A stretch of 63,968 nt of DNA, counting the filler, from Vicugna vicugna (Eukaryota): the NCBI GenBank assembly GCA_013265495.1. It is 78 parts of 75 records of this genome, joined end to end, with 100 filler letters (N's around TTAATTAATTAA, not from the genome) between each part and the next. Parts side by side here need not be neighbours in the genome. Positions count along the whole stretch, not along the records: positions 40,855 to 41,801 come from MU058245.1; 77 more parts are not named here. One strand, written 5' to 3'. Below the pieces are notes generated by a model. It worked only from the letters and a program-made list of their open reading frames with translations, had not been told where the DNA came from and did no database searches. Both the position numbers and the translations under genes were made by a program. Below, one piece after another: positions 1 through 63,968 of this stretch. Each line of letters opens with the position of its first letter. The stretch's first letter is position 1.

Positions 1-482
1 TGCTCAGTTCTGAGAGATAAGTGTGTGTCAAAGCCGTCCTTTACCAAGCTTGAAGGGAACACAATGTTTCTTTTCAGTTGCAAACCCGCACCATACATAT
101 ATATAGGGAGGTACAAGCTGCAACTCGGTTTTACAGTGCAAACCGCAGGAACTTCAAACCGGCACTAGGAAACAGACTGAGAATCCAGAGTAAGTGTTTC
201 TCCTACAACCCGTTCCCTTTGTGCTGGATGAACGAACGTCTCTCCACATGCTCAATAAGTGTGTGTGAAAGCCGTCCTTCGCCTAGCTTGAAGGGAACAC
301 AAAGTGTCTTTTCAGTTGCAAACTCCACACCATACATATATATGGGCAGGTACAAGCTCCAACTAGGTATTACAGTACAAACCGCAGGAACTTCAAACCG
401 GCACTAGGAAACAGTTTGAGAAACCAGGGTAAGGGTTTCTCCTGCCACACGTTCCCTTTGTGCTGGATGAAAGAACGTCTCT
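1..482 (+). repeat. Satellite family C (~249-bp monomer), ~2 copies
   Basis: TGCTCA..TAAGTGTGTGT recurs at 1 and 249; CAAACCGGCACTAGGAAACAG occurs twice; same sequence as 50315-51170. Confidence 0.95.
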
Positions 483-582
483 NNNNNNNNNNNNNNNNNN
501 NNNNNNNNNNNNNNNNNNNNNNNNNNTTAATTAATTAANNNNNNNNNNNNNNNNNNNNNNNNNNNNNNNNNNNNNNNNNNNN
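483..582. other. Artificial scaffold-concatenation spacer N44-TTAATTAATTAA-N44 (first of ~77 copies; last copy 63757-63856)
   Basis: Exactly 44 N, a palindromic 12-mer with stop codons in all six frames, then 44 N (100 bp in total); repeated between unrelated sequence blocks. Confidence 0.99.
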
Positions 583-2094
583 TGTGTTAACTCTCCTTTG
601 TGTTTTTGGTAGAATTTACTACAAAGGCTTATTGTATAAGGAAATAACTATAACCATTAGTTACTAGTTTCAGTGGAAAACATACAATGGTTTACTGCTG
701 CCACTGCCCATGCCTACAGATAATTTATCTTGTTTTTCGTATGTGAAAGACAAAAGAGTAAAAAGACATTTGTACATTCCCAGTAACAGTGCAAGAGCCA
801 TGTCCCAGTGAACTGCCTTCAACCTAAATCACTGAGGAATTTTTATTACTCTTCTGTTAAAACTAGAATTTTAGTATCTGTCATCACCAGATAGGAAGTT
901 AGGAAGCAGTCTTACTGTGGGGAATAAAAATAATTGTGTACAATGCAGAGACATAGTTAATTATGTGACAACCTTTCTGTAATAAAAATCTGTTTAAAGT
1001 TAAAAAGATAAAATTAGTTTTATTTGTGACAAAAAAATCATACTAAATTTTGGCATAACCATAAATATTTCTACAATAAATGTGACTTTAATGTGACTTT
1101 TATTAGGATGTGAAGTAAGTATTCCTGATAATTAAAATTATGGACAACATGGAAATAGTTACAATATATTTCGGTAGGTAAAAAACTGGGAAATTATTTC
1201 TATGTATGGTAATTGTTTCTAGCAAATAATATGTTGCTCATATCGATTACTAATGTGAAATATAGAAGTCTTCTTTTTCTCTTATTTAGACAGAAAACTT
1301 TATGAAGAAATGGAGAAGCTACATATACAACAATCTTCAGTACAATTAATCTACATATACTAAAAATGTGAAACNNNNNNNNNNNNNNNNNNNNNNNNNN
1401 NNNNNNNNNNNNNNNNNNTTAATTAATTAANNNNNNNNNNNNNNNNNNNNNNNNNNNNNNNNNNNNNNNNNNNNGTTCTGATGTGGCTGAGACGTTGCCT
1501 CTCAGATTAACCACCCCCCCGCTGAGTCAATTGCCCATCCTCCACCCCACCCCCCAATCTTGTCCCCTATTCTGGCCCCATCCTTTGGCTCTTGCTGACC
1601 TGGGTGGAGGAGCAGACATGGACAGATGGCATCTCACTGGGGAAGAGAGAATAGGGGGCGCTCTATGACGCCTCCTTGGACACCCAGCCTCCTCCCTGCC
1701 TCCACTTGACAGCCCTGTTTTATACCTCCTTCACATGCTCTCTGATTAGGACAGCTTCACCCAGCTGCTCTTAGCCCTTACGTATGTCTGCACGATGATG
1801 GGCATTAACAGGAAACCAAGCTTCACATGGGCACAGTCTACCACCCCAGTTAGATCAAAGAGGGCAGGAAATATGCCCCCAGCACTCATAGTGTCCTAAG
1901 TCCAGCTGCACTGGCAGCTGACTCCTCCTGGTGAAAGTTTCCTGCTTTCCGTAGGCTCCAGGAGGTACTGGAAGCAAACTTTCCACCAGCGGCTTTGTTG
2001 TGACGAAAGCCAGTGGAAAGAAGAGCTTTCTTGCTGGGAAGAATTCTGAATTCTGGGTGTGTAAAGAAAACATTTCTCTGACCAAAGCAATCCA

Positions 2095-2212
2095 TATATT
2101 CATTCATTTGTCCTTTCATTCACTGATTCCCAGTAGCCCTACTAAGTGCCAGTTCTAGGTAATACGCAGTCCCTGGGAGCCCATCATCTTGTTGGGGAGA
2201 TAAGGCTTGAAA
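2095..2212 (-). mobile_element. Probable L2 LINE 3'-end fragment
   Basis: TTCATTCATT..TTCATTCA..CCTACTAAGTGCCAG..CTAGG..GTCCCTG..TTGGGGAGATA resembles the antisense L2 3' end as recalled; highly decayed. Confidence 0.45.
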
Positions 2213-2425
2213 CGATTAGACAAGACAACACAAGTCAGCACGTGACTGAATGCCCCAGGTGCTTGCTTGGAATCATGAGCTGAGGAGGTCAGAGAAGAAG
2301 GCCGGTAGGGTTGCCGGGGAGGGTTNNNNNNNNNNNNNNNNNNNNNNNNNNNNNNNNNNNNNNNNNNNNTTAATTAATTAANNNNNNNNNNNNNNNNNNN
2401 NNNNNNNNNNNNNNNNNNNNNNNNN

Positions 2426-2930
2426 GGAAGAAGCTATGAATTCAAAGTAGATATTTCAAAGTACATAGGAAAATTCTTATGGTTGAAACATCAGTCATGC
2501 GCATATTCACAACTCAGAAAAGCCTGTTTGAGGAATCCGCGTTGCATGAAATATTTTCGGGAATACGGAATACCATGGTTACGTAAACATTGTAAATTAC
2601 ATGTGTATAGGTGAGAATTCGATCGGAGTGTTTTCTGGTGCCAAATGTCCGATTTTAAATCCTGGTGATTGAAAAAACCTATGAAAATTCCTAAGTGTAT
2701 ATATGCCTTGTTTGGTGGATGAAAGATCATTAACACATGCTCACAAGTCAGAAAAGTATGTTTGCCAAATTCATCATGCATGTATCATGTACGGAACCCG
2801 GAATGCCATGTTGACTGAATACATGTAAATTACATATCTGTAAGGTGGAAATAACTCTAGAAGTATTTTTATGTGAAAAATGCATGAATTCGAAACTGGT
2901 GTTAGGGAAAGCGTGTGAAAATGAGTACAC
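2426..2930 (-). repeat. Satellite family B (247-bp x3 higher-order repeat)
   Basis: Reverse complement of 40855-41596 motifs, e.g. CACAACTCAGAAA and GGAACCCGGAATGCCATG. Confidence 0.93.
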
Positions 2931-3030
2931 NNNNNNNNNNNNNNNNNNNNNNNNNNNNNNNNNNNNNNNNNNNNTTAATTAATTAANNNNNNNNNNNNNN
3001 NNNNNNNNNNNNNNNNNNNNNNNNNNNNNN

Positions 3031-3802
3031 TAGTTTCTGCCTATAACCAGTTTCAAGAATCACACTTTGATCCCTGAAAAAACCCTCTTGGAGCGGATTC
3101 TACCCTAGAAATATGTAATTTGAATAGATCCCAACTAGATGATATTCCGTGTTCCTTACATGCTACATACATGACGGATTTGACAAACATGCATTTTGAG
3201 TTGAGAGCATGTGTATTACTAATCTTTCATACTCTATAAAAGGAATATATTCATCTAGACACGTGTACACATTTNNNNNNNNNNNNNNNNNNNNNNNNNN
3301 NNNNNNNNNNNNNNNNNNNNNNNNNNNNNNNNNNNNNNNNNNNNNNNNNNNNNNNNNNNNNNNNNNNNNNNNNNNNNNNNNNNNNNNNNNNNNNNNNNNN
3401 NNNNNNNNNNNNNNNNNNNNNNNNNNNNNNNNNNNNNNNNNNNNNNNNNNNNNNNNNNNNNNNNNNNNNNNNNNNNNNNNNNNNNNNNNNNNNNNNNNNN
3501 NNNNNNNNNNNNNNNNNNNNNNNNNNNNNNNNNNNNNNNNNNNNNNNNNNNNNNNNNNNNNNNNNNNNNNNNNNNNNNNNNNNNNNNNNNNNNNNNNNNN
3601 NNNNNNNNNNNNNNNNNNNNNNNNNNNNNNNNNNNNNNNNNNNNNNNNNNNNNNNNNNNNNNNNNNNNNNNNNNNNNNNNNNNNNNNNNNNNNNNNNNNN
3701 NACATGCGCATATGTTTCAACCACCATACATGTTATATATGCACTCTGAATTATTTATTTTGACATCGTTGCTTCTTCCTATCACCAGTTTCAAGAATCA
3801 CA
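3031..3802 (+). repeat. Satellite family B (internal gap)
   Basis: CCAGTTTCAAGAATCAC on both sides of the gap; TCATCTAGACACGTGTACAC. Confidence 0.93.
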
Positions 3803-3902
3803 NNNNNNNNNNNNNNNNNNNNNNNNNNNNNNNNNNNNNNNNNNNNTTAATTAATTAANNNNNNNNNNNNNNNNNNNNNNNNNNNNNNNNNNNNNNNNNN
3901 NN

Positions 3903-4405
3903 CTGAAGAGAGCTGCGTGGAGTTGTCTCTCAAACTCCCCCACGCACAGAAAATGGTTCTGGAATTGGAGCGTGGGGAGGTTCCACCAACGGTCGGCAGT
4001 GCATGGATTCTAACTGAATGCCTATGCTCGTCTCCCCTGAGTGTTTTCCTAATTTCTGGCTGTCAGGGAATGCTGGGTGTCTGCGCTGGCATGCCCAGTG
4101 TCAAGGCTGCCTCCCCAGTTCAGGAAAGATATTTTTCAGACTTCCCCCATACAGGGACCACCTGTGACTGAAGAGAGCTGCCTGGAGTTGTCTCTCGAGC
4201 TCCCCTACGCAGAATGCACAGAAAATGGTTCCGGAATCCTGAGCTTTGGGAGGTTCCACAAACGGTCGGCAGCGCATGGGTTCTAAAGGAATGCCTAATA
4301 TCGTCTCCCCTGAGGGTTTTCCTAATATCTCTCGACCAGGGAATGCTAGGGGGGTTTGCAGGAAATCCCAGTGAGAGAGTCTGCCTCCCCAAGGACAGGG
4401 AAGGT
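3903..4405 (-). repeat. Satellite family A (267-bp monomer)
   Basis: CTGAAGAGAGCTGC..GGAGTTGTCTCTC occurs twice; reverse complement of the 63065-63331 monomer. Confidence 0.95.
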
Positions 4406-4505
4406 NNNNNNNNNNNNNNNNNNNNNNNNNNNNNNNNNNNNNNNNNNNNTTAATTAATTAANNNNNNNNNNNNNNNNNNNNNNNNNNNNNNNNNNNNNNN
4501 NNNNN

Positions 4506-5066
4506 GTATGCAGGAAATCCCAGTGACAAAGGCTGCCTCCCCAAGATCAGAGAAGGTATTTCTCATAATTCCCCCTAGCAGGGAACACTTGGGACTGAAG
4601 AGAGCTGCGTGGAGTTGTCTCTCGAGCTCCCCATGCACTGACAATGGTTCCGGAATCCTGAGCGTGGGGAGGTTCCACCAAAGGTCGGCACGCATCTGTT
4701 CTAAAGGAATGCATAAGCTCGTCTCCCCTGGGTTTTTCCTAATATCTCTGTGCCAGGGAATGCTAGGGGGGTTTGCAGGCAATCCCAGTGACATAGGCTG
4801 CCTCCCCAAGGTCAGGGAAATTTATTCTAGTACTTCCCCGTTCAGGGAACACCTGTGACTGAAGAGAGCTTCGTGGAGTTTTCTCTCGAGCTACACACGC
4901 ACTGGCAATGGTTCCGAAATCCTGAGGGTGGGGAGGTTCCAACAAATGTCGGCAGCGCTTGGGTTCTAACGGAATGCCTAAGCTCGTCTCCCCTGAGTTT
5001 TTTCCTAATGTCTCTGTGCCAGGGAATGCTAGGGGGGTTTGCAGGAAATCCCAGTGACATAGGCTG
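4506..5066 (-). repeat. Satellite family A
   Basis: TGCCAGGGAATGCTAGGGGGGTTTGCAGG repeated at ~267-bp spacing. Confidence 0.95.
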
Positions 5067-6021
5067 NNNNNNNNNNNNNNNNNNNNNNNNNNNNNNNNNN
5101 NNNNNNNNNNTTAATTAATTAANNNNNNNNNNNNNNNNNNNNNNNNNNNNNNNNNNNNNNNNNNNNACCCCAGGGAAGACATAAACACAACATTTGCTGA
5201 ATCTCGCGGAAAGCCATCGTTTCTAGGTGTGAGCTAATTATTCAATTCCTATTTATTTCAGCCGAGACTATTTGACCTTTAAGGAGTTCACTGTTGTTCA
5301 CAGTGTGTGAAGCTCGAGGAACTCTGATTCTAGGAGGGGCTTGCTCTTCTCGTAATGGCTTCATTGCAGCTCAGGTACTGATCCTTCAAAATGGATGCCT
5401 GAGTGGAGGGGATGGAAGGGCATGTGCTTGCTAGCTAGGCCCAAACCTGGGAAAAGGCTTACCTGGGCTTGGTGAATTCTGGTCTGAATGTCTTGGGAAT
5501 GCCCCTTGGGACGTGTGGATTCTCACGACCACTTCCAAGAACAGGAGCGTTTTGATCATCTCTGCCATCTCTTCTCTTGCAGACGTCAGGGACCTTGGAC
5601 CCGTTCTTGGAGAAGAGAATTGAGGAACTTCCTCAAGTCCACGTTGNNNNNNNNNNNNNNNNNNNNNNNNNNNNNNNNNNNNNNNNNNNNNNNNNNNNNN
5701 NNNNNNNNNNNNNNNNNNNNNNNNNNNNNNNNNTATTCTCCATTGTAGCAGAACATCTCTCATCCATGTGTTCGCATCTCTCCTCAATCCGTGCAGCCAG
5801 CTTTTCGGTCAGCTTCTCTTCGTGGCTCCCATAAAGTCGACTTCAAAAGGACTGGGCAAGTCTGAAATTACCTCGTAGTCTCACCAGTAAGCTGATGACA
5901 GGCAGATCTTCCACTGTCTGCNNNNNNNNNNNNNNNNNNNNNNNNNNNNNNNNNNNNNNNNNNNNTTAATTAATTAANNNNNNNNNNNNNNNNNNNNNNN
6001 NNNNNNNNNNNNNNNNNNNNN

Positions 6022-6557
6022 ATATACACTTAGAAATATTTCCTCTGACTTTATAGGTTTTTTCTAAAACCAGGTTCTAAAATAGGATTTTAGGCACGAG
6101 AAAAATCTCTTTGAGCGTATTCTCAAGTATACACATGCAATTTACATTGTTTACATAGCCATGGCATTCCGTATTCCGAACATGATTCATGCATTATCGA
6201 TTCCTCAAACATCCATTTCTGAGTTGTGAACATGCGCATGACTGATGTTTCAACCACCAAACAAGTTACCTATGCACTATGAAATATATACTTTGNNNNN
6301 NNNNNNNNNNNNNNNNNNNNNNNNNNNNNNNNNNNNNNNNNNNNNNNNNNNNNNNNNNNNNNNNNNNNNNNNNNNNNNNNNNNNNNNNNNNNNNNNNNNN
6401 NNNNNNNNNNNNNNNNNNNNNNNNNNNNNNNNNNNNNNNNNNNNNNNNNNNNNNNNNNNNNNNNNNNNNNNNNNNNNNNNNNNNNNNNNNNNNNNNNNNN
6501 NNNNCTCCTCAGTAAATGGAATATTTTCATCTAGAAACGTGTACACATTTTCACAAG
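6022..6557 (+). repeat. Satellite family B (internal gap)
   Basis: CATGGCATTCCGTATTCCGAACATG and CAAGTTACCTATGCAC motifs. Confidence 0.92.
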
Positions 6558-7329
6558 NNNNNNNNNNNNNNNNNNNNNNNNNNNNNNNNNNNNNNNNNNN
6601 NTTAATTAATTAANNNNNNNNNNNNNNNNNNNNNNNNNNNNNNNNNNNNNNNNNNNNATTGACTAAACTTGTTTTTTAATTAGGAAGAAGAGCGTGTTTC
6701 TTTTACCACCTGGGGAAAATGTATACATATAACCATTTGTGCAGGTGCTCTTTTTCTGGGTAAGAACCTGCCACAGACTTTTTAAAATATAATGTGAAAT
6801 GCTGAGAAAACTGAAAGTCAAGCTGGGAACTATGTAGTCTCATAGAGAAAACTTTTTCCAGAGAACATCTGAGCCAACGCAGGGTGCCACTCTGGAGGTT
6901 CCACAGTCTCTTCTGCTCACAGNNNNNNNNNNNNNNNNNNNNNNNNNNNNNNNNNNNNNNNNNNNNNNNNNNNNNNNNNNNNNNNNNNNNNNNNNNNNNN
7001 NNNNNNNNNNNNNNNNNNNNNNNNNNNNNNNNNNNNNNNNNNNNNNNNNNNNNNNNNNNNNNNNNNNNNNNNNNNNNNNNNNNNNNNNNNNNNNNNNNNN
7101 NNNNNNNNNNNNNNNNNNNNNNNNNNNNNNNNNNNNNNNNNNNNNNNNNNNNNNNNNNNNNNNNNNNNNNNNNNNNNNNNNNNNNNNNNNNNNNNNNNNN
7201 NNNNNNNNNNNNNNNNNNNNNNNNNNNNNNNNNNNNNNNNNNNNNNNNNNNNNNNNNNNNNNNNNNNNNNNNNNNNNNNNNNNNNNNNNNNNNNNNNNNN
7301 NNNNNNNNNNNNNNACTCTCATATATAAA

Positions 7330-7498
7330 TTAATATAAGAAATGGAAGGCATTACAAATATGGAGACAAATAAAGGTTATTCAGTAAGTGGAACACGTTA
7401 GCTACTTGGGGGAAAAAAGATTGAAATCATACAGTGAACCATATATTGTGATCAATTCTAGAAAGATTTAAAAAAGTAACACAATTGGAAAAAAACTA
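7330..7498 (+). mobile_element. Possible ancient L1 (L1ME-like) ORF2 fragment
   Basis: GGCATTACAAAT..GGTTATTCAGTAAGTGG..CTACTTGGGGGAAAAAAG resembles a decayed late L1 ORF2 as recalled. Confidence 0.35.
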
Positions 7499-7598
7499 NN
7501 NNNNNNNNNNNNNNNNNNNNNNNNNNNNNNNNNNNNNNNNNNTTAATTAATTAANNNNNNNNNNNNNNNNNNNNNNNNNNNNNNNNNNNNNNNNNNNN

Positions 7599-8421
7599 GT
7601 GGCCTTTAAAAGCAATAGTCTCACAATCAAGGTGGGGGCAGAAGTGATATAAAGTTACCCAAAAAATCCGTCCCTAGAGACCTGTCACTATGTGACCTAT
7701 AACAAACTCATGCTGTGCAAACAGCCTGTCCCCTGAGTGTGTGTGGAAAACAATCAGCAGTGAGTATTTAACATTACAACTGGCTGAGGCAGTGGTACCA
7801 GGAGGGGCTAGCTAGATGCTGACTAGGAAACTTAGAAGGCAAAACTGAGTAATGAGACGTTCTGGGGGTGAAGGTAGGGTTAAAAAGCTCCAAAAAATTC
7901 TGAGAATTGTAGAAGGCCGTACAAATGTGTGGCACATGGAAAGGAAAGATCTGAGAAAATCTTAAGCCTTCAACTTTGGCTGAAGTTGAGGTTCTGCATA
8001 AGCAAGAACTAAATGCTACGGAAGAGCTGCAGACTGCCTGCCGGTGCTGAGGCCATCCCTCAGCACGTGGACACACAGCCACCTGGAAACAGCTCAAACG
8101 ATTGTCTCCAGACATTGAAAGAAATCACTATCCAATCATTATTACAGTGATGACAACTAGGCTTTCTGCACACACACTGATCTCATGGCCATGCATGATA
8201 AATAATACAGACTTTACAGAATTTGTTCACGAAAGTAAATAAAACAGCAACGACAATCAACGATAAACCCTGGAGATGAGGAAAATCTGGCTTTCAGATC
8301 TGCCACATTGTAATATTTTAAATGTCCAGTTTTCAACAGAAAATTACAAGTTGTACAAAGAAACAGAAAAGTTTGCCCATAACAGAGGGGAAAAAGAAGT
8401 CAATAGAAACTCCCTGAGGAA
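7599..8421 (+). mobile_element. Old eutherian L1 5' region / start of ORF1 (L1M4/L1MD-like)
   Basis: AAATGTCCAGTTTTCAACAGAAAATTACAAG..AAAGAAACAGAAAAG..GTCAATAGAAACTCCCTGAGG matches the recalled L1M 5'-end consensus; strongest at 8200-8421. Confidence 0.7.
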
Positions 8422-8521
8422 NNNNNNNNNNNNNNNNNNNNNNNNNNNNNNNNNNNNNNNNNNNNTTAATTAATTAANNNNNNNNNNNNNNNNNNNNNNN
8501 NNNNNNNNNNNNNNNNNNNNN

Positions 8522-9215
8522 AGTGGGAGGAACCTCCCCACACTAAGAACACCAGAACACTTCTTCCTCTGTGTGCTGGATGTAGGGAAACAGAGTCAAA
8601 GCATTTACTGGGGGCACAGTTATACTATGGTTGTGGGATGTAGGTTAATCACCCACATNNNNNNNNNNNNNNNNNNNNNNNNNNNNNNNNNNNNNNNNNN
8701 NNNNNNNNNNNNNNNNNNNNNNNNNNNNNNNNNNNNNNNNNNNNNNNNNNNNNNNNNNNNNNNNNNNNNNNNNNNNNNNNNNNNNNNNNNNNNNNNNNNN
8801 NNNNNNNNNNNNNNNNNNNNNNNNNNNNNNNNNNNNNNNNNNNNNNNNNNNNNNNNNNNNNNNNNNNNNNNNNNNNNNNNNNNNNNNNNNNNNNNNNNNN
8901 NNNNNNNNNNNNNNNNNNNNNNNNNNNNNNNNNNNNNNNNNNNNNNNNNNNNNNNNNNNNNNNNNNNNNNNNNNNNNNNNNNNNNNNNNNNNNNNNNNNN
9001 NNNNNNNNNNNNNNNNNNNNNNNNNNNNNNNNNNNNNNNNNNNNNNNNNNNNNNNNNNNNNNNNNNNNNNNNNNNNNNNNNNNNNNNNAAGCACACGCCG
9101 AGGTTTTAGAGACCAAATCCCACTTTCAATAACACACTGGCCTAGGCAAACCATCAGGTAAGACAAGCAAATTGATTCTATTAAAACCAAGACTCAGATG
9201 TCACTTGGCTTGGAG
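8522..9215 (+). repeat. Satellite family D (diverged ~267-bp monomers; internal gap)
   Basis: GGAGGAACCTCCCCACACT..; reverse complement of parts of 55305-56464 and 47746-48219. Confidence 0.88.
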
Positions 9216-10351
9216 GNNNNNNNNNNNNNNNNNNNNNNNNNNNNNNNNNNNNNNNNNNNNTTAATTAATTAANNNNNNNNNNNNNNNNNNNNNNNNNNNN
9301 NNNNNNNNNNNNNNNNAGCCCCAGGAACAGGTGCAGATGTGTGGGAGGTGTTTGCAGTTAGGATCCTTGGTTTCCTTTTCCCGCCCATCAACTCTACTAC
9401 AGACCCTGTGCTGGATTCTAAATTTTCATTGTTGAGGTACGTGTTGCTTTCTGACAATAATATTTGTAATCAGGATGTATTTTTACAACTGAAAAAAAGC
9501 TCCAAACAATGTTAAACTTTAGTATAATTTTAAAGGTGACTCAGCAATTTTCAAACCTGACGAGTACCCTGAGAAGGCACAGGCACCGGTAAAACACGTG
9601 TAAAGAGTTACTCAACTTGTCTCTGCTCCCGGGGCAGGAGGCTGCACACCCACAAAGGGCACACAGGGTTTGCAGTGAGCAGGATGCACGTCACAGACGC
9701 CAGCTCCAGACTGCCCAGGACTGCGTGTGCAGGGATCCTATTGCTCATGGAGTCCGGGGTCTACAGATCACATCTGGGCAAAATTTATTTCCAGCCCAAA
9801 ACAAAAAATGTTGCATTTTCTGAACTCCTGGACATTTACAACGTGGGCAGCACTTTGAATTCCCAGCCGACTAACATTCCCACCTGAGGTCGGTCGGGGT
9901 GATGCTCTGCCCTCTTGTTTCAAGTCCCATCACATAAGTGAGTCTCCTTCCAGGTCCAGTTAGTGCCATGTTTTTGACACTCTCTGGTATATGTAGGAAT
10001 TTTTCCTGTTTCAAATGGCCCATGTGTAGTCCTGAAGTGCGGTCCAGTGTCCCTGAGCACAAAGTGCTATCCAGTGTCCCACAAAGTGCTGTGAGCTGAC
10101 TTAAGGAGAAAGTATTTCGAACAGACAAGCTCCATTCAGGCATGAACTATACTGATGGGGCCTGTGAGCTGGATAATACTGTTTAAAAAATAAACATTAT
10201 TTTTCGAAATGTAATAGATATCTCACTTTGGGTATTTGTGTCAGCCTTAAANNNNNNNNNNNNNNNNNNNNNNNNNNNNNNNNNNNNNNNNNNNNTTAAT
10301 TAATTAANNNNNNNNNNNNNNNNNNNNNNNNNNNNNNNNNNNNNNNNNNNN

Positions 10352-11527
10352 TCCGGAAACATTGTCAGTGCGTGGGGGAGCTCGAGACAGAACTCCTTGA
10401 GGCTCTCTTCAGTCACAGGTTTCCATGTTCTTGAAAGTCCGAGAAATACCTTCCCTGACCTTGTGAAGGCAGCCTCTGTCACTGGGAAATCCTGCAAACC
10501 CCCCTATCATTCCCTGGCACAGAGACATTAGGAAAAACCTCAGGGGAGACGAGCTTAGTCATTCCGTAAGAACCCACGCGCTGCCGACCGTTNNNNNNNN
10601 NNNNNNNNNNNNNNNNNNNNNNNNNNNNNNNNNNNNNNNNNNNNNNNNNNNNNNNNNNNNNNNNNNNNNNNNNNNNNNNNNNNNNNNNNNNNNNNNNNNN
10701 NNNNNNNNNNNNNNNNNNNNNNNNNNNNNNNNNNNNNNNNNNNNNNNNNNNNNNNNNNNNNNNNNNNNNNNNNNNNNNNNNNNNNNNNNNNNNNNNNNNN
10801 NNNNNNNNNNNNNNNNNNNNNNNNNNNNNNNNNNNNNNNNNNNNNNNNNNNNNNNNNNNNNNNNNNNNNNNNNNNNNNNNNNNNNNNNNNNNNNNNNNNN
10901 NNNNNNNNNNNNNNNNNNNNNNNNNNNNNNNNNNNNNNNNNNNNNNNNNNNNNNNNNNNNNNNNNNNNNNNNNNNNNNNNNNNNNNNNNNNNNNNNNNNN
11001 NNNNNNNNNNNNNNNNNNNNNNNNNNNNNNNNNNNNNNNNNNNNNNNNNNNNNNNNNNNNNNNNNNNNNNNNNNNNNNNNNNNNNNNNNNNNNNNNNNNT
11101 GCTGCCGACTTTGGTGGAACCTCCCCACGCTCAGGATTCCGAAACCATTGTCAGTGCGTGGGGAGCTCGAGAGACTACTCCACGCAGCTCTCTTCAGTCA
11201 CAGGTGTTCCCTCACCTTGGAAGTCCGAGAAATACCTTCCCTGACCTTGGGGAGGCATCCTCTGTCACTGGGATATCCTGCAAACCCCCCTAGCATACCC
11301 TGGCACAGAGACATTATGAAAACCCTCAGGGGAGACGAGCTTAAGCTTTCCGTTAGAACCCACATGCTGCCGACCGTTGGTGGAACCTCCACACGCTCAG
11401 AATTCCGGAACCATTGTCAGTGCGTTGGGGAGCTCGAGAGACAACTCCAAGCAGCTCTCTTCAGTCACAGGTGTTCCCTCACCTTGGAAGTCCGAGAAAT
11501 ACCTTCCCTGACCTTGGGGAGGCATCC
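10352..11527 (+). repeat. Satellite family A (internal gap)
   Basis: GGAGCTCGAGAGAC, CTCTCTTCAGTCACAGG and CCCTGGCACAGAGACATT recur. Confidence 0.95.
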
Positions 11528-11627
11528 NNNNNNNNNNNNNNNNNNNNNNNNNNNNNNNNNNNNNNNNNNNNTTAATTAATTAANNNNNNNNNNNNNNNNN
11601 NNNNNNNNNNNNNNNNNNNNNNNNNNN

Positions 11628-12275
11628 CATACATGTAGCATATACGGAACCCGGAAAGCCATGTTGTCGTAAAACATTTAAATTACATATCTGTTAGGTG
11701 GAAATCATTCCAGAAATATTTTTCTGTGAAAAATGCACGAATTCGAACCTGCTGTTAGGGAAAGCTTCTGAAAATGTGTACACGTGTCTAGATGAATACA
11801 TTCCATTTTTAGAAGAGGAAAGATTAGTTATCAAAATGCTCTCAACTCAGGAATGCATGTTTGTCAAATCCGTCATGTATGTAGCATGTACGGAACACGG
11901 AATATCATGTAGATGGAATCTATTCAAATTAAATATCTTAGGGTAGAATTCGCTCCAAGAGTGTTTTTCTGGGATCAAAGTGTGATTCTTGAAACTGGTG
12001 ATAGGCAGAAGCTACGAAGTCAAAATAAATATTTCATAGTGCATAGGTAACTTGTTTGGTGGTTGAAACATCAGTCATGCGGATGTTCACAACTCAGAAA
12101 TACAAGTTTGAGGAATCCATGATGCATGAAACATGTTCGTAATACGGAATGTCATGGTTATGTAAACAATGTAAATTACATGTGTATTTGTGAGAATTCA
12201 CTCAAAGAGTGTTTTCAGGTGCCAGAAATTCGATTTTAGAACCTGGTGATAGAAAAATCTAAGAAGTCAGAGTAA
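11628..12275 (-). repeat. Satellite family B
   Basis: All three monomer types in canonical order, reverse complement. Confidence 0.94.
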
Positions 12276-12375
12276 NNNNNNNNNNNNNNNNNNNNNNNNN
12301 NNNNNNNNNNNNNNNNNNNTTAATTAATTAANNNNNNNNNNNNNNNNNNNNNNNNNNNNNNNNNNNNNNNNNNNN

Positions 12376-13174
12376 CCTGACCTTGGGGAGGCAGCGTATG
12401 TCACTGTGATATCCTGCAATCACTCCTATCATTCCCTGGCACAGACACATTAGGAAAAGCGTCACGGGAGTCGAGCTTAGGCATTCCGTTAGAACCCACG
12501 CGCTGCCGACCGTTGGTGGAACCTCCCCACGCTCAGGATTCCGGAACCACTGTCAGTGCGTGGGGAATCTCGAGAGACAACTCCACACAGCTCTCNNNNN
12601 NNNNNNNNNNNNNNNNNNNNNNNNNNNNNNNNNNNNNNNNNNNNNNNNNNNNNNNNNNNNNNNNNNNNNNNNNNNNNNNNNNNNNNNNNNNNNNNNNNNN
12701 NNNNNNNNNNNNNNNNNNNNNNNNNNNNNNNNNNNNNNNNNNNNNNNNNNNNNNNNNNNNNNNNNNNNNNNNNNNNNNNNNNNNNNNNNNNNNNNNNNNN
12801 NNNNNNNNNNNNNNNNNNNNNNNNNNNNNNNNNNNNNNNNNNNNNNNNNNNNNNNNNNNNNNNNNNNNNNNNNNNNNNNNNNNNNNNNNNNNNNNNNNNN
12901 NNNNNNNNNNNNNNNNNNNNNNNNNNNNNNNNNNNNNNNNNNNNNNNNNNNNNNNNNNNNNNNNNNNNNNNNNNNNNNNNNNNNNNNNNNNNNNNNNNNN
13001 NNNNNNNNNNNNNNNNNNNNNNNNNNNNNNNNNNNNNNNNNNNNNNNNNNNNNNNNNNNNNNNNNNNNNNNNTGCGTGGGGAAGAGATAACTCCACGTAG
13101 CTCTCTTAATTCACAGGAGTTCCCTGTTTGGTGAAGTCCGGGAAATAACTTCCCTGACCTTGGGGAGGCAGCGT
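12376..13174 (+). repeat. Satellite family A (internal gap)
   Basis: GGCATTCCGTTAGAACCCACGCGCTGCCGACCGTTGGTGGAACC. Confidence 0.95.
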
Positions 13175-13274
13175 NNNNNNNNNNNNNNNNNNNNNNNNNN
13201 NNNNNNNNNNNNNNNNNNTTAATTAATTAANNNNNNNNNNNNNNNNNNNNNNNNNNNNNNNNNNNNNNNNNNNN

Positions 13275-13981
13275 AACACGGAATATCATATAGAAGGGAT
13301 CTATTCAAATTACATATCTATTTGGTAGAAATCGCACCAAGAGATTTTTGGGGGATAAAAGTTTGATTCTTGAAACTGGTGAAAGGAAAAAGTTACGAAG
13401 TCAAAATAAATATATCAGAGTGCATAGGTAAAATGTTTGGTGTTTGAAATATCACTCATGTGCATGTTTACAACTCAGATATTCATGTTTGAGGAATCCG
13501 TGATGCATGATCATGTTCAGAATAAGGAATGCCGTGGTTATGTAAACAATGTAAATTACATGTGTATTGGTGAGAATTTGCTCAAAGAGGGTTTTCCGGT
13601 GCCAAATGTCCGATTTTAGAACCTGGTGATAGGAAAAACCTATGAAGTCAGAGTAAACATTTCTAAGTGTATATACGCCTTGTTTGGTGGATGAAAGGTT
13701 AGTAATCCACATGCACACAAGTCAGAAAAGCATGATTGCCGAATCCGTCGTGCATGTAGTATAAACGGAACCCGGAATGCCATGTTGATGGAATTCATGT
13801 AAATTACATATCTGTTAGGTGGAAATCGCTCCAGAACATTTTTTGTGTGAAAAATGCATGAAATAGAACCTGGTGTCAGGGAAATTTTGTGAAAATGTGT
13901 ACACGTGACTAGATGAAAATATTCCTTTTATTAATTCAGATGCCCTCAACTCTGGAATGTTGTTTGGCAAATCCGTCATGT
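13275..13981 (-). repeat. Satellite family B
   Basis: Nearly one full trimer, reverse complement. Confidence 0.94.
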
Positions 13982-14081
13982 NNNNNNNNNNNNNNNNNNN
14001 NNNNNNNNNNNNNNNNNNNNNNNNNTTAATTAATTAANNNNNNNNNNNNNNNNNNNNNNNNNNNNNNNNNNNNNNNNNNNN

Positions 14082-14792
14082 AAAACCCTCTTGGAGCGAA
14101 TACTACCCTAGAGATATTTAATTTGATTAGATTCAATCTACATGATATTCCGAGTTCATACATGCTACATGTATGACGGATTCGACAAACATGCATTCCT
14201 GAGTTGAGGGCATGTGGATGACTGATCTTTCATATGACTGATCTTTCATTCTCTATAAAAGGAATATTTTCATCTAGACATGTGTACTCATTTTCACAAT
14301 ATTTCACTAAAACCAGTTTCGAATTCGTGCATTTTTCACAGATAAATACTTCTGGAGCGTTTTCCACCTAACAGATATGTAATTTACATGAATTCCATCC
14401 ACATGGCATTCCGGATTTCATACATGCTGCATGCAGACTGATTCGGCAATCATGCGTTTCTGCCTTGTGAGCATGTCGATTACTGACCTTTCATCATCCG
14501 AACAAGGCGAATATAGACTTAGACACATTAACTCTGACTTCATAGGTTTTTCCTATCACCAGGTTCTAAAATCGGACATTTGGCACCAGAAATCACTCTT
14601 TGAGCGAATTCTCACCAATACACCTGTAGTTTACATTGTTTACATTACCATGGCATTCCGTATTATGAACATGTTTCATGCATCACGGAATCCTCAAACT
14701 TGAATTTCTGAGAGATTAATCAAAATTTCTGAGTTGTGAACATGTGTCTGACTTAAGTTTCAAACACCCAACAAGTTACCTATGCACTTTGA
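14082..14792 (+). repeat. Satellite family B
   Basis: Nearly one full trimer with two small internal duplications. Confidence 0.94.
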
Positions 14793-14892
14793 NNNNNNNN
14801 NNNNNNNNNNNNNNNNNNNNNNNNNNNNNNNNNNNNTTAATTAATTAANNNNNNNNNNNNNNNNNNNNNNNNNNNNNNNNNNNNNNNNNNNN

Positions 14893-16093
14893 CACGCGCT
14901 GCCGACGGTTGGTGGAACCTCCCCACAGTCAGGATTCCAGAACCATTTTCAGAGCTTGGGGAAGCTCGAGAGACAACTCCACGCAGCTCTCTCCAGTCAC
15001 AGGTGTTCCCTGTCCGGGGAAGTCCGAGAAATATCTTCCCTGAACGGGGGAGGCAACCTCGGACACTGGGATATCCTGCAATCACCCCTAGCATTCCCTG
15101 GCACAGAGACATTAGGAAAACCCTCAGGAGAGATAGCATTTCGTTAGAACTCCCGCGCTGCCTACCGTTGGTGGAACCTCCCCACGCTCAGGATTCCGGA
15201 ACCATTTTCAGTGCGTGGGGGAGCTCGAGATAAAACTCCACGCAGCTCTCTTCAGTAACAGGTTTTCCCTGTTTGGGGAATTCCGAGAAATACATTCCCT
15301 GAACTTGGGGAGGCAGCCTCGGTCACTGGAATATCCTGCAATCACCCCTAGCATTCCCTGGCACAGAGACATTAGGAAAACCCTCAGGGGAGACGAGCTT
15401 AGGCATTCCGTTAGAACACACGCGCTGCCGACCGTTGGTGGAACCTCTCNNNNNNNNNNNNNNNNNNNNNNNNNNNNNNNNNNNNNNNNNNNNNNNNNNN
15501 NNNNNNNNNNNNNNNNNNNNNNNNNNNNNNNNNNNNNNNNNNNNNNNNNNNNNNNNNNNNNNNNNNNNNNNNNNNNNNNNNNNNNNNNNNNNNNNNNNNN
15601 NNNNNNNNNNNNNNNNNNNNNNNNNNNNNNNNNNNNNNNNNNNNNNNNNNNNNNNNNNNNNNNNNNNNNNNNNNNNNNNNNNNNNNNNNNNNNNNNNGCT
15701 TGCTCAGTATTCCGGAACCATTGTCAGTGCTTGGGGGAGCTCGAGAGACAACTCCCGCAGCTGTCTTCAGTCACAGTTTTTTCCCTGTTCGGGGAAGTCT
15801 AAGAAATACCTTCCCTGAAATTGGGGAGGCAGCCTCGGTCACTGGGATATCCTGCAATCACCCCTAGCATTCCCTGGCACAGAGACATTAGGAAAACCCT
15901 CAGGGGAGACGAGCTTAGGCATTCCGTTAGAACCCACGCGCTGCCGACCGTTGGTGGAACCTCCCCACGCTCAGGAATCCGGAACCATTGTCAGTACGTG
16001 GGGGAGCTCGATAGACAAATCCCCGCAGCTGTCTTCAGTCACAGTTTTTTCCCTGTTCGGGGAAGTCCAAGAAATACCTTCCCTGAAATTGGG
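14893..16093 (+). repeat. Satellite family A (internal gap)
   Basis: Repeated ATATCCTGCAATCACCCCTAGCATTCCCTGGCACAGAG. Confidence 0.96.
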
Positions 16094-16317
16094 NNNNNNN
16101 NNNNNNNNNNNNNNNNNNNNNNNNNNNNNNNNNNNNNTTAATTAATTAANNNNNNNNNNNNNNNNNNNNNNNNNNNNNNNNNNNNNNNNNNNNCAGAATA
16201 GCTGAGCATATGTTATATTTCTTTTCCTGAAGAAAATTCTTATTTTTCAGATCCTCTTGAAAAATTAACAACACAGAATTGGAAAACAGCACTCATCTAA
16301 AGATACTCTGTGGCCTC

Positions 16318-16412
16318 ACTGAGGAAAGAGAAATTCAGAGATATCAGTTAAGTGGCAGAGCCAGGATCTGGATCTGGACCTATTAAATTCCAAACTCCGT
16401 GTACTAACTATT
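16318..16412 (-). mobile_element. MIR SINE fragment
   Basis: GAGGAAA..CAGAGA..TAAGTGGCAGAGCCAGGAT..TCCAAA..CCGTG..TAACTA resembles antisense MIR as recalled. Confidence 0.55.
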
Positions 16413-16439
16413 TTCCCACATTACAGATTTCCGTGGTCT

Positions 16440-16512
16440 GGCATGCATTAACAAAAAGGCTTCTGTGCTAGAAGTCAATAGATTTGTGTTCAAGCCTGGA
16501 CACTGCCACTCC
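16440..16512 (+). mobile_element. MIR SINE 5' fragment (head-to-head with the previous one)
   Basis: GAAGTCAATAGATTTGTGTTCAAGCCTGGACACTGCCACT resembles the MIR B-box region. Confidence 0.5.
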
Positions 16513-16726
16513 CTGTCTTTCCATTTTGGGTGTCTTCATGAGAAACAATACAGAAGCCTTGATACCTGTCAGCTGAGAGCTGGCCTGACACAGCGAGACA
16601 GTGGTGTTCTCCAACTGAACATGAAANNNNNNNNNNNNNNNNNNNNNNNNNNNNNNNNNNNNNNNNNNNNTTAATTAATTAANNNNNNNNNNNNNNNNNN
16701 NNNNNNNNNNNNNNNNNNNNNNNNNN

Positions 16727-17476
16727 CGGCAGCGCGTGGGTTCTAACGGAATGCCTACGTTCGTCTCCCCTTAGGGTTTTTCTAATGTCCTGTGCCACGG
16801 AATGCTAGGGGTGATTGCAGGATATCCCAGTGTCAGAGGCTGCCTCCCCAAGTTCAGGGAATGTATTTCTCGAACTTCCCCGAACAGGGAACACCTGTGA
16901 CTGAAGAGAGCTGCGTGCAGTNNNNNNNNNNNNNNNNNNNNNNNNNNNNNNNNNNNNNNNNNNNNNNNNNNNNNNNNNNNNNNNNNNNNNNNNNNNNNNN
17001 NNNNNNNNNNNNNNNNNNNNNNNNNNNNNNNNNNNNNNNNNNNNNNNNNNNNNNNNNNNNNNNNNNNNNNNNNNNNNNNNNNNNNNNNNNNNNNNNNNNN
17101 NNNNNNNNNNNNNNNNNNNNNNNNNNNNNNNNNNNNNNNNNNNNNNNNNNNNNNNNNNNNNNNNNNNNNNNNNNNNNNNNNNNNNNNNNNNNNNNNNNNN
17201 NNNNNNNNNNNNNNNNNNNNNNNNNNNNNNNNNNNNNNNNNNNNNNNNNNNNNNNNNNNNNNNNNNNNNNNNNNNNNNNNNNNNNNNNNNNNNNNNNNNN
17301 NNNNNNNNNNNNNNNNNNNNNNNNNNNNNNNNNNNNNNNNNNNNNNNNNNNNNNNNNNNNGGCTGCATCAATCAGGGAAGGTAATTATCGGACTTCCCCG
17401 AACAGTGAACTCGTGTGACTGAAGAGAGCTTCGTGGAGTAGTCTCTCGTGCTCCCCCACGCACTGACAATGGTTCC
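16727..17476 (-). repeat. Satellite family A (internal gap)
   Basis: CGGCAGCGCGTGGGTTCTAACGGAATGCC and GTGACTGAAGAGAGCT. Confidence 0.95.
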
Positions 17477-17576
17477 NNNNNNNNNNNNNNNNNNNNNNNN
17501 NNNNNNNNNNNNNNNNNNNNTTAATTAATTAANNNNNNNNNNNNNNNNNNNNNNNNNNNNNNNNNNNNNNNNNNNN

Positions 17577-18504
17577 AGGCACTGCTGTCATTTGGAGGAG
17601 CCTGCCCACACTAAGGATAGCGGAACTCCTCTCGGTGTGTGTGCTAAAGTTGGGGAAATATTGTCCTCTCATCATATAGGGGGCAAAGTTATTTCCAGGT
17701 TGTGGTATGTAAGTTAAAGTTCTCCACATCAAATGGAGGGGCACTCGTTATTACTTGGCTTAAGAGCCCAAACCCCAAATTACCCCGCATTCCGTTCTAG
17801 GCAAGCCATCAGGGAAAACCAGCTAAGGAATTCTATTAGAAGCCAGGCACTGCTGTCATTTGGAGGAGCCTCCCCACACTAAATATAGCAGAAAACCTCT
17901 CCTTGTGTGTGTTGAAGTTGGGGTAAAATTGTCCTCGCATCTTACAGGGGGCAAAGGTCTTCCCAGGTTGTGGCATGTAGGATAAAGATCTCCTCATCAA
18001 ATGGATAGGCACTCGCTAATACTTGGCTTAAGAGCCCAAACCCCAAATTACCCCGCACTCCTTTCTAGGCATTACCCTGCCCTCCTTTCTAGGCAATGCA
18101 ACAGGGAAACCAAGGTAAATGATTCAATTTGAGGCCAGTAGCTGCTGTCAGCTGGAGGATCTTCCACAAACTCAGGAATTCTGAATGCAGCCTTTTGTTG
18201 GGGGTGTTTTGGAGCCCCACTCCACGCAGATTATTGGGGGTGCATGTGTTCCCCGTAGGGGGAACTCCTCTTAGTATTACTTCAGTCCATCAGTGGGCAC
18301 TTGCTGCTACTTGCCCTCGAAGCCCAACCTGTAACTCTCCCTCGCTGCCCGGCCTAGGGAAACACTCAGGGAATACAAGCTAAGGGATTCTATTCGAACC
18401 CAGGAGCTGCTGTCTTTGGAGGATCCTCCCCACACTCAGAAAGCCAGAACACGTCTTCATGTGTGTGCTGGAGGTGGGGAAAGAGACCCCACGCATCTTT
18501 ATGG
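17577..18504 (+). repeat. Satellite family D, ~3.5 monomers
   Basis: AGGCACTGCTGTCATTTGGAGGAGCC at 17577 and 17845 (268 bp apart); more diverged copies near 18140 and 18402. Confidence 0.9.
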
Positions 18505-19628
18505 NNNNNNNNNNNNNNNNNNNNNNNNNNNNNNNNNNNNNNNNNNNNTTAATTAATTAANNNNNNNNNNNNNNNNNNNNNNNNNNNNNNNNNNNNNNNN
18601 NNNNAGAACACACCACTATCTATGAAGTAGTTTTGTGGCTTGAGATACATAGATAAAGAGTCACTATAGATTAAGCATGGATATGGACAAAGACATAGAG
18701 ACAGATACACAATTTTCCTGCATTTCTACAAGTTGGTGCTTAGATTCAGAGGCTTGAACAAACTTAACCTCTCTCATTCAAAAGTACTTCTTAAATAAAC
18801 TAAGAATAATATCAATTATTTAATTATAGTGATTGAATTTATTTATTATATGCTCTTATGCTGACAAATACAAGTTTAAAATGTATAATTTTTTAAGTTG
18901 TGTAATAATTAATTTTACTCAACTGGGCAGATCATATATGAACCTAAACTTGCAATTTTTTTATGATTAACTCTGTTCATGATCACATTCTGTCATAATT
19001 TCAGTTGGCCATCTAGGGTAGACATGTACATATACACTGTATCAAGGAGTGTCTTTGCTGGAAATGTCAAATACTGGTAATCATGGTATTTAATGTGAAC
19101 AATGTGTCTTATTCTACTACTCAGTTTGTATGCAAATTATTTCTTATGTTAATATTAAAGGATAAGGAAAATTGAAGGAAATTGACAAGGAGATTGGAGA
19201 CTAAAGAAGCCATGTAGCTTTCTCAACATTACTTAATTATGGAGGTACTAAAATGTAGTTCTGTTTGACTCCCATGCCCCTATTTTTAGTCACAAAGATT
19301 AACTTATCCTAAGTGCTAAAGTTAATTTCAGTGACAAGTGACATAAGAGAACCAACTTGAACATTAAACAAAGTTCTCCTTGCCTTAACACTCAATATGT
19401 TTTAAGATGACCTGATTATTTCAAGTAATACCTACACACTCACTGTATTACTTGGCTTTTCTGTTCCTGCATATTTACCCAAAAGAAATGAAAACATCTT
19501 TCCACATCAGAACATGAACAAACCAAAANNNNNNNNNNNNNNNNNNNNNNNNNNNNNNNNNNNNNNNNNNNNTTAATTAATTAANNNNNNNNNNNNNNNN
19601 NNNNNNNNNNNNNNNNNNNNNNNNNNNN

Positions 19629-20065
19629 GTCATAGATTTCTGCCTAACAGATTTAGGTAAATTCTTTTCTTTTCGAAGTCCTTAAAATACCTTGAGATTC
19701 CTATACCTGCTAAGAGACGGTCTTCTTAATTTATCTGATAGAGCCACTGGGGACCTAAAAGTTTTTAGTCTCTTGAGGGATCAGATAGAGAGAAAAGATA
19801 ATACTTCTAAGTCTGCTTACATAGGTATATTTTATCAAATTGCTGTGAATCATAACTAGTTTAAGGAGAATAGTTTCTTTATTTCTGGGAAACAGGTTAA
19901 AAGCCAGTAGTATTTCAGACAAAATCAAAAATTATAACCATATTCATCACATCACTTTACTCAGTCCCACGTAACTAATTCTTTTAATTAGAGTTTTCAC
20001 TAGACCTTTAAAATTTCTTACCCAGTTTATTTCAGTGCTATACTTTGAAATTTATTAGAAATCAG
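19629..20065 (-). mobile_element. Probable ERV1 (MER4-group-like) internal non-coding fragment
   Basis: GGTATATTTTATCAAATTGCTGTGAATCATAACTAG..GTTTCTTTATTTCTGGAAA resembles AT-rich MER4-group internal sequence as recalled. Confidence 0.45.
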
Positions 20066-20165
20066 NNNNNNNNNNNNNNNNNNNNNNNNNNNNNNNNNNN
20101 NNNNNNNNNTTAATTAATTAANNNNNNNNNNNNNNNNNNNNNNNNNNNNNNNNNNNNNNNNNNNN

Positions 20166-20984
20166 AGAGACAACTCCACGCAGCTCTCTTCAGTCACAGG
20201 AGATCCATGTACGGGGAAGTTCGAGAAATATCTTCCCTGACCTTGGGAAGGCAGCCTCGGTCACTGGGATATCCTGCAATCACCCCTAGCATTCCCTGGC
20301 AGAGAGACATTAGGAAAACCCTCAGGGGAGACGAGCTTAGGCATTCCGTTAGAACNNNNNNNNNNNNNNNNNNNNNNNNNNNNNNNNNNNNNNNNNNNNN
20401 NNNNNNNNNNNNNNNNNNNNNNNNNNNNNNNNNNNNNNNNNNNNNNNNNNNNNNNNNNNNNNNNNNNNNNNNNNNNNNNNNNNNNNNNNNNNNNNNNNNN
20501 NNNNNNNNNNNNNNNNNNNNNNNNNNNNNNNNNNNNNNNNNNNNNNNNNNNNNNNNNNNNNNNNNNNNNNNNNNNNNNNNNNNNNNNNNNNNNNNNNNNN
20601 NNNNNNNNNNNNNNNNNNNNNNNNNNNNNNNNNNNNNNNNNNNNNNACGCTCAGGATTCCGGAACCGTTGTCAGTGCGTGGGGGAGCTCGAGAGACAACT
20701 CCACGCAGCTCTCTTCAGTCACAGGTGTTCCCTGTTCGGGAAAGCCCGAGAAATACATTCCCTGTCCTTTGGGAGGCAGCCTCGGTCACTGGGATATCCT
20801 GCAATCACCCCTAGCATTCCCTGGCACAGAGACATTAAGAAAAACTTCAGAAGAGACGAGCTTAGGCATTCCGTTAGAACTCAAGCACTGCCGACCGTTG
20901 GTGGAACATCCCCACGCTCAGGACTTCAGAAACGTTGTCAGTGCGTGAGGGAGCTCGAGAGACAACTGCACGAAGCTCTCTTCA
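20166..20984 (+). repeat. Satellite family A (internal gap)
   Basis: GAGACAACTCCACGCAGCTCTCTTCAGTCACAGG recurs. Confidence 0.95.
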
Positions 20985-21725
20985 NNNNNNNNNNNNNNNN
21001 NNNNNNNNNNNNNNNNNNNNNNNNNNNNTTAATTAATTAANNNNNNNNNNNNNNNNNNNNNNNNNNNNNNNNNNNNNNNNNNNNGTAGATGAAGGGATTT
21101 TAAAAAGCAGAAAGGAGTGATTTCAGGTGGTACATCCACACCGGTGAGAAGTGATATGACCGCCTTTGTGAGGCATAGACAGAGTCTTACAAACTTCATA
21201 AAATAACTTTAAAAGCTCTTCCATCTGAGTGCACTTCACATGGGGTCTAATTCATCAATGGTCACACTGAGACGGCAAATAATTGATGATGGCAGAAAGG
21301 ACACGGAGGCATCAAAAAGGTCTCTGTAATTTTCCCTTTTTAAAAGATGCGGCAGTGTTATATATTTGAGCTGGTTTTTCACTGAACAATTTTTAGTGTT
21401 TTCTGGGACTCCCCAGTGCCCCAAACTTCCGTGCAGCTGGGTGTCCCCTCAGTGCAGCTCTGTCAGCGCTTGCCCTGGGCTGACGTGGTGTCACGGGGAG
21501 CAGGACGGTCAGCGTCCCCGGCTCCTCCGAGCTCCGTCTCCTCATCCGCAGCGCCGGGGTTCTCATCCGTGTTTACTTAATAGGGTTGCTGAGAATCACA
21601 CGTGATGCTTGTCAGGTGTGATTTGTGGTTGTCTCTGTGATTGGCATATAGTCAATATTTGATAGAAACACTTGTTTTTTTTAGTATAATTGTAGCACCT
21701 TGATTGCAGTGGTTTTAAGTCTGCA

Positions 21726-21860
21726 TTTTTTTTAATAACTTTACTCTTGTTTTTCAATATGCACTTATTTTTATTTATTTTTTTGGAGGTACTGGGGACT
21801 GAAGCCAGGACATTGTGCATGCTAAGCAGATGCTCTACAACTAAGTAATACCCACCCTCC
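21726..21860 (-). mobile_element. tRNA-derived SINE, camelid vic-1-like, with A-rich tail and probable target-site duplication
   Basis: Minus strand reads GGAGGGTGGGTATTACTTAGTTGTAGAGCATCTGCTTAGCATGCACAATGTCCTGGCTTCAGTCCCCAGTACCTCC followed by an AAAT-rich tail; decayed A and B boxes; GTCTGCA flanks both sides (21719-21725, 21863-21869). Confidence 0.85.
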
Positions 21861-22096
21861 TTGTCTGCACTTTAAAATAAATATTGCAATACACAAAATA
21901 TCTCTTAAACACCCTCATGGGATCTAGTATCTGTATAGACAGTTGAAAACATATGCTATTTCAATAAGAATAAATGTTGTTGGGACATACATTTCCNNNN
22001 NNNNNNNNNNNNNNNNNNNNNNNNNNNNNNNNNNNNNNNNTTAATTAATTAANNNNNNNNNNNNNNNNNNNNNNNNNNNNNNNNNNNNNNNNNNNN

Positions 22097-22584
22097 TTCA
22101 TCAACAGATGATTGGATAAAGAAGCTGTGGTATATATATATATGCAGTGGAATACTACTCAGCCATGAAAAAGAACGAAATAATGCCATTTGCAGCAACA
22201 TGATGAATCTGGAGGTTATCATACTAAATGAAGTAAGTCAGAAAGAGAAAGCAGTATCATATGTTATCACTTATATGTGGAATCTAAAAATAATGGCACA
22301 AATGAACTTATTTACAAAACAGAGAGAGACTCACAGACACAGAAAACAAACTTATGGTTACCAGAGGGAGAAGAGAGTAGAGGGATAAACTGGGAGTTTG
22401 GGATTTGCAGATACTAACTACTGCATATAAAACAGACAAACAACAAGGTCCTACTGTATAGAACAACTGTAATAGCCTATAATGAAGAAGAATATGAAAA
22501 GGATATACTATATGTGTGTGTAACTGAATCACTATGATGTACACCAGAAATTAACACACCATTGTAAACCGACTATACTTCAAT
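22097..22584 (+). mobile_element. L1 LINE 3' end (ORF2 C-terminus plus 3'UTR), cetartiodactyl/camelid type
   Basis: GGAATACTACTCAGCCATGAAAAAGAA..ATTTGCAGCAACATG; ORF remnant NLEVIILNEVSQKEK; ends TTGTAAACCGACTATACTTCAAT just before the expected poly-A. Confidence 0.92.
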
Positions 22585-22684
22585 NNNNNNNNNNNNNNNN
22601 NNNNNNNNNNNNNNNNNNNNNNNNNNNNTTAATTAATTAANNNNNNNNNNNNNNNNNNNNNNNNNNNNNNNNNNNNNNNNNNNN

Positions 22685-23060
22685 CCAAAAGAAGATATAC
22701 AAATGGCCAACAAGCATATGAAAGAAGCTTAATATCAGGGAAGCGCAATCCAAAACCACAAGGATATGCCACTTCAGAAACATGAGGACGACTATCATCA
22801 AGAAGACAGACGATGACAGGTGTTGGCTATAATGTCGAGATAAATTGGAACCCTCGTAGTCTGCTAGTGGAAATATGTAAAACGGTGCAGCCACTTTGGA
22901 AGCAGTCTGGAGTTTCTAAAAAGGCCAACCATTGAGTTTCCTTATAACCCAGCCATGACAATCTAAGGTATGCAGCTGTGAGAAATAAAACCTAGATCCC
23001 CAAAAAACTGGTTTACAAATGTTCACAGCAAAATTATTCCTAATAGAAAAATACAAATTG
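22685..23060 (+). mobile_element. Older L1 ORF2 3' fragment
   Basis: CCAAAAGAAGATATACAAATGGCCAACAAGCATATGAAA..AAAACCACAA..TGGAACCCTCGT..GGTGCAGCCACTTTGGAA. Confidence 0.85.
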
Positions 23061-23089
23061 TGTGGACACCAGTTCAGGTATCCTGTCTC

Positions 23090-23277
23090 CATCCTGAGTC
23101 GCAGCCCCGCCCCCAGACCACAGGAGCCAATCCGCGCGCTCGCTGCCAGGACAGGCCCCACCCCAGAGCCCTCCACGGCCTCGCCCCTCCTTCCGCCTAC
23201 CGGCTCGCCAGTTGGCAGTAGGCAGTTGGTGTGAGCGGCCGTAGTTTCAGAAGCTCCGCGGCTCCTCCGAGGCGGCA
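23090..23277. promoter_or_regulatory. CpG-island-like, promoter-like fragment
   Basis: Abrupt GC/CpG-rich segment with GC box CCCCGCCCCC (23105-23114), CCAAT (23127-23131) and CGCGCG; cut off by the scaffold end. Confidence 0.5.
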
Positions 23278-23429
23278 NNNNNNNNNNNNNNNNNNNNNNN
23301 NNNNNNNNNNNNNNNNNNNNNTTAATTAATTAANNNNNNNNNNNNNNNNNNNNNNNNNNNNNNNNNNNNNNNNNNNNCTTTTCCAACTGCACAGCATTCA
23401 TTCATCCACATGAACCAGAAAGTGTGGAC

Positions 23430-23849
23430 CCCATCCCCTCTCCATCAACATTAGTGTCACTTTAATTCCGACTGTTTCAACCAATGCTGTGATGAACACC
23501 CTTGAAAAGACATCTTTGAGTTGGTGTTTAATGGTTTTAGTGGGATGAACTGTACGGATCAGAACTTCTGGGGAAGAGATGCATCTGTGGCCCTTTGATG
23601 CGTCCTGCACACTGTTCTCCTGAAGAGGAGCGTCCGTTCACTCTTCCCTCCAGGGGATCTGCTGGAGCCTCTGCCTGCTTACATTGTCACCAGGGCTGGT
23701 TGTCACCTGACTAACGACCCGCCAGTGTGATGGTGAATGACCTGTGCTGTCTCTGCAGTGTTTCCCTCTGCCTGTGTTCTCACCTGAGAGGTCAAGCATT
23801 TCTAACACACTGGCCACCTGCATTGCCTCTCATTGGAACTGCCCATGTC
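23430..23849 (-). mobile_element. Ancient L1 (L1ME-like) 3' ORF2 fragment
   Basis: AATGCTGTGATGAACACCCTTG..CATCTTTG..GAGGTCAAGCATTT..TGGCCACCTGCATTGCCTCT..AACTGCCCATGTC follows the antisense L1 motif order. Confidence 0.55.
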
Positions 23850-24498
23850 NNNNNNNNNNNNNNNNNNNNNNNNNNNNNNNNNNNNNNNNNNNNTTAATTA
23901 ATTAANNNNNNNNNNNNNNNNNNNNNNNNNNNNNNNNNNNNNNNNNNNNTAGCTCTGCCGTTATTAGAAATGGCGGTCATGTGGCATAGGCTACTCTAGA
24001 TGGCAGCATTATGCCATTTAGGATATGGTATATGTCGTGGCACTCCTCCCTGTCCTGCAATATTGCTGCCGAGATATCAGCTGAAACCCCTCTGGAGGTT
24101 CTCTTGTGATTATGTTGCTTTCCACCAGGCGCATTTTAAATCACTGGGATNNNNNNNNNNNNNNNNNNNNNNNNNNNNNNNNNNNNNNNNNNNNNNNNNN
24201 NNNNNNNNNNNNNNNNNNNNNNNNNNNNNNNNNNNNNNNNNNNNNNNNNNNNNNNNNNNNNNNNNNNNNNNNNNNNNGTCTGAGTTTAGGTAAAATTTCA
24301 GACATTATTTTTTTCTCTTTATCTCTTGTTTTCCATCTGGGACTCTTACGAATCCTAGACTTTCATGTCTTTTCTTACCCCAGGATTCAACAGCAATGNN
24401 NNNNNNNNNNNNNNNNNNNNNNNNNNNNNNNNNNNNNNNNNNTTAATTAATTAANNNNNNNNNNNNNNNNNNNNNNNNNNNNNNNNNNNNNNNNNNNN

Positions 24499-25485
24499 AT
24501 GTAATTTACATTGTTTACATAACCCTGGCATTCCGTAGACCAAAAATGTTTCATGCAACACGGATTCCTCAAACATACATTTCTGAGTTGTGAACATGTG
24601 CATGACTGATGTTTCAACCATAACAAGTTACCTATGCAGTTTGAAATAACTAATTGGTCTTTGTAGATTCTACCTTTCACTAGGTTCAAGAATCACACTT
24701 TTATCTCAGAAAAACTCTCTTGGAGTGAATTCTACCCTAGAGATATTTAATTTGAATTGATTCAATCTACATGATATTCCGTGTTCCGTACATAATTCAT
24801 GCATGACGGATTCGAGAAACTGGCATTCCTGAGTTGAGAGCATGTGGATTACTGACCTTTCATCCACCAAGCAATGCATATATACTCTTTGAAATATTTA
24901 CTCTTACCTCATAGGTTTTTTGTATCTCCAGGTTCTAAAATCGGATATTTGGCACCAGAAACCACTCTTTGTGTGCATTCTAACCAAAACTTTTGTAATT
25001 TAAATTGTTTACATAAGCATGGCGTTCCGTATTCCGAAAATTTTTCATACAACACGGATTCCTCAAACATGCATTTCTGAGTTGTGAACATGCGCATGAC
25101 ACATGTTTCAACCATAACAAGTTACCTATGCACTTTGAAATATTTACTTAGTCTTCGTAGATTCTTCCTATCACTAGGTTCAAAGATCCCAGAAAAAACC
25201 TCTTGGAACGAATTCTACCCTAGAGATATTTAATTTGAATGGATTCCATCAATATTATAATCCGTATTCCGTACATGCTACATGCATAACGGTGTCGACA
25301 AACATGCATTCTTGAGTTGAGAGCATGTGGATTTGTGATCTTTCTTCCTCTATAAAAGGAATATTTTCATCTAGACATGTGTACCAATTTTCACAATCTT
25401 TTCCTAACATCAGTTTCGAACTCGTGCATTTTTCACAGAGAAATACTTCTGGAGCGATTTCCACCAAACAGATATGTAATTTACA
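24499..25485 (+). repeat. Satellite family B, containing a dimeric (494-bp) variant unit
   Basis: Monomer-1 starts at 24525 and 25019. Confidence 0.93.
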
Positions 25486-25585
25486 NNNNNNNNNNNNNNN
25501 NNNNNNNNNNNNNNNNNNNNNNNNNNNNNTTAATTAATTAANNNNNNNNNNNNNNNNNNNNNNNNNNNNNNNNNNNNNNNNNNNN

Positions 25586-26418
25586 TGAGATGAAGCTGGG
25601 AGTACGGAGAAACTAGGGCAGCTAGAATTCCCAAGTCAGAATACAACAGGGGAGAATTCTGCACAGAAGGAAAACACTGGAGAATGCGGAGAGTCCGCCT
25701 TGGGTATGCAGCTGAGAACTCATCTGCACATAACTGTGCAGGGGAAAGATTCAGCCAACGTGATCAGAGGGGGCAATGCCTGGCAATCACAGAGCTGGGA
25801 ATAGGGCCAGTTCCTACCAGCCAGACTGGACAATTTCATCCCTTATAGGGTGTTGGGTAGAATACTCAGATGCATCTTGCCCTAGTAGTGGGGAAAAAAA
25901 AAACACCTTGGAGTGAAAATTGCTCTAGTTCTGCTTAAAAAGTCTTAAAAGCAAGACTTTTTGTAAGTGACTAAACTGCTTTCCACCACACAGCTTTATA
26001 AGGTATACAGGAATACAAAAATATCCAGCACCCAACAAGTTAAAACTCACAATGTCGGACGTGCAATAATAGAAGCTACCAAATACCAAACGTGAAGCAA
26101 GAAGACACAACACATAATGGGAAGACATCAGTCTGTCTGAACTAATCCAGAGATGACAGAGATGTTAGAATTAGCAGACAAGAATATCAAAACAGTATAA
26201 CTGTATTTTTTGTTCAAAAATTGAGATGTGGAATATACTGAAAAGTACTCAAATTGAACTTTTAGAGATAGAAAGTATAATATATAAAATTAAAGATATA
26301 TCTGAAATTTATAGCAAATTTGATATTAATGGAGGGAAAAATAGTAAACTGCTGTCAGGAAGAGAATGAATCAAAAAAAAGTGGCCAAATATATGTGTAT
26401 ATTTTGAGTCCCTGAAAG
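25586..26418 (+). mobile_element. Old eutherian L1 5' region / decayed ORF1 (L1MD/L1ME-like)
   Basis: CCAGCACCCAACAAGTTAAAACTCACAATGTC..CCAGAGATGACAGAGATGTTAGAATTAGCAGACAAG matches recalled L1M 5'-end/ORF1 consensus. Confidence 0.72.
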
Positions 26419-27263
26419 NNNNNNNNNNNNNNNNNNNNNNNNNNNNNNNNNNNNNNNNNNNNTTAATTAATTAANNNNNNNNNNNNNNNNNNNNNNNNNN
26501 NNNNNNNNNNNNNNNNNNGGACTAGGGATGCCACCCACCCCTGTTGTGAGCCCCTGCAGAGACGCAGATGAACAAGTGTGAGGTGGGTGACAGGGAGAGA
26601 GCAGCTTGTCAGTTTGGACCAGGAACTGCCACCTAAAGATCTAGTTCTGTGACGGGCTCAGCTGAAATGTCTGTGCACCCCCACCTCGGCATTCCAGCCC
26701 TTATGGCACTGGAGGATGTATCCACCCATATTCTGGCTGTGGGGTGGGGTCTGCTACAGGCAGGAGACCCCAGCTGCTCCCTCAGCTCCTCGCCCCACTT
26801 TCTCCAGGCATCAGTGGGCTGTCCTGTGCACCTACTTAGTCTCCCGACCATCTCTGAACCTTGGCCCAAGGCTCAGAACCTTCTTCAGAGGGTCACTTCC
26901 AAATGTTTGGAATATCCCCCTGCCCACTTGGCATCTTACGTGCATAAAGCAAAAGAGAGGATAACATTCAAGATACTAAACAAGCTCACAGCACCGTGTA
27001 GTGTTCCAGAATCTGTCCTCTTCACCATCGTCAGTGACTGCTGGGATGAGATCTGCCCCATGGGAGCCTTTCAGACCCCGTACGCCATGGTGGGCCCTGG
27101 GACCCTGAGACGATCACGCCAGGCCCCATGATGACACAAACCACTTGGGGCGGAAGATGGAGGNNNNNNNNNNNNNNNNNNNNNNNNNNNNNNNNNNNNN
27201 NNNNNNNTTAATTAATTAANNNNNNNNNNNNNNNNNNNNNNNNNNNNNNNNNNNNNNNNNNNN

Positions 27264-27715
27264 TAGAATATAGAATACAAAATTCTGAATATCAAATTTA
27301 GAATACAGAATGTAGAACACACAAAATTGAATGTACAATACGGAACGCAGAATATTGAATACAGAATATAGAAAGTAGAATTCAGAATATAGAATATAGA
27401 ATTCGGAATGCAGAATATAGAATATAGAATATAGAATGATGAACAGAGAATGTAGAATACAGAGTAGAGNNNNNNNNNNNNNNNNNNNNNNNNNNNNNNN
27501 NNNNNNNNNNNNNNNNNNNNNNNNNNNNNNNNNNNNNNNNNNNNNNNNNNNNNNNNNNNNNNNNNNNNNNNNNNNNNNNNNNNNNNNNNNNNNNNNNNNN
27601 TAAGGAATGCAAAAAATACAAAATATAGAATGTAGAACACAGAATGTATAACATGGAAAACAGAATACGAAACCGAGAATATAGGACATGGAATACAGAA
27701 CACAGAGTTTAGAAT
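27264..27715 (+). repeat. Satellite family E, degenerate (AGAATAT)n
   Basis: 7-bp periodicity with variants AGAATAT, AGAATAC, AGAACAC, AGAATTT. Confidence 0.96.
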
Positions 27716-27815
27716 NNNNNNNNNNNNNNNNNNNNNNNNNNNNNNNNNNNNNNNNNNNNTTAATTAATTAANNNNNNNNNNNNNNNNNNNNNNNNNNNNN
27801 NNNNNNNNNNNNNNN

Positions 27816-28323
27816 GAACAGGGAACACCTGTGACTGAAGAGAGCTTCGTGAAGTTGTCTTTCGAGCTCCCCCACGAACTGACTATGGTTCCCGAATCCT
27901 GAGCATGGGGAGGTTCCACCAACGGTCGGCAGCGCGTGGGTTCTAACGGAATGCCTAAGCGCGTCTCCCCTGAGTGTTTTCGTAATGTCTCTCTGCCAGG
28001 GAATGCTAGGGGTGGTTGCAGGTTATCCCAGTGACAGAGGCTGCCTCCCCAAGTTCAGGGAAGGTATATTTCGGACTTCCCAGAACAGGGAACANNNNNN
28101 NNNNNNNNNNNNNNNNNNNNNNNNNNNNNNNNNNNNNNNNNNNNNNNNNNNNNNNNNNNNNNNNNNNNNNNNNNNNNNNNNNNNNNNNNNNNNNNNNNNN
28201 NNNNNNNNNNNNNNTCCCCTGAGGTTTTTCTTAATATCTCTGTGCCAGGGAATGCTAGGGTGTTTTGCAGGATATCATAGTGACATAGGCTGCCTCCCCA
28301 AAGTCAGGGAATGTATTTCTCGG
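27816..28323 (-). repeat. Satellite family A (internal gap)
   Basis: Reverse complement of the 267-bp monomer. Confidence 0.95.
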
Positions 28324-28423
28324 NNNNNNNNNNNNNNNNNNNNNNNNNNNNNNNNNNNNNNNNNNNNTTAATTAATTAANNNNNNNNNNNNNNNNNNNNN
28401 NNNNNNNNNNNNNNNNNNNNNNN

Positions 28424-28882
28424 GGAACCCTGAGCGTGGGGAGGTTCCACCAACGGTCGGCAGCGATTTTGTTCCAACGGAATGACTGTGCTGGTATCCC
28501 CTGAGTTTTTTCCTAATATCTCTGTGCCAGGGAATGCTAGGGGTGTTTGCAGGAAATCCCTGTGACAGAGGCTGCCTCCCCAAGGTCAGGGAAGGTATTT
28601 CTCAGACTTCCCCAGTGACTGAAGAGAGCGGTGTGGAGTTGTTTATCGAGCTTCCCAACGCACTGACTATGCTTCCGGAACTCTGAGTGTGGGGTGGTTC
28701 CACCAACGGTCGGCAGCGCGTGTGTTCCCATGGAATGCCTGAGCTGGTCTCCCCTGAGGGTTTTCCTAATATCTCTGTGCCAGGAAATGCTAGGGTGGTT
28801 TGCAGGATATCCCAGTGACAGAAGCTGCCTCCCCCACGTCAGGGAAGCTATTTCTTGGACTTCCCCGGACAGGGAACACCTG
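28424..28882 (-). repeat. Satellite family A
   Basis: GGTTCCACCAACGGTCGGCAGCG occurs twice; one monomer has a small internal deletion. Confidence 0.94.
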
Positions 28883-28982
28883 NNNNNNNNNNNNNNNNNN
28901 NNNNNNNNNNNNNNNNNNNNNNNNNNTTAATTAATTAANNNNNNNNNNNNNNNNNNNNNNNNNNNNNNNNNNNNNNNNNNNN

Positions 28983-29885
28983 ATGTTTCATGCAACACAG
29001 ATTATTCAAAGATGCATTTCTGAGTTGCAAACATGCGCATGAATGATGTTTCCAACATAAAAGTGTACCTATGCACTTTGAAATATTTACTTTGACTTCA
29101 TAGTTTCTCCCTGTCACCAGTTTCAAGAATCACACTTTGATCCAAGTAAAACACTCTTTGATCGAATTCTACCCTAGAGATATATAATTTGAATAGATTA
29201 CATACAAGTTATTCCGTGTTATGTACATGCTACATGCATGACGGATTTGACAAACATGCATTCATGAGTCGAGAGCATGTGGATTACTGATCTTTCATCC
29301 TCTATAAAAGGAAAATCTTTATCTAGACACGTGTACACATTTTCAGAAGATTCCCCTAACACCAGTTTCGAGTTTGTGCATTTTTCACAGAAAAATAATT
29401 CTGGAGCGATTTCCACCTAATAGATATGTAATTTACATGGAATTCCATCAACATGGCATTCCGGGTTCCGTATATTTTACATGCATGACGGATTCGACAA
29501 ACTTGCATTCCTGTGTTGAGAGCATGTGGATTACTGATCTTTCATCCTCTATAAAAGGAATATTTCATCAAGAGCCGCGGACTCATTTTCACAAGCTTTT
29601 CCTAACACCAGTTGCGAATTCATGCATTTCTCATCACTGAAAAATACTTCGGGAGCGATTTCAACCTAACAGATATGTATTTTACATAAAATCGATCAAC
29701 ATGTCATCCCGGGTTCTGTACATGCTATATGCATGATGGATTCGACAAACATGCGTTTCCCAGTTGTGAACATGTGGATTACTGACCTTTCATCTACCAA
29801 ACAAGGCATTTATACACTTAGAAATATTTACTCTGACTTGATAGGTTTTTTCTCTCACCAGATTCCACAATCGGACATTTTGCTC
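28983..29885 (+). repeat. Satellite family B, containing an extra hybrid monomer (tetrameric variant)
   Basis: The monomer-2 tail CTTTCATCCTCTATAAAAGGAA occurs twice, ~248 bp apart. Confidence 0.93.
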
Positions 29886-29985
29886 NNNNNNNNNNNNNNN
29901 NNNNNNNNNNNNNNNNNNNNNNNNNNNNNTTAATTAATTAANNNNNNNNNNNNNNNNNNNNNNNNNNNNNNNNNNNNNNNNNNNN

Positions 29986-30528
29986 TAACTGGTGATAGGA
30001 AGAAGCTACAAAGTAAAAGTAAATATTTCATGGTGCATAGGTAACTTCTTTGGTAGTTGATACATCAGTCATGCGCATGTTCACAACTCAGAAATTCATG
30101 TTTGAGGAATCCATGATGCATGGACATGTTCGTAATACGGAATACCATGTTTAAGTAAGCAATGCAAATTACATGTGTATTGGTGAGAATTCACTCAAAG
30201 AGCATTTTCTGGTGCCAAATATCCGATTTTAGAACCTGGTGATAGGAAAATCTATGAAGTCAGAGTAAATATGTCTAAGTTTATATTCGCCTTGTTCGGA
30301 GGATGAAAGGACAGTAATCCACATGCTCACAATTCAGAAACGCATGTTTGCCAAATCCGTCATATATGTAGCATGTACCGAACCTGGAATGCCATGTTGT
30401 TGGAATTCATGTAAATTACACATCTGTTAGGTGGAAATCGCTCCAGAAATATTTTTCTGTGAGAAAAGCATGGATACATTTTCCTGTGAGAAAAGCAGGG
30501 ATTCGAAACTGGTTTTAGGGAAAGCTTG
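29986..30528 (-). repeat. Satellite family B
   Basis: Reverse-complement B motifs. Confidence 0.94.
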
Positions 30529-30628
30529 NNNNNNNNNNNNNNNNNNNNNNNNNNNNNNNNNNNNNNNNNNNNTTAATTAATTAANNNNNNNNNNNNNNNN
30601 NNNNNNNNNNNNNNNNNNNNNNNNNNNN

Positions 30629-31281
30629 CTACATGCATGACGGATTCGACAAACATGAGCTTCTGATTTGTGACCATGTGGTTTAGTGAACTTTCATCCA
30701 ACAGAACAAGGCATATATGCACTTAGAAATATTTATTGTGACTTCATATGTTTTTTTCTTTCACCAGATTCTAAAATCGGACATTTGGCCCCAGAAAAAA
30801 ATCTTTGAGCGAATTCTCACCAATACACACGTAATTTACATTGTTTACATAACCATGGCATTCCGTATTCCGAACATGTTTCATGCACCATGGAATCCTT
30901 AAACATGAATTTCTGAGTTGTAAACATGTGCATGACTGATGTTTCTACCACCAAACAATTTACCTATGCACTCTGAAATATTTACTTTGACTTCGTAGCT
31001 TCTTCCTATCACCAGTTTCAAGAATCACTCTTTGATCCCAGAAAAACCCTCTTGGAATGTAATTTGACTAGATTCCATCAACATGAAATTCCGTGTTCCG
31101 TACAAGCTTCATGCATGACGGATTTGACAAACATGCATTCCTGAGTTTATAACATGTGGATTACTGATCTTTCATCCTCTATAAAAGGAATAATTTCATC
31201 TAGACACGTGTACTCATTTTCACAAACTTTCCATAACACCAGTTTTGAATTCGTTCATTTTTCACAGAAAAATACTTCTGG
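30629..31281 (+). repeat. Satellite family B
   Basis: Monomers 3-1-2 in order. Confidence 0.94.
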
Positions 31282-31381
31282 NNNNNNNNNNNNNNNNNNN
31301 NNNNNNNNNNNNNNNNNNNNNNNNNTTAATTAATTAANNNNNNNNNNNNNNNNNNNNNNNNNNNNNNNNNNNNNNNNNNNN

Positions 31382-31798
31382 ATGTTCACAACTCAGAAAT
31401 CAAGTTTGAGGAATCCGTGATGCAGGAAACATGTTTGTAATACGGAATGCTATGGTTATGTAAACAAGGTAAATTACATGTGTATTTGTGAGAATTCATT
31501 CAAAGACTGTTTTCTGGAGCCAGATGTCTGATTTTAGAACCTGGTGATAGAAAAATCTATGAAGTCAGAGTAAATAATTCTAAGTGTATATTCGCATTGT
31601 TTGGTGGATGAAAGGTCAGTAATCCACATGCTCACAAGTCAGAACTGCATGATTCCCGAATCCGTCATGCATGTATCATGTACGGAACCCAGAATCATGT
31701 ACGGAGAATTCCATGTTGATGGAATTCATGTATATTACATACATATGAGGTGAAAATCGCTCCAGAAATATTTTTTGTGAAAAATGCACGAATTCGAA
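31382..31798 (-). repeat. Satellite family B
   Basis: Reverse-complement B motifs. Confidence 0.93.
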
Positions 31799-33154
31799 NN
31801 NNNNNNNNNNNNNNNNNNNNNNNNNNNNNNNNNNNNNNNNNNTTAATTAATTAANNNNNNNNNNNNNNNNNNNNNNNNNNNNNNNNNNNNNNNNNNNNTT
31901 TCGGCCAGCTTCTCTTCGTGTCTCCCATAAATTCGACTTCGCCTGGGCTGGGGAAGTGTGAAAGTACCTCGGAGCCTCACCAGTAAGCTGATGACAGGCA
32001 GATCTTCCACTGTCTGCCCTTTCAGGTTCTGGAAACTGACCTGTGAACTCAGGTCTTTGGGCAGCAGCAGTATCTCGAACTTACAAAGCTTCCCGGAACA
32101 AACACCTAAGCCAAGCTCCACAGAGGNNNNNNNNNNNNNNNNNNNNNNNNNNNNNNNNNNNNNNNNNNNNNNNNNNNNNNNNNNNNNNNNNNNNNNNNNN
32201 NNNNNNNNNNNNNNNNNNNNNNNNNNNNNNNNNNNNNNNNNNNNNNNNNNNNNNNNNNNNNNNNNNNNNNNNNNNNNNNNNNNNNNNNNNNNNNNNNNNN
32301 NNNNNNNNNNNNNNNNNNNNNNNNNNNNNNNNNNNNNNNNNNNNNNNNNNNNNNNNNNNNNNNNNNNNNNNNNNNNNNNNNNNNNNNNNNNNNNNATCTG
32401 TATGCCAGAACCACTGGAGGGAAGTGGGTCCCTTTTCAGTTGATGGTTTGACACGTCTTTAAACTTTCTAACAGTTCACAGTACAAAGAGACCCACTTAA
32501 GGAGACTTATGTTCCTATAATATGCATACAGCCGGAAAACATATGCGTCGCCTGATTTCTGCTGAAACACCCGCACTCTCAGGACATGGATCCATTTGTT
32601 TCATGGGGGCTGAAATTCCAAGAAATGAAACCAACCCCAATGTGCACTTTACTGTCTGTCTCNNNNNNNNNNNNNNNNNNNNNNNNNNNNNNNNNNNNNN
32701 NNNNNNNNNNNNNNNNNNNNNNNNNNNNNNNNNNNNNNNNNNNNNNNNNNNNNNNNNNNNNNNNNNNNNNNNNNNNNNNNNNNNNNNNNNNNNNNNNNNN
32801 NNNNNNNNNNNNNNNNNNNNNNNNNNNNNNNNNNNNNNNNNNNNGAATCAATATAATATGAATGCACGCCTCTGATTTCCAAATACAAGTGCGCTGAGTA
32901 CATGCAAGCCGCGATACTAATTCGATGGGTGATGAATGACCCTTGACATCACATTGGGTAATTTCTTTTGAATAATCATGGTTCCCTTGCTAAATTTCAG
33001 CCTTCCGTTACCTTTTGGTGCTTGTTGGTTGGTTTGATTCTTTGTTGGTCTGCTNNNNNNNNNNNNNNNNNNNNNNNNNNNNNNNNNNNNNNNNNNNNTT
33101 AATTAATTAANNNNNNNNNNNNNNNNNNNNNNNNNNNNNNNNNNNNNNNNNNNN

Positions 33155-34662
33155 AGTATTGAATGTTGAACACAGAGTATAGAATATAGAATACGGAATG
33201 CTGAATATGGAATTTAGAATATAGAATGTAGAACACCGAATAGAGAATATAGAATACGGAATGCAGAATATAGAATACAAAATTTAGAATGTAGAACACA
33301 GAATAGAGAACATAGAATAGAGTATATGGAACACAAAATATAGAACATGGAATGCAGAACACAGAATTTAGATTATAGAATACAGAAAACTGAATATAGA
33401 ATTTAGAATATAGAANNNNNNNNNNNNNNNNNNNNNNNNNNNNNNNNNNNNNNNNNNNNNNNNNNNNNNNNNNNNNNNNNNNNNNNNNNNNNNNNNNNNN
33501 NNNNNNNNNNNNNNNNNNNNNNNNNNNNNNNNNNNNNNNNNNNNNNNNNNNNNNNNNNNNNNNNNNNNNNNNNNNNNNNNNNNNNNNNNNNNNNNNNNNN
33601 NNNNNNNNNNNNNNNNNNNNNNNNNNNNNNNNNNNNNNNNNNNNNNNNNNNNNNNNNNNNNNNNNNNNNNNNNNNNNNNNNNNNNNNNNNNNNNNNNNNN
33701 NNNNNNNNNNNNNNNNNNNNNNNNNNNNNNNNNNNNNNNNNNNNNNNNNNNNNNNNNNNNNNNNNNNNNNNNNNNNNNNNNNNNNNNNNNNNNNNNNNNN
33801 NNNNNNNNNNNNNNNNNNNNNNNNNNNNNNNNNNNNNNNNNNNNNNNNNNNNNNNNNNNNNNNNNNNNNNNNNNNNNNNNNNNNNNNNNNNNNNNNNNNN
33901 NNNNNNNNNNNNNNNNNNNNNNNNNNNNNNNNNNNNNNNNNNNNNNNNNNNNNNNNNNNNNNNNNNNNNNNNNNNNNNNNNNNNNNNNNNNNNNNNNNNN
34001 NNNNNNNNNNNNNNNNNNNNNNNNNNNNNNNNNNNNNNNNNNNNNNNNNNNNNNNNNNNNNNNNNNNNNNNNNNNNNGAATATAGAATTTAGAATATAGA
34101 ATGTAGAACACAGAACTCAGAAGATAGAGTATAGAATACAGAATATAGAATTTAGAATATAGAATGTAGAACACAGAATATAGAATATAGAATACAGAAT
34201 ATAGAATATAGAATTCAGAATATAGAACACAGAATTTGGAACATAGAATGCAGAACACAGAATTTAGAATATAGAATAACGAATTCTGAATATAGAATTA
34301 AGAATATACAATTTAGAACACAGAATATAGAATATAGAATACAGAATATAGAATATAGAATTCAGAATATAGAACACAGAATTTAGAACATAGAATGCAG
34401 AACACAGAATTTAGAATATAGAATAACGAATTCTGAATATAGAATTAAGAATATACAATTTAGAACACAGAATATAGAATATAGAATACGGAATCCAGAA
34501 TATAGAATACAGAATATATAATGTAGAACACAGAATATAGAATATGGAAAACATAATACAAAACCCAGAATTGAGAATATGGAATGTAGAAAACTGTATT
34601 TAGAATATAGAAAGGAGTATACTGAATATAGAAATTCAATATAGAATGTAGAACACAGAATT
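33155..34662 (+). repeat. Satellite family E, (AGAATAT)n with a 147-bp higher-order duplication (internal gap)
   Basis: 7-bp periodicity; rare word AACGAATTCTG at 34278 and 34425. Confidence 0.96.
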
Positions 34663-34762
34663 NNNNNNNNNNNNNNNNNNNNNNNNNNNNNNNNNNNNNN
34701 NNNNNNTTAATTAATTAANNNNNNNNNNNNNNNNNNNNNNNNNNNNNNNNNNNNNNNNNNNN

Positions 34763-35465
34763 CCACGCGCTGCCGACCGTTGGTGGAACCTCCCAAGGCT
34801 CAGGATTACGGAACCAATGTCAGTGATTGGGGGAGCTCGAGAGACAACTCCACGAAGCTCTCTTCAGTCACAGGTGTTCCCTGTTCGGGGAAGTCCGAGA
34901 AATACCTTCCCTGACCTTGGGGAGGCAGCCTCTGACACTGGGATATCCTGCAANNNNNNNNNNNNNNNNNNNNNNNNNNNNNNNNNNNNNNNNNNNNNNN
35001 NNNNNNNNNNNNNNNNNNNNNNNNNNNNNNNNNNNNNNNNNNNNNNNNNNNNNNNNNNNNNNNNNNNNNNNNNNNNNNNNNNNNNNNNNNNNNNNNNNNN
35101 NNNNNNNNNNNNNNNNNNNNNNNNNNNNNNNNNNNNNNNNNNNNNNNNNNNNNNNNNNNNNNNNNNNNNNNNNNNNNNNNNNNNNNNNNNNNNNNNNNNN
35201 NNNNNNNNNNNNNNNNNNNNNNNNNNNNNNNNNNNNNNNNNNNNNNNNNNNNNNNNNNNNNNNNAGCTTAAGCATTCCGTTAGAACCCACGTGCTGCCGA
35301 CCGTTGGTGGAACCTCCCCACGCTCAGGATTCCGGAATCATTGTCAGTGCGTGGGGGAGCTCGAGAGACAACTCCACGCACCTCTCTTCAGTCACAGTTG
35401 TTCCCTATTCGGTGAAGCCAGAGAAATAAATTCCCTGACCTTGGGGAGGCAGCATCTGACACTGG
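34763..35465 (+). repeat. Satellite family A (internal gap)
   Basis: 267-bp monomer motifs on both sides of the gap. Confidence 0.95.
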
Positions 35466-36442
35466 NNNNNNNNNNNNNNNNNNNNNNNNNNNNNNNNNNN
35501 NNNNNNNNNTTAATTAATTAANNNNNNNNNNNNNNNNNNNNNNNNNNNNNNNNNNNNNNNNNNNNTGGTATGTGTGAGTCTGGGGTGGAGATGTCCTGTG
35601 GATCTGAGAATCAGCCGAGACATTCAGAAAGGGCTCTGAGGTTTCTGCCTGGTTCCTGGGGACTGTGTTTGCAGGACTCCACACAGGAGATCACACAGGA
35701 CCTTGTTCATGGAGTCCCCTGCTCCATCTCCTTGTAAGAGTGGCAGCGGTCCCAAGACACCAACAGAACCCAGGACGGGCTCAGGGTGAGTGCAAGTAAG
35801 GAGACTCTACACCCTGGAAGCCCTGGGTCCAAGAACTGCCCTCCACCTCTCCTGGTCTCCCTCTTGAGACCTGCTGGCAAAGGAATTTGATTCCCCATCT
35901 CTCCCACCCACCCTCACAGTCCAGGCTCTGCCCTGGCCAGATGCAAAGTCAATGTCCACATATGAGACAGAATCTCTGGAAGAGCCTTTGATAGAATTTC
36001 AGTTCATGTTACGTCAAGGGTGTTTCTGTATTTTTGTACAGATTTTCATGTTTTCCTTCCATCCCATGTGTCCATGTTGGCCCGACAATCCTGATCCCAC
36101 ACAGTCCAGGATCAGCCTCTGGGTTCTCATCTCTAAAATGAGATGCTTTGATAGCAGTCAAGGGGATGATGTAGTTAATAGAGGGAAGAAGTGCTGTCAA
36201 TACTGGGCTGACACAATGATCGGAGAAACTGGTACACTTAGTCATCACCCACTGACACTTTTCCTGCTGATACTGAGAAACTTTATTCTGCCGAGAGCTC
36301 TCTTGTCCCATCTCTTGTCACAAGTCCCTGAGGCTTGTAGATNNNNNNNNNNNNNNNNNNNNNNNNNNNNNNNNNNNNNNNNNNNNTTAATTAATTAANN
36401 NNNNNNNNNNNNNNNNNNNNNNNNNNNNNNNNNNNNNNNNNN

Positions 36443-36916
36443 TTACAGACCTTTCACCCTCCGAAGAAGGCGTATATACACTTAGAATTATTTACTCTGA
36501 CTTCAAGGGTTTTTCCGATCACGAGGTTCTAAAATCGGACATATGGCACCAAAAAACAATCTTTGAGCGAATTCTCACCAATACACATGTAATTTACATT
36601 GTTTACAGAACCATGGCATTCCGTATTACGAACTAGTNNNNNNNNNNNNNNNNNNNNNNNNNNNNNNNNNNNNNNNNNNNNNNNNNNNNNNTGATGTTTC
36701 AACCACCAAACAAGTTACCTATGCACTCTGAAATATTTACTTTGACTGTGTAGCTTCTTCCTATCACCAGTTTCAAGAATCACACTTTGATCCCACAAAA
36801 ACCCTCTTGGAGCGAATACTTCCCTACAGATTTGTAATTTGAATAGATTCCATCTACATGATAGACCGTGCTCCGTACATGCTAGATACATGACGGATTT
36901 GACAAACATGCATTCC
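36443..36916 (+). repeat. Satellite family B (internal gap)
   Basis: GTTCTAAAATCGGACAT and CAAGTTACCTATGCAC motifs. Confidence 0.93.
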
Positions 36917-37611
36917 NNNNNNNNNNNNNNNNNNNNNNNNNNNNNNNNNNNNNNNNNNNNTTAATTAATTAANNNNNNNNNNNNNNNNNNNNNNNNNNNN
37001 NNNNNNNNNNNNNNNNTTTCTATTTGACATAGTTGGGGAACTTGATGGAGGGTGGTGTTAGTATGTTGCAGTTAGCCAGGAGAGGAGTTTAAGAAAGCAG
37101 TGAAGGGTTGGTGACATTTTTCGCTGAGGACAGTCCTGTTCAGTTGGCTTGTAATTACAGGCTCGTTGAGTTGTCACTGGAGGGAATTAATCTTAAGGAA
37201 TTTGGNNNNNNNNNNNNNNNNNNNNNNNNNNNNNNNNNNNNNNNNNNNNNNNNNNNNNNNNNNNNNNNNNNNNNNNNNNNNNNNNNNNNNNNNNNNNNNN
37301 NNNNNNNNNNNNNNNNNNNNNNNNNNNNNNNNNNNNNNNNNNNNNNNNNNNNNNNNNNNNNNNNNNNNNNNNNNNNNNNNNNNNNNNNAGTTGTCAAACT
37401 GTGACTTTGCTCTTTGGACGGTGTATCCACCAAGGGTATTGGCCGTTTATAAGTTTCCATTACTCTTTAATACATGTCAGGTTATGAGGATGTGGGCATA
37501 AACGTTTCACANNNNNNNNNNNNNNNNNNNNNNNNNNNNNNNNNNNNNNNNNNNNTTAATTAATTAANNNNNNNNNNNNNNNNNNNNNNNNNNNNNNNNN
37601 NNNNNNNNNNN

Positions 37612-38824
37612 ATGACTGATGTTTCAACCACCAAACAAGTTACCTATGCAATATGATATATTTATGTTTACTTCGTAGCTTCTGCCTATCACCAGGTTCA
37701 AGAATCACACTTTGATCCCACAAAAACCCTCTTGGAGCGAATTCTACCCTAGAGATATGTAATTTGAATAGATTCCATCTACATGATATTCCGTGNNNNN
37801 NNNNNNNNNNNNNNNNNNNNNNNNNNNNNNNNNNNNNNNNNNNNNNNNNNNNNNNNNNNNNNNNNNNNNNNNNNNNNNNNNNNNNNNNNNNNNNNNNNNN
37901 NNNNNNNNNNNNNNNNNNNNNNNNNNNNNNNNNNNNNNNNNNNNNNNNNNNNNNNNNNNNNNNNNNNNNNNNNNNNNNNNNNNNNNNNNNNNNNNNNNNN
38001 NNNNNNNNNNNNNNNNNNNNNNNNNNNNNNNNNNNNNNNNNNNNNNNNNNNNNNNNNNNNNNNNNNNNNNNNNNNNNNNNNNNNNNNNNNNNNNNNNNNN
38101 NNNNNNNNNNNNNNNNNNNNNNNNNNNNNNNNNNNNNNNNNNNNNNNNNNNNNNNNNNNNNNNNNNNNNNNNNNNNNNNNNNNNNNNNNNNNNNNNNNNN
38201 NNNNNNNNNNNNNNNNNNNNNNNNNNNNNNNNNNNNNNNNNNNNNNNNNNNNNNNNNNNNNNNNNNNNNNNNNNNNNNNNNNNNNNNNNNNNNNNNNNNN
38301 NNNNNNNNNNNNNNNNNNNNNNNNNNNNNNNNNNNNNNNNNNNNNNNNNNNNNNNNNNNNNNNNNNNNNNNNNNNNNNNNNNNNNNNNNNNNNNNNNNNN
38401 NNNNNNNNNNNNNNNNNNNNNNNNNNNNNNNTCAAGAATCACACTTTGATCCCACAAAAACCCTCTTGGAGCGAATTCTTCCCTAGAGATATGTAATTTG
38501 AATGGATTCCATCTACATGATATTCCGTGTTTCTTACATGCTACATACATGACGGATATGACAAACATGCTTTCCTGACTTGAGAGCATGTGGATTACTA
38601 ATCTTTCATCCTCTATAAAAGGAATATTTTCATCTAGTCACGTGTACACATATTCACAAGCTTTTCCTATTACCAGGTTCGAATTCGTGCATTTTTCACA
38701 GAAAAATCGTTCTGGAGCGATTTCCATCTAACAGATATCTAATTTACATGTATTCCAACAATTTGGCATTCCGGGTTCTGTACATGCTACATGGATTACG
38801 GATTTGGCAATCATGCGTTTCTGA
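37612..38824 (+). repeat. Satellite family B (internal gap)
   Basis: TCAAGAATCACACTTTGATCCCACAAAAACCCTCTTGGAGCGAATTCT on both sides of the gap. Confidence 0.94.
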
Positions 38825-38924
38825 NNNNNNNNNNNNNNNNNNNNNNNNNNNNNNNNNNNNNNNNNNNNTTAATTAATTAANNNNNNNNNNNNNNNNNNNN
38901 NNNNNNNNNNNNNNNNNNNNNNNN

Positions 38925-39760
38925 TAAAACCCACGCGCTGCCGACCGTTGGTGGAACCTCCCAACGCTCCAGAGTCCGGAACAATTGTCAGTGCGTGGGG
39001 GAGCTCGAGAGAAAACTCCACTAATCTCTCTTCAGTCACAGGTGTTCCCTCTTCGGGGAAGTCCGAGAAATACCTTCCCTGACCTAGGGGAGGAAGCCTC
39101 TGTCACTGGGATTTCCTGCAAACCCCCCCTAGCATTCCCTGGCACAGAGACATTAGGAAAACCCTCAGGGGAAACGAGCTCAGGCATCCCGTTAGAACCC
39201 ACGCGNNNNNNNNNNNNNNNNNNNNNNNNNNNNNNNNNNNNNNNNNNNNNNNNNNNNNNNNNNNNNNNNNNNNNNNNNNNNNNNNNNNNNNNNNNNNNNN
39301 NNNNNNNNNTCCGAGTAATCATTCCCTGAACTTGGGGAGGCAACCTCTGTCACTGGGTTTCCTGCAAACATCCCCTAGCATTCCCTGGCACAGAGATATT
39401 ACGGAAACCCTCAGGGGAGACGAGCTCATGCATCCCGTTAGAACCCACACGCTGCCGACCGTTGGTGGAGCCTCCCCACGCTCAGGATTCCGGAATCATT
39501 GTCAGTGCGTGGGGGAGCTCGAGAGACAACTCCACGCAGCTCTCTTCAGTCACAGGTGTTCCCTGTTCGGGGAAGTCCGAGTAATACATTCCCTGAACTT
39601 GGGGAGGCAACCTCTGTCACTGGGTTTCCTGCAAACATCCCCTAGCATTCCCTGGCACAGAGATATTAGAAAAACCCTCAGCGGAGACGAGCTAAGGCAT
39701 CCCGTTAGAACCCAAACGCTGCCGACCGTTGGTGGAGCCTCCCCACGCTCAGGATTCCGG
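38925..39760 (+). repeat. Satellite family A (internal gap)
   Basis: TTGGGGAGGCAACCTCTGTCACTGGG at 39332 and 39599 (267 bp apart). Confidence 0.96.
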
Positions 39761-39860
39761 NNNNNNNNNNNNNNNNNNNNNNNNNNNNNNNNNNNNNNNN
39801 NNNNTTAATTAATTAANNNNNNNNNNNNNNNNNNNNNNNNNNNNNNNNNNNNNNNNNNNN

Positions 39861-40286
39861 AGAAGATTGTAAGTTTCATTAGGTCTCATTTGTTTATTGC
39901 ATTTATTTCTTCTATGAGAAAATTTTTGAGACGTATGTCAGATAATGTTTTACCTATATTTTCCTCTTGTAAGTTTATTGTATCTTTTCTTATGTTTAAG
40001 TTTTGATCCTTTCTGAGTTTATTTTTGTGTATGGTGTTCTAGCTTCATTGGGAGTGTTCTAGGTTCATTGAATTACATGCTGCTGTCCAGTTATCCCAAC
40101 ACCAGTTGCTGAATGGACTATCTCTATTCTATTGTAATTTCTTGCCTCCTTTGTCTAAGATTAATTGACCAAACGTTTGTGGGTTCATTTCTGGGCTCTC
40201 TATTCTGTGCCATTGGCCTATATGTATGTTTATCTACCAATACAGTGCTGTCATGTTGAAACATAGCTGTATAGTATTATCTGAAT
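39861..40286 (-). mobile_element. L1 LINE ORF2 fragment (decayed)
   Basis: TTAGGTCTCATTTGTTTATT..GAGTTTATTTTTGTGTATGGTGT..GTCCAGTTATCCCAACACCA..TTCTTGCCTCCTTTGTCTAAGATTAATTGACCA..TTTCTGGGCTCTCTATTCTG is classic antisense L1 ORF2. Confidence 0.9.
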
Positions 40287-40408
40287 CATTAGTGTAATGA
40301 AATGCCACNNNNNNNNNNNNNNNNNNNNNNNNNNNNNNNNNNNNNNNNNNNNTTAATTAATTAANNNNNNNNNNNNNNNNNNNNNNNNNNNNNNNNNNNN
40401 NNNNNNNN

Positions 40409-40754
40409 AGTATGTTTCCTAGTGCCGGTTTGATGTGTCTGCCGTTTTCACTGAAAAAACTAGGTGGAGCTTGTACCTCCCATACATATGTATGGAGTGG
40501 AGTTTGTAAATGAAAAGAAACTTTGTGTTCCCTTCAAGCTAATTGAGGGGCGGCTTTCACACTCACTTATCTCTCAGATCTGAGCATGTGTTGAGACGTT
40601 CGTTCATCCAGCACAAAGGCAACGGTTTGCAGGAGAAACCCTTACTCTGGTGTCTCAGTCTGTTTCCTAGTGCCGGTTTGAATTCCCTGCCGTTTTCAAT
40701 TTAAAACCGAGTTGGAGCTTGTACCTCCCCCTATATATGTATGGATTGGAGTTT
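40409..40754 (-). repeat. Satellite family C
   Basis: TGTTTCCTAGTGCCGGTTTGA occurs twice, ~249 bp apart. Confidence 0.94.
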
Positions 40755-40854
40755 NNNNNNNNNNNNNNNNNNNNNNNNNNNNNNNNNNNNNNNNNNNNTT
40801 AATTAATTAANNNNNNNNNNNNNNNNNNNNNNNNNNNNNNNNNNNNNNNNNNNN

Positions 40855-41801
40855 ATGGCATTCGGTATTACGAACATGATTCATGCATCACGGATTCCTG
40901 AAACTTGAAATTCTGAGTTGTGCACATGTGCCTGACTGAAGTTTCAAACACCCAACAAGTTACCTATGCACTTTGATATATTTATTTTGACTTCGTAGTT
41001 TCTGCGTATAACCAGTTTCAAGAATCACACTTTGATCCCCAAAAAACACTCTTGGAGCAAATTTTACCCTAGAGATATGTAATTTGAATAGATTCCATCT
41101 ACATGATATTCCGTTTTCGTTAAATGCTACATAAATGACTGATTTGAGAAACATGCATTCCTGAGTTGAGAGCATGTGGAGTACTAATCTTTCATCCTCT
41201 ATAAAAGGAATATTTTCATCTAGACACGTGTACACGTTTTCACAAGCTTTCCATAACTCCAAGTTCGAATTCATGCATTTTTCACATAAAAATTGTTCTC
41301 GAGCGATTTCCACCTAACAGATGTGTAATTTACATGAATTCCAAAAACATGCAATTCCGGGTTCCGTACATGCTACATGTATGACGGATTCGGCAATCAT
41401 ACGTTTCTGGATTGTGAGCATGTGGATTACTTACCTTTCATCCACCAAAAAAGGTGTATATAGACTTAGAAATATTTTCTCGTACTTCATAGATTTTTCT
41501 ATCACCAGGTTCTAAAATCGGACATTTGGCACCAGAAAACACTCTTTGAGCGAATTCTCACAAATACACATGTAATTTACATTGTTTACATAACCATGGN
41601 NNNNNNNNNNNNNNNNNNNNNNNNNNNNNNNNNNNNNNNNNNNNNNNNNNNNNNNNNNNNNNNNNNNNNNNNNNNNNNNNAATTTCTGAGTTGTGAACAT
41701 GCGTCTGACTGAAGTTTCAAACACCAAACAAGTTACAAATGTACTTTGATATATTAATTTTGACTTCATAAATTCTGCCTATCACCAGTTTCAAGAATCA
41801 C
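40855..41801 (+). repeat. Satellite family B, reference full trimer (40855-41595)
   Basis: Related monomer heads at 40855, 41103, 41349 and 41596; period 741 bp. Confidence 0.96.
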
Positions 41802-41901
41802 NNNNNNNNNNNNNNNNNNNNNNNNNNNNNNNNNNNNNNNNNNNNTTAATTAATTAANNNNNNNNNNNNNNNNNNNNNNNNNNNNNNNNNNNNNNNNNNN
41901 N

Positions 41902-42298
41902 GTGTTCCCTGTTCGCGGAAGTCCGAGAAATGCCTTCCCTGAACTTGGGGAGGCAGGATCGGTCACTGGGATATCCTGCAATCACCCCTAGCATTCCCTG
42001 GCACAGAGATATTAGGAAAACACGCAGGGGAGACGAGCTTATGCATTCTGTTAGAACCCACGTGCTGCCGACCGCTGGTGGAACCTCCCCACGCTCAGGA
42101 TTTCGGAACCATTGTCAGTGCGTGTGGGAGNNNNNNNNNNNNNNNNNNNNNNNNNNNNNNNNNNNNNNNNNGGATATCCTGACCCCTAGCATTCCCTGGC
42201 ACAGAGACATTAGGAAAAACCTCAGGGGAGACGAGCTTAGGCATTCCGTAAGAACCCACACGCTAACGACAGTTGGTGGAACATCCCCACTCCACTCT
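41902..42298 (+). repeat. Satellite family A (internal gap)
   Basis: 267-bp monomer motifs. Confidence 0.94.
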
Positions 42299-42834
42299 NN
42301 NNNNNNNNNNNNNNNNNNNNNNNNNNNNNNNNNNNNNNNNNNTTAATTAATTAANNNNNNNNNNNNNNNNNNNNNNNNNNNNNNNNNNNNNNNNNNNNAA
42401 ATATTATGAAAGAGAGTGACAAGGCACATGGGTTTCCCATAAAAGAATAGTTGATGCAATAAACTCTCACTATGGTGAACATTTTTAATAAAAGCCAGTT
42501 GAAAATTTTATCACTGGGACAAATGGCACAAATCCGTCTGAAGAAAAAAGATTCAAATATTATAGAAGAAGCGGTTTGAATCAAGTAGAAATTATGATTT
42601 CTGAACTAATTGTTGTAAGAACTTATACTCAGTCTTATCATAATTGCCTGTGGTAGGAAGTGGATCATTATTTATTTATTAAAAAAAATCCACTAGGTGC
42701 TAATTGCCCCATTCTTGATGCGGCAGTGCTGTGGTTAGTTAAGTTGGGACAATTAGGAAATTTAGCTAGGTTTTCCAGACATTGATTTCAGCCACTTTAT
42801 CTTTACAATAATCTCATCTTTGTGTCGGCCTATG

Positions 42835-43597
42835 CTCCATAAATATATATGGGGAGGTACAAGCTCAAACTCGGGTTTACAGTGAAAACGGAAGGCACTT
42901 CAAACCGGCACTAGGAAACAGACTGAGAAACCAGAGTAAGTGTTTCNNNNNNNNNNNNNNNNNNNNNNNNNNNNNNNNNNNNNNNNNNNNNNNNNNNNNN
43001 NNNNNNNNNNNNNNNNNNNNNNNNNNNNNNNNNNNNNNNNNNNNNNNNNNNNNNNNNNNNNNNNNNNNNNNNNNNNNNNNNNNNNNNNNNNNNNNNNNNN
43101 NNNNNNNNNNNNNNNNNNNNNNNNNNNNNNNNNNNNNNNNNNNNNNNNNNNNNNNNNNNNNNNNNNNNNNNNNNNNNNNNNNNNNNNNNNNNNNNNNNNN
43201 NNNNNNNNNNNNNNNNNNNNNNNNNNNNNNNNNNNNNNNNNNNNNNNNNNNNNNNNNNNNNNNNNNNNNNNNNNNNNNNNNNNNNNNNNNNNNNNNNNNN
43301 NNNNNNNNNNNNNNNNNNNNNNNNNNNNNNNNNNNNNNNNNNNNNNNNNNNNNNNNNNNNNNNNNNNNNNNNNNNNNNNNNNNNNNNNNNNNNNNNNNNN
43401 NNNNNNNNNNNNNNNNNNNNNNNNNNNNNNNNNNNNNNNNNNNNNNNNNNNNNNNNNNNNNNNNNNNNNNNNGTGCTGGATGAACGAACGTCTCTCCACA
43501 TGCTCAGTTCTGAGAGATAATTGTGTGTAAATGCCGACCTTCACCTAGCTTAAAGGGAACACAAAGTTAGTTTTCAGCTGCCAACCCAACTTCATAA
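42835..43597 (+). repeat. Satellite family C beginning at a junction with unique sequence (internal gap)
   Basis: CTCCATAAATATATATGGGGAGGTACAAGCTC..CAAACCGGCACTAGGAAACAGACTGAG. Confidence 0.93.
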
Positions 43598-43697
43598 NNN
43601 NNNNNNNNNNNNNNNNNNNNNNNNNNNNNNNNNNNNNNNNNTTAATTAATTAANNNNNNNNNNNNNNNNNNNNNNNNNNNNNNNNNNNNNNNNNNNN

Positions 43698-44417
43698 TCA
43701 TCCAGCACAAAGGGATCGGGTTGGAGGCCAAACACTTACTCTTGTTTCTCAGTCTGTTTCTTAGTGCCTGTTTGAAGTTCCTGCGGTTTGCACTGTAAAA
43801 CCGAGTTGCAGCTTGTACCTCCCCATATATATGTATGGAGTGGACTTTGCAAGTGACAAGAAACTTTGTGTTCCCTTCAAGCTAGGTGAAGGAACAAGCT
43901 AGGTGAAGGACGGCTTTCACACACAATTATCTCTCAGAACTGAGCATCTGGAGAGACGTTCGTTCATCCAGCACAAAGGGATCCGGTTGGAGGAGAAACA
44001 CTTACTCTGGTTTCTCAGTCTGTTTCCTATTGTCGGTTTGAAGTTCCTGCGATTTGCACTGTAAAACCGAGTTGGAATTTGTACCTCCCCTTATATATGT
44101 ATGGAGTGGACTTTACAAGTGACAAGAAACCTTGTGTTCCATTCAAGCTAGGTGAAGGACGGCTTTCACACACACTAATCTCTCAGAAATGAGCATGTGG
44201 AGAGACGTTCGTTCATCCAGCACAAAGGGATCCGGTTGGAGGAGAAACACTTACTCTGGTTTCTCAGTCTGTTTCCTATTGTCGGTTTGAAGTTCCTGCG
44301 ATTTGCACTGTAAAACCGAGTTGCAACTTGTACCTCCCCATATATATGTATGGAGTGGACTTTACAAGTGACAAGAAACCTTGTGTTCCATTCAAGCTAG
44401 GTGAAGGACGGCTTTCA
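43698..44417 (-). repeat. Satellite family C, ~3 monomers
   Basis: TCATCCAGCACAAAGGG at 43698, 43964 and 44213 (249-bp period; first monomer carries a 17-bp duplication). Confidence 0.96.
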
Positions 44418-44517
44418 NNNNNNNNNNNNNNNNNNNNNNNNNNNNNNNNNNNNNNNNNNNNTTAATTAATTAANNNNNNNNNNNNNNNNNNNNNNNNNNN
44501 NNNNNNNNNNNNNNNNN

Positions 44518-45966
44518 TGGTGATAGGAAAAAACTATGAAGTCAGAGGAAATATTTCTAAGCATATATATACGCCTCGTTAAGAGTGTGAAAGGTCTGTA
44601 ATCCACATGCTCACAAGTCAGAAACGCATGATTGCCAAATCCGTCATACATGTAGCATGTACGGAACCCGGAATGCCATGTTGTTGGAATACATGTAAAT
44701 TACATANNNNNNNNNNNNNNNNNNNNNNNNNNNNNNNNNNNNNNNNNNNNNNNNNNNNNNNNNNNNNNNNNNNNNNNNNNNNNNNNNNNNNNNNNNNNNN
44801 NNNNNNNNNNNNNNNNNNNNNNNNNNNNNNNNNNNNNNNNNNNNNNNNNNNNNNNNNNNNNNNNNNNNNNNNNNNNNNNNNNNNNNNNNNNNNNNNNNNN
44901 NNNNNNNNNNNNNNNNNNNNNNNNNNNNNNNNNNNNNNNNNNNNNNNNNNNNNNNNNNNNNNNNNNNNNNNNNNNNNNNNNNNNNNNNNNNNNNNNNNNN
45001 NNNNNNNNNNNNNNNNNNNNNNNNNNNNNNNNNNNNNNNNNNNNNNNNNNNNNNNNNNNNNNNNNNNNNNNNNNNNNNNNNNNNNNNNNNNNNNNNNNNN
45101 NNNNNNNNNNNNNNNNNNNNNNNNNNNNNNNNNNNNNNNNNNNNNNNNNNNNNNNNNNNNNNNNNNNNNNNNNNNNNNNNNNNNNNNNNNNNNNNNNNNN
45201 NNNNNNNNNNNNNNNNNNNNNNNNNNNNNNNNNNNNNNNNNNNNNNNNNNNNNNNNNNNNNNNNNNNNNNNNNNNNNNNNNNNNNNNNNNNNNNNNNNNN
45301 NNNNNNNNNNNNNNNNNNNNNNNNNNNNNNNNNNNNNNNNNNNNNNNNNNNNNNNNNNNNNNNNNNNNNNNNNNNNNNNNNNNNNNNNNNNNNNNNNNNN
45401 NNNNNNNNNNNNNNNNNNNNNNNNNNNNNNNNNNNNNNNNNNNNNNNNNNNNNNNNNNNNNNNNNNNNNNNNNNNNNNNNNNNNNNNNNNNNNNNNNNNN
45501 NNNNNNNNNNNNNNNNNNNNNNNNNNNNNNNNNNNNNNNNNNNNNNNNNNNNNNNNNNNNNNNNNNNNNNNNNNNNNNNNNNNNNNNNNNNNNNNNNNNN
45601 NNNNNNNNNNNNNNNNNNNNNNNNNNNNNNNNNNNNNNNNNNNNNNNNNNNNNNNNNNNNNNNNNNNNNNNNNNNNNNNNNATGGAATCTATTCAAATTA
45701 CATATCTCTAGGGAAGAATTCGCTCTAAGAGGGTTTTTGTGGGATCAAACTGTGATTCTTGAAACTGGTGATAGGAAGAAGCTACAAAGTCAAAGTAAAT
45801 ATTTCAGGGTGCATAGGTAACTTATTTGGTGGTTGAAACATATGTCATGCGCATGTTCACAACTCAGAAATGCATGTTTGAGGAATCCTTGATGCATGAA
45901 ACATGCTCGTAATTCAGAATGCCATGGTTATGTAAACGATGAAAATTACATGTGTATTGGTGAGAA
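44518..45966 (-). repeat. Satellite family B (large internal gap)
   Basis: Reverse-complement B motifs on both sides of the gap. Confidence 0.93.
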
Positions 45967-46066
45967 NNNNNNNNNNNNNNNNNNNNNNNNNNNNNNNNNN
46001 NNNNNNNNNNTTAATTAATTAANNNNNNNNNNNNNNNNNNNNNNNNNNNNNNNNNNNNNNNNNNNN

Positions 46067-46527
46067 AGGTGTTCCCTGTTCGGGGAAGCCCGAGAAATAA
46101 CTTCACTGACCATGGGGAGTCCGCCTCTGACCCTGGGATACCCTGCAATCACCCCTAGCATTCCCTGGCACAGAGAAATTAGGAAAATACTCAGGGGAGA
46201 CGAGCTTAGGCATTCCGTTAGAACCCACGCGCTGCCGACCGTTGGTGGAACCTCCCCACGCTCAGGATTCCGGAACCATTGTTAGTGCGAGGGAGANNNN
46301 NNNNNNNNNNNNNNNNNNNNNNNNNNNNNNNNNNNNNNNNNNNNNNNNNNNNNNNNNNNNNNNNNNNNNNNNNNNNNNNNNNNNNNNNNNNNNNNNNNNN
46401 NNNNNNNNNNNNNNNGCATACCCTGGAGACATTAGGAAAACCCTCAGGGGAGACGAAATTAGGCATTCAGTTAGAAGCCACACGCTCCCGACTGTTGGTG
46501 GAACCTCCCCACGCTCAGGATTCCGGA
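46067..46527 (+). repeat. Satellite family A (internal gap)
   Basis: 267-bp monomer motifs. Confidence 0.94.
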
Positions 46528-46627
46528 NNNNNNNNNNNNNNNNNNNNNNNNNNNNNNNNNNNNNNNNNNNNTTAATTAATTAANNNNNNNNNNNNNNNNN
46601 NNNNNNNNNNNNNNNNNNNNNNNNNNN

Positions 46628-47113
46628 GTGCCTCTCTATGGGATTGGAGGTTTTTAAAACTACATCCCTAACATTTAAACACCTCCCCCCCATATAAATG
46701 CGTGGTCTCTCTTTCCCCAACACCAGCACACCCAAGAAAAATTGTTCTGGTATACTGGGTGTGGGTAGGCACCTCCAAATGACAGCAGCAACTGGGAACT
46801 TATAATATCATTTGGCTTGCTTTCCCTGAGTGTTTCCATTGGCCAGGCTGTGAGCGAGGTTGGGTGTTGGGCACTAAAGACTAGTAATAGCGAGTGCCTC
46901 TCTATGGGCAGTGGAGGTGTTTAAAATACATCCCCAAACTTGGAACAACTGTGCCCCCCAGAAATGCGTCGACTCTGTTTCCCCAACTCCAGCACACACA
47001 CGAAGACGGGTTGAGGTTTCCTGAGTGTGGGGAGGCACCTACAACTGACAGCAGGGCCTGGGTTCTAATACAATCCATTAACTTGTCTTCACTGATGGCT
47101 AGCCTAGGCGGGA
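46628..47113 (-). repeat. Satellite family D
   Basis: GTGCCTCTCTATGGG at 46628 and 46894 (266 bp apart). Confidence 0.9.
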
Positions 47114-47213
47114 NNNNNNNNNNNNNNNNNNNNNNNNNNNNNNNNNNNNNNNNNNNNTTAATTAATTAANNNNNNNNNNNNNNNNNNNNNNNNNNNNNNN
47201 NNNNNNNNNNNNN

Positions 47214-47645
47214 AATCCAGCACCGAAGATGTGTTCTGGTATTCTGAGTGTGGGGAAGTTCCTCAAACTGACAGCAGCACCTGAATTCATTGAGTATCCC
47301 TTAGCTTCTGTTCCCTGAATATTCTTTCGGCCAGGCCATGAGGGAAAGCTGGGGGTTGTTCTTGGCGGCCACATAGCAGTGAGTGCCGACCTGATCCATT
47401 GAGGAAGTTCTTAGGGGACTTCTCCCTAAAAGGAACACCTTTTCCTCCATTCATCTGGGTGGAGTGGGGCTGCACAACTCTTCCACACCTAAGAAGGTGT
47501 TCTGGAATTCTGAGTGCAGGGAAGATCCTCCAACTGACAGCAGCACCTGGGTTCAAATTGAATCCCTTTGCTTGTCTTCCCTGATGGAAAGTCTAGGAGC
47601 GAGTGCGGGGGACAGTGTGGTTTGGGCTCCAAAACCAAGTATTTG
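47214..47645 (-). repeat. Satellite family D
   Basis: AACTGACAGCAGCACCTG occurs twice; closely matches 56000-56430. Confidence 0.9.
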
Positions 47646-47745
47646 NNNNNNNNNNNNNNNNNNNNNNNNNNNNNNNNNNNNNNNNNNNNTTAATTAATTA
47701 ANNNNNNNNNNNNNNNNNNNNNNNNNNNNNNNNNNNNNNNNNNNN

Positions 47746-48219
47746 ATAAAAGGAAACACCTGAGCACCCATTCATCTGCGTGGAGTGGGGTTTCCAAACT
47801 CCACACCACACAAGGATGGGTTCCAGTATCCTGAGGGTGGGGTAGTTCCTCCAAAGACATCAGCGTCTTGATTTTAATAGAATCCCTTTGCTTGTCTTTC
47901 CCTGATGTTTTGCCTAGGCCAGTGTGTGGTTGAAAGTGGGATTTGGGATCTAAAACTAAGTATTAGCGTGTGCCTCTCCATGGGTAGTGGAGATGTTTAA
48001 ACTACAACCCACAACTTGGGAATTACTGTGACACTGAAAAATGCGTGTGCTACGTTTCCCCACGTCCAGCACACACAGGAAGAAGTGTTCTGGGGTTCTG
48101 AGTGTGGGGAGGTTCCTCCAACAGACAGCAGCACCTGGGTTTTTATAGAATCACTTAGATTGACTTCCCTAAGGGTTTTTCTAGGCCTAGCAGTAAGCGA
48201 TGGTGGGGGATGGGCTCTA
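47746..48219 (-). repeat. Satellite family D
   Basis: 47890-48210 closely matches 55305-55622. Confidence 0.9.
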
Positions 48220-48319
48220 NNNNNNNNNNNNNNNNNNNNNNNNNNNNNNNNNNNNNNNNNNNNTTAATTAATTAANNNNNNNNNNNNNNNNNNNNNNNNN
48301 NNNNNNNNNNNNNNNNNNN

Positions 48320-49000
48320 ATGCCATGTTGTTGGAAATCATGTAAATTACATAACTGTTAGTTTTAAATCGCTCTAGAACAATTTTTCTGTGAAAAAAAC
48401 ACGAATTCGAAACTGGTTTTAGGGAAAGCTTGTGAAAATGTGTACACGAGTTTAGATGATAATATTCCTTTTATAGAGGATGAAAGATTAGTAATCCACA
48501 TGCCCTCNNNNNNNNNNNNNNNNNNNNNNNNNNNNNNNNNNNNNNNNNNNNNNNNNNNNNNNNNNNNNNNNNNNNNNNNNNNNNNNNNNCTCCAAGTGTT
48601 GTGGGATCAAAGTCTGATTCTTGTATCTGGTGATAGGAAGAAGCTACCAAGTCAAAGTAAATATTTCAGAGTGCATAGGTAAATTGTTTGGTAGTTGAAA
48701 CATCAGTCAAGTCATGNNNNNNNNNNNNNNNNNNNNNNNNNNNNNNNNNNNNNNNNNNNNNNNNNNNNNNNNNNNNNNNNNNNNNNNNNNNNNNNNNNNN
48801 NNNNNNNNNNNNNNNNNNNNNNNNNNNNNNNNNNNNNNNNNNNNNNNNNNNNNNNNNNNNNNNNNNNNNNNNNNTAAGCCTATACTTGATTGGTGGATGA
48901 AAGGTCAGTAATCCACATGGTCACAATCCAGAAACGTATGATTGCCGAATCCGTCATACATGTAACATGTACGGAACCCGGAATGCCCTGTTGTGTTGTT
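48320..49000 (-). repeat. Satellite family B (internal gaps)
   Basis: Reverse-complement B motifs. Confidence 0.92.
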
Positions 49001-49100
49001 NNNNNNNNNNNNNNNNNNNNNNNNNNNNNNNNNNNNNNNNNNNNTTAATTAATTAANNNNNNNNNNNNNNNNNNNNNNNNNNNNNNNNNNNNNNNNNNNN

Positions 49101-49327
49101 CATGTATGTAGCATGTACGGAACACGGAATATCATGTAGATGGAATCTACTCAAATTACATATCTCTAGGGTAGAATTCGCTCCAAGAGGGTTTTTTGGG
49201 GATCAAAGTGTGATTCTTGAAACTGGTGATAGGCAAAAACAACGAAGTCAAAATAAATATATCCAAGTGCATAGGTAAATGTTTGGGTGTTTGAAACTTC
49301 AGTCAGGCGCATGTTCACAACTCAGAA
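49101..49327 (-). repeat. Satellite family B
   Basis: GTAGCATGTACGGAACACGGAATATCATG. Confidence 0.92.
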
Positions 49328-49427
49328 NNNNNNNNNNNNNNNNNNNNNNNNNNNNNNNNNNNNNNNNNNNNTTAATTAATTAANNNNNNNNNNNNNNNNN
49401 NNNNNNNNNNNNNNNNNNNNNNNNNNN

Positions 49428-50214
49428 ATTTACATGAATTCCAACAACATGGCATTCCAGGTTCCGTTCATGTTACATGCATGATGGATTCAGCAATCAT
49501 GTGATTCTGACTTGTGAGCATGTGTATTACTGACCTTTCTACAACAAAAGAAGTTGTATATAGACTTAGAAACTTCTACTCTGACTTCATAATTTTTTTC
49601 TAACACCAGGCTCTAAAATCGGATATTTTGCACCAGAAATCACTCTTTGAGCAAATTCTCACCTATACACATGTAATTTTCATTGTTTACATAACCATGG
49701 CATTCCGTATTCCGAACATGTTTCATGCATTACGGATTCCTCAAACATGCATTTTTGATTGTGAACAGGCGCATGACTGATGTTTCAACCACCAAACAAA
49801 TTATCTATGCACTTTGAAATATTTATTTTGTCTTCGTAGCTTCTGCCTATCACCAGTTTCAAAATGACACTTTGATCCCAGAAAAACCCTCTTGAAAAAA
49901 CCCTCTTGGAGCGAATTCTACCCTACAGATATGTAATTTGAATACATACCATCTAAATGATATTCCGTGTTCCGTACATGTTACATACATTACGGATTCG
50001 ACAAACATGCATTCCTGAGTTGAGAGCATGTGGATTACTAATCTTTCATCCTCTATAAAGGAATATTTCCATCTAGACACGTGTACACATTTTCACAAGC
50101 TTTCCTTTACACCAGATACGAATTCGCGGTTTTTTCACAGAAAAATTTTTCTGGAGCTATTTCCACCTCACAAATATGTAATTTACATGAATCCCTACAA
50201 CATGGCATTCCGGG
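49428..50214 (+). repeat. Satellite family B, one full trimer
   Basis: ATTTACATGAAT..CAACATGGCATTCC at 49428 and 50181 (753 bp including a 14-bp duplication). Confidence 0.95.
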
Positions 50215-50314
50215 NNNNNNNNNNNNNNNNNNNNNNNNNNNNNNNNNNNNNNNNNNNNTTAATTAATTAANNNNNNNNNNNNNNNNNNNNNNNNNNNNNN
50301 NNNNNNNNNNNNNN

Positions 50315-51170
50315 AAACTGCAGGAACTTCAAACCGGCACTAGGAAACAGACTGAGAGAACACAGTAAGTGTTTCTCCTGCAGCCCGTTCCCTTTGTGCT
50401 TGATGAACGAACGTCTCTCCACATGCTCAGGTCTGAGAGATAAGTGTGTGTGAAAGCCGTCCTTCACCTAGCTTGAAGGGAACACAAAGTTTCTTTTCAG
50501 TTNNNNNNNNNNNNNNNNNNNNNNNNNNNNNNNNNNNNNNNNNNNTTGCCAACTCCACTCCACAAATATATATGGGGAGGTACAAGCTCCAACTCGGTTT
50601 TACAGTGACAACTGCACGAACTTCATACCGGCACTAGGAAACAGACTGAGAAACCACAGTAAATGTTTCTCCTGCAACCCGTTCCCTTTGTGCTAGATGA
50701 AAGAACGTCTCTCCACATGCTCAGTTGTGAGAGATAACTTTGTGTGAAAGCCTTCCTTCACCTAGCTTGAAGGGAACACAAAGTTTCTTTTTAGTTGCCA
50801 ACTCCACTCCATACAAATATATGGGTAGGTGCAAGCTCCGACTCGGTTTACAGTGAAAACTGCAGGAACTTCAAACCGGCACATGGACACAGACTGAGAA
50901 GCCACAGAAAGTGTTTCTCCTGTAGCCCGTTCCCTTTGTGCTAGATGAACGAACGTCTCTCCACATGCTCAATTCTGAGACATAAGTGTGTGTGAAAGCC
51001 GTCCTTCAACTAGCTTGAAGGGAACACAAAGTTTCCTTTCAGTTGCCAACTACACTCCACAAATATATATGGGTAGGTGCAAGGTCCAACTCGGTTTTAC
51101 AGTGAATAATGCAGGAACTTCATAACGGCACTAGGAAACAGACAGAGAAACCACAGTAAGTGTTTCTCCT
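50315..51170 (+). repeat. Satellite family C, ~3.4 monomers
   Basis: GCAC anchor at 50631, 50879 and 51128 (248 and 249 bp apart). Confidence 0.96.
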
Positions 51171-52875
51171 NNNNNNNNNNNNNNNNNNNNNNNNNNNNNN
51201 NNNNNNNNNNNNNNTTAATTAATTAANNNNNNNNNNNNNNNNNNNNNNNNNNNNNNNNNNNNNNNNNNNNTGCGCAGTTATCACTGTAAGTATAGGTATG
51301 GGCAAATCAATTCTTTGCCCCAAACATCTCCCCAGGCCCCAGCCCATTACTGTCTGAGCATATCTGTCCTACTGCATCTCCTGCTGCTCCAAGTACCTTG
51401 AGCTGTGATCTTCCCGAACATACCCAACTGCCTTGCAGCCCCTGCCTAGGCTGTACCCCGCATCACAGCTTGCATTCCCCACTCTGCTTGTGTCTTTGTA
51501 TACACCAGTTGTTAACACAGGTAAAAGACAAGTAGCAGGCATTAAAGAAAAGTAGTAGGCATTTATTTGAGGAAATGAGTTAACTGATCCGCTTCAGGAA
51601 AGTTATGTTTCTCCTGCCCTGAAACAGGTGAGTGATGACTTTCGAGATCCATTCTCATCCGTACCCTTGGTTTCCATGAATGGCAAACCTATGCTCCCTC
51701 CTGGGCTAGGATGAGCCTTAGGAGAAGAGGAGGGACAAGGAAACCAGTCTCTGGATTATGGGACCCCATCTGGCCTAGTTTTAGGTCGGCTTCTCCTCAA
51801 CTTCTGAGATACCCTGGAAAACAAGACAGAACAAATCTCGCTAAAACAAATACCGTCTAGTGCCAAGNNNNNNNNNNNNNNNNNNNNNNNNNNNNNNNNN
51901 NNNNNNNNNNNNNNNNNNNNNNNNNNNNNNNNNNNNNNNNNNNNNNNNNNNNNNNNNNNNNNNAGGGCCGGCACGGAGGAGGTGAGAAACAAGACTTCCA
52001 ACGGTTCTCCCCTGGGGAGCCCCCCTGCACGATGCAGTCGGTCTTGTCCATGCATGTCCCTCTCTTTATGGGGCTCGCNNNNNNNNNNNNNNNNNNNNNN
52101 NNNNNNNNNNNNNNNNNNNNNNTTAATTAATTAANNNNNNNNNNNNNNNNNNNNNNNNNNNNNNNNNNNNNNNNNNNNGGGTCCAGCAGCACAGTCTATC
52201 ACCCTATTTTTATTCAGATCTAGTCTTAGCCAGCACCCCATTCCTATGGAACTCGAGGGCAAATGATAACAATAAGGATTTTATATCCAGTAGTTTGTTA
52301 GGTCTCATTTATATATAGTGTCAGCAGGTCAGCAGAAAATCTCTGGAAAATANNNNNNNNNNNNNNNNNNNNNNNNNNNNNNNNNNNNNNNNNNNNNNNN
52401 NNNNNNNNNNNNNNNNNNNNNNNNNNNNNNNNNNNNNNNNNNNNNNNNNNNNNNNNNNNNNNNNNNNNNNNNNNNNNNNNNNNNNNNNNNNNNNNNNNNN
52501 NNNNNNNNNNNNNNNNNNNNNNNNNNNNNNNNNNNNNNNNNNNNNNNNNNNNNNNNNNNNNNNNNNNNNNNNNNNNNNNNNNNNNNNNNNNNNNNNNNNN
52601 NNNNNNNNNNNNNNNNNNNNNNNNNNNNNNNNNNNNNNNNNNNNNNNNNNNNNNNNNNNNNNNNNNNNNNNNNNNNNNNNNNNNNNNNNNNNNNNNNNNN
52701 NNNNNNNNNNNNNNNNNNNNNNNNNNNNNNNNNNNNNNNNNNNNNNNNNNNNNNNNNNNNNNNNNNNNNNNNNNNNNNNNNNNNNNNNNNNNNNNNNNNN
52801 NNNNNNNNNNNNNNNNNNNNNNNNNNNNNNNNNNNNNNNNNNNNNNNNNNNNNNNNNNNNNNNNNAGCCTGATGT

Positions 52876-52904
52876 TGTGTGTGTGTGTGCGTGTGTGTGT
52901 GTGT
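52876..52904 (+). repeat. (TG)n microsatellite inside a low-copy duplicated segment
   Basis: TG dinucleotide run with one CG interruption. Confidence 0.9.
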
Positions 52905-53171
52905 AAATCAAATACAATCAAGTCTGGGATGTGAACACTTTTTTTATGTGACTGTCATTTCATGGAGATGAGCCAACATTTAAATTAATTTGAATCTAGT
53001 GTCCTGAGACAGTCTCAGGCTCTTGTTGGTGGAGGTGAAAGGGGAGAGTAAAGGGGGAAAGAGGTACATGANNNNNNNNNNNNNNNNNNNNNNNNNNNNN
53101 NNNNNNNNNNNNNNNTTAATTAATTAANNNNNNNNNNNNNNNNNNNNNNNNNNNNNNNNNNNNNNNNNNNN

Positions 53172-54609
53172 ATATAGAATACAGAATACTGAATATACAA
53201 TTAATATATAGAATGTTGAATACAGAATTTAGAATATATAATAAAGAATACTGAATATAGAGTTTAGAATATTGAATGTAGAACACACAATATAGAACGT
53301 AAAATATGGAATGCAGAATATAGAATACAGAATATAGAAAACAGATTATAGAATATGGAAAAAAGAATACAGAAACAGAATTTAGAACATGGAATGCAGT
53401 ACACAGTGTTTAGAATAGAGAATACAGAATAGTGCATATAGAATTTAGAATGTCGAATGCGGAACACAGATTTTAGAATATAAAATACAGAATACTGAAT
53501 ATAGAATTTAGAATATGGAATGCAGAACACATTATTTAGAATATAGAATACAGAATACTGAATATAGAATTTAGAATATAGAATGNNNNNNNNNNNNNNN
53601 NNNNNNNNNNNNNNNNNNNNNNNNNNNNNNNNNNNNNNNNNNNNNNNNNNNNNNNNNNNNNNNNNNNNNNNNNNNNNNNNNNNNNNNNNNNNNNNNNNNN
53701 NNNNNNNNNNNNNNNNNNNNNNNNNNNNNNNNNNNNNNNNNNNNNNNNNNNNNNNNNNNNNNNNNNNNNNNNNNNNNNNNNNNNNNNNNNNNNNNNNNNN
53801 NNNNNNNNNNNNNNNNNNNNNNNNNNNNNNNNNNNNNNNNNNNNNNNNNNNNNNNNNNNNNNNNNNNNNNNNNNNNNNNNNNNNNNNNNNNNNNNNNNNN
53901 NNNNNNNNNNNNNNNNNNNNNNNNNNNNNNNNNNNNNNNNNNNNNNNNNNNNNNNNNNNNNNNNNNNNNNNNNNNNNNNNNNNNNNNNNNNNNNNNNNNN
54001 NNNNNNNNNNNNNNNNNNNNNNNNNNNNNNNNNNNNNNNNNNNNNNNNNNNNNNNNNNNNNNNNNNNNNNNNNNNNNNNNNNNNNNNNNNNNNNNNNNNN
54101 NNNNNNNNNNNNNNNNNNNNNNNNNNNNNNNNNNNNNNNNNNNNNNNNNNNNNNNNNNNNNNNNNNNNNNNNNNNNNNNNNNNNNNNNNNNNNNNNNNNN
54201 NNNNNNNNNNNNNNNNNNNNNNNNNNNNNNNNNNNNNNNNNNNNNNNNNNNNNNNNNNNNNNNNNNNNNNNNNNNNNNNNNNNNNNNNNNNNNNNNNNNN
54301 NNNNNNNNNNNNNNNNNNNNNNNNNNNNNNNNNNNNNNNNNNNNNNNNNNNNNNNNNNNNNNNNNNNNNNNNATTTAGAATATTGAAAACAGAATATAGA
54401 ACCCAGAATTTAGAACATGGAATGCAGAACACAGAATTTGGAATATAAAATGCGGAATACTGAATATAGAATTTAGAATATAGAATGAAGAACACAGAGT
54501 ATAGGATATAGACTATGGAATGCAGAATATAGAATATAGAATGTAGAATAATGAGCACATAATATAAAATAGTGAATGTAGAACCCAGAATTTAGAACAT
54601 GGAATGCAG
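53172..54609 (+). repeat. Satellite family E, (AGAATAT)n (internal gap)
   Basis: 7-bp periodicity. Confidence 0.96.
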
Positions 54610-55304
54610 NNNNNNNNNNNNNNNNNNNNNNNNNNNNNNNNNNNNNNNNNNNNTTAATTAATTAANNNNNNNNNNNNNNNNNNNNNNNNNNNNNNNNNNN
54701 NNNNNNNNNCTCAGTCCACCTTTGCACTCCTCCCAGGTAGCCTGATCAGCACTTTGTCTTTCCATCTCTGTGTGTCTCTGTCTCGCTTGTCCTAATCCTC
54801 AGCCGCCCGTGGTACAGAGGGGCAGCCAAAGTTTCCTTCGGAGACAGCTGTTTCCCATTTCAGGAGGCTCAGCTTTGTGGCTTTGTTGATTGTCTTCTCA
54901 CCTCTAGGTTCGGTCTGACTTGTAGCGAAAACATAACTAACCATTTTTGCTAAGACCTCCAGGGCCAGCACCTGAGCTGTCAGCTGCAGGCCCTCTGCGA
55001 GAGCATCCTGCTATGCAGATGCCACCGAAGTCATAAGCCACAGACCACCCCCCGACCCGGGGGGAAATGAAGGCAGTTTCCCTAAGGCCCACTGGTGAGG
55101 AAAATTGGTTGATCGAGTTATTTCTAAGTGGCTTTTCAAATCTTCTCCTTATTTTGGGGAAGGGAGTTAGATTGTCAGGGCCTGGTCCCTTGCCCACAGA
55201 TAAANNNNNNNNNNNNNNNNNNNNNNNNNNNNNNNNNNNNNNNNNNNNTTAATTAATTAANNNNNNNNNNNNNNNNNNNNNNNNNNNNNNNNNNNNNNNN
55301 NNNN

Positions 55305-56464
55305 GCTTGTCTTCCCTGATGGTTTGCCTAGGCCAGTGTGTGTTTGAATGTGGGATTTGAGATCTAAAAGTAAGTATTAGCGTGTGCCTCTCCAAGGGTA
55401 GTGGAGATGTTTAAACTACAACCCACAACTTGGGAATTACTGTGACCCCTGTAAAATGCGTGTGCTTTTTCCTCACGTCCAGCACACACAGGAAGAAGTG
55501 TTCTGGGGTTCTGAGTGTGGGGAGTTTCCTCCAACAGACAGCAGAACCTGGGTTTTAATAGAATCCCTTAGCTTGACTTCCCTAAGTGTTTTCCTAGGCC
55601 TAGCAGTAAGCGATGGTGGTGGNNNNNNNNNNNNNNNNNNNNNNNNNNNNNNNNNNNNNNNNNNNNNNNNNNNNNNNNNNNNNNNNNNNNNNNNNNNNNN
55701 NNNNNNNNNNNNNNNNNNNNNNNNNNNNNNNNNNNNNNNNNNNNNNNNNNNNNNNNNNNNNNNNNNNNNNNNNNNNNNNNNNNNNNNNNNNNNNNNNNNN
55801 NNNNNNNNNNNNNNNNNNNNNNNNNNNNNNNNNNNNNNNNNNNNNNNNNNNNNNNNNNNNNNNNNNNNNNNNNNNNNNNNNNNNNNNNNNNNNNNNNNNN
55901 NNNNNNNNNNNNNNNNNNNNNNNNNNNNNNNNCTACAACCCACAACCATGGAATAAATGTGCCCCCTGAAAGATGCTTTGACTGTTTCCCTACATCCAGC
56001 ACACACACGATGATATGTTTTGTTATTCTGAGTGTGGGGAAGTTCCTCAAACTGACAGCACCACCTGGATTCAATTAGTATCCCTTAGATTCTGTTCCCT
56101 GAGTGTTCTTTTAGGCCAGGCCATGAGGGAAAGCTGGGGGTTGGGCTTGGAGGCCAAGTAGCAGTGAGTGCCCCCTGATCCATTGAGGAAATACTTAGAG
56201 GACTTCTCCCTAAAAAAAAAAACCTTTTCCTCCATTCATCTGGGTGCAGTGGTGCTGCACATCTCTCCCACACCTAAGAATGTGTTCTGGAATTCTGAGT
56301 GCAGGGAAGTTCCTCCAACTGACAGCAGCGCCTGGGTTCTAATTGAATCCCTTTGCTAGTCTTCCCTGATGGAATGCCTAGGCGGGAGTGCGGGGGACAG
56401 TTTGGTTTGGGCTCTGAATCCAAGTATTTGCGATGACCTCTCTATGATTTGTGGAGGTGTTTAA
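55305..56464 (-). repeat. Satellite family D (internal gap)
   Basis: GCTTG.CTTCCCT at 55305 and 55571 (266 bp); CTGAGTG at 56028 and 56295 (267 bp). Confidence 0.92.
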
Positions 56465-57054
56465 NNNNNNNNNNNNNNNNNNNNNNNNNNNNNNNNNNNN
56501 NNNNNNNNTTAATTAATTAANNNNNNNNNNNNNNNNNNNNNNNNNNNNNNNNNNNNNNNNNNNNTGAGAGCCTTTCTTTCCACAGGAAGCAGAGAAAGCC
56601 CCTATAGCAGTGATGCCCGAACCTCACCCGAGCCCTACTTGTCTCCTTGGGAGCCACTTTCACCAAGTAGCCCTTGGAGGTTAGCAAAGGGCGCGTGTGG
56701 TCAAGGGAGAGGGAGGGGAATGGACCTGCTCTCTCTCCTGCCTGGAGCTGCTTAGGCCAGAATTCCACATCTCTCCCGGGGAAACCAGGGAGAGGCAGCC
56801 AGCTGCTCCCTGCTGGAAGGCGTCCCAAATCTGGAGAAGAAATGGGAGAGTACCTGAATCCCAAGAAGAAGGACACCCCTGCATGACTTAACCCCTTTTG
56901 GCCACTTCGACAGTCCTGGGCTGTTAGAGGAGGGTGTGTAGCTTTTCTCATCTANNNNNNNNNNNNNNNNNNNNNNNNNNNNNNNNNNNNNNNNNNNNTT
57001 AATTAATTAANNNNNNNNNNNNNNNNNNNNNNNNNNNNNNNNNNNNNNNNNNNN

Positions 57055-57293
57055 TCTAAATTCTGTGTTCTACGTTCTATATTCTAAATTCTGTATTCAC
57101 TAATCTCTATAATATATTCTAAATACTTTGTTCTGCATTCCATGTTCTAAGTTCTGTGTTTTATATTCTGCTTTCCATATTTTATATTTTGTGTTCTAAA
57201 TTCTATATTCTGTATTCTATATTCTGCATTCCGTATTCTACATTATATATTCTGTGTTCTACATTCTATATTCCAAAGTCTATATTCAGTATT
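57055..57293 (-). repeat. Satellite family E, read as (ATATTCT)n
   Basis: 7-bp periodicity, reverse complement. Confidence 0.95.
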
Positions 57294-57393
57294 NNNNNNN
57301 NNNNNNNNNNNNNNNNNNNNNNNNNNNNNNNNNNNNNTTAATTAATTAANNNNNNNNNNNNNNNNNNNNNNNNNNNNNNNNNNNNNNNNNNNN

Positions 57394-58205
57394 TATTCTG
57401 TGTTATAAAATCTGTGTACTACATTCTATATTATGTATACTGTATTCTATTTTCTTAGTTCTCTGTACTGAATTCCATGTTCTTATTTCTGGGATCTGTA
57501 TTCTGTATTCTGTATACTCTATTCCGTGTTCTACATTATGTATTCTTCATTCTATATTCTGTATCCTGTATTCTACATTCAATATTCTGTGTTCTATATT
57601 CTATATTCTACATTCTGTATTCTGTATTCTGTATTCTATATCCTACATCCTTTGATCTGAATTCCATATTCTANNNNNNNNNNNNNNNNNNNNNNNNNNN
57701 NNNNNNNNNNNNNNNNNNNNNNNNNNNNNNNNNNNNNNNNNNNNNNNNNNNNNNNNNNNNNNNNNNNNNNNNNNNNNNNNNNNNNNNNNNNNNNNNNNNN
57801 NNNNNNNNNNNNNNNNNNNNNNNNNNNNNNNNNNNNNNNNNNNNNNNNNNNNNNNNNNNNNNNNNNNNNNNNNNNNNNNNNNNNNNNNNNNNNNNNNNNN
57901 NNNNNNNNNNNNNNNNNNNNNNNNNNNNNNNNNNNNNNNNNNNNNNNNNNNNNNNNNNNNNNNNNNNNNNNNNNNNNNNNNNNNNNNNNNNNNNNNNNNN
58001 NNNNNNNNNNNNNNNNNNNNNNNNNNNNNNNNNNNNNNNNNNNNNNNNNNNNNNNNNNNNNNNNNNNNNNNNNNNNNNNNNNNNNNNNNNNNNNNNNNNN
58101 NNNNNNNNTATTCTGTGTATTCTATATCCTACATTCTATATTGTGCACCCTGTATTCTAAATTCTGTATTCTAAATTCTGTGTTCTGAATTCCATGTTCT
58201 AAATT
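57394..58205 (-). repeat. Satellite family E, read as (ATATTCT)n (internal gap)
   Basis: 7-bp periodicity, reverse complement. Confidence 0.95.
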
Positions 58206-58305
58206 NNNNNNNNNNNNNNNNNNNNNNNNNNNNNNNNNNNNNNNNNNNNTTAATTAATTAANNNNNNNNNNNNNNNNNNNNNNNNNNNNNNNNNNNNNNN
58301 NNNNN

Positions 58306-58606
58306 GAATTACATACAAAAAAGAATGTTTAATTCTTCATTTGTTACATTACAGTAAGATTTGATTATAGTTTTTATTTTCATTTCTAAATTATGAAACT
58401 TTTGATACATACAGGTTATTATTATAAAATATATATCCATTACTCTACCACCCAAACAGGAATTACATAAAGAATGTTTAATTCTTCATTTGTTACATTA
58501 CAGTAAGATTTGATTATAGTTTTTATTTTCATTTCTAAATTATGAAACTTTTGATACATACAGGTTATTATTATAAAATATATATCCATTACTCTACCAC
58601 CCAAAC
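58306..58606 (+). repeat. Near-perfect tandem duplication, 149-bp period
   Basis: AGAATGTTTAATTC...ACCACCCAAAC starts at 58322 and 58471. Confidence 0.95.
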
Positions 58607-58844
58607 TGAGAAGTAAAAGGTGTTTCTTTTATTTTTATTTTCAATAATTTTTGCAGCATGTTTAAGTGTTCCTCTTGCAAATATCCTAGAGATTCCCCCC
58701 AAATATCTGAGAATTTATGCATTTTAATGTCTTTTAATATAATANNNNNNNNNNNNNNNNNNNNNNNNNNNNNNNNNNNNNNNNNNNNTTAATTAATTAA
58801 NNNNNNNNNNNNNNNNNNNNNNNNNNNNNNNNNNNNNNNNNNNN

Positions 58845-59040
58845 GAAAAGTTGCTAAGTGTTATGAGAAAGGGAAGATTGATTAGGTAAAGCACAGAGGA
58901 TTTTTAGGGCAGTGAAACAATTGTGTGTGGTATTGTAATAGTGGATAAATACCATTGTACACTTGTCCAGACACATAGAGTATTCAACACCAAGAGTGAG
59001 TCCAAAGGCAATTATGAGTGATTATAATGTGCCAGTGTAG
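58845..59040 (+). mobile_element. L1MC-like LINE 3'UTR fragment
   Basis: AGCACAGAGGATTTTTAGGGCAGTGAAAC..CAACACCAAGAGTGA matches the recalled L1MC1-type 3' end. Confidence 0.78.
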
Positions 59041-59774
59041 ATAAGTATATATTTATACATGCTGCTGGGTCCTATATATCCCAGGACATGGGCTTTCTCT
59101 GGGAAGAATGATTGTTGCATCAGGGTCTTGGTCCTCTCATATATGTAGATATAGGGTAGACTGATAAAAAAAGAATGTCTGGATATTGAGAAACTCAAAA
59201 TTAAAGTGATAAGATTTACAATATTAAAAACCAACTAATCCCTTGAAGATTTCTAGAGTAATTAGACAAAAAATGTACAGAGAGGATTTTCTTATAGAGT
59301 TTCCAACCTTTGTCTAACAATTTGTACACCTCACAGAATATATATTTTTAAACGTACATATAAAAATGACAAAANNNNNNNNNNNNNNNNNNNNNNNNNN
59401 NNNNNNNNNNNNNNNNNNNNNNNNNNNNNNNNNNNNNNNNNNNNNNNNNNNNNNNNNNNNNNNNNNNNNNNNNNNNNNNNNNNNNNNNNNNNNNNNNNNN
59501 NNNNNNNNNNNNNNNNNNNNNNNNNNNNNNNNNNNNNNNNNNNNNNNNNNNNNNNNNNNNNNNNNNNNNNNNNNNNNCTTCTGCTTTTCTTTATAATTTC
59601 TTGAACACACATATATATCAATAAAATGATATCATTTAGTTTAAGTTGCCATTTATATTTATTAAATGTTATATTTTTTTCAATTTCCCCTGAGACAATC
59701 TCTTTACTACAATTTTTATATTTAGAATTATTAATTTTTATAAAACTGAAATTTTTAGAATGAAACTTAAAAAT

Positions 59775-59990
59775 TACTCCATTTATCCATTTTCCAAAAA
59801 GTGGATATTTGAGTTATTTACAATGTTTGTTTACTATAAGCAATGATGTTATGAACATACTTGTATAATTATCTTGGTGCACACTGAACACAGGCAGAAG
59901 GTTGAAGGTAACTTAGGAAAGAAATTGCTAGAGTTCGTGTGTTGACACCTTTAATTTATAAGGGTATTATAATTTTCTGAAGTTAATGTA
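59775..59990 (-). mobile_element. Ancient L1 (L1ME-like) 3' fragment
   Basis: TTTATCCATTTTCC..TGGATATTTGAGTTATTT..AATGATGTTATGAACATACTTGT..CTTAGGAAAGAAATTGCTAG. Confidence 0.6.
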
Positions 59991-60281
59991 ATAGAGGAGA
60001 ACAAATCTTACTCTTTATTAGATCTGTTCCTTTNNNNNNNNNNNNNNNNNNNNNNNNNNNNNNNNNNNNNNNNNNNNTTAATTAATTAANNNNNNNNNNN
60101 NNNNNNNNNNNNNNNNNNNNNNNNNNNNNNNNNTACTTTCCCCTTTCCCCTCCTCCACCAAGACAGCCTGAGACTCTCAGAACACTAGATTCAAGTTACT
60201 TTAAAGGTTGTCTCATCCTCATGAAATGAGAGTAACATAAAAAAAATCTGTACACATCCCAGAATACATTGTATTTGATTT

Positions 60282-60328
60282 ACACACACACATGCGCGCG
60301 TGCGTGCGCACACACACACAAACACACA
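60282..60328 (+). repeat. Compound (CA)n/(CG)n microsatellite
   Basis: ACACACACACATGCGCGCGTGCGTGCGCACACACACAC: alternating purine-pyrimidine tract. Confidence 0.9.
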
Positions 60329-62203
60329 ATCAGGCTACCTCCCACTTGCAGAGGGAGAAGGACCACTTTTTCTGAGTTTTCATTCACTGAGCGTGAGGAC
60401 AAAGTCTGTTACGTAGACTTTCACCAGGCTTTGTGCATGGTGCTTTTAATTGGATTTCTGCTAGCTTTTTGGAATATAGTCTCCTAATAGAAGAGAGAAA
60501 GTGGAGACATAGACATCCTGCTGAGATAGTGGTGTCATCATATTTGAGTTGGAAAAGGCTTAAGGCAACATAGAGTCGTATTTTATGGGTGAGAATCCAT
60601 GATGGTGTAACTTGGACAAGAACCNNNNNNNNNNNNNNNNNNNNNNNNNNNNNNNNNNNNNNNNNNNNTTAATTAATTAANNNNNNNNNNNNNNNNNNNN
60701 NNNNNNNNNNNNNNNNNNNNNNNNACCCGTGCCACAGGGATGAGAGGACAAGGAAGTGTGGTCCAAGTCAACAGCGCGTGAAGAGGAAGCATTTCCTTCA
60801 GCACTATCTCCCAAAAGCGGATGCTACATTTTGGATGGCACCGGCACGGTACGGCACCGAGGACACCAAGGTAGGTCTGCGGGATCATTCCAGCAGGCCC
60901 TGATGTGNNNNNNNNNNNNNNNNNNNNNNNNNNNNNNNNNNNNNNNNNNNNNNNNNNNNNNNNNNNNNNNNNNNNNNNNNNNNNNNNNNNNNNNNNNNNN
61001 NNNNNNNNNNNNNNNNNNNNNNNNNNNNNNNNNNNNNNNNNNNNNNNNNNNNNNNNNNNNNNNNNNNNNNNNNNNNNNNNNNNNNNNNNNNNNNNNNNNN
61101 NNNNNNNNNNNNNNNNNNNNNNNNNNNNNNNNNNNNNNNNNNNNNNNNNNNNNNNNNNNNNNNNNNNNNNNNNNNNNNNNNNNNNNNNNNNNNNNNNNNN
61201 NNNNNNNNNNNNNNNNNNNNNNNNNNNNNNNNNNNNNNNNNNNNNNNNNNNNNNNNNNNNNNNNNNNNNNNNNNNNNNNNNNNNNNNNNNNNNNNNNNNN
61301 NNNNNNNNNCTTAACAAAGCCCTAGAAGTCTACACTAGATACCTGATATTACCTGACCAGTAGGGTTGAAGAAGTAAAGTAAAAGAAACAGGAAGTACCA
61401 TATTCAGTTCCAAAGGTATTGAAGGCCCAAAATCTAAGCTTTCAAACAACTAGACTGCAAAACGCTATCCAGACCAAGNNNNNNNNNNNNNNNNNNNNNN
61501 NNNNNNNNNNNNNNNNNNNNNNTTAATTAATTAANNNNNNNNNNNNNNNNNNNNNNNNNNNNNNNNNNNNNNNNNNNNTCAGAACAAATACTGCTGGGAA
61601 GTGGGAGCTTGAAACATGTTTGTCATCTTTGCCATTGGGGAGTGTTGGGTTCAGGTTCCTCACAGCCCGTCCGAGGCTCCCTGCGTCTCCGGCTGCCCCT
61701 GGTGGGGTCTGCAGGGCTCTGGGCAGCTTCTCCTTGATCTCTACCCCAAGGCTCTCTGCTCTCTGCAGGTTGATTCTCAACCCTGACTGCTCAGTAGAGC
61801 TANNNNNNNNNNNNNNNNNNNNNNNNNNNNNNNNNNNNNNNNNNNNNNNNNNNNNNNNNNNNNNNNNNNNNNNNNNNNNNNNNNNNNNNNNNNNNNNNNN
61901 NNNNNNNNNNNNNNNNNNNNNNNNNNNNNNNNNNNNNNNNNNNNNNNNNNNNNNNNNNNNNNNNNNNNNNNNNNNNNNNNNNNNNNNNNNNNNNNNNNNN
62001 NNNNNNNNNNNNNNNNNNNNNNNNNNNNNNNNNNNNNNNNNNNAGGCTCCCAGTCTCATGTGCGGAAGGGTGAGAGCTACCCCATACACCTCTTCTCGTA
62101 GCTNNNNNNNNNNNNNNNNNNNNNNNNNNNNNNNNNNNNNNNNNNNNTTAATTAATTAANNNNNNNNNNNNNNNNNNNNNNNNNNNNNNNNNNNNNNNNN
62201 NNN

Positions 62204-63756
62204 CAGTCACAGGTGTTCTCTGTTCGGGGAAGTCCGAGAAATATATTCACTGACCAAGGGGAGGCAGCCTATGTCACTGGGATATCCTGCAAACCCCCCT
62301 AGCATTCCCTGGCACAGAGATATTAGGAAAACCCTCAGGGGAGACGAGCTTAGGCTTTCCGTTAGAACCCACGCGCTGCCGACCATTGGTGGAACCTCCC
62401 CACGCTCAGGATTCCGGAACCATTNNNNNNNNNNNNNNNNNNNNNNNNNNNNNNNNNNNNNNNNNNNNNNNNNNNNNNNNNNNNNNNNNNNNNNNNNNNN
62501 NNNNNNNNNNNNNNNNNNNNNNNNNNNNNNNNNNNNNNNNNNNNNNNNNNNNNNNNNNNNNNNNNNNNNNNNNNNNNNNNNNNNNNNNNNNNNNNNNNNN
62601 NNNNNNNNNNNNNNNNNNNNNNNNNNNNNNNNNNNNNNNNNNNNNNNNNNNNNNNNNNNNNNNNNNNNNNNNNNNNNNNNNNNNNNNNNNNNNNNNNNNN
62701 NNNNNNNNNNNNNNNNNNNNNNNNNNNNNNNNNNNNNNNNNNNNNNNNNNNNNNNNNNNNNNNNNNNNNNNNNNNNNNNNNNNNNNNNNNNNNNNNNNNN
62801 NNNNNNNNNNNNNNNNNNNNNNNNNNNNNNNNNNNNNNNNNNNNNNNNNNNNNNNNNNNNNNNNNNNNNNNNNNNNNNNNNNNNNNNNNNNNNNNNNNNN
62901 NNNNNNNNNNNNNNNNNNNNNNNNNNNNNNNNNNNNNNNNNNNNNNNNNNNNNNNNNNNNNNNNNNNNNNNNNNNNNNNNNNNNNNNNNNNNNNNNNNNN
63001 NNNNNNNNNNNNNNNNNNNNNNNNNNNNNNNNNNNNNNNNNNNNNNNNNNNNNCTTCCCTTACCTTGGGGAGGCAGCCTCTGACACTGGGATATCCTGCA
63101 AACACCCCTGGCATTCCCTGGCACACAGACATTAGGAAAACCCTCAGGGGAGACGAGCTTAGGCATTCCGTTAGAACCCACGCTCTGCCGACCGTTGGTG
63201 GAACCTCCCCACGCTCAGGATTCTGGAACCATTGTCAGTGCGTGGGGGAGCTCGAGAGACAACTCCAGGTAGCTCTCTTCAGTCACAAGTGTTCCCTGTA
63301 CGGGGAAGTCCGAAAAATACCTTCCCGGATATTGGGGAGGCAGCCTCTGTCACTGGGATATCCTGCAAACCCCCCTAGCATTCCCTGGCACAGAGACATT
63401 AGGAAACCCCTCAGGGGAGACGAGCTTAGGCATTCCGTTAGAACCCACGCGCTGCCGACCGTTGGTGGAACCTCCCCACGCTCAGGATTCTGGAACCATT
63501 GTCAGTGCGTGGGGGAGCTCGAGAGAAAACTCTACGCAGCTCTCTTCAGTCACAGATGTTCCCTTTACGGGAAGGTCCGAGAATTAACTTCCCTCAACTT
63601 GAGGAGGCAGCCTCTGTCACTGGGATATCCTGCAAAACCCCCTAGCATTCCCTGGCACAGAGACATTAGGAAAACCCTCAGGGGAGACGAGCTTAGGCTT
63701 TCCGTTAGAACCCACGCGCTGCCGACAGTTGGTGGAACCTCCCCACGCTCAGGATT
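62204..63756 (+). repeat. Satellite family A, reference monomers (internal gap)
   Basis: TTG(G/A)GGAGGCAGCCTCTG at 63065, 63332 and 63599: exact 267-bp period. Confidence 0.97.
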
Positions 63757-63968
63757 NNNNNNNNNNNNNNNNNNNNNNNNNNNNNNNNNNNNNNNNNNNN
63801 TTAATTAATTAANNNNNNNNNNNNNNNNNNNNNNNNNNNNNNNNNNNNNNNNNNNNCCCCCCCGAGATTCCATGTCGCGCTGTGTCCTTGGCTCTCCCGT
63901 GATGCCACCCTGTCCCCACGCTTGTCCTCTCTGCCCATATTCCTATGGGATCTGGGCTGTGCCCACTG

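Follow-up and report, generated by a model that had tools for sequence, protein, structure and literature searches.

Higher-order repeats (HORs) were found in 76 species out of the 171 that had Sanger data (Melters 2013, PMC4053949) and are thus a known and widespread kind of architecture, which makes their occurrence in the camelid satellite described here unsurprising. In primate alpha-satellite HORs, diverged monomer types follow one another in a fixed order, and likeness is far greater between whole units than between adjacent monomers. Within one human suprachromosomal family, HORs are 85-88% alike, and chimeric monomers have been described in the alphoid trimers of Chiropotes and Pithecia (PMC9859433, PMC4585704). 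The 343-bp dimer of New World monkeys is an old multimer with diverged parts that acts as a long monomer, and it is the dominant candidate centromere repeat (Melters 2013, PMC4053949). In the equid pair CENPB-sat/37cen, a proposed ancestral satellite has been displaced pericentromerically by a related, CENP-A-bound repeat (PMC13477059).

Among camelids, the closest described system is the candidate centromere repeat of Lama glama: 248 bp, 45% GC, 2.9% of the genome, with the HOR entry given as 'not found' (PMC4053949). That call was made by Melters 2013 on abundance alone (PMC4053949). In Sanger reads, units of at least three monomers were seldom recovered by the pipeline of the same study (PMC4053949), so a trimer could not be fairly weighed there. 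A 2026 alpaca catalogue of VpaSat01-20 sets centromeric satellites aside and says that no comprehensive study exists; the term 'higher-order' is absent from its text, and its dot-plot supplement may show arrays of the family treated here (PMC13751797). The word 'satellite' is absent from the text of PMC6598621, and PMC7830431, in the part available, concerns camelid FISH of shared repeats only. In the literature searched we found neither a description of a camelid trimer nor CENP-A mapping in camelids; the sequence may already be named in Dfam, Repbase, GenBank or earlier camelid papers. Camelid centromeric DNA is essentially undescribed so far.

The window, by which we mean the whole stretch of 63,968 nucleotides from Vicugna vicugna that was analysed (assembly GCA_013265495.1), comprises 78 small scaffolds with 44,341 assembled bases and is not one continuous genomic piece. 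An all-against-all comparison yields four main repeat groups: family A (267-bp unit, GC-rich, 20 scaffolds, 10.9 kb), family B (26 contigs, 10,538 of the 44,341 assembled bases), family C (248/249-bp unit, 3.0 kb in 5 scaffolds), and a repeat of 7 bp (5 scaffolds). The NOR-associated SAC-SAT presumably has the same size as the unit of family A, 267 bp.

Family B is a very abundant camelid satellite organised as a trimeric HOR of 741 bp. The original prediction had placed three monomers at 40855, 41103, and 41349, with the first type returning at 41596, and these starts are as claimed. The features that carry the structure are as follows.

40855..41102, + strand: family B monomer type 1, 248 bp, 90% to the window type-1 majority
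41103..41348, + strand: type-2 monomer of family B, 246 bp, 92% alike to the majority sequence of its type
41349..41595, + strand: type-3 monomer of family B, 247 bp, 94% alike to the majority sequence of its type
41596..41801, + strand: next B unit, with four type-1 bases, an 81-N gap, and type-1 positions 54-174
11628..12275, - strand: B scaffold 3-1-2-3, carrying the type-1 copy nearest the majority (96%)
49428..50214, + strand: B scaffold 2-3-1-2-3, with a type-1 monomer bearing an 8-of-9 CENP-B-box-like site
40755..40854, no strand: artificial scaffold linker, N44-12mer-N44, with no biological adjacency across it
40409..40754, + strand: family C scaffold, adjoining the 40855 unit through the artificial linker only

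The lengths of 248, 246, and 247 bp recur in the majority sequences of the three types, which also sum to exactly 741 bp. Aligned pairwise, the monomers at 40855, 41103, and 41349 are colinear and share 149/242, 166/247, and 166/245 positions (62-68%), with scores of 179-247 against shuffle maxima of 100-107. Type-1 positions 54-174 in the returning unit match the first copy at 107 of 121 positions (88%). The majority sequences are 73-78% alike, types 2 and 3 being most alike over their first 80 bases (90% and 82%).

Decomposition of the 26 contigs gave 69 monomer segments; the 26 segments of at least 200 bp form the tree and identity set, and the 43 shorter ones were left out of the tree. Across these 26 monomers, identity averages 84-85% within a type (range 75-92) and 63-68% between types (range 59-72), and the tree resolves three groups by type with supports of 100/100, 100/100, and 99/96; within types the trees are mostly star-like. 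Where at least 25 bp flank a junction on each side, 34 of 36 junctions are 1>2, 2>3, or 3>1 (40 of 43 at any flank length). All eight N-gaps inside B scaffolds match the 741-bp phase within 45 bp; gap lengths presumably derive from read-pair distances, and a random type order would fit each with a chance of about one-third. The monomer types occur in exactly 18 of the 78 scaffolds, the number that had been predicted, and the predicted order, mostly 1-2-3, and the far greater likeness of same-type monomers than of neighbours are both borne out. The tree, the order of the junctions, the phase of the gaps, and the raw reads all support the trimer. Under the HOR definition of Melters 2013, B shows distinct monomers clustered by position, a likeness between units that exceeds that between adjacent monomers, and a fixed head-to-tail order. 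The definition also asks for long unbroken arrays of hundreds to thousands of units; B has a high copy number, as seen in 151-base reads and short contigs.

No contig holds two full units, the returning monomer at 41596-41599 amounting to four bases, so the join from unit to unit rests on raw short reads. Tandem Repeats Finder, with a period limit of 500, reported no trimer at 40855; its sole report of a 247-248 period, at 29214-29794, falls where the hybrid duplication sets similar monomers side by side. We found no convincing sub-repeats within the monomer (best self-match, 33-36%; mean, 26-27%), and folding is unremarkable for both a natural B trimer (z -0.79) and a natural C monomer (z -0.83). 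Family B has 36-38% GC (AT about 62-64%), and each unit carries four EcoRI sites and one MspI site. Camelid satellites were reportedly named after MspI, PstI, and EcoRI by Vidal-Rioja in 1994, and B could be one of these.

The stretch holding the 40855 unit is present, at 46-65% of its words, in 19 of the 22 sequencing runs listed, the 19 spanning two organisms and eight studies; one of the runs carrying it may be the assembly's own source. Reads of four runs were placed on it at 80% likeness (151-base reads). From X21 (organism D) no reads were placed, which does not count as absence. In X22, which is raw Hi-C data from organism A and totals 1,938 million letters, 136,402 reads were placed. 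Among these, 8,335 (4,192 + 4,143) return by 741 bases from 41595 to 40855, and 460 further reads return by 737-739 bases. Four of the joints listed skip about one monomer and together have 48 reads; 186 more joints lie beyond that listing, and skips are counted too low, since the monomers begin alike. Contigs that carry the 741 join number 11 in X1 and 12 in X8 (organism B). Depth in X22 is fairly even across all three monomers and averages 20,600, equal to 0.79% of letters (1.06% by whole reads); the corresponding 17-24 Mb, or 22,000-32,000 units, for an assumed genome of 2.1-3.0 Gb are rough figures, because Hi-C libraries carry a bias and copies are lost at the likeness threshold. At roughly 0.8-1% of the letters of one Hi-C run, the prediction of a major satellite stands.

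Window copies are about 92% identical to their majority sequence. At the 40 best-supported of the 155 sites listed, the read majority equals the window majority in every case, with a median majority-letter share of 93.6%. Of the placed reads, 65% are less than 90% like the 40855 copy; a simple simulation, run without clipping or indels, gives 30% such reads if the pool lies 1% from its consensus and 62-75% if it lies 3-4% away, and the pooled family thus comes out at about 3-7% from one consensus. The divergence of B is therefore not assembly bias alone. Within scaffolds, same-type neighbours are 87-88% alike in three of four pairs and 83/85 (97.6%) in one; overall, same-type identity is 89.5% within scaffolds and 85.8% between them. 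Active HORs of the alpha-satellite type have neighbouring units more than about 95% alike. B does not show such near-identical neighbours, in assembled pieces that may favour diverged copies, and its pool is not one freshly homogenised array. CpG sites in B diverge by 12-18% compared with 7.6-7.8% elsewhere, about twice as fast, which fits methylated heterochromatin.

Outside CpG, B copies differ by 470 transversions and 233 transitions, and changes of the kinds A>T, C>A, and G>T are common; an excess of about two to one is unusual for neutral mammalian DNA. In X22, 4,061 reads diverge upstream of 41007 and agree with one another at 91%, and depth over 40855-41004 is lower. They mark a type-1 subfamily making up roughly a fifth of the copies and absent from the window, where no copy lies within three mismatches of the variant type-1 read motif. 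Further common read variants occur at 41411 (61%) and 41450 (69%).

The two non-canonical junctions among the 36 belong to two hybrids of types 2 and 3.

24771..25018, + strand: hybrid monomer, type 2 to about position 67, then type 3 from about 84 (diagnostic-site painting)
29453..29700, + strand: hybrid monomer, type 3 to position 43, then type 2 after 45 (five diagnostic sites only)

The first is flanked by two type-1 monomers and makes a two-monomer variant unit, one monomer having been lost; the second is flanked by one monomer each of types 2 and 3 and makes a four-monomer variant unit, one having been gained. That one monomer was lost and one gained, both by way of the region in which types 2 and 3 are similar, points to out-of-register unequal crossover. 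Chimeric monomers of this kind are also described in the Chiropotes and Pithecia alphoid trimers (PMC9859433, PMC4585704). A third apparent exception, 2>1 at 48326, was rejected: only seven bases follow it, and types 1 and 3 share a similar start.

The original prediction likened B to the organisation of primate alpha-satellite HORs. At the level of the suprachromosomal family (85-88%) the comparison is apt, and B shares with those HORs the fixed order of diverged types, the unit-over-neighbour likeness, and the chimeric monomers attributed to unequal crossover; it does not extend to near-identical copies, since neighbouring B units are mostly 87-88% alike, or to an intact CENP-B box. The monomer is 247 and not 171 bp long, and the likeness is one of organisation. 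B also resembles the New World monkey dimer as an old multimer of diverged parts, but it has three parts, not two, and coexists with a monomeric relative.

That relative is family C, to which the 40409..40754 scaffold belongs, as does the following stretch.

43698..44417, + strand: family C satellite, monomeric with a 248/249-bp unit, a homologue of B, adjacent monomers 97% alike

Family C is monomeric in the window, with neighbours 88-97% alike, and judged by sequence it is the published Lama glama candidate centromere repeat: compared by eye, it differs from the printed repeat at about eight of 249 positions (PMC4053949), and a 19-base motif of that repeat occurs eight times in the window and in none of 100 shuffles. 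All three B monomers align as full-length homologues of C, a new link that the original prediction had missed. The B majority monomers match C over their whole length at 140/245, 149/242, and 142/239 positions (57-62%), with z of 13-16 and no equal among 500 shuffles each (natural copies, z 4-10). In profile searches B finds C at E = 1e-13 and C finds B at 6e-8. A midpoint-rooted tree of 30 monomers, from which the two hybrids were left out, has the form ((B1,B3),B2),C, with a support of 96/88 for B1 and B3 and with C outside all three B types. This position implies that the trimer is younger than the split between the two lineages and that no single B monomer gave rise to C. Copies of the two families are equally far from their consensus (93% for C, 92% for B).

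B thus shares with the llama repeat a monomer of about 248 bp and colinear, full-length homology, and differs from it in being a trimer of 36-38% GC, where the llama repeat is monomeric, has 45-46% GC, and is entered as HOR 'not found' (PMC4053949). On these sequence grounds B is best classed as a sister family of the llama repeat, a homologue and not a member. It is also the rarer of the two (0.8-1% against 2.9%), in a comparison that crosses studies, methods (Hi-C and Sanger), and possibly species. Family B has no homology to family A (z ≤2.1) or to a second 267-bp subfamily, A2 (z ≤0.2). Family C shows a weak similarity to family A on the opposite strand (z 3.4, 1 of 500 shuffles; A2, z 3.6). 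A, B, and C may share one ancestor.

The alpaca satellites VpaSat01-20 come from the same clade, and by eye VpaSat09 and VpaSat16 look like other sequences of the window (PMC13751797), in a comparison that covered the first 400 bases of each consensus. Together with the match of family C to the llama repeat, these likenesses support a camelid origin. The alpaca satellites are unlike B in having units of 1.8-8.5 kb and an AT content of 28-56% or 69.5%, compared with about 62-64% in B (PMC13751797). The four primers compared, of 26, are those of the VpaSat06/07 all-centromere probes, and they miss B by 7-8 bases.

An exact CENP-B box, with all nine essential bases of the pattern in PMC5889037, does not occur in the window. 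Seven copies of a site with eight of the nine do, all in type 1 and once per trimer; the site lacks one essential C, and 49 of 1000 unit shuffles also reach eight of nine. One example lies in the type-1 monomer of scaffold 49428..50214.

49901-49915, - strand: 8-of-9 CENP-B-box-like site

Where CENP-B boxes are lacking, short dyads have been suggested to mark centromeres (PMC5889037). Their coverage relative to shuffles is 1.63x in C, 1.24x in B, and 1.04x in A; coming from non-independent copies, these figures no more than lean towards C.

The reading we favour, and consider probable by a modest measure, is that B would be an older pericentromeric layer of the repeat lineage of C, C appearing the better candidate for the CENP-A-bound repeat. 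An ancestral satellite of about 248 bp would have split into the two lineages. In that of B, neighbouring monomers would have drifted 22-27% apart before unequal crossover in register came to act on blocks of three monomers, and such a block was amplified. Occasional crossovers out of register, within the 5' parts where types 2 and 3 resemble each other, would have given rise to the dimer and tetramer variants. Homogenisation would since have slowed, which would leave B copies at their present distance of about 3-8% from a shared consensus, and B would now be a large component of (peri)centromeric heterochromatin, beside or displaced by C. It would then be comparable to the older alpha-satellite layers of human or to the equid pair (PMC13477059), with differences from the latter: CENPB-sat binds CENP-B, where B has an 8-of-9 site only; a displacement of B is something we infer; and C is not derived from one B monomer. 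Against an older layer, the window has more B (10.5 kb) than C (3.0 kb), copies of both stand equally far from consensus, and the pooled divergence may sum many chromosome-specific, internally uniform arrays.

A wider scenario can be entertained tentatively, with more doubt than confidence. A layered camelid centromere family would have descended from the ancestor of about 248 bp, comprising B as a trimeric HOR with one decayed CENP-B-box-like site per unit, C as a dyad-richer, box-less, monomeric repeat, and perhaps also family A with its 267-bp unit. In this scenario B would either be a non-primate mammalian HOR still bound by CENP-A on some chromosomes or record a switch from HOR back to monomeric organisation. 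If true, such a switch would run opposite to the hominoid path, in a clade that has kept its karyotype at 2n=74.

A rather unlikely alternative is that B is the active centromeric HOR on many or some chromosomes, in uniform arrays of its own like human SF1-3, with C flanking or parallel. The between-scaffold identity of 85.8% would match that between human HORs of one family, and the share of the genome (about 0.8-1%), the read-level subfamilies, the single neighbour pair at 97.6%, the box-like site in every trimer, and the tendency of short-read scaffolds to favour diverged copies all sit well with it. However, the other three within-scaffold pairs reach only 87-88%, trees within a type have for the most part a star-like shape, one essential C is missing from the box, which is matched at eight of nine by the shuffles noted above, and it is C that is reported at 2.9% (PMC4053949), with neighbours at 97% in one scaffold.

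We think it improbable that B is non-centromeric constitutive heterochromatin, for example of acrocentric short arms, which shares an ancestor with C and was never a centromere repeat as a trimer. Camelid short arms are heterochromatic, with several satellite families above the centromere (PMC13751797, PMC7830431), and none of the 23 B or C scaffolds contains a B-C junction; yet scaffolds shorter than 1.5 kb are too short to reveal array borders, and B is homologous over its full length to a candidate centromere repeat. That B is no HOR at all, being monomeric with three subfamilies or a dispersed 741-bp repeat whose order is an assembly artefact, is refuted: contigs lack two complete units and the supporting reads are short, not long, but 34 of 36 junctions, eight of eight gaps, and 8,335 reads over the 3-to-1 join at fairly even depth across the monomers go against it.

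The 741-bp unit, at about 1% of the genome, together with its kinship to C, gives probes directly usable for FISH, for mapping CENP-A, and in complete assemblies. It also allows layered centromere turnover to be tested where the karyotype of a lineage is stable.

Several further features of the window concern other repeats. AT-rich non-satellite DNA meets family C near 42830 (window 42399-42946), the only satellite edge seen for B or C in the window. A 149-bp unit doubled at 100% identity in AT-rich DNA at 58320-58606 is probably an assembly artefact. The start of 5167-5646 is like the alpaca VpaSat09-5280 consensus, judged by eye (PMC13751797). Stretch 63054-63756 is one of the 20 family A scaffolds. 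The A2 subfamily (17577-18504, 8522-9216, 46628-48219, and 55305-56464) is 65-70% alike to the main family A and 70-93% alike among its own copies, an internal spread that suggests several monomer types. Alpaca VpaSat16 (1836/1863 bp; PMC13751797) is similar to A2, again by eye; 1863 bp being close to 7 x 267, it is possibly a seven-monomer HOR that has so far gone unrecognised. The 7-bp satellite shows higher periods of 21, 63, and 147 bp at 27264-27715, 33155-34662, 53172-54609, and 57055-58205, the 147-bp period reaching 93% in 34084-34518.
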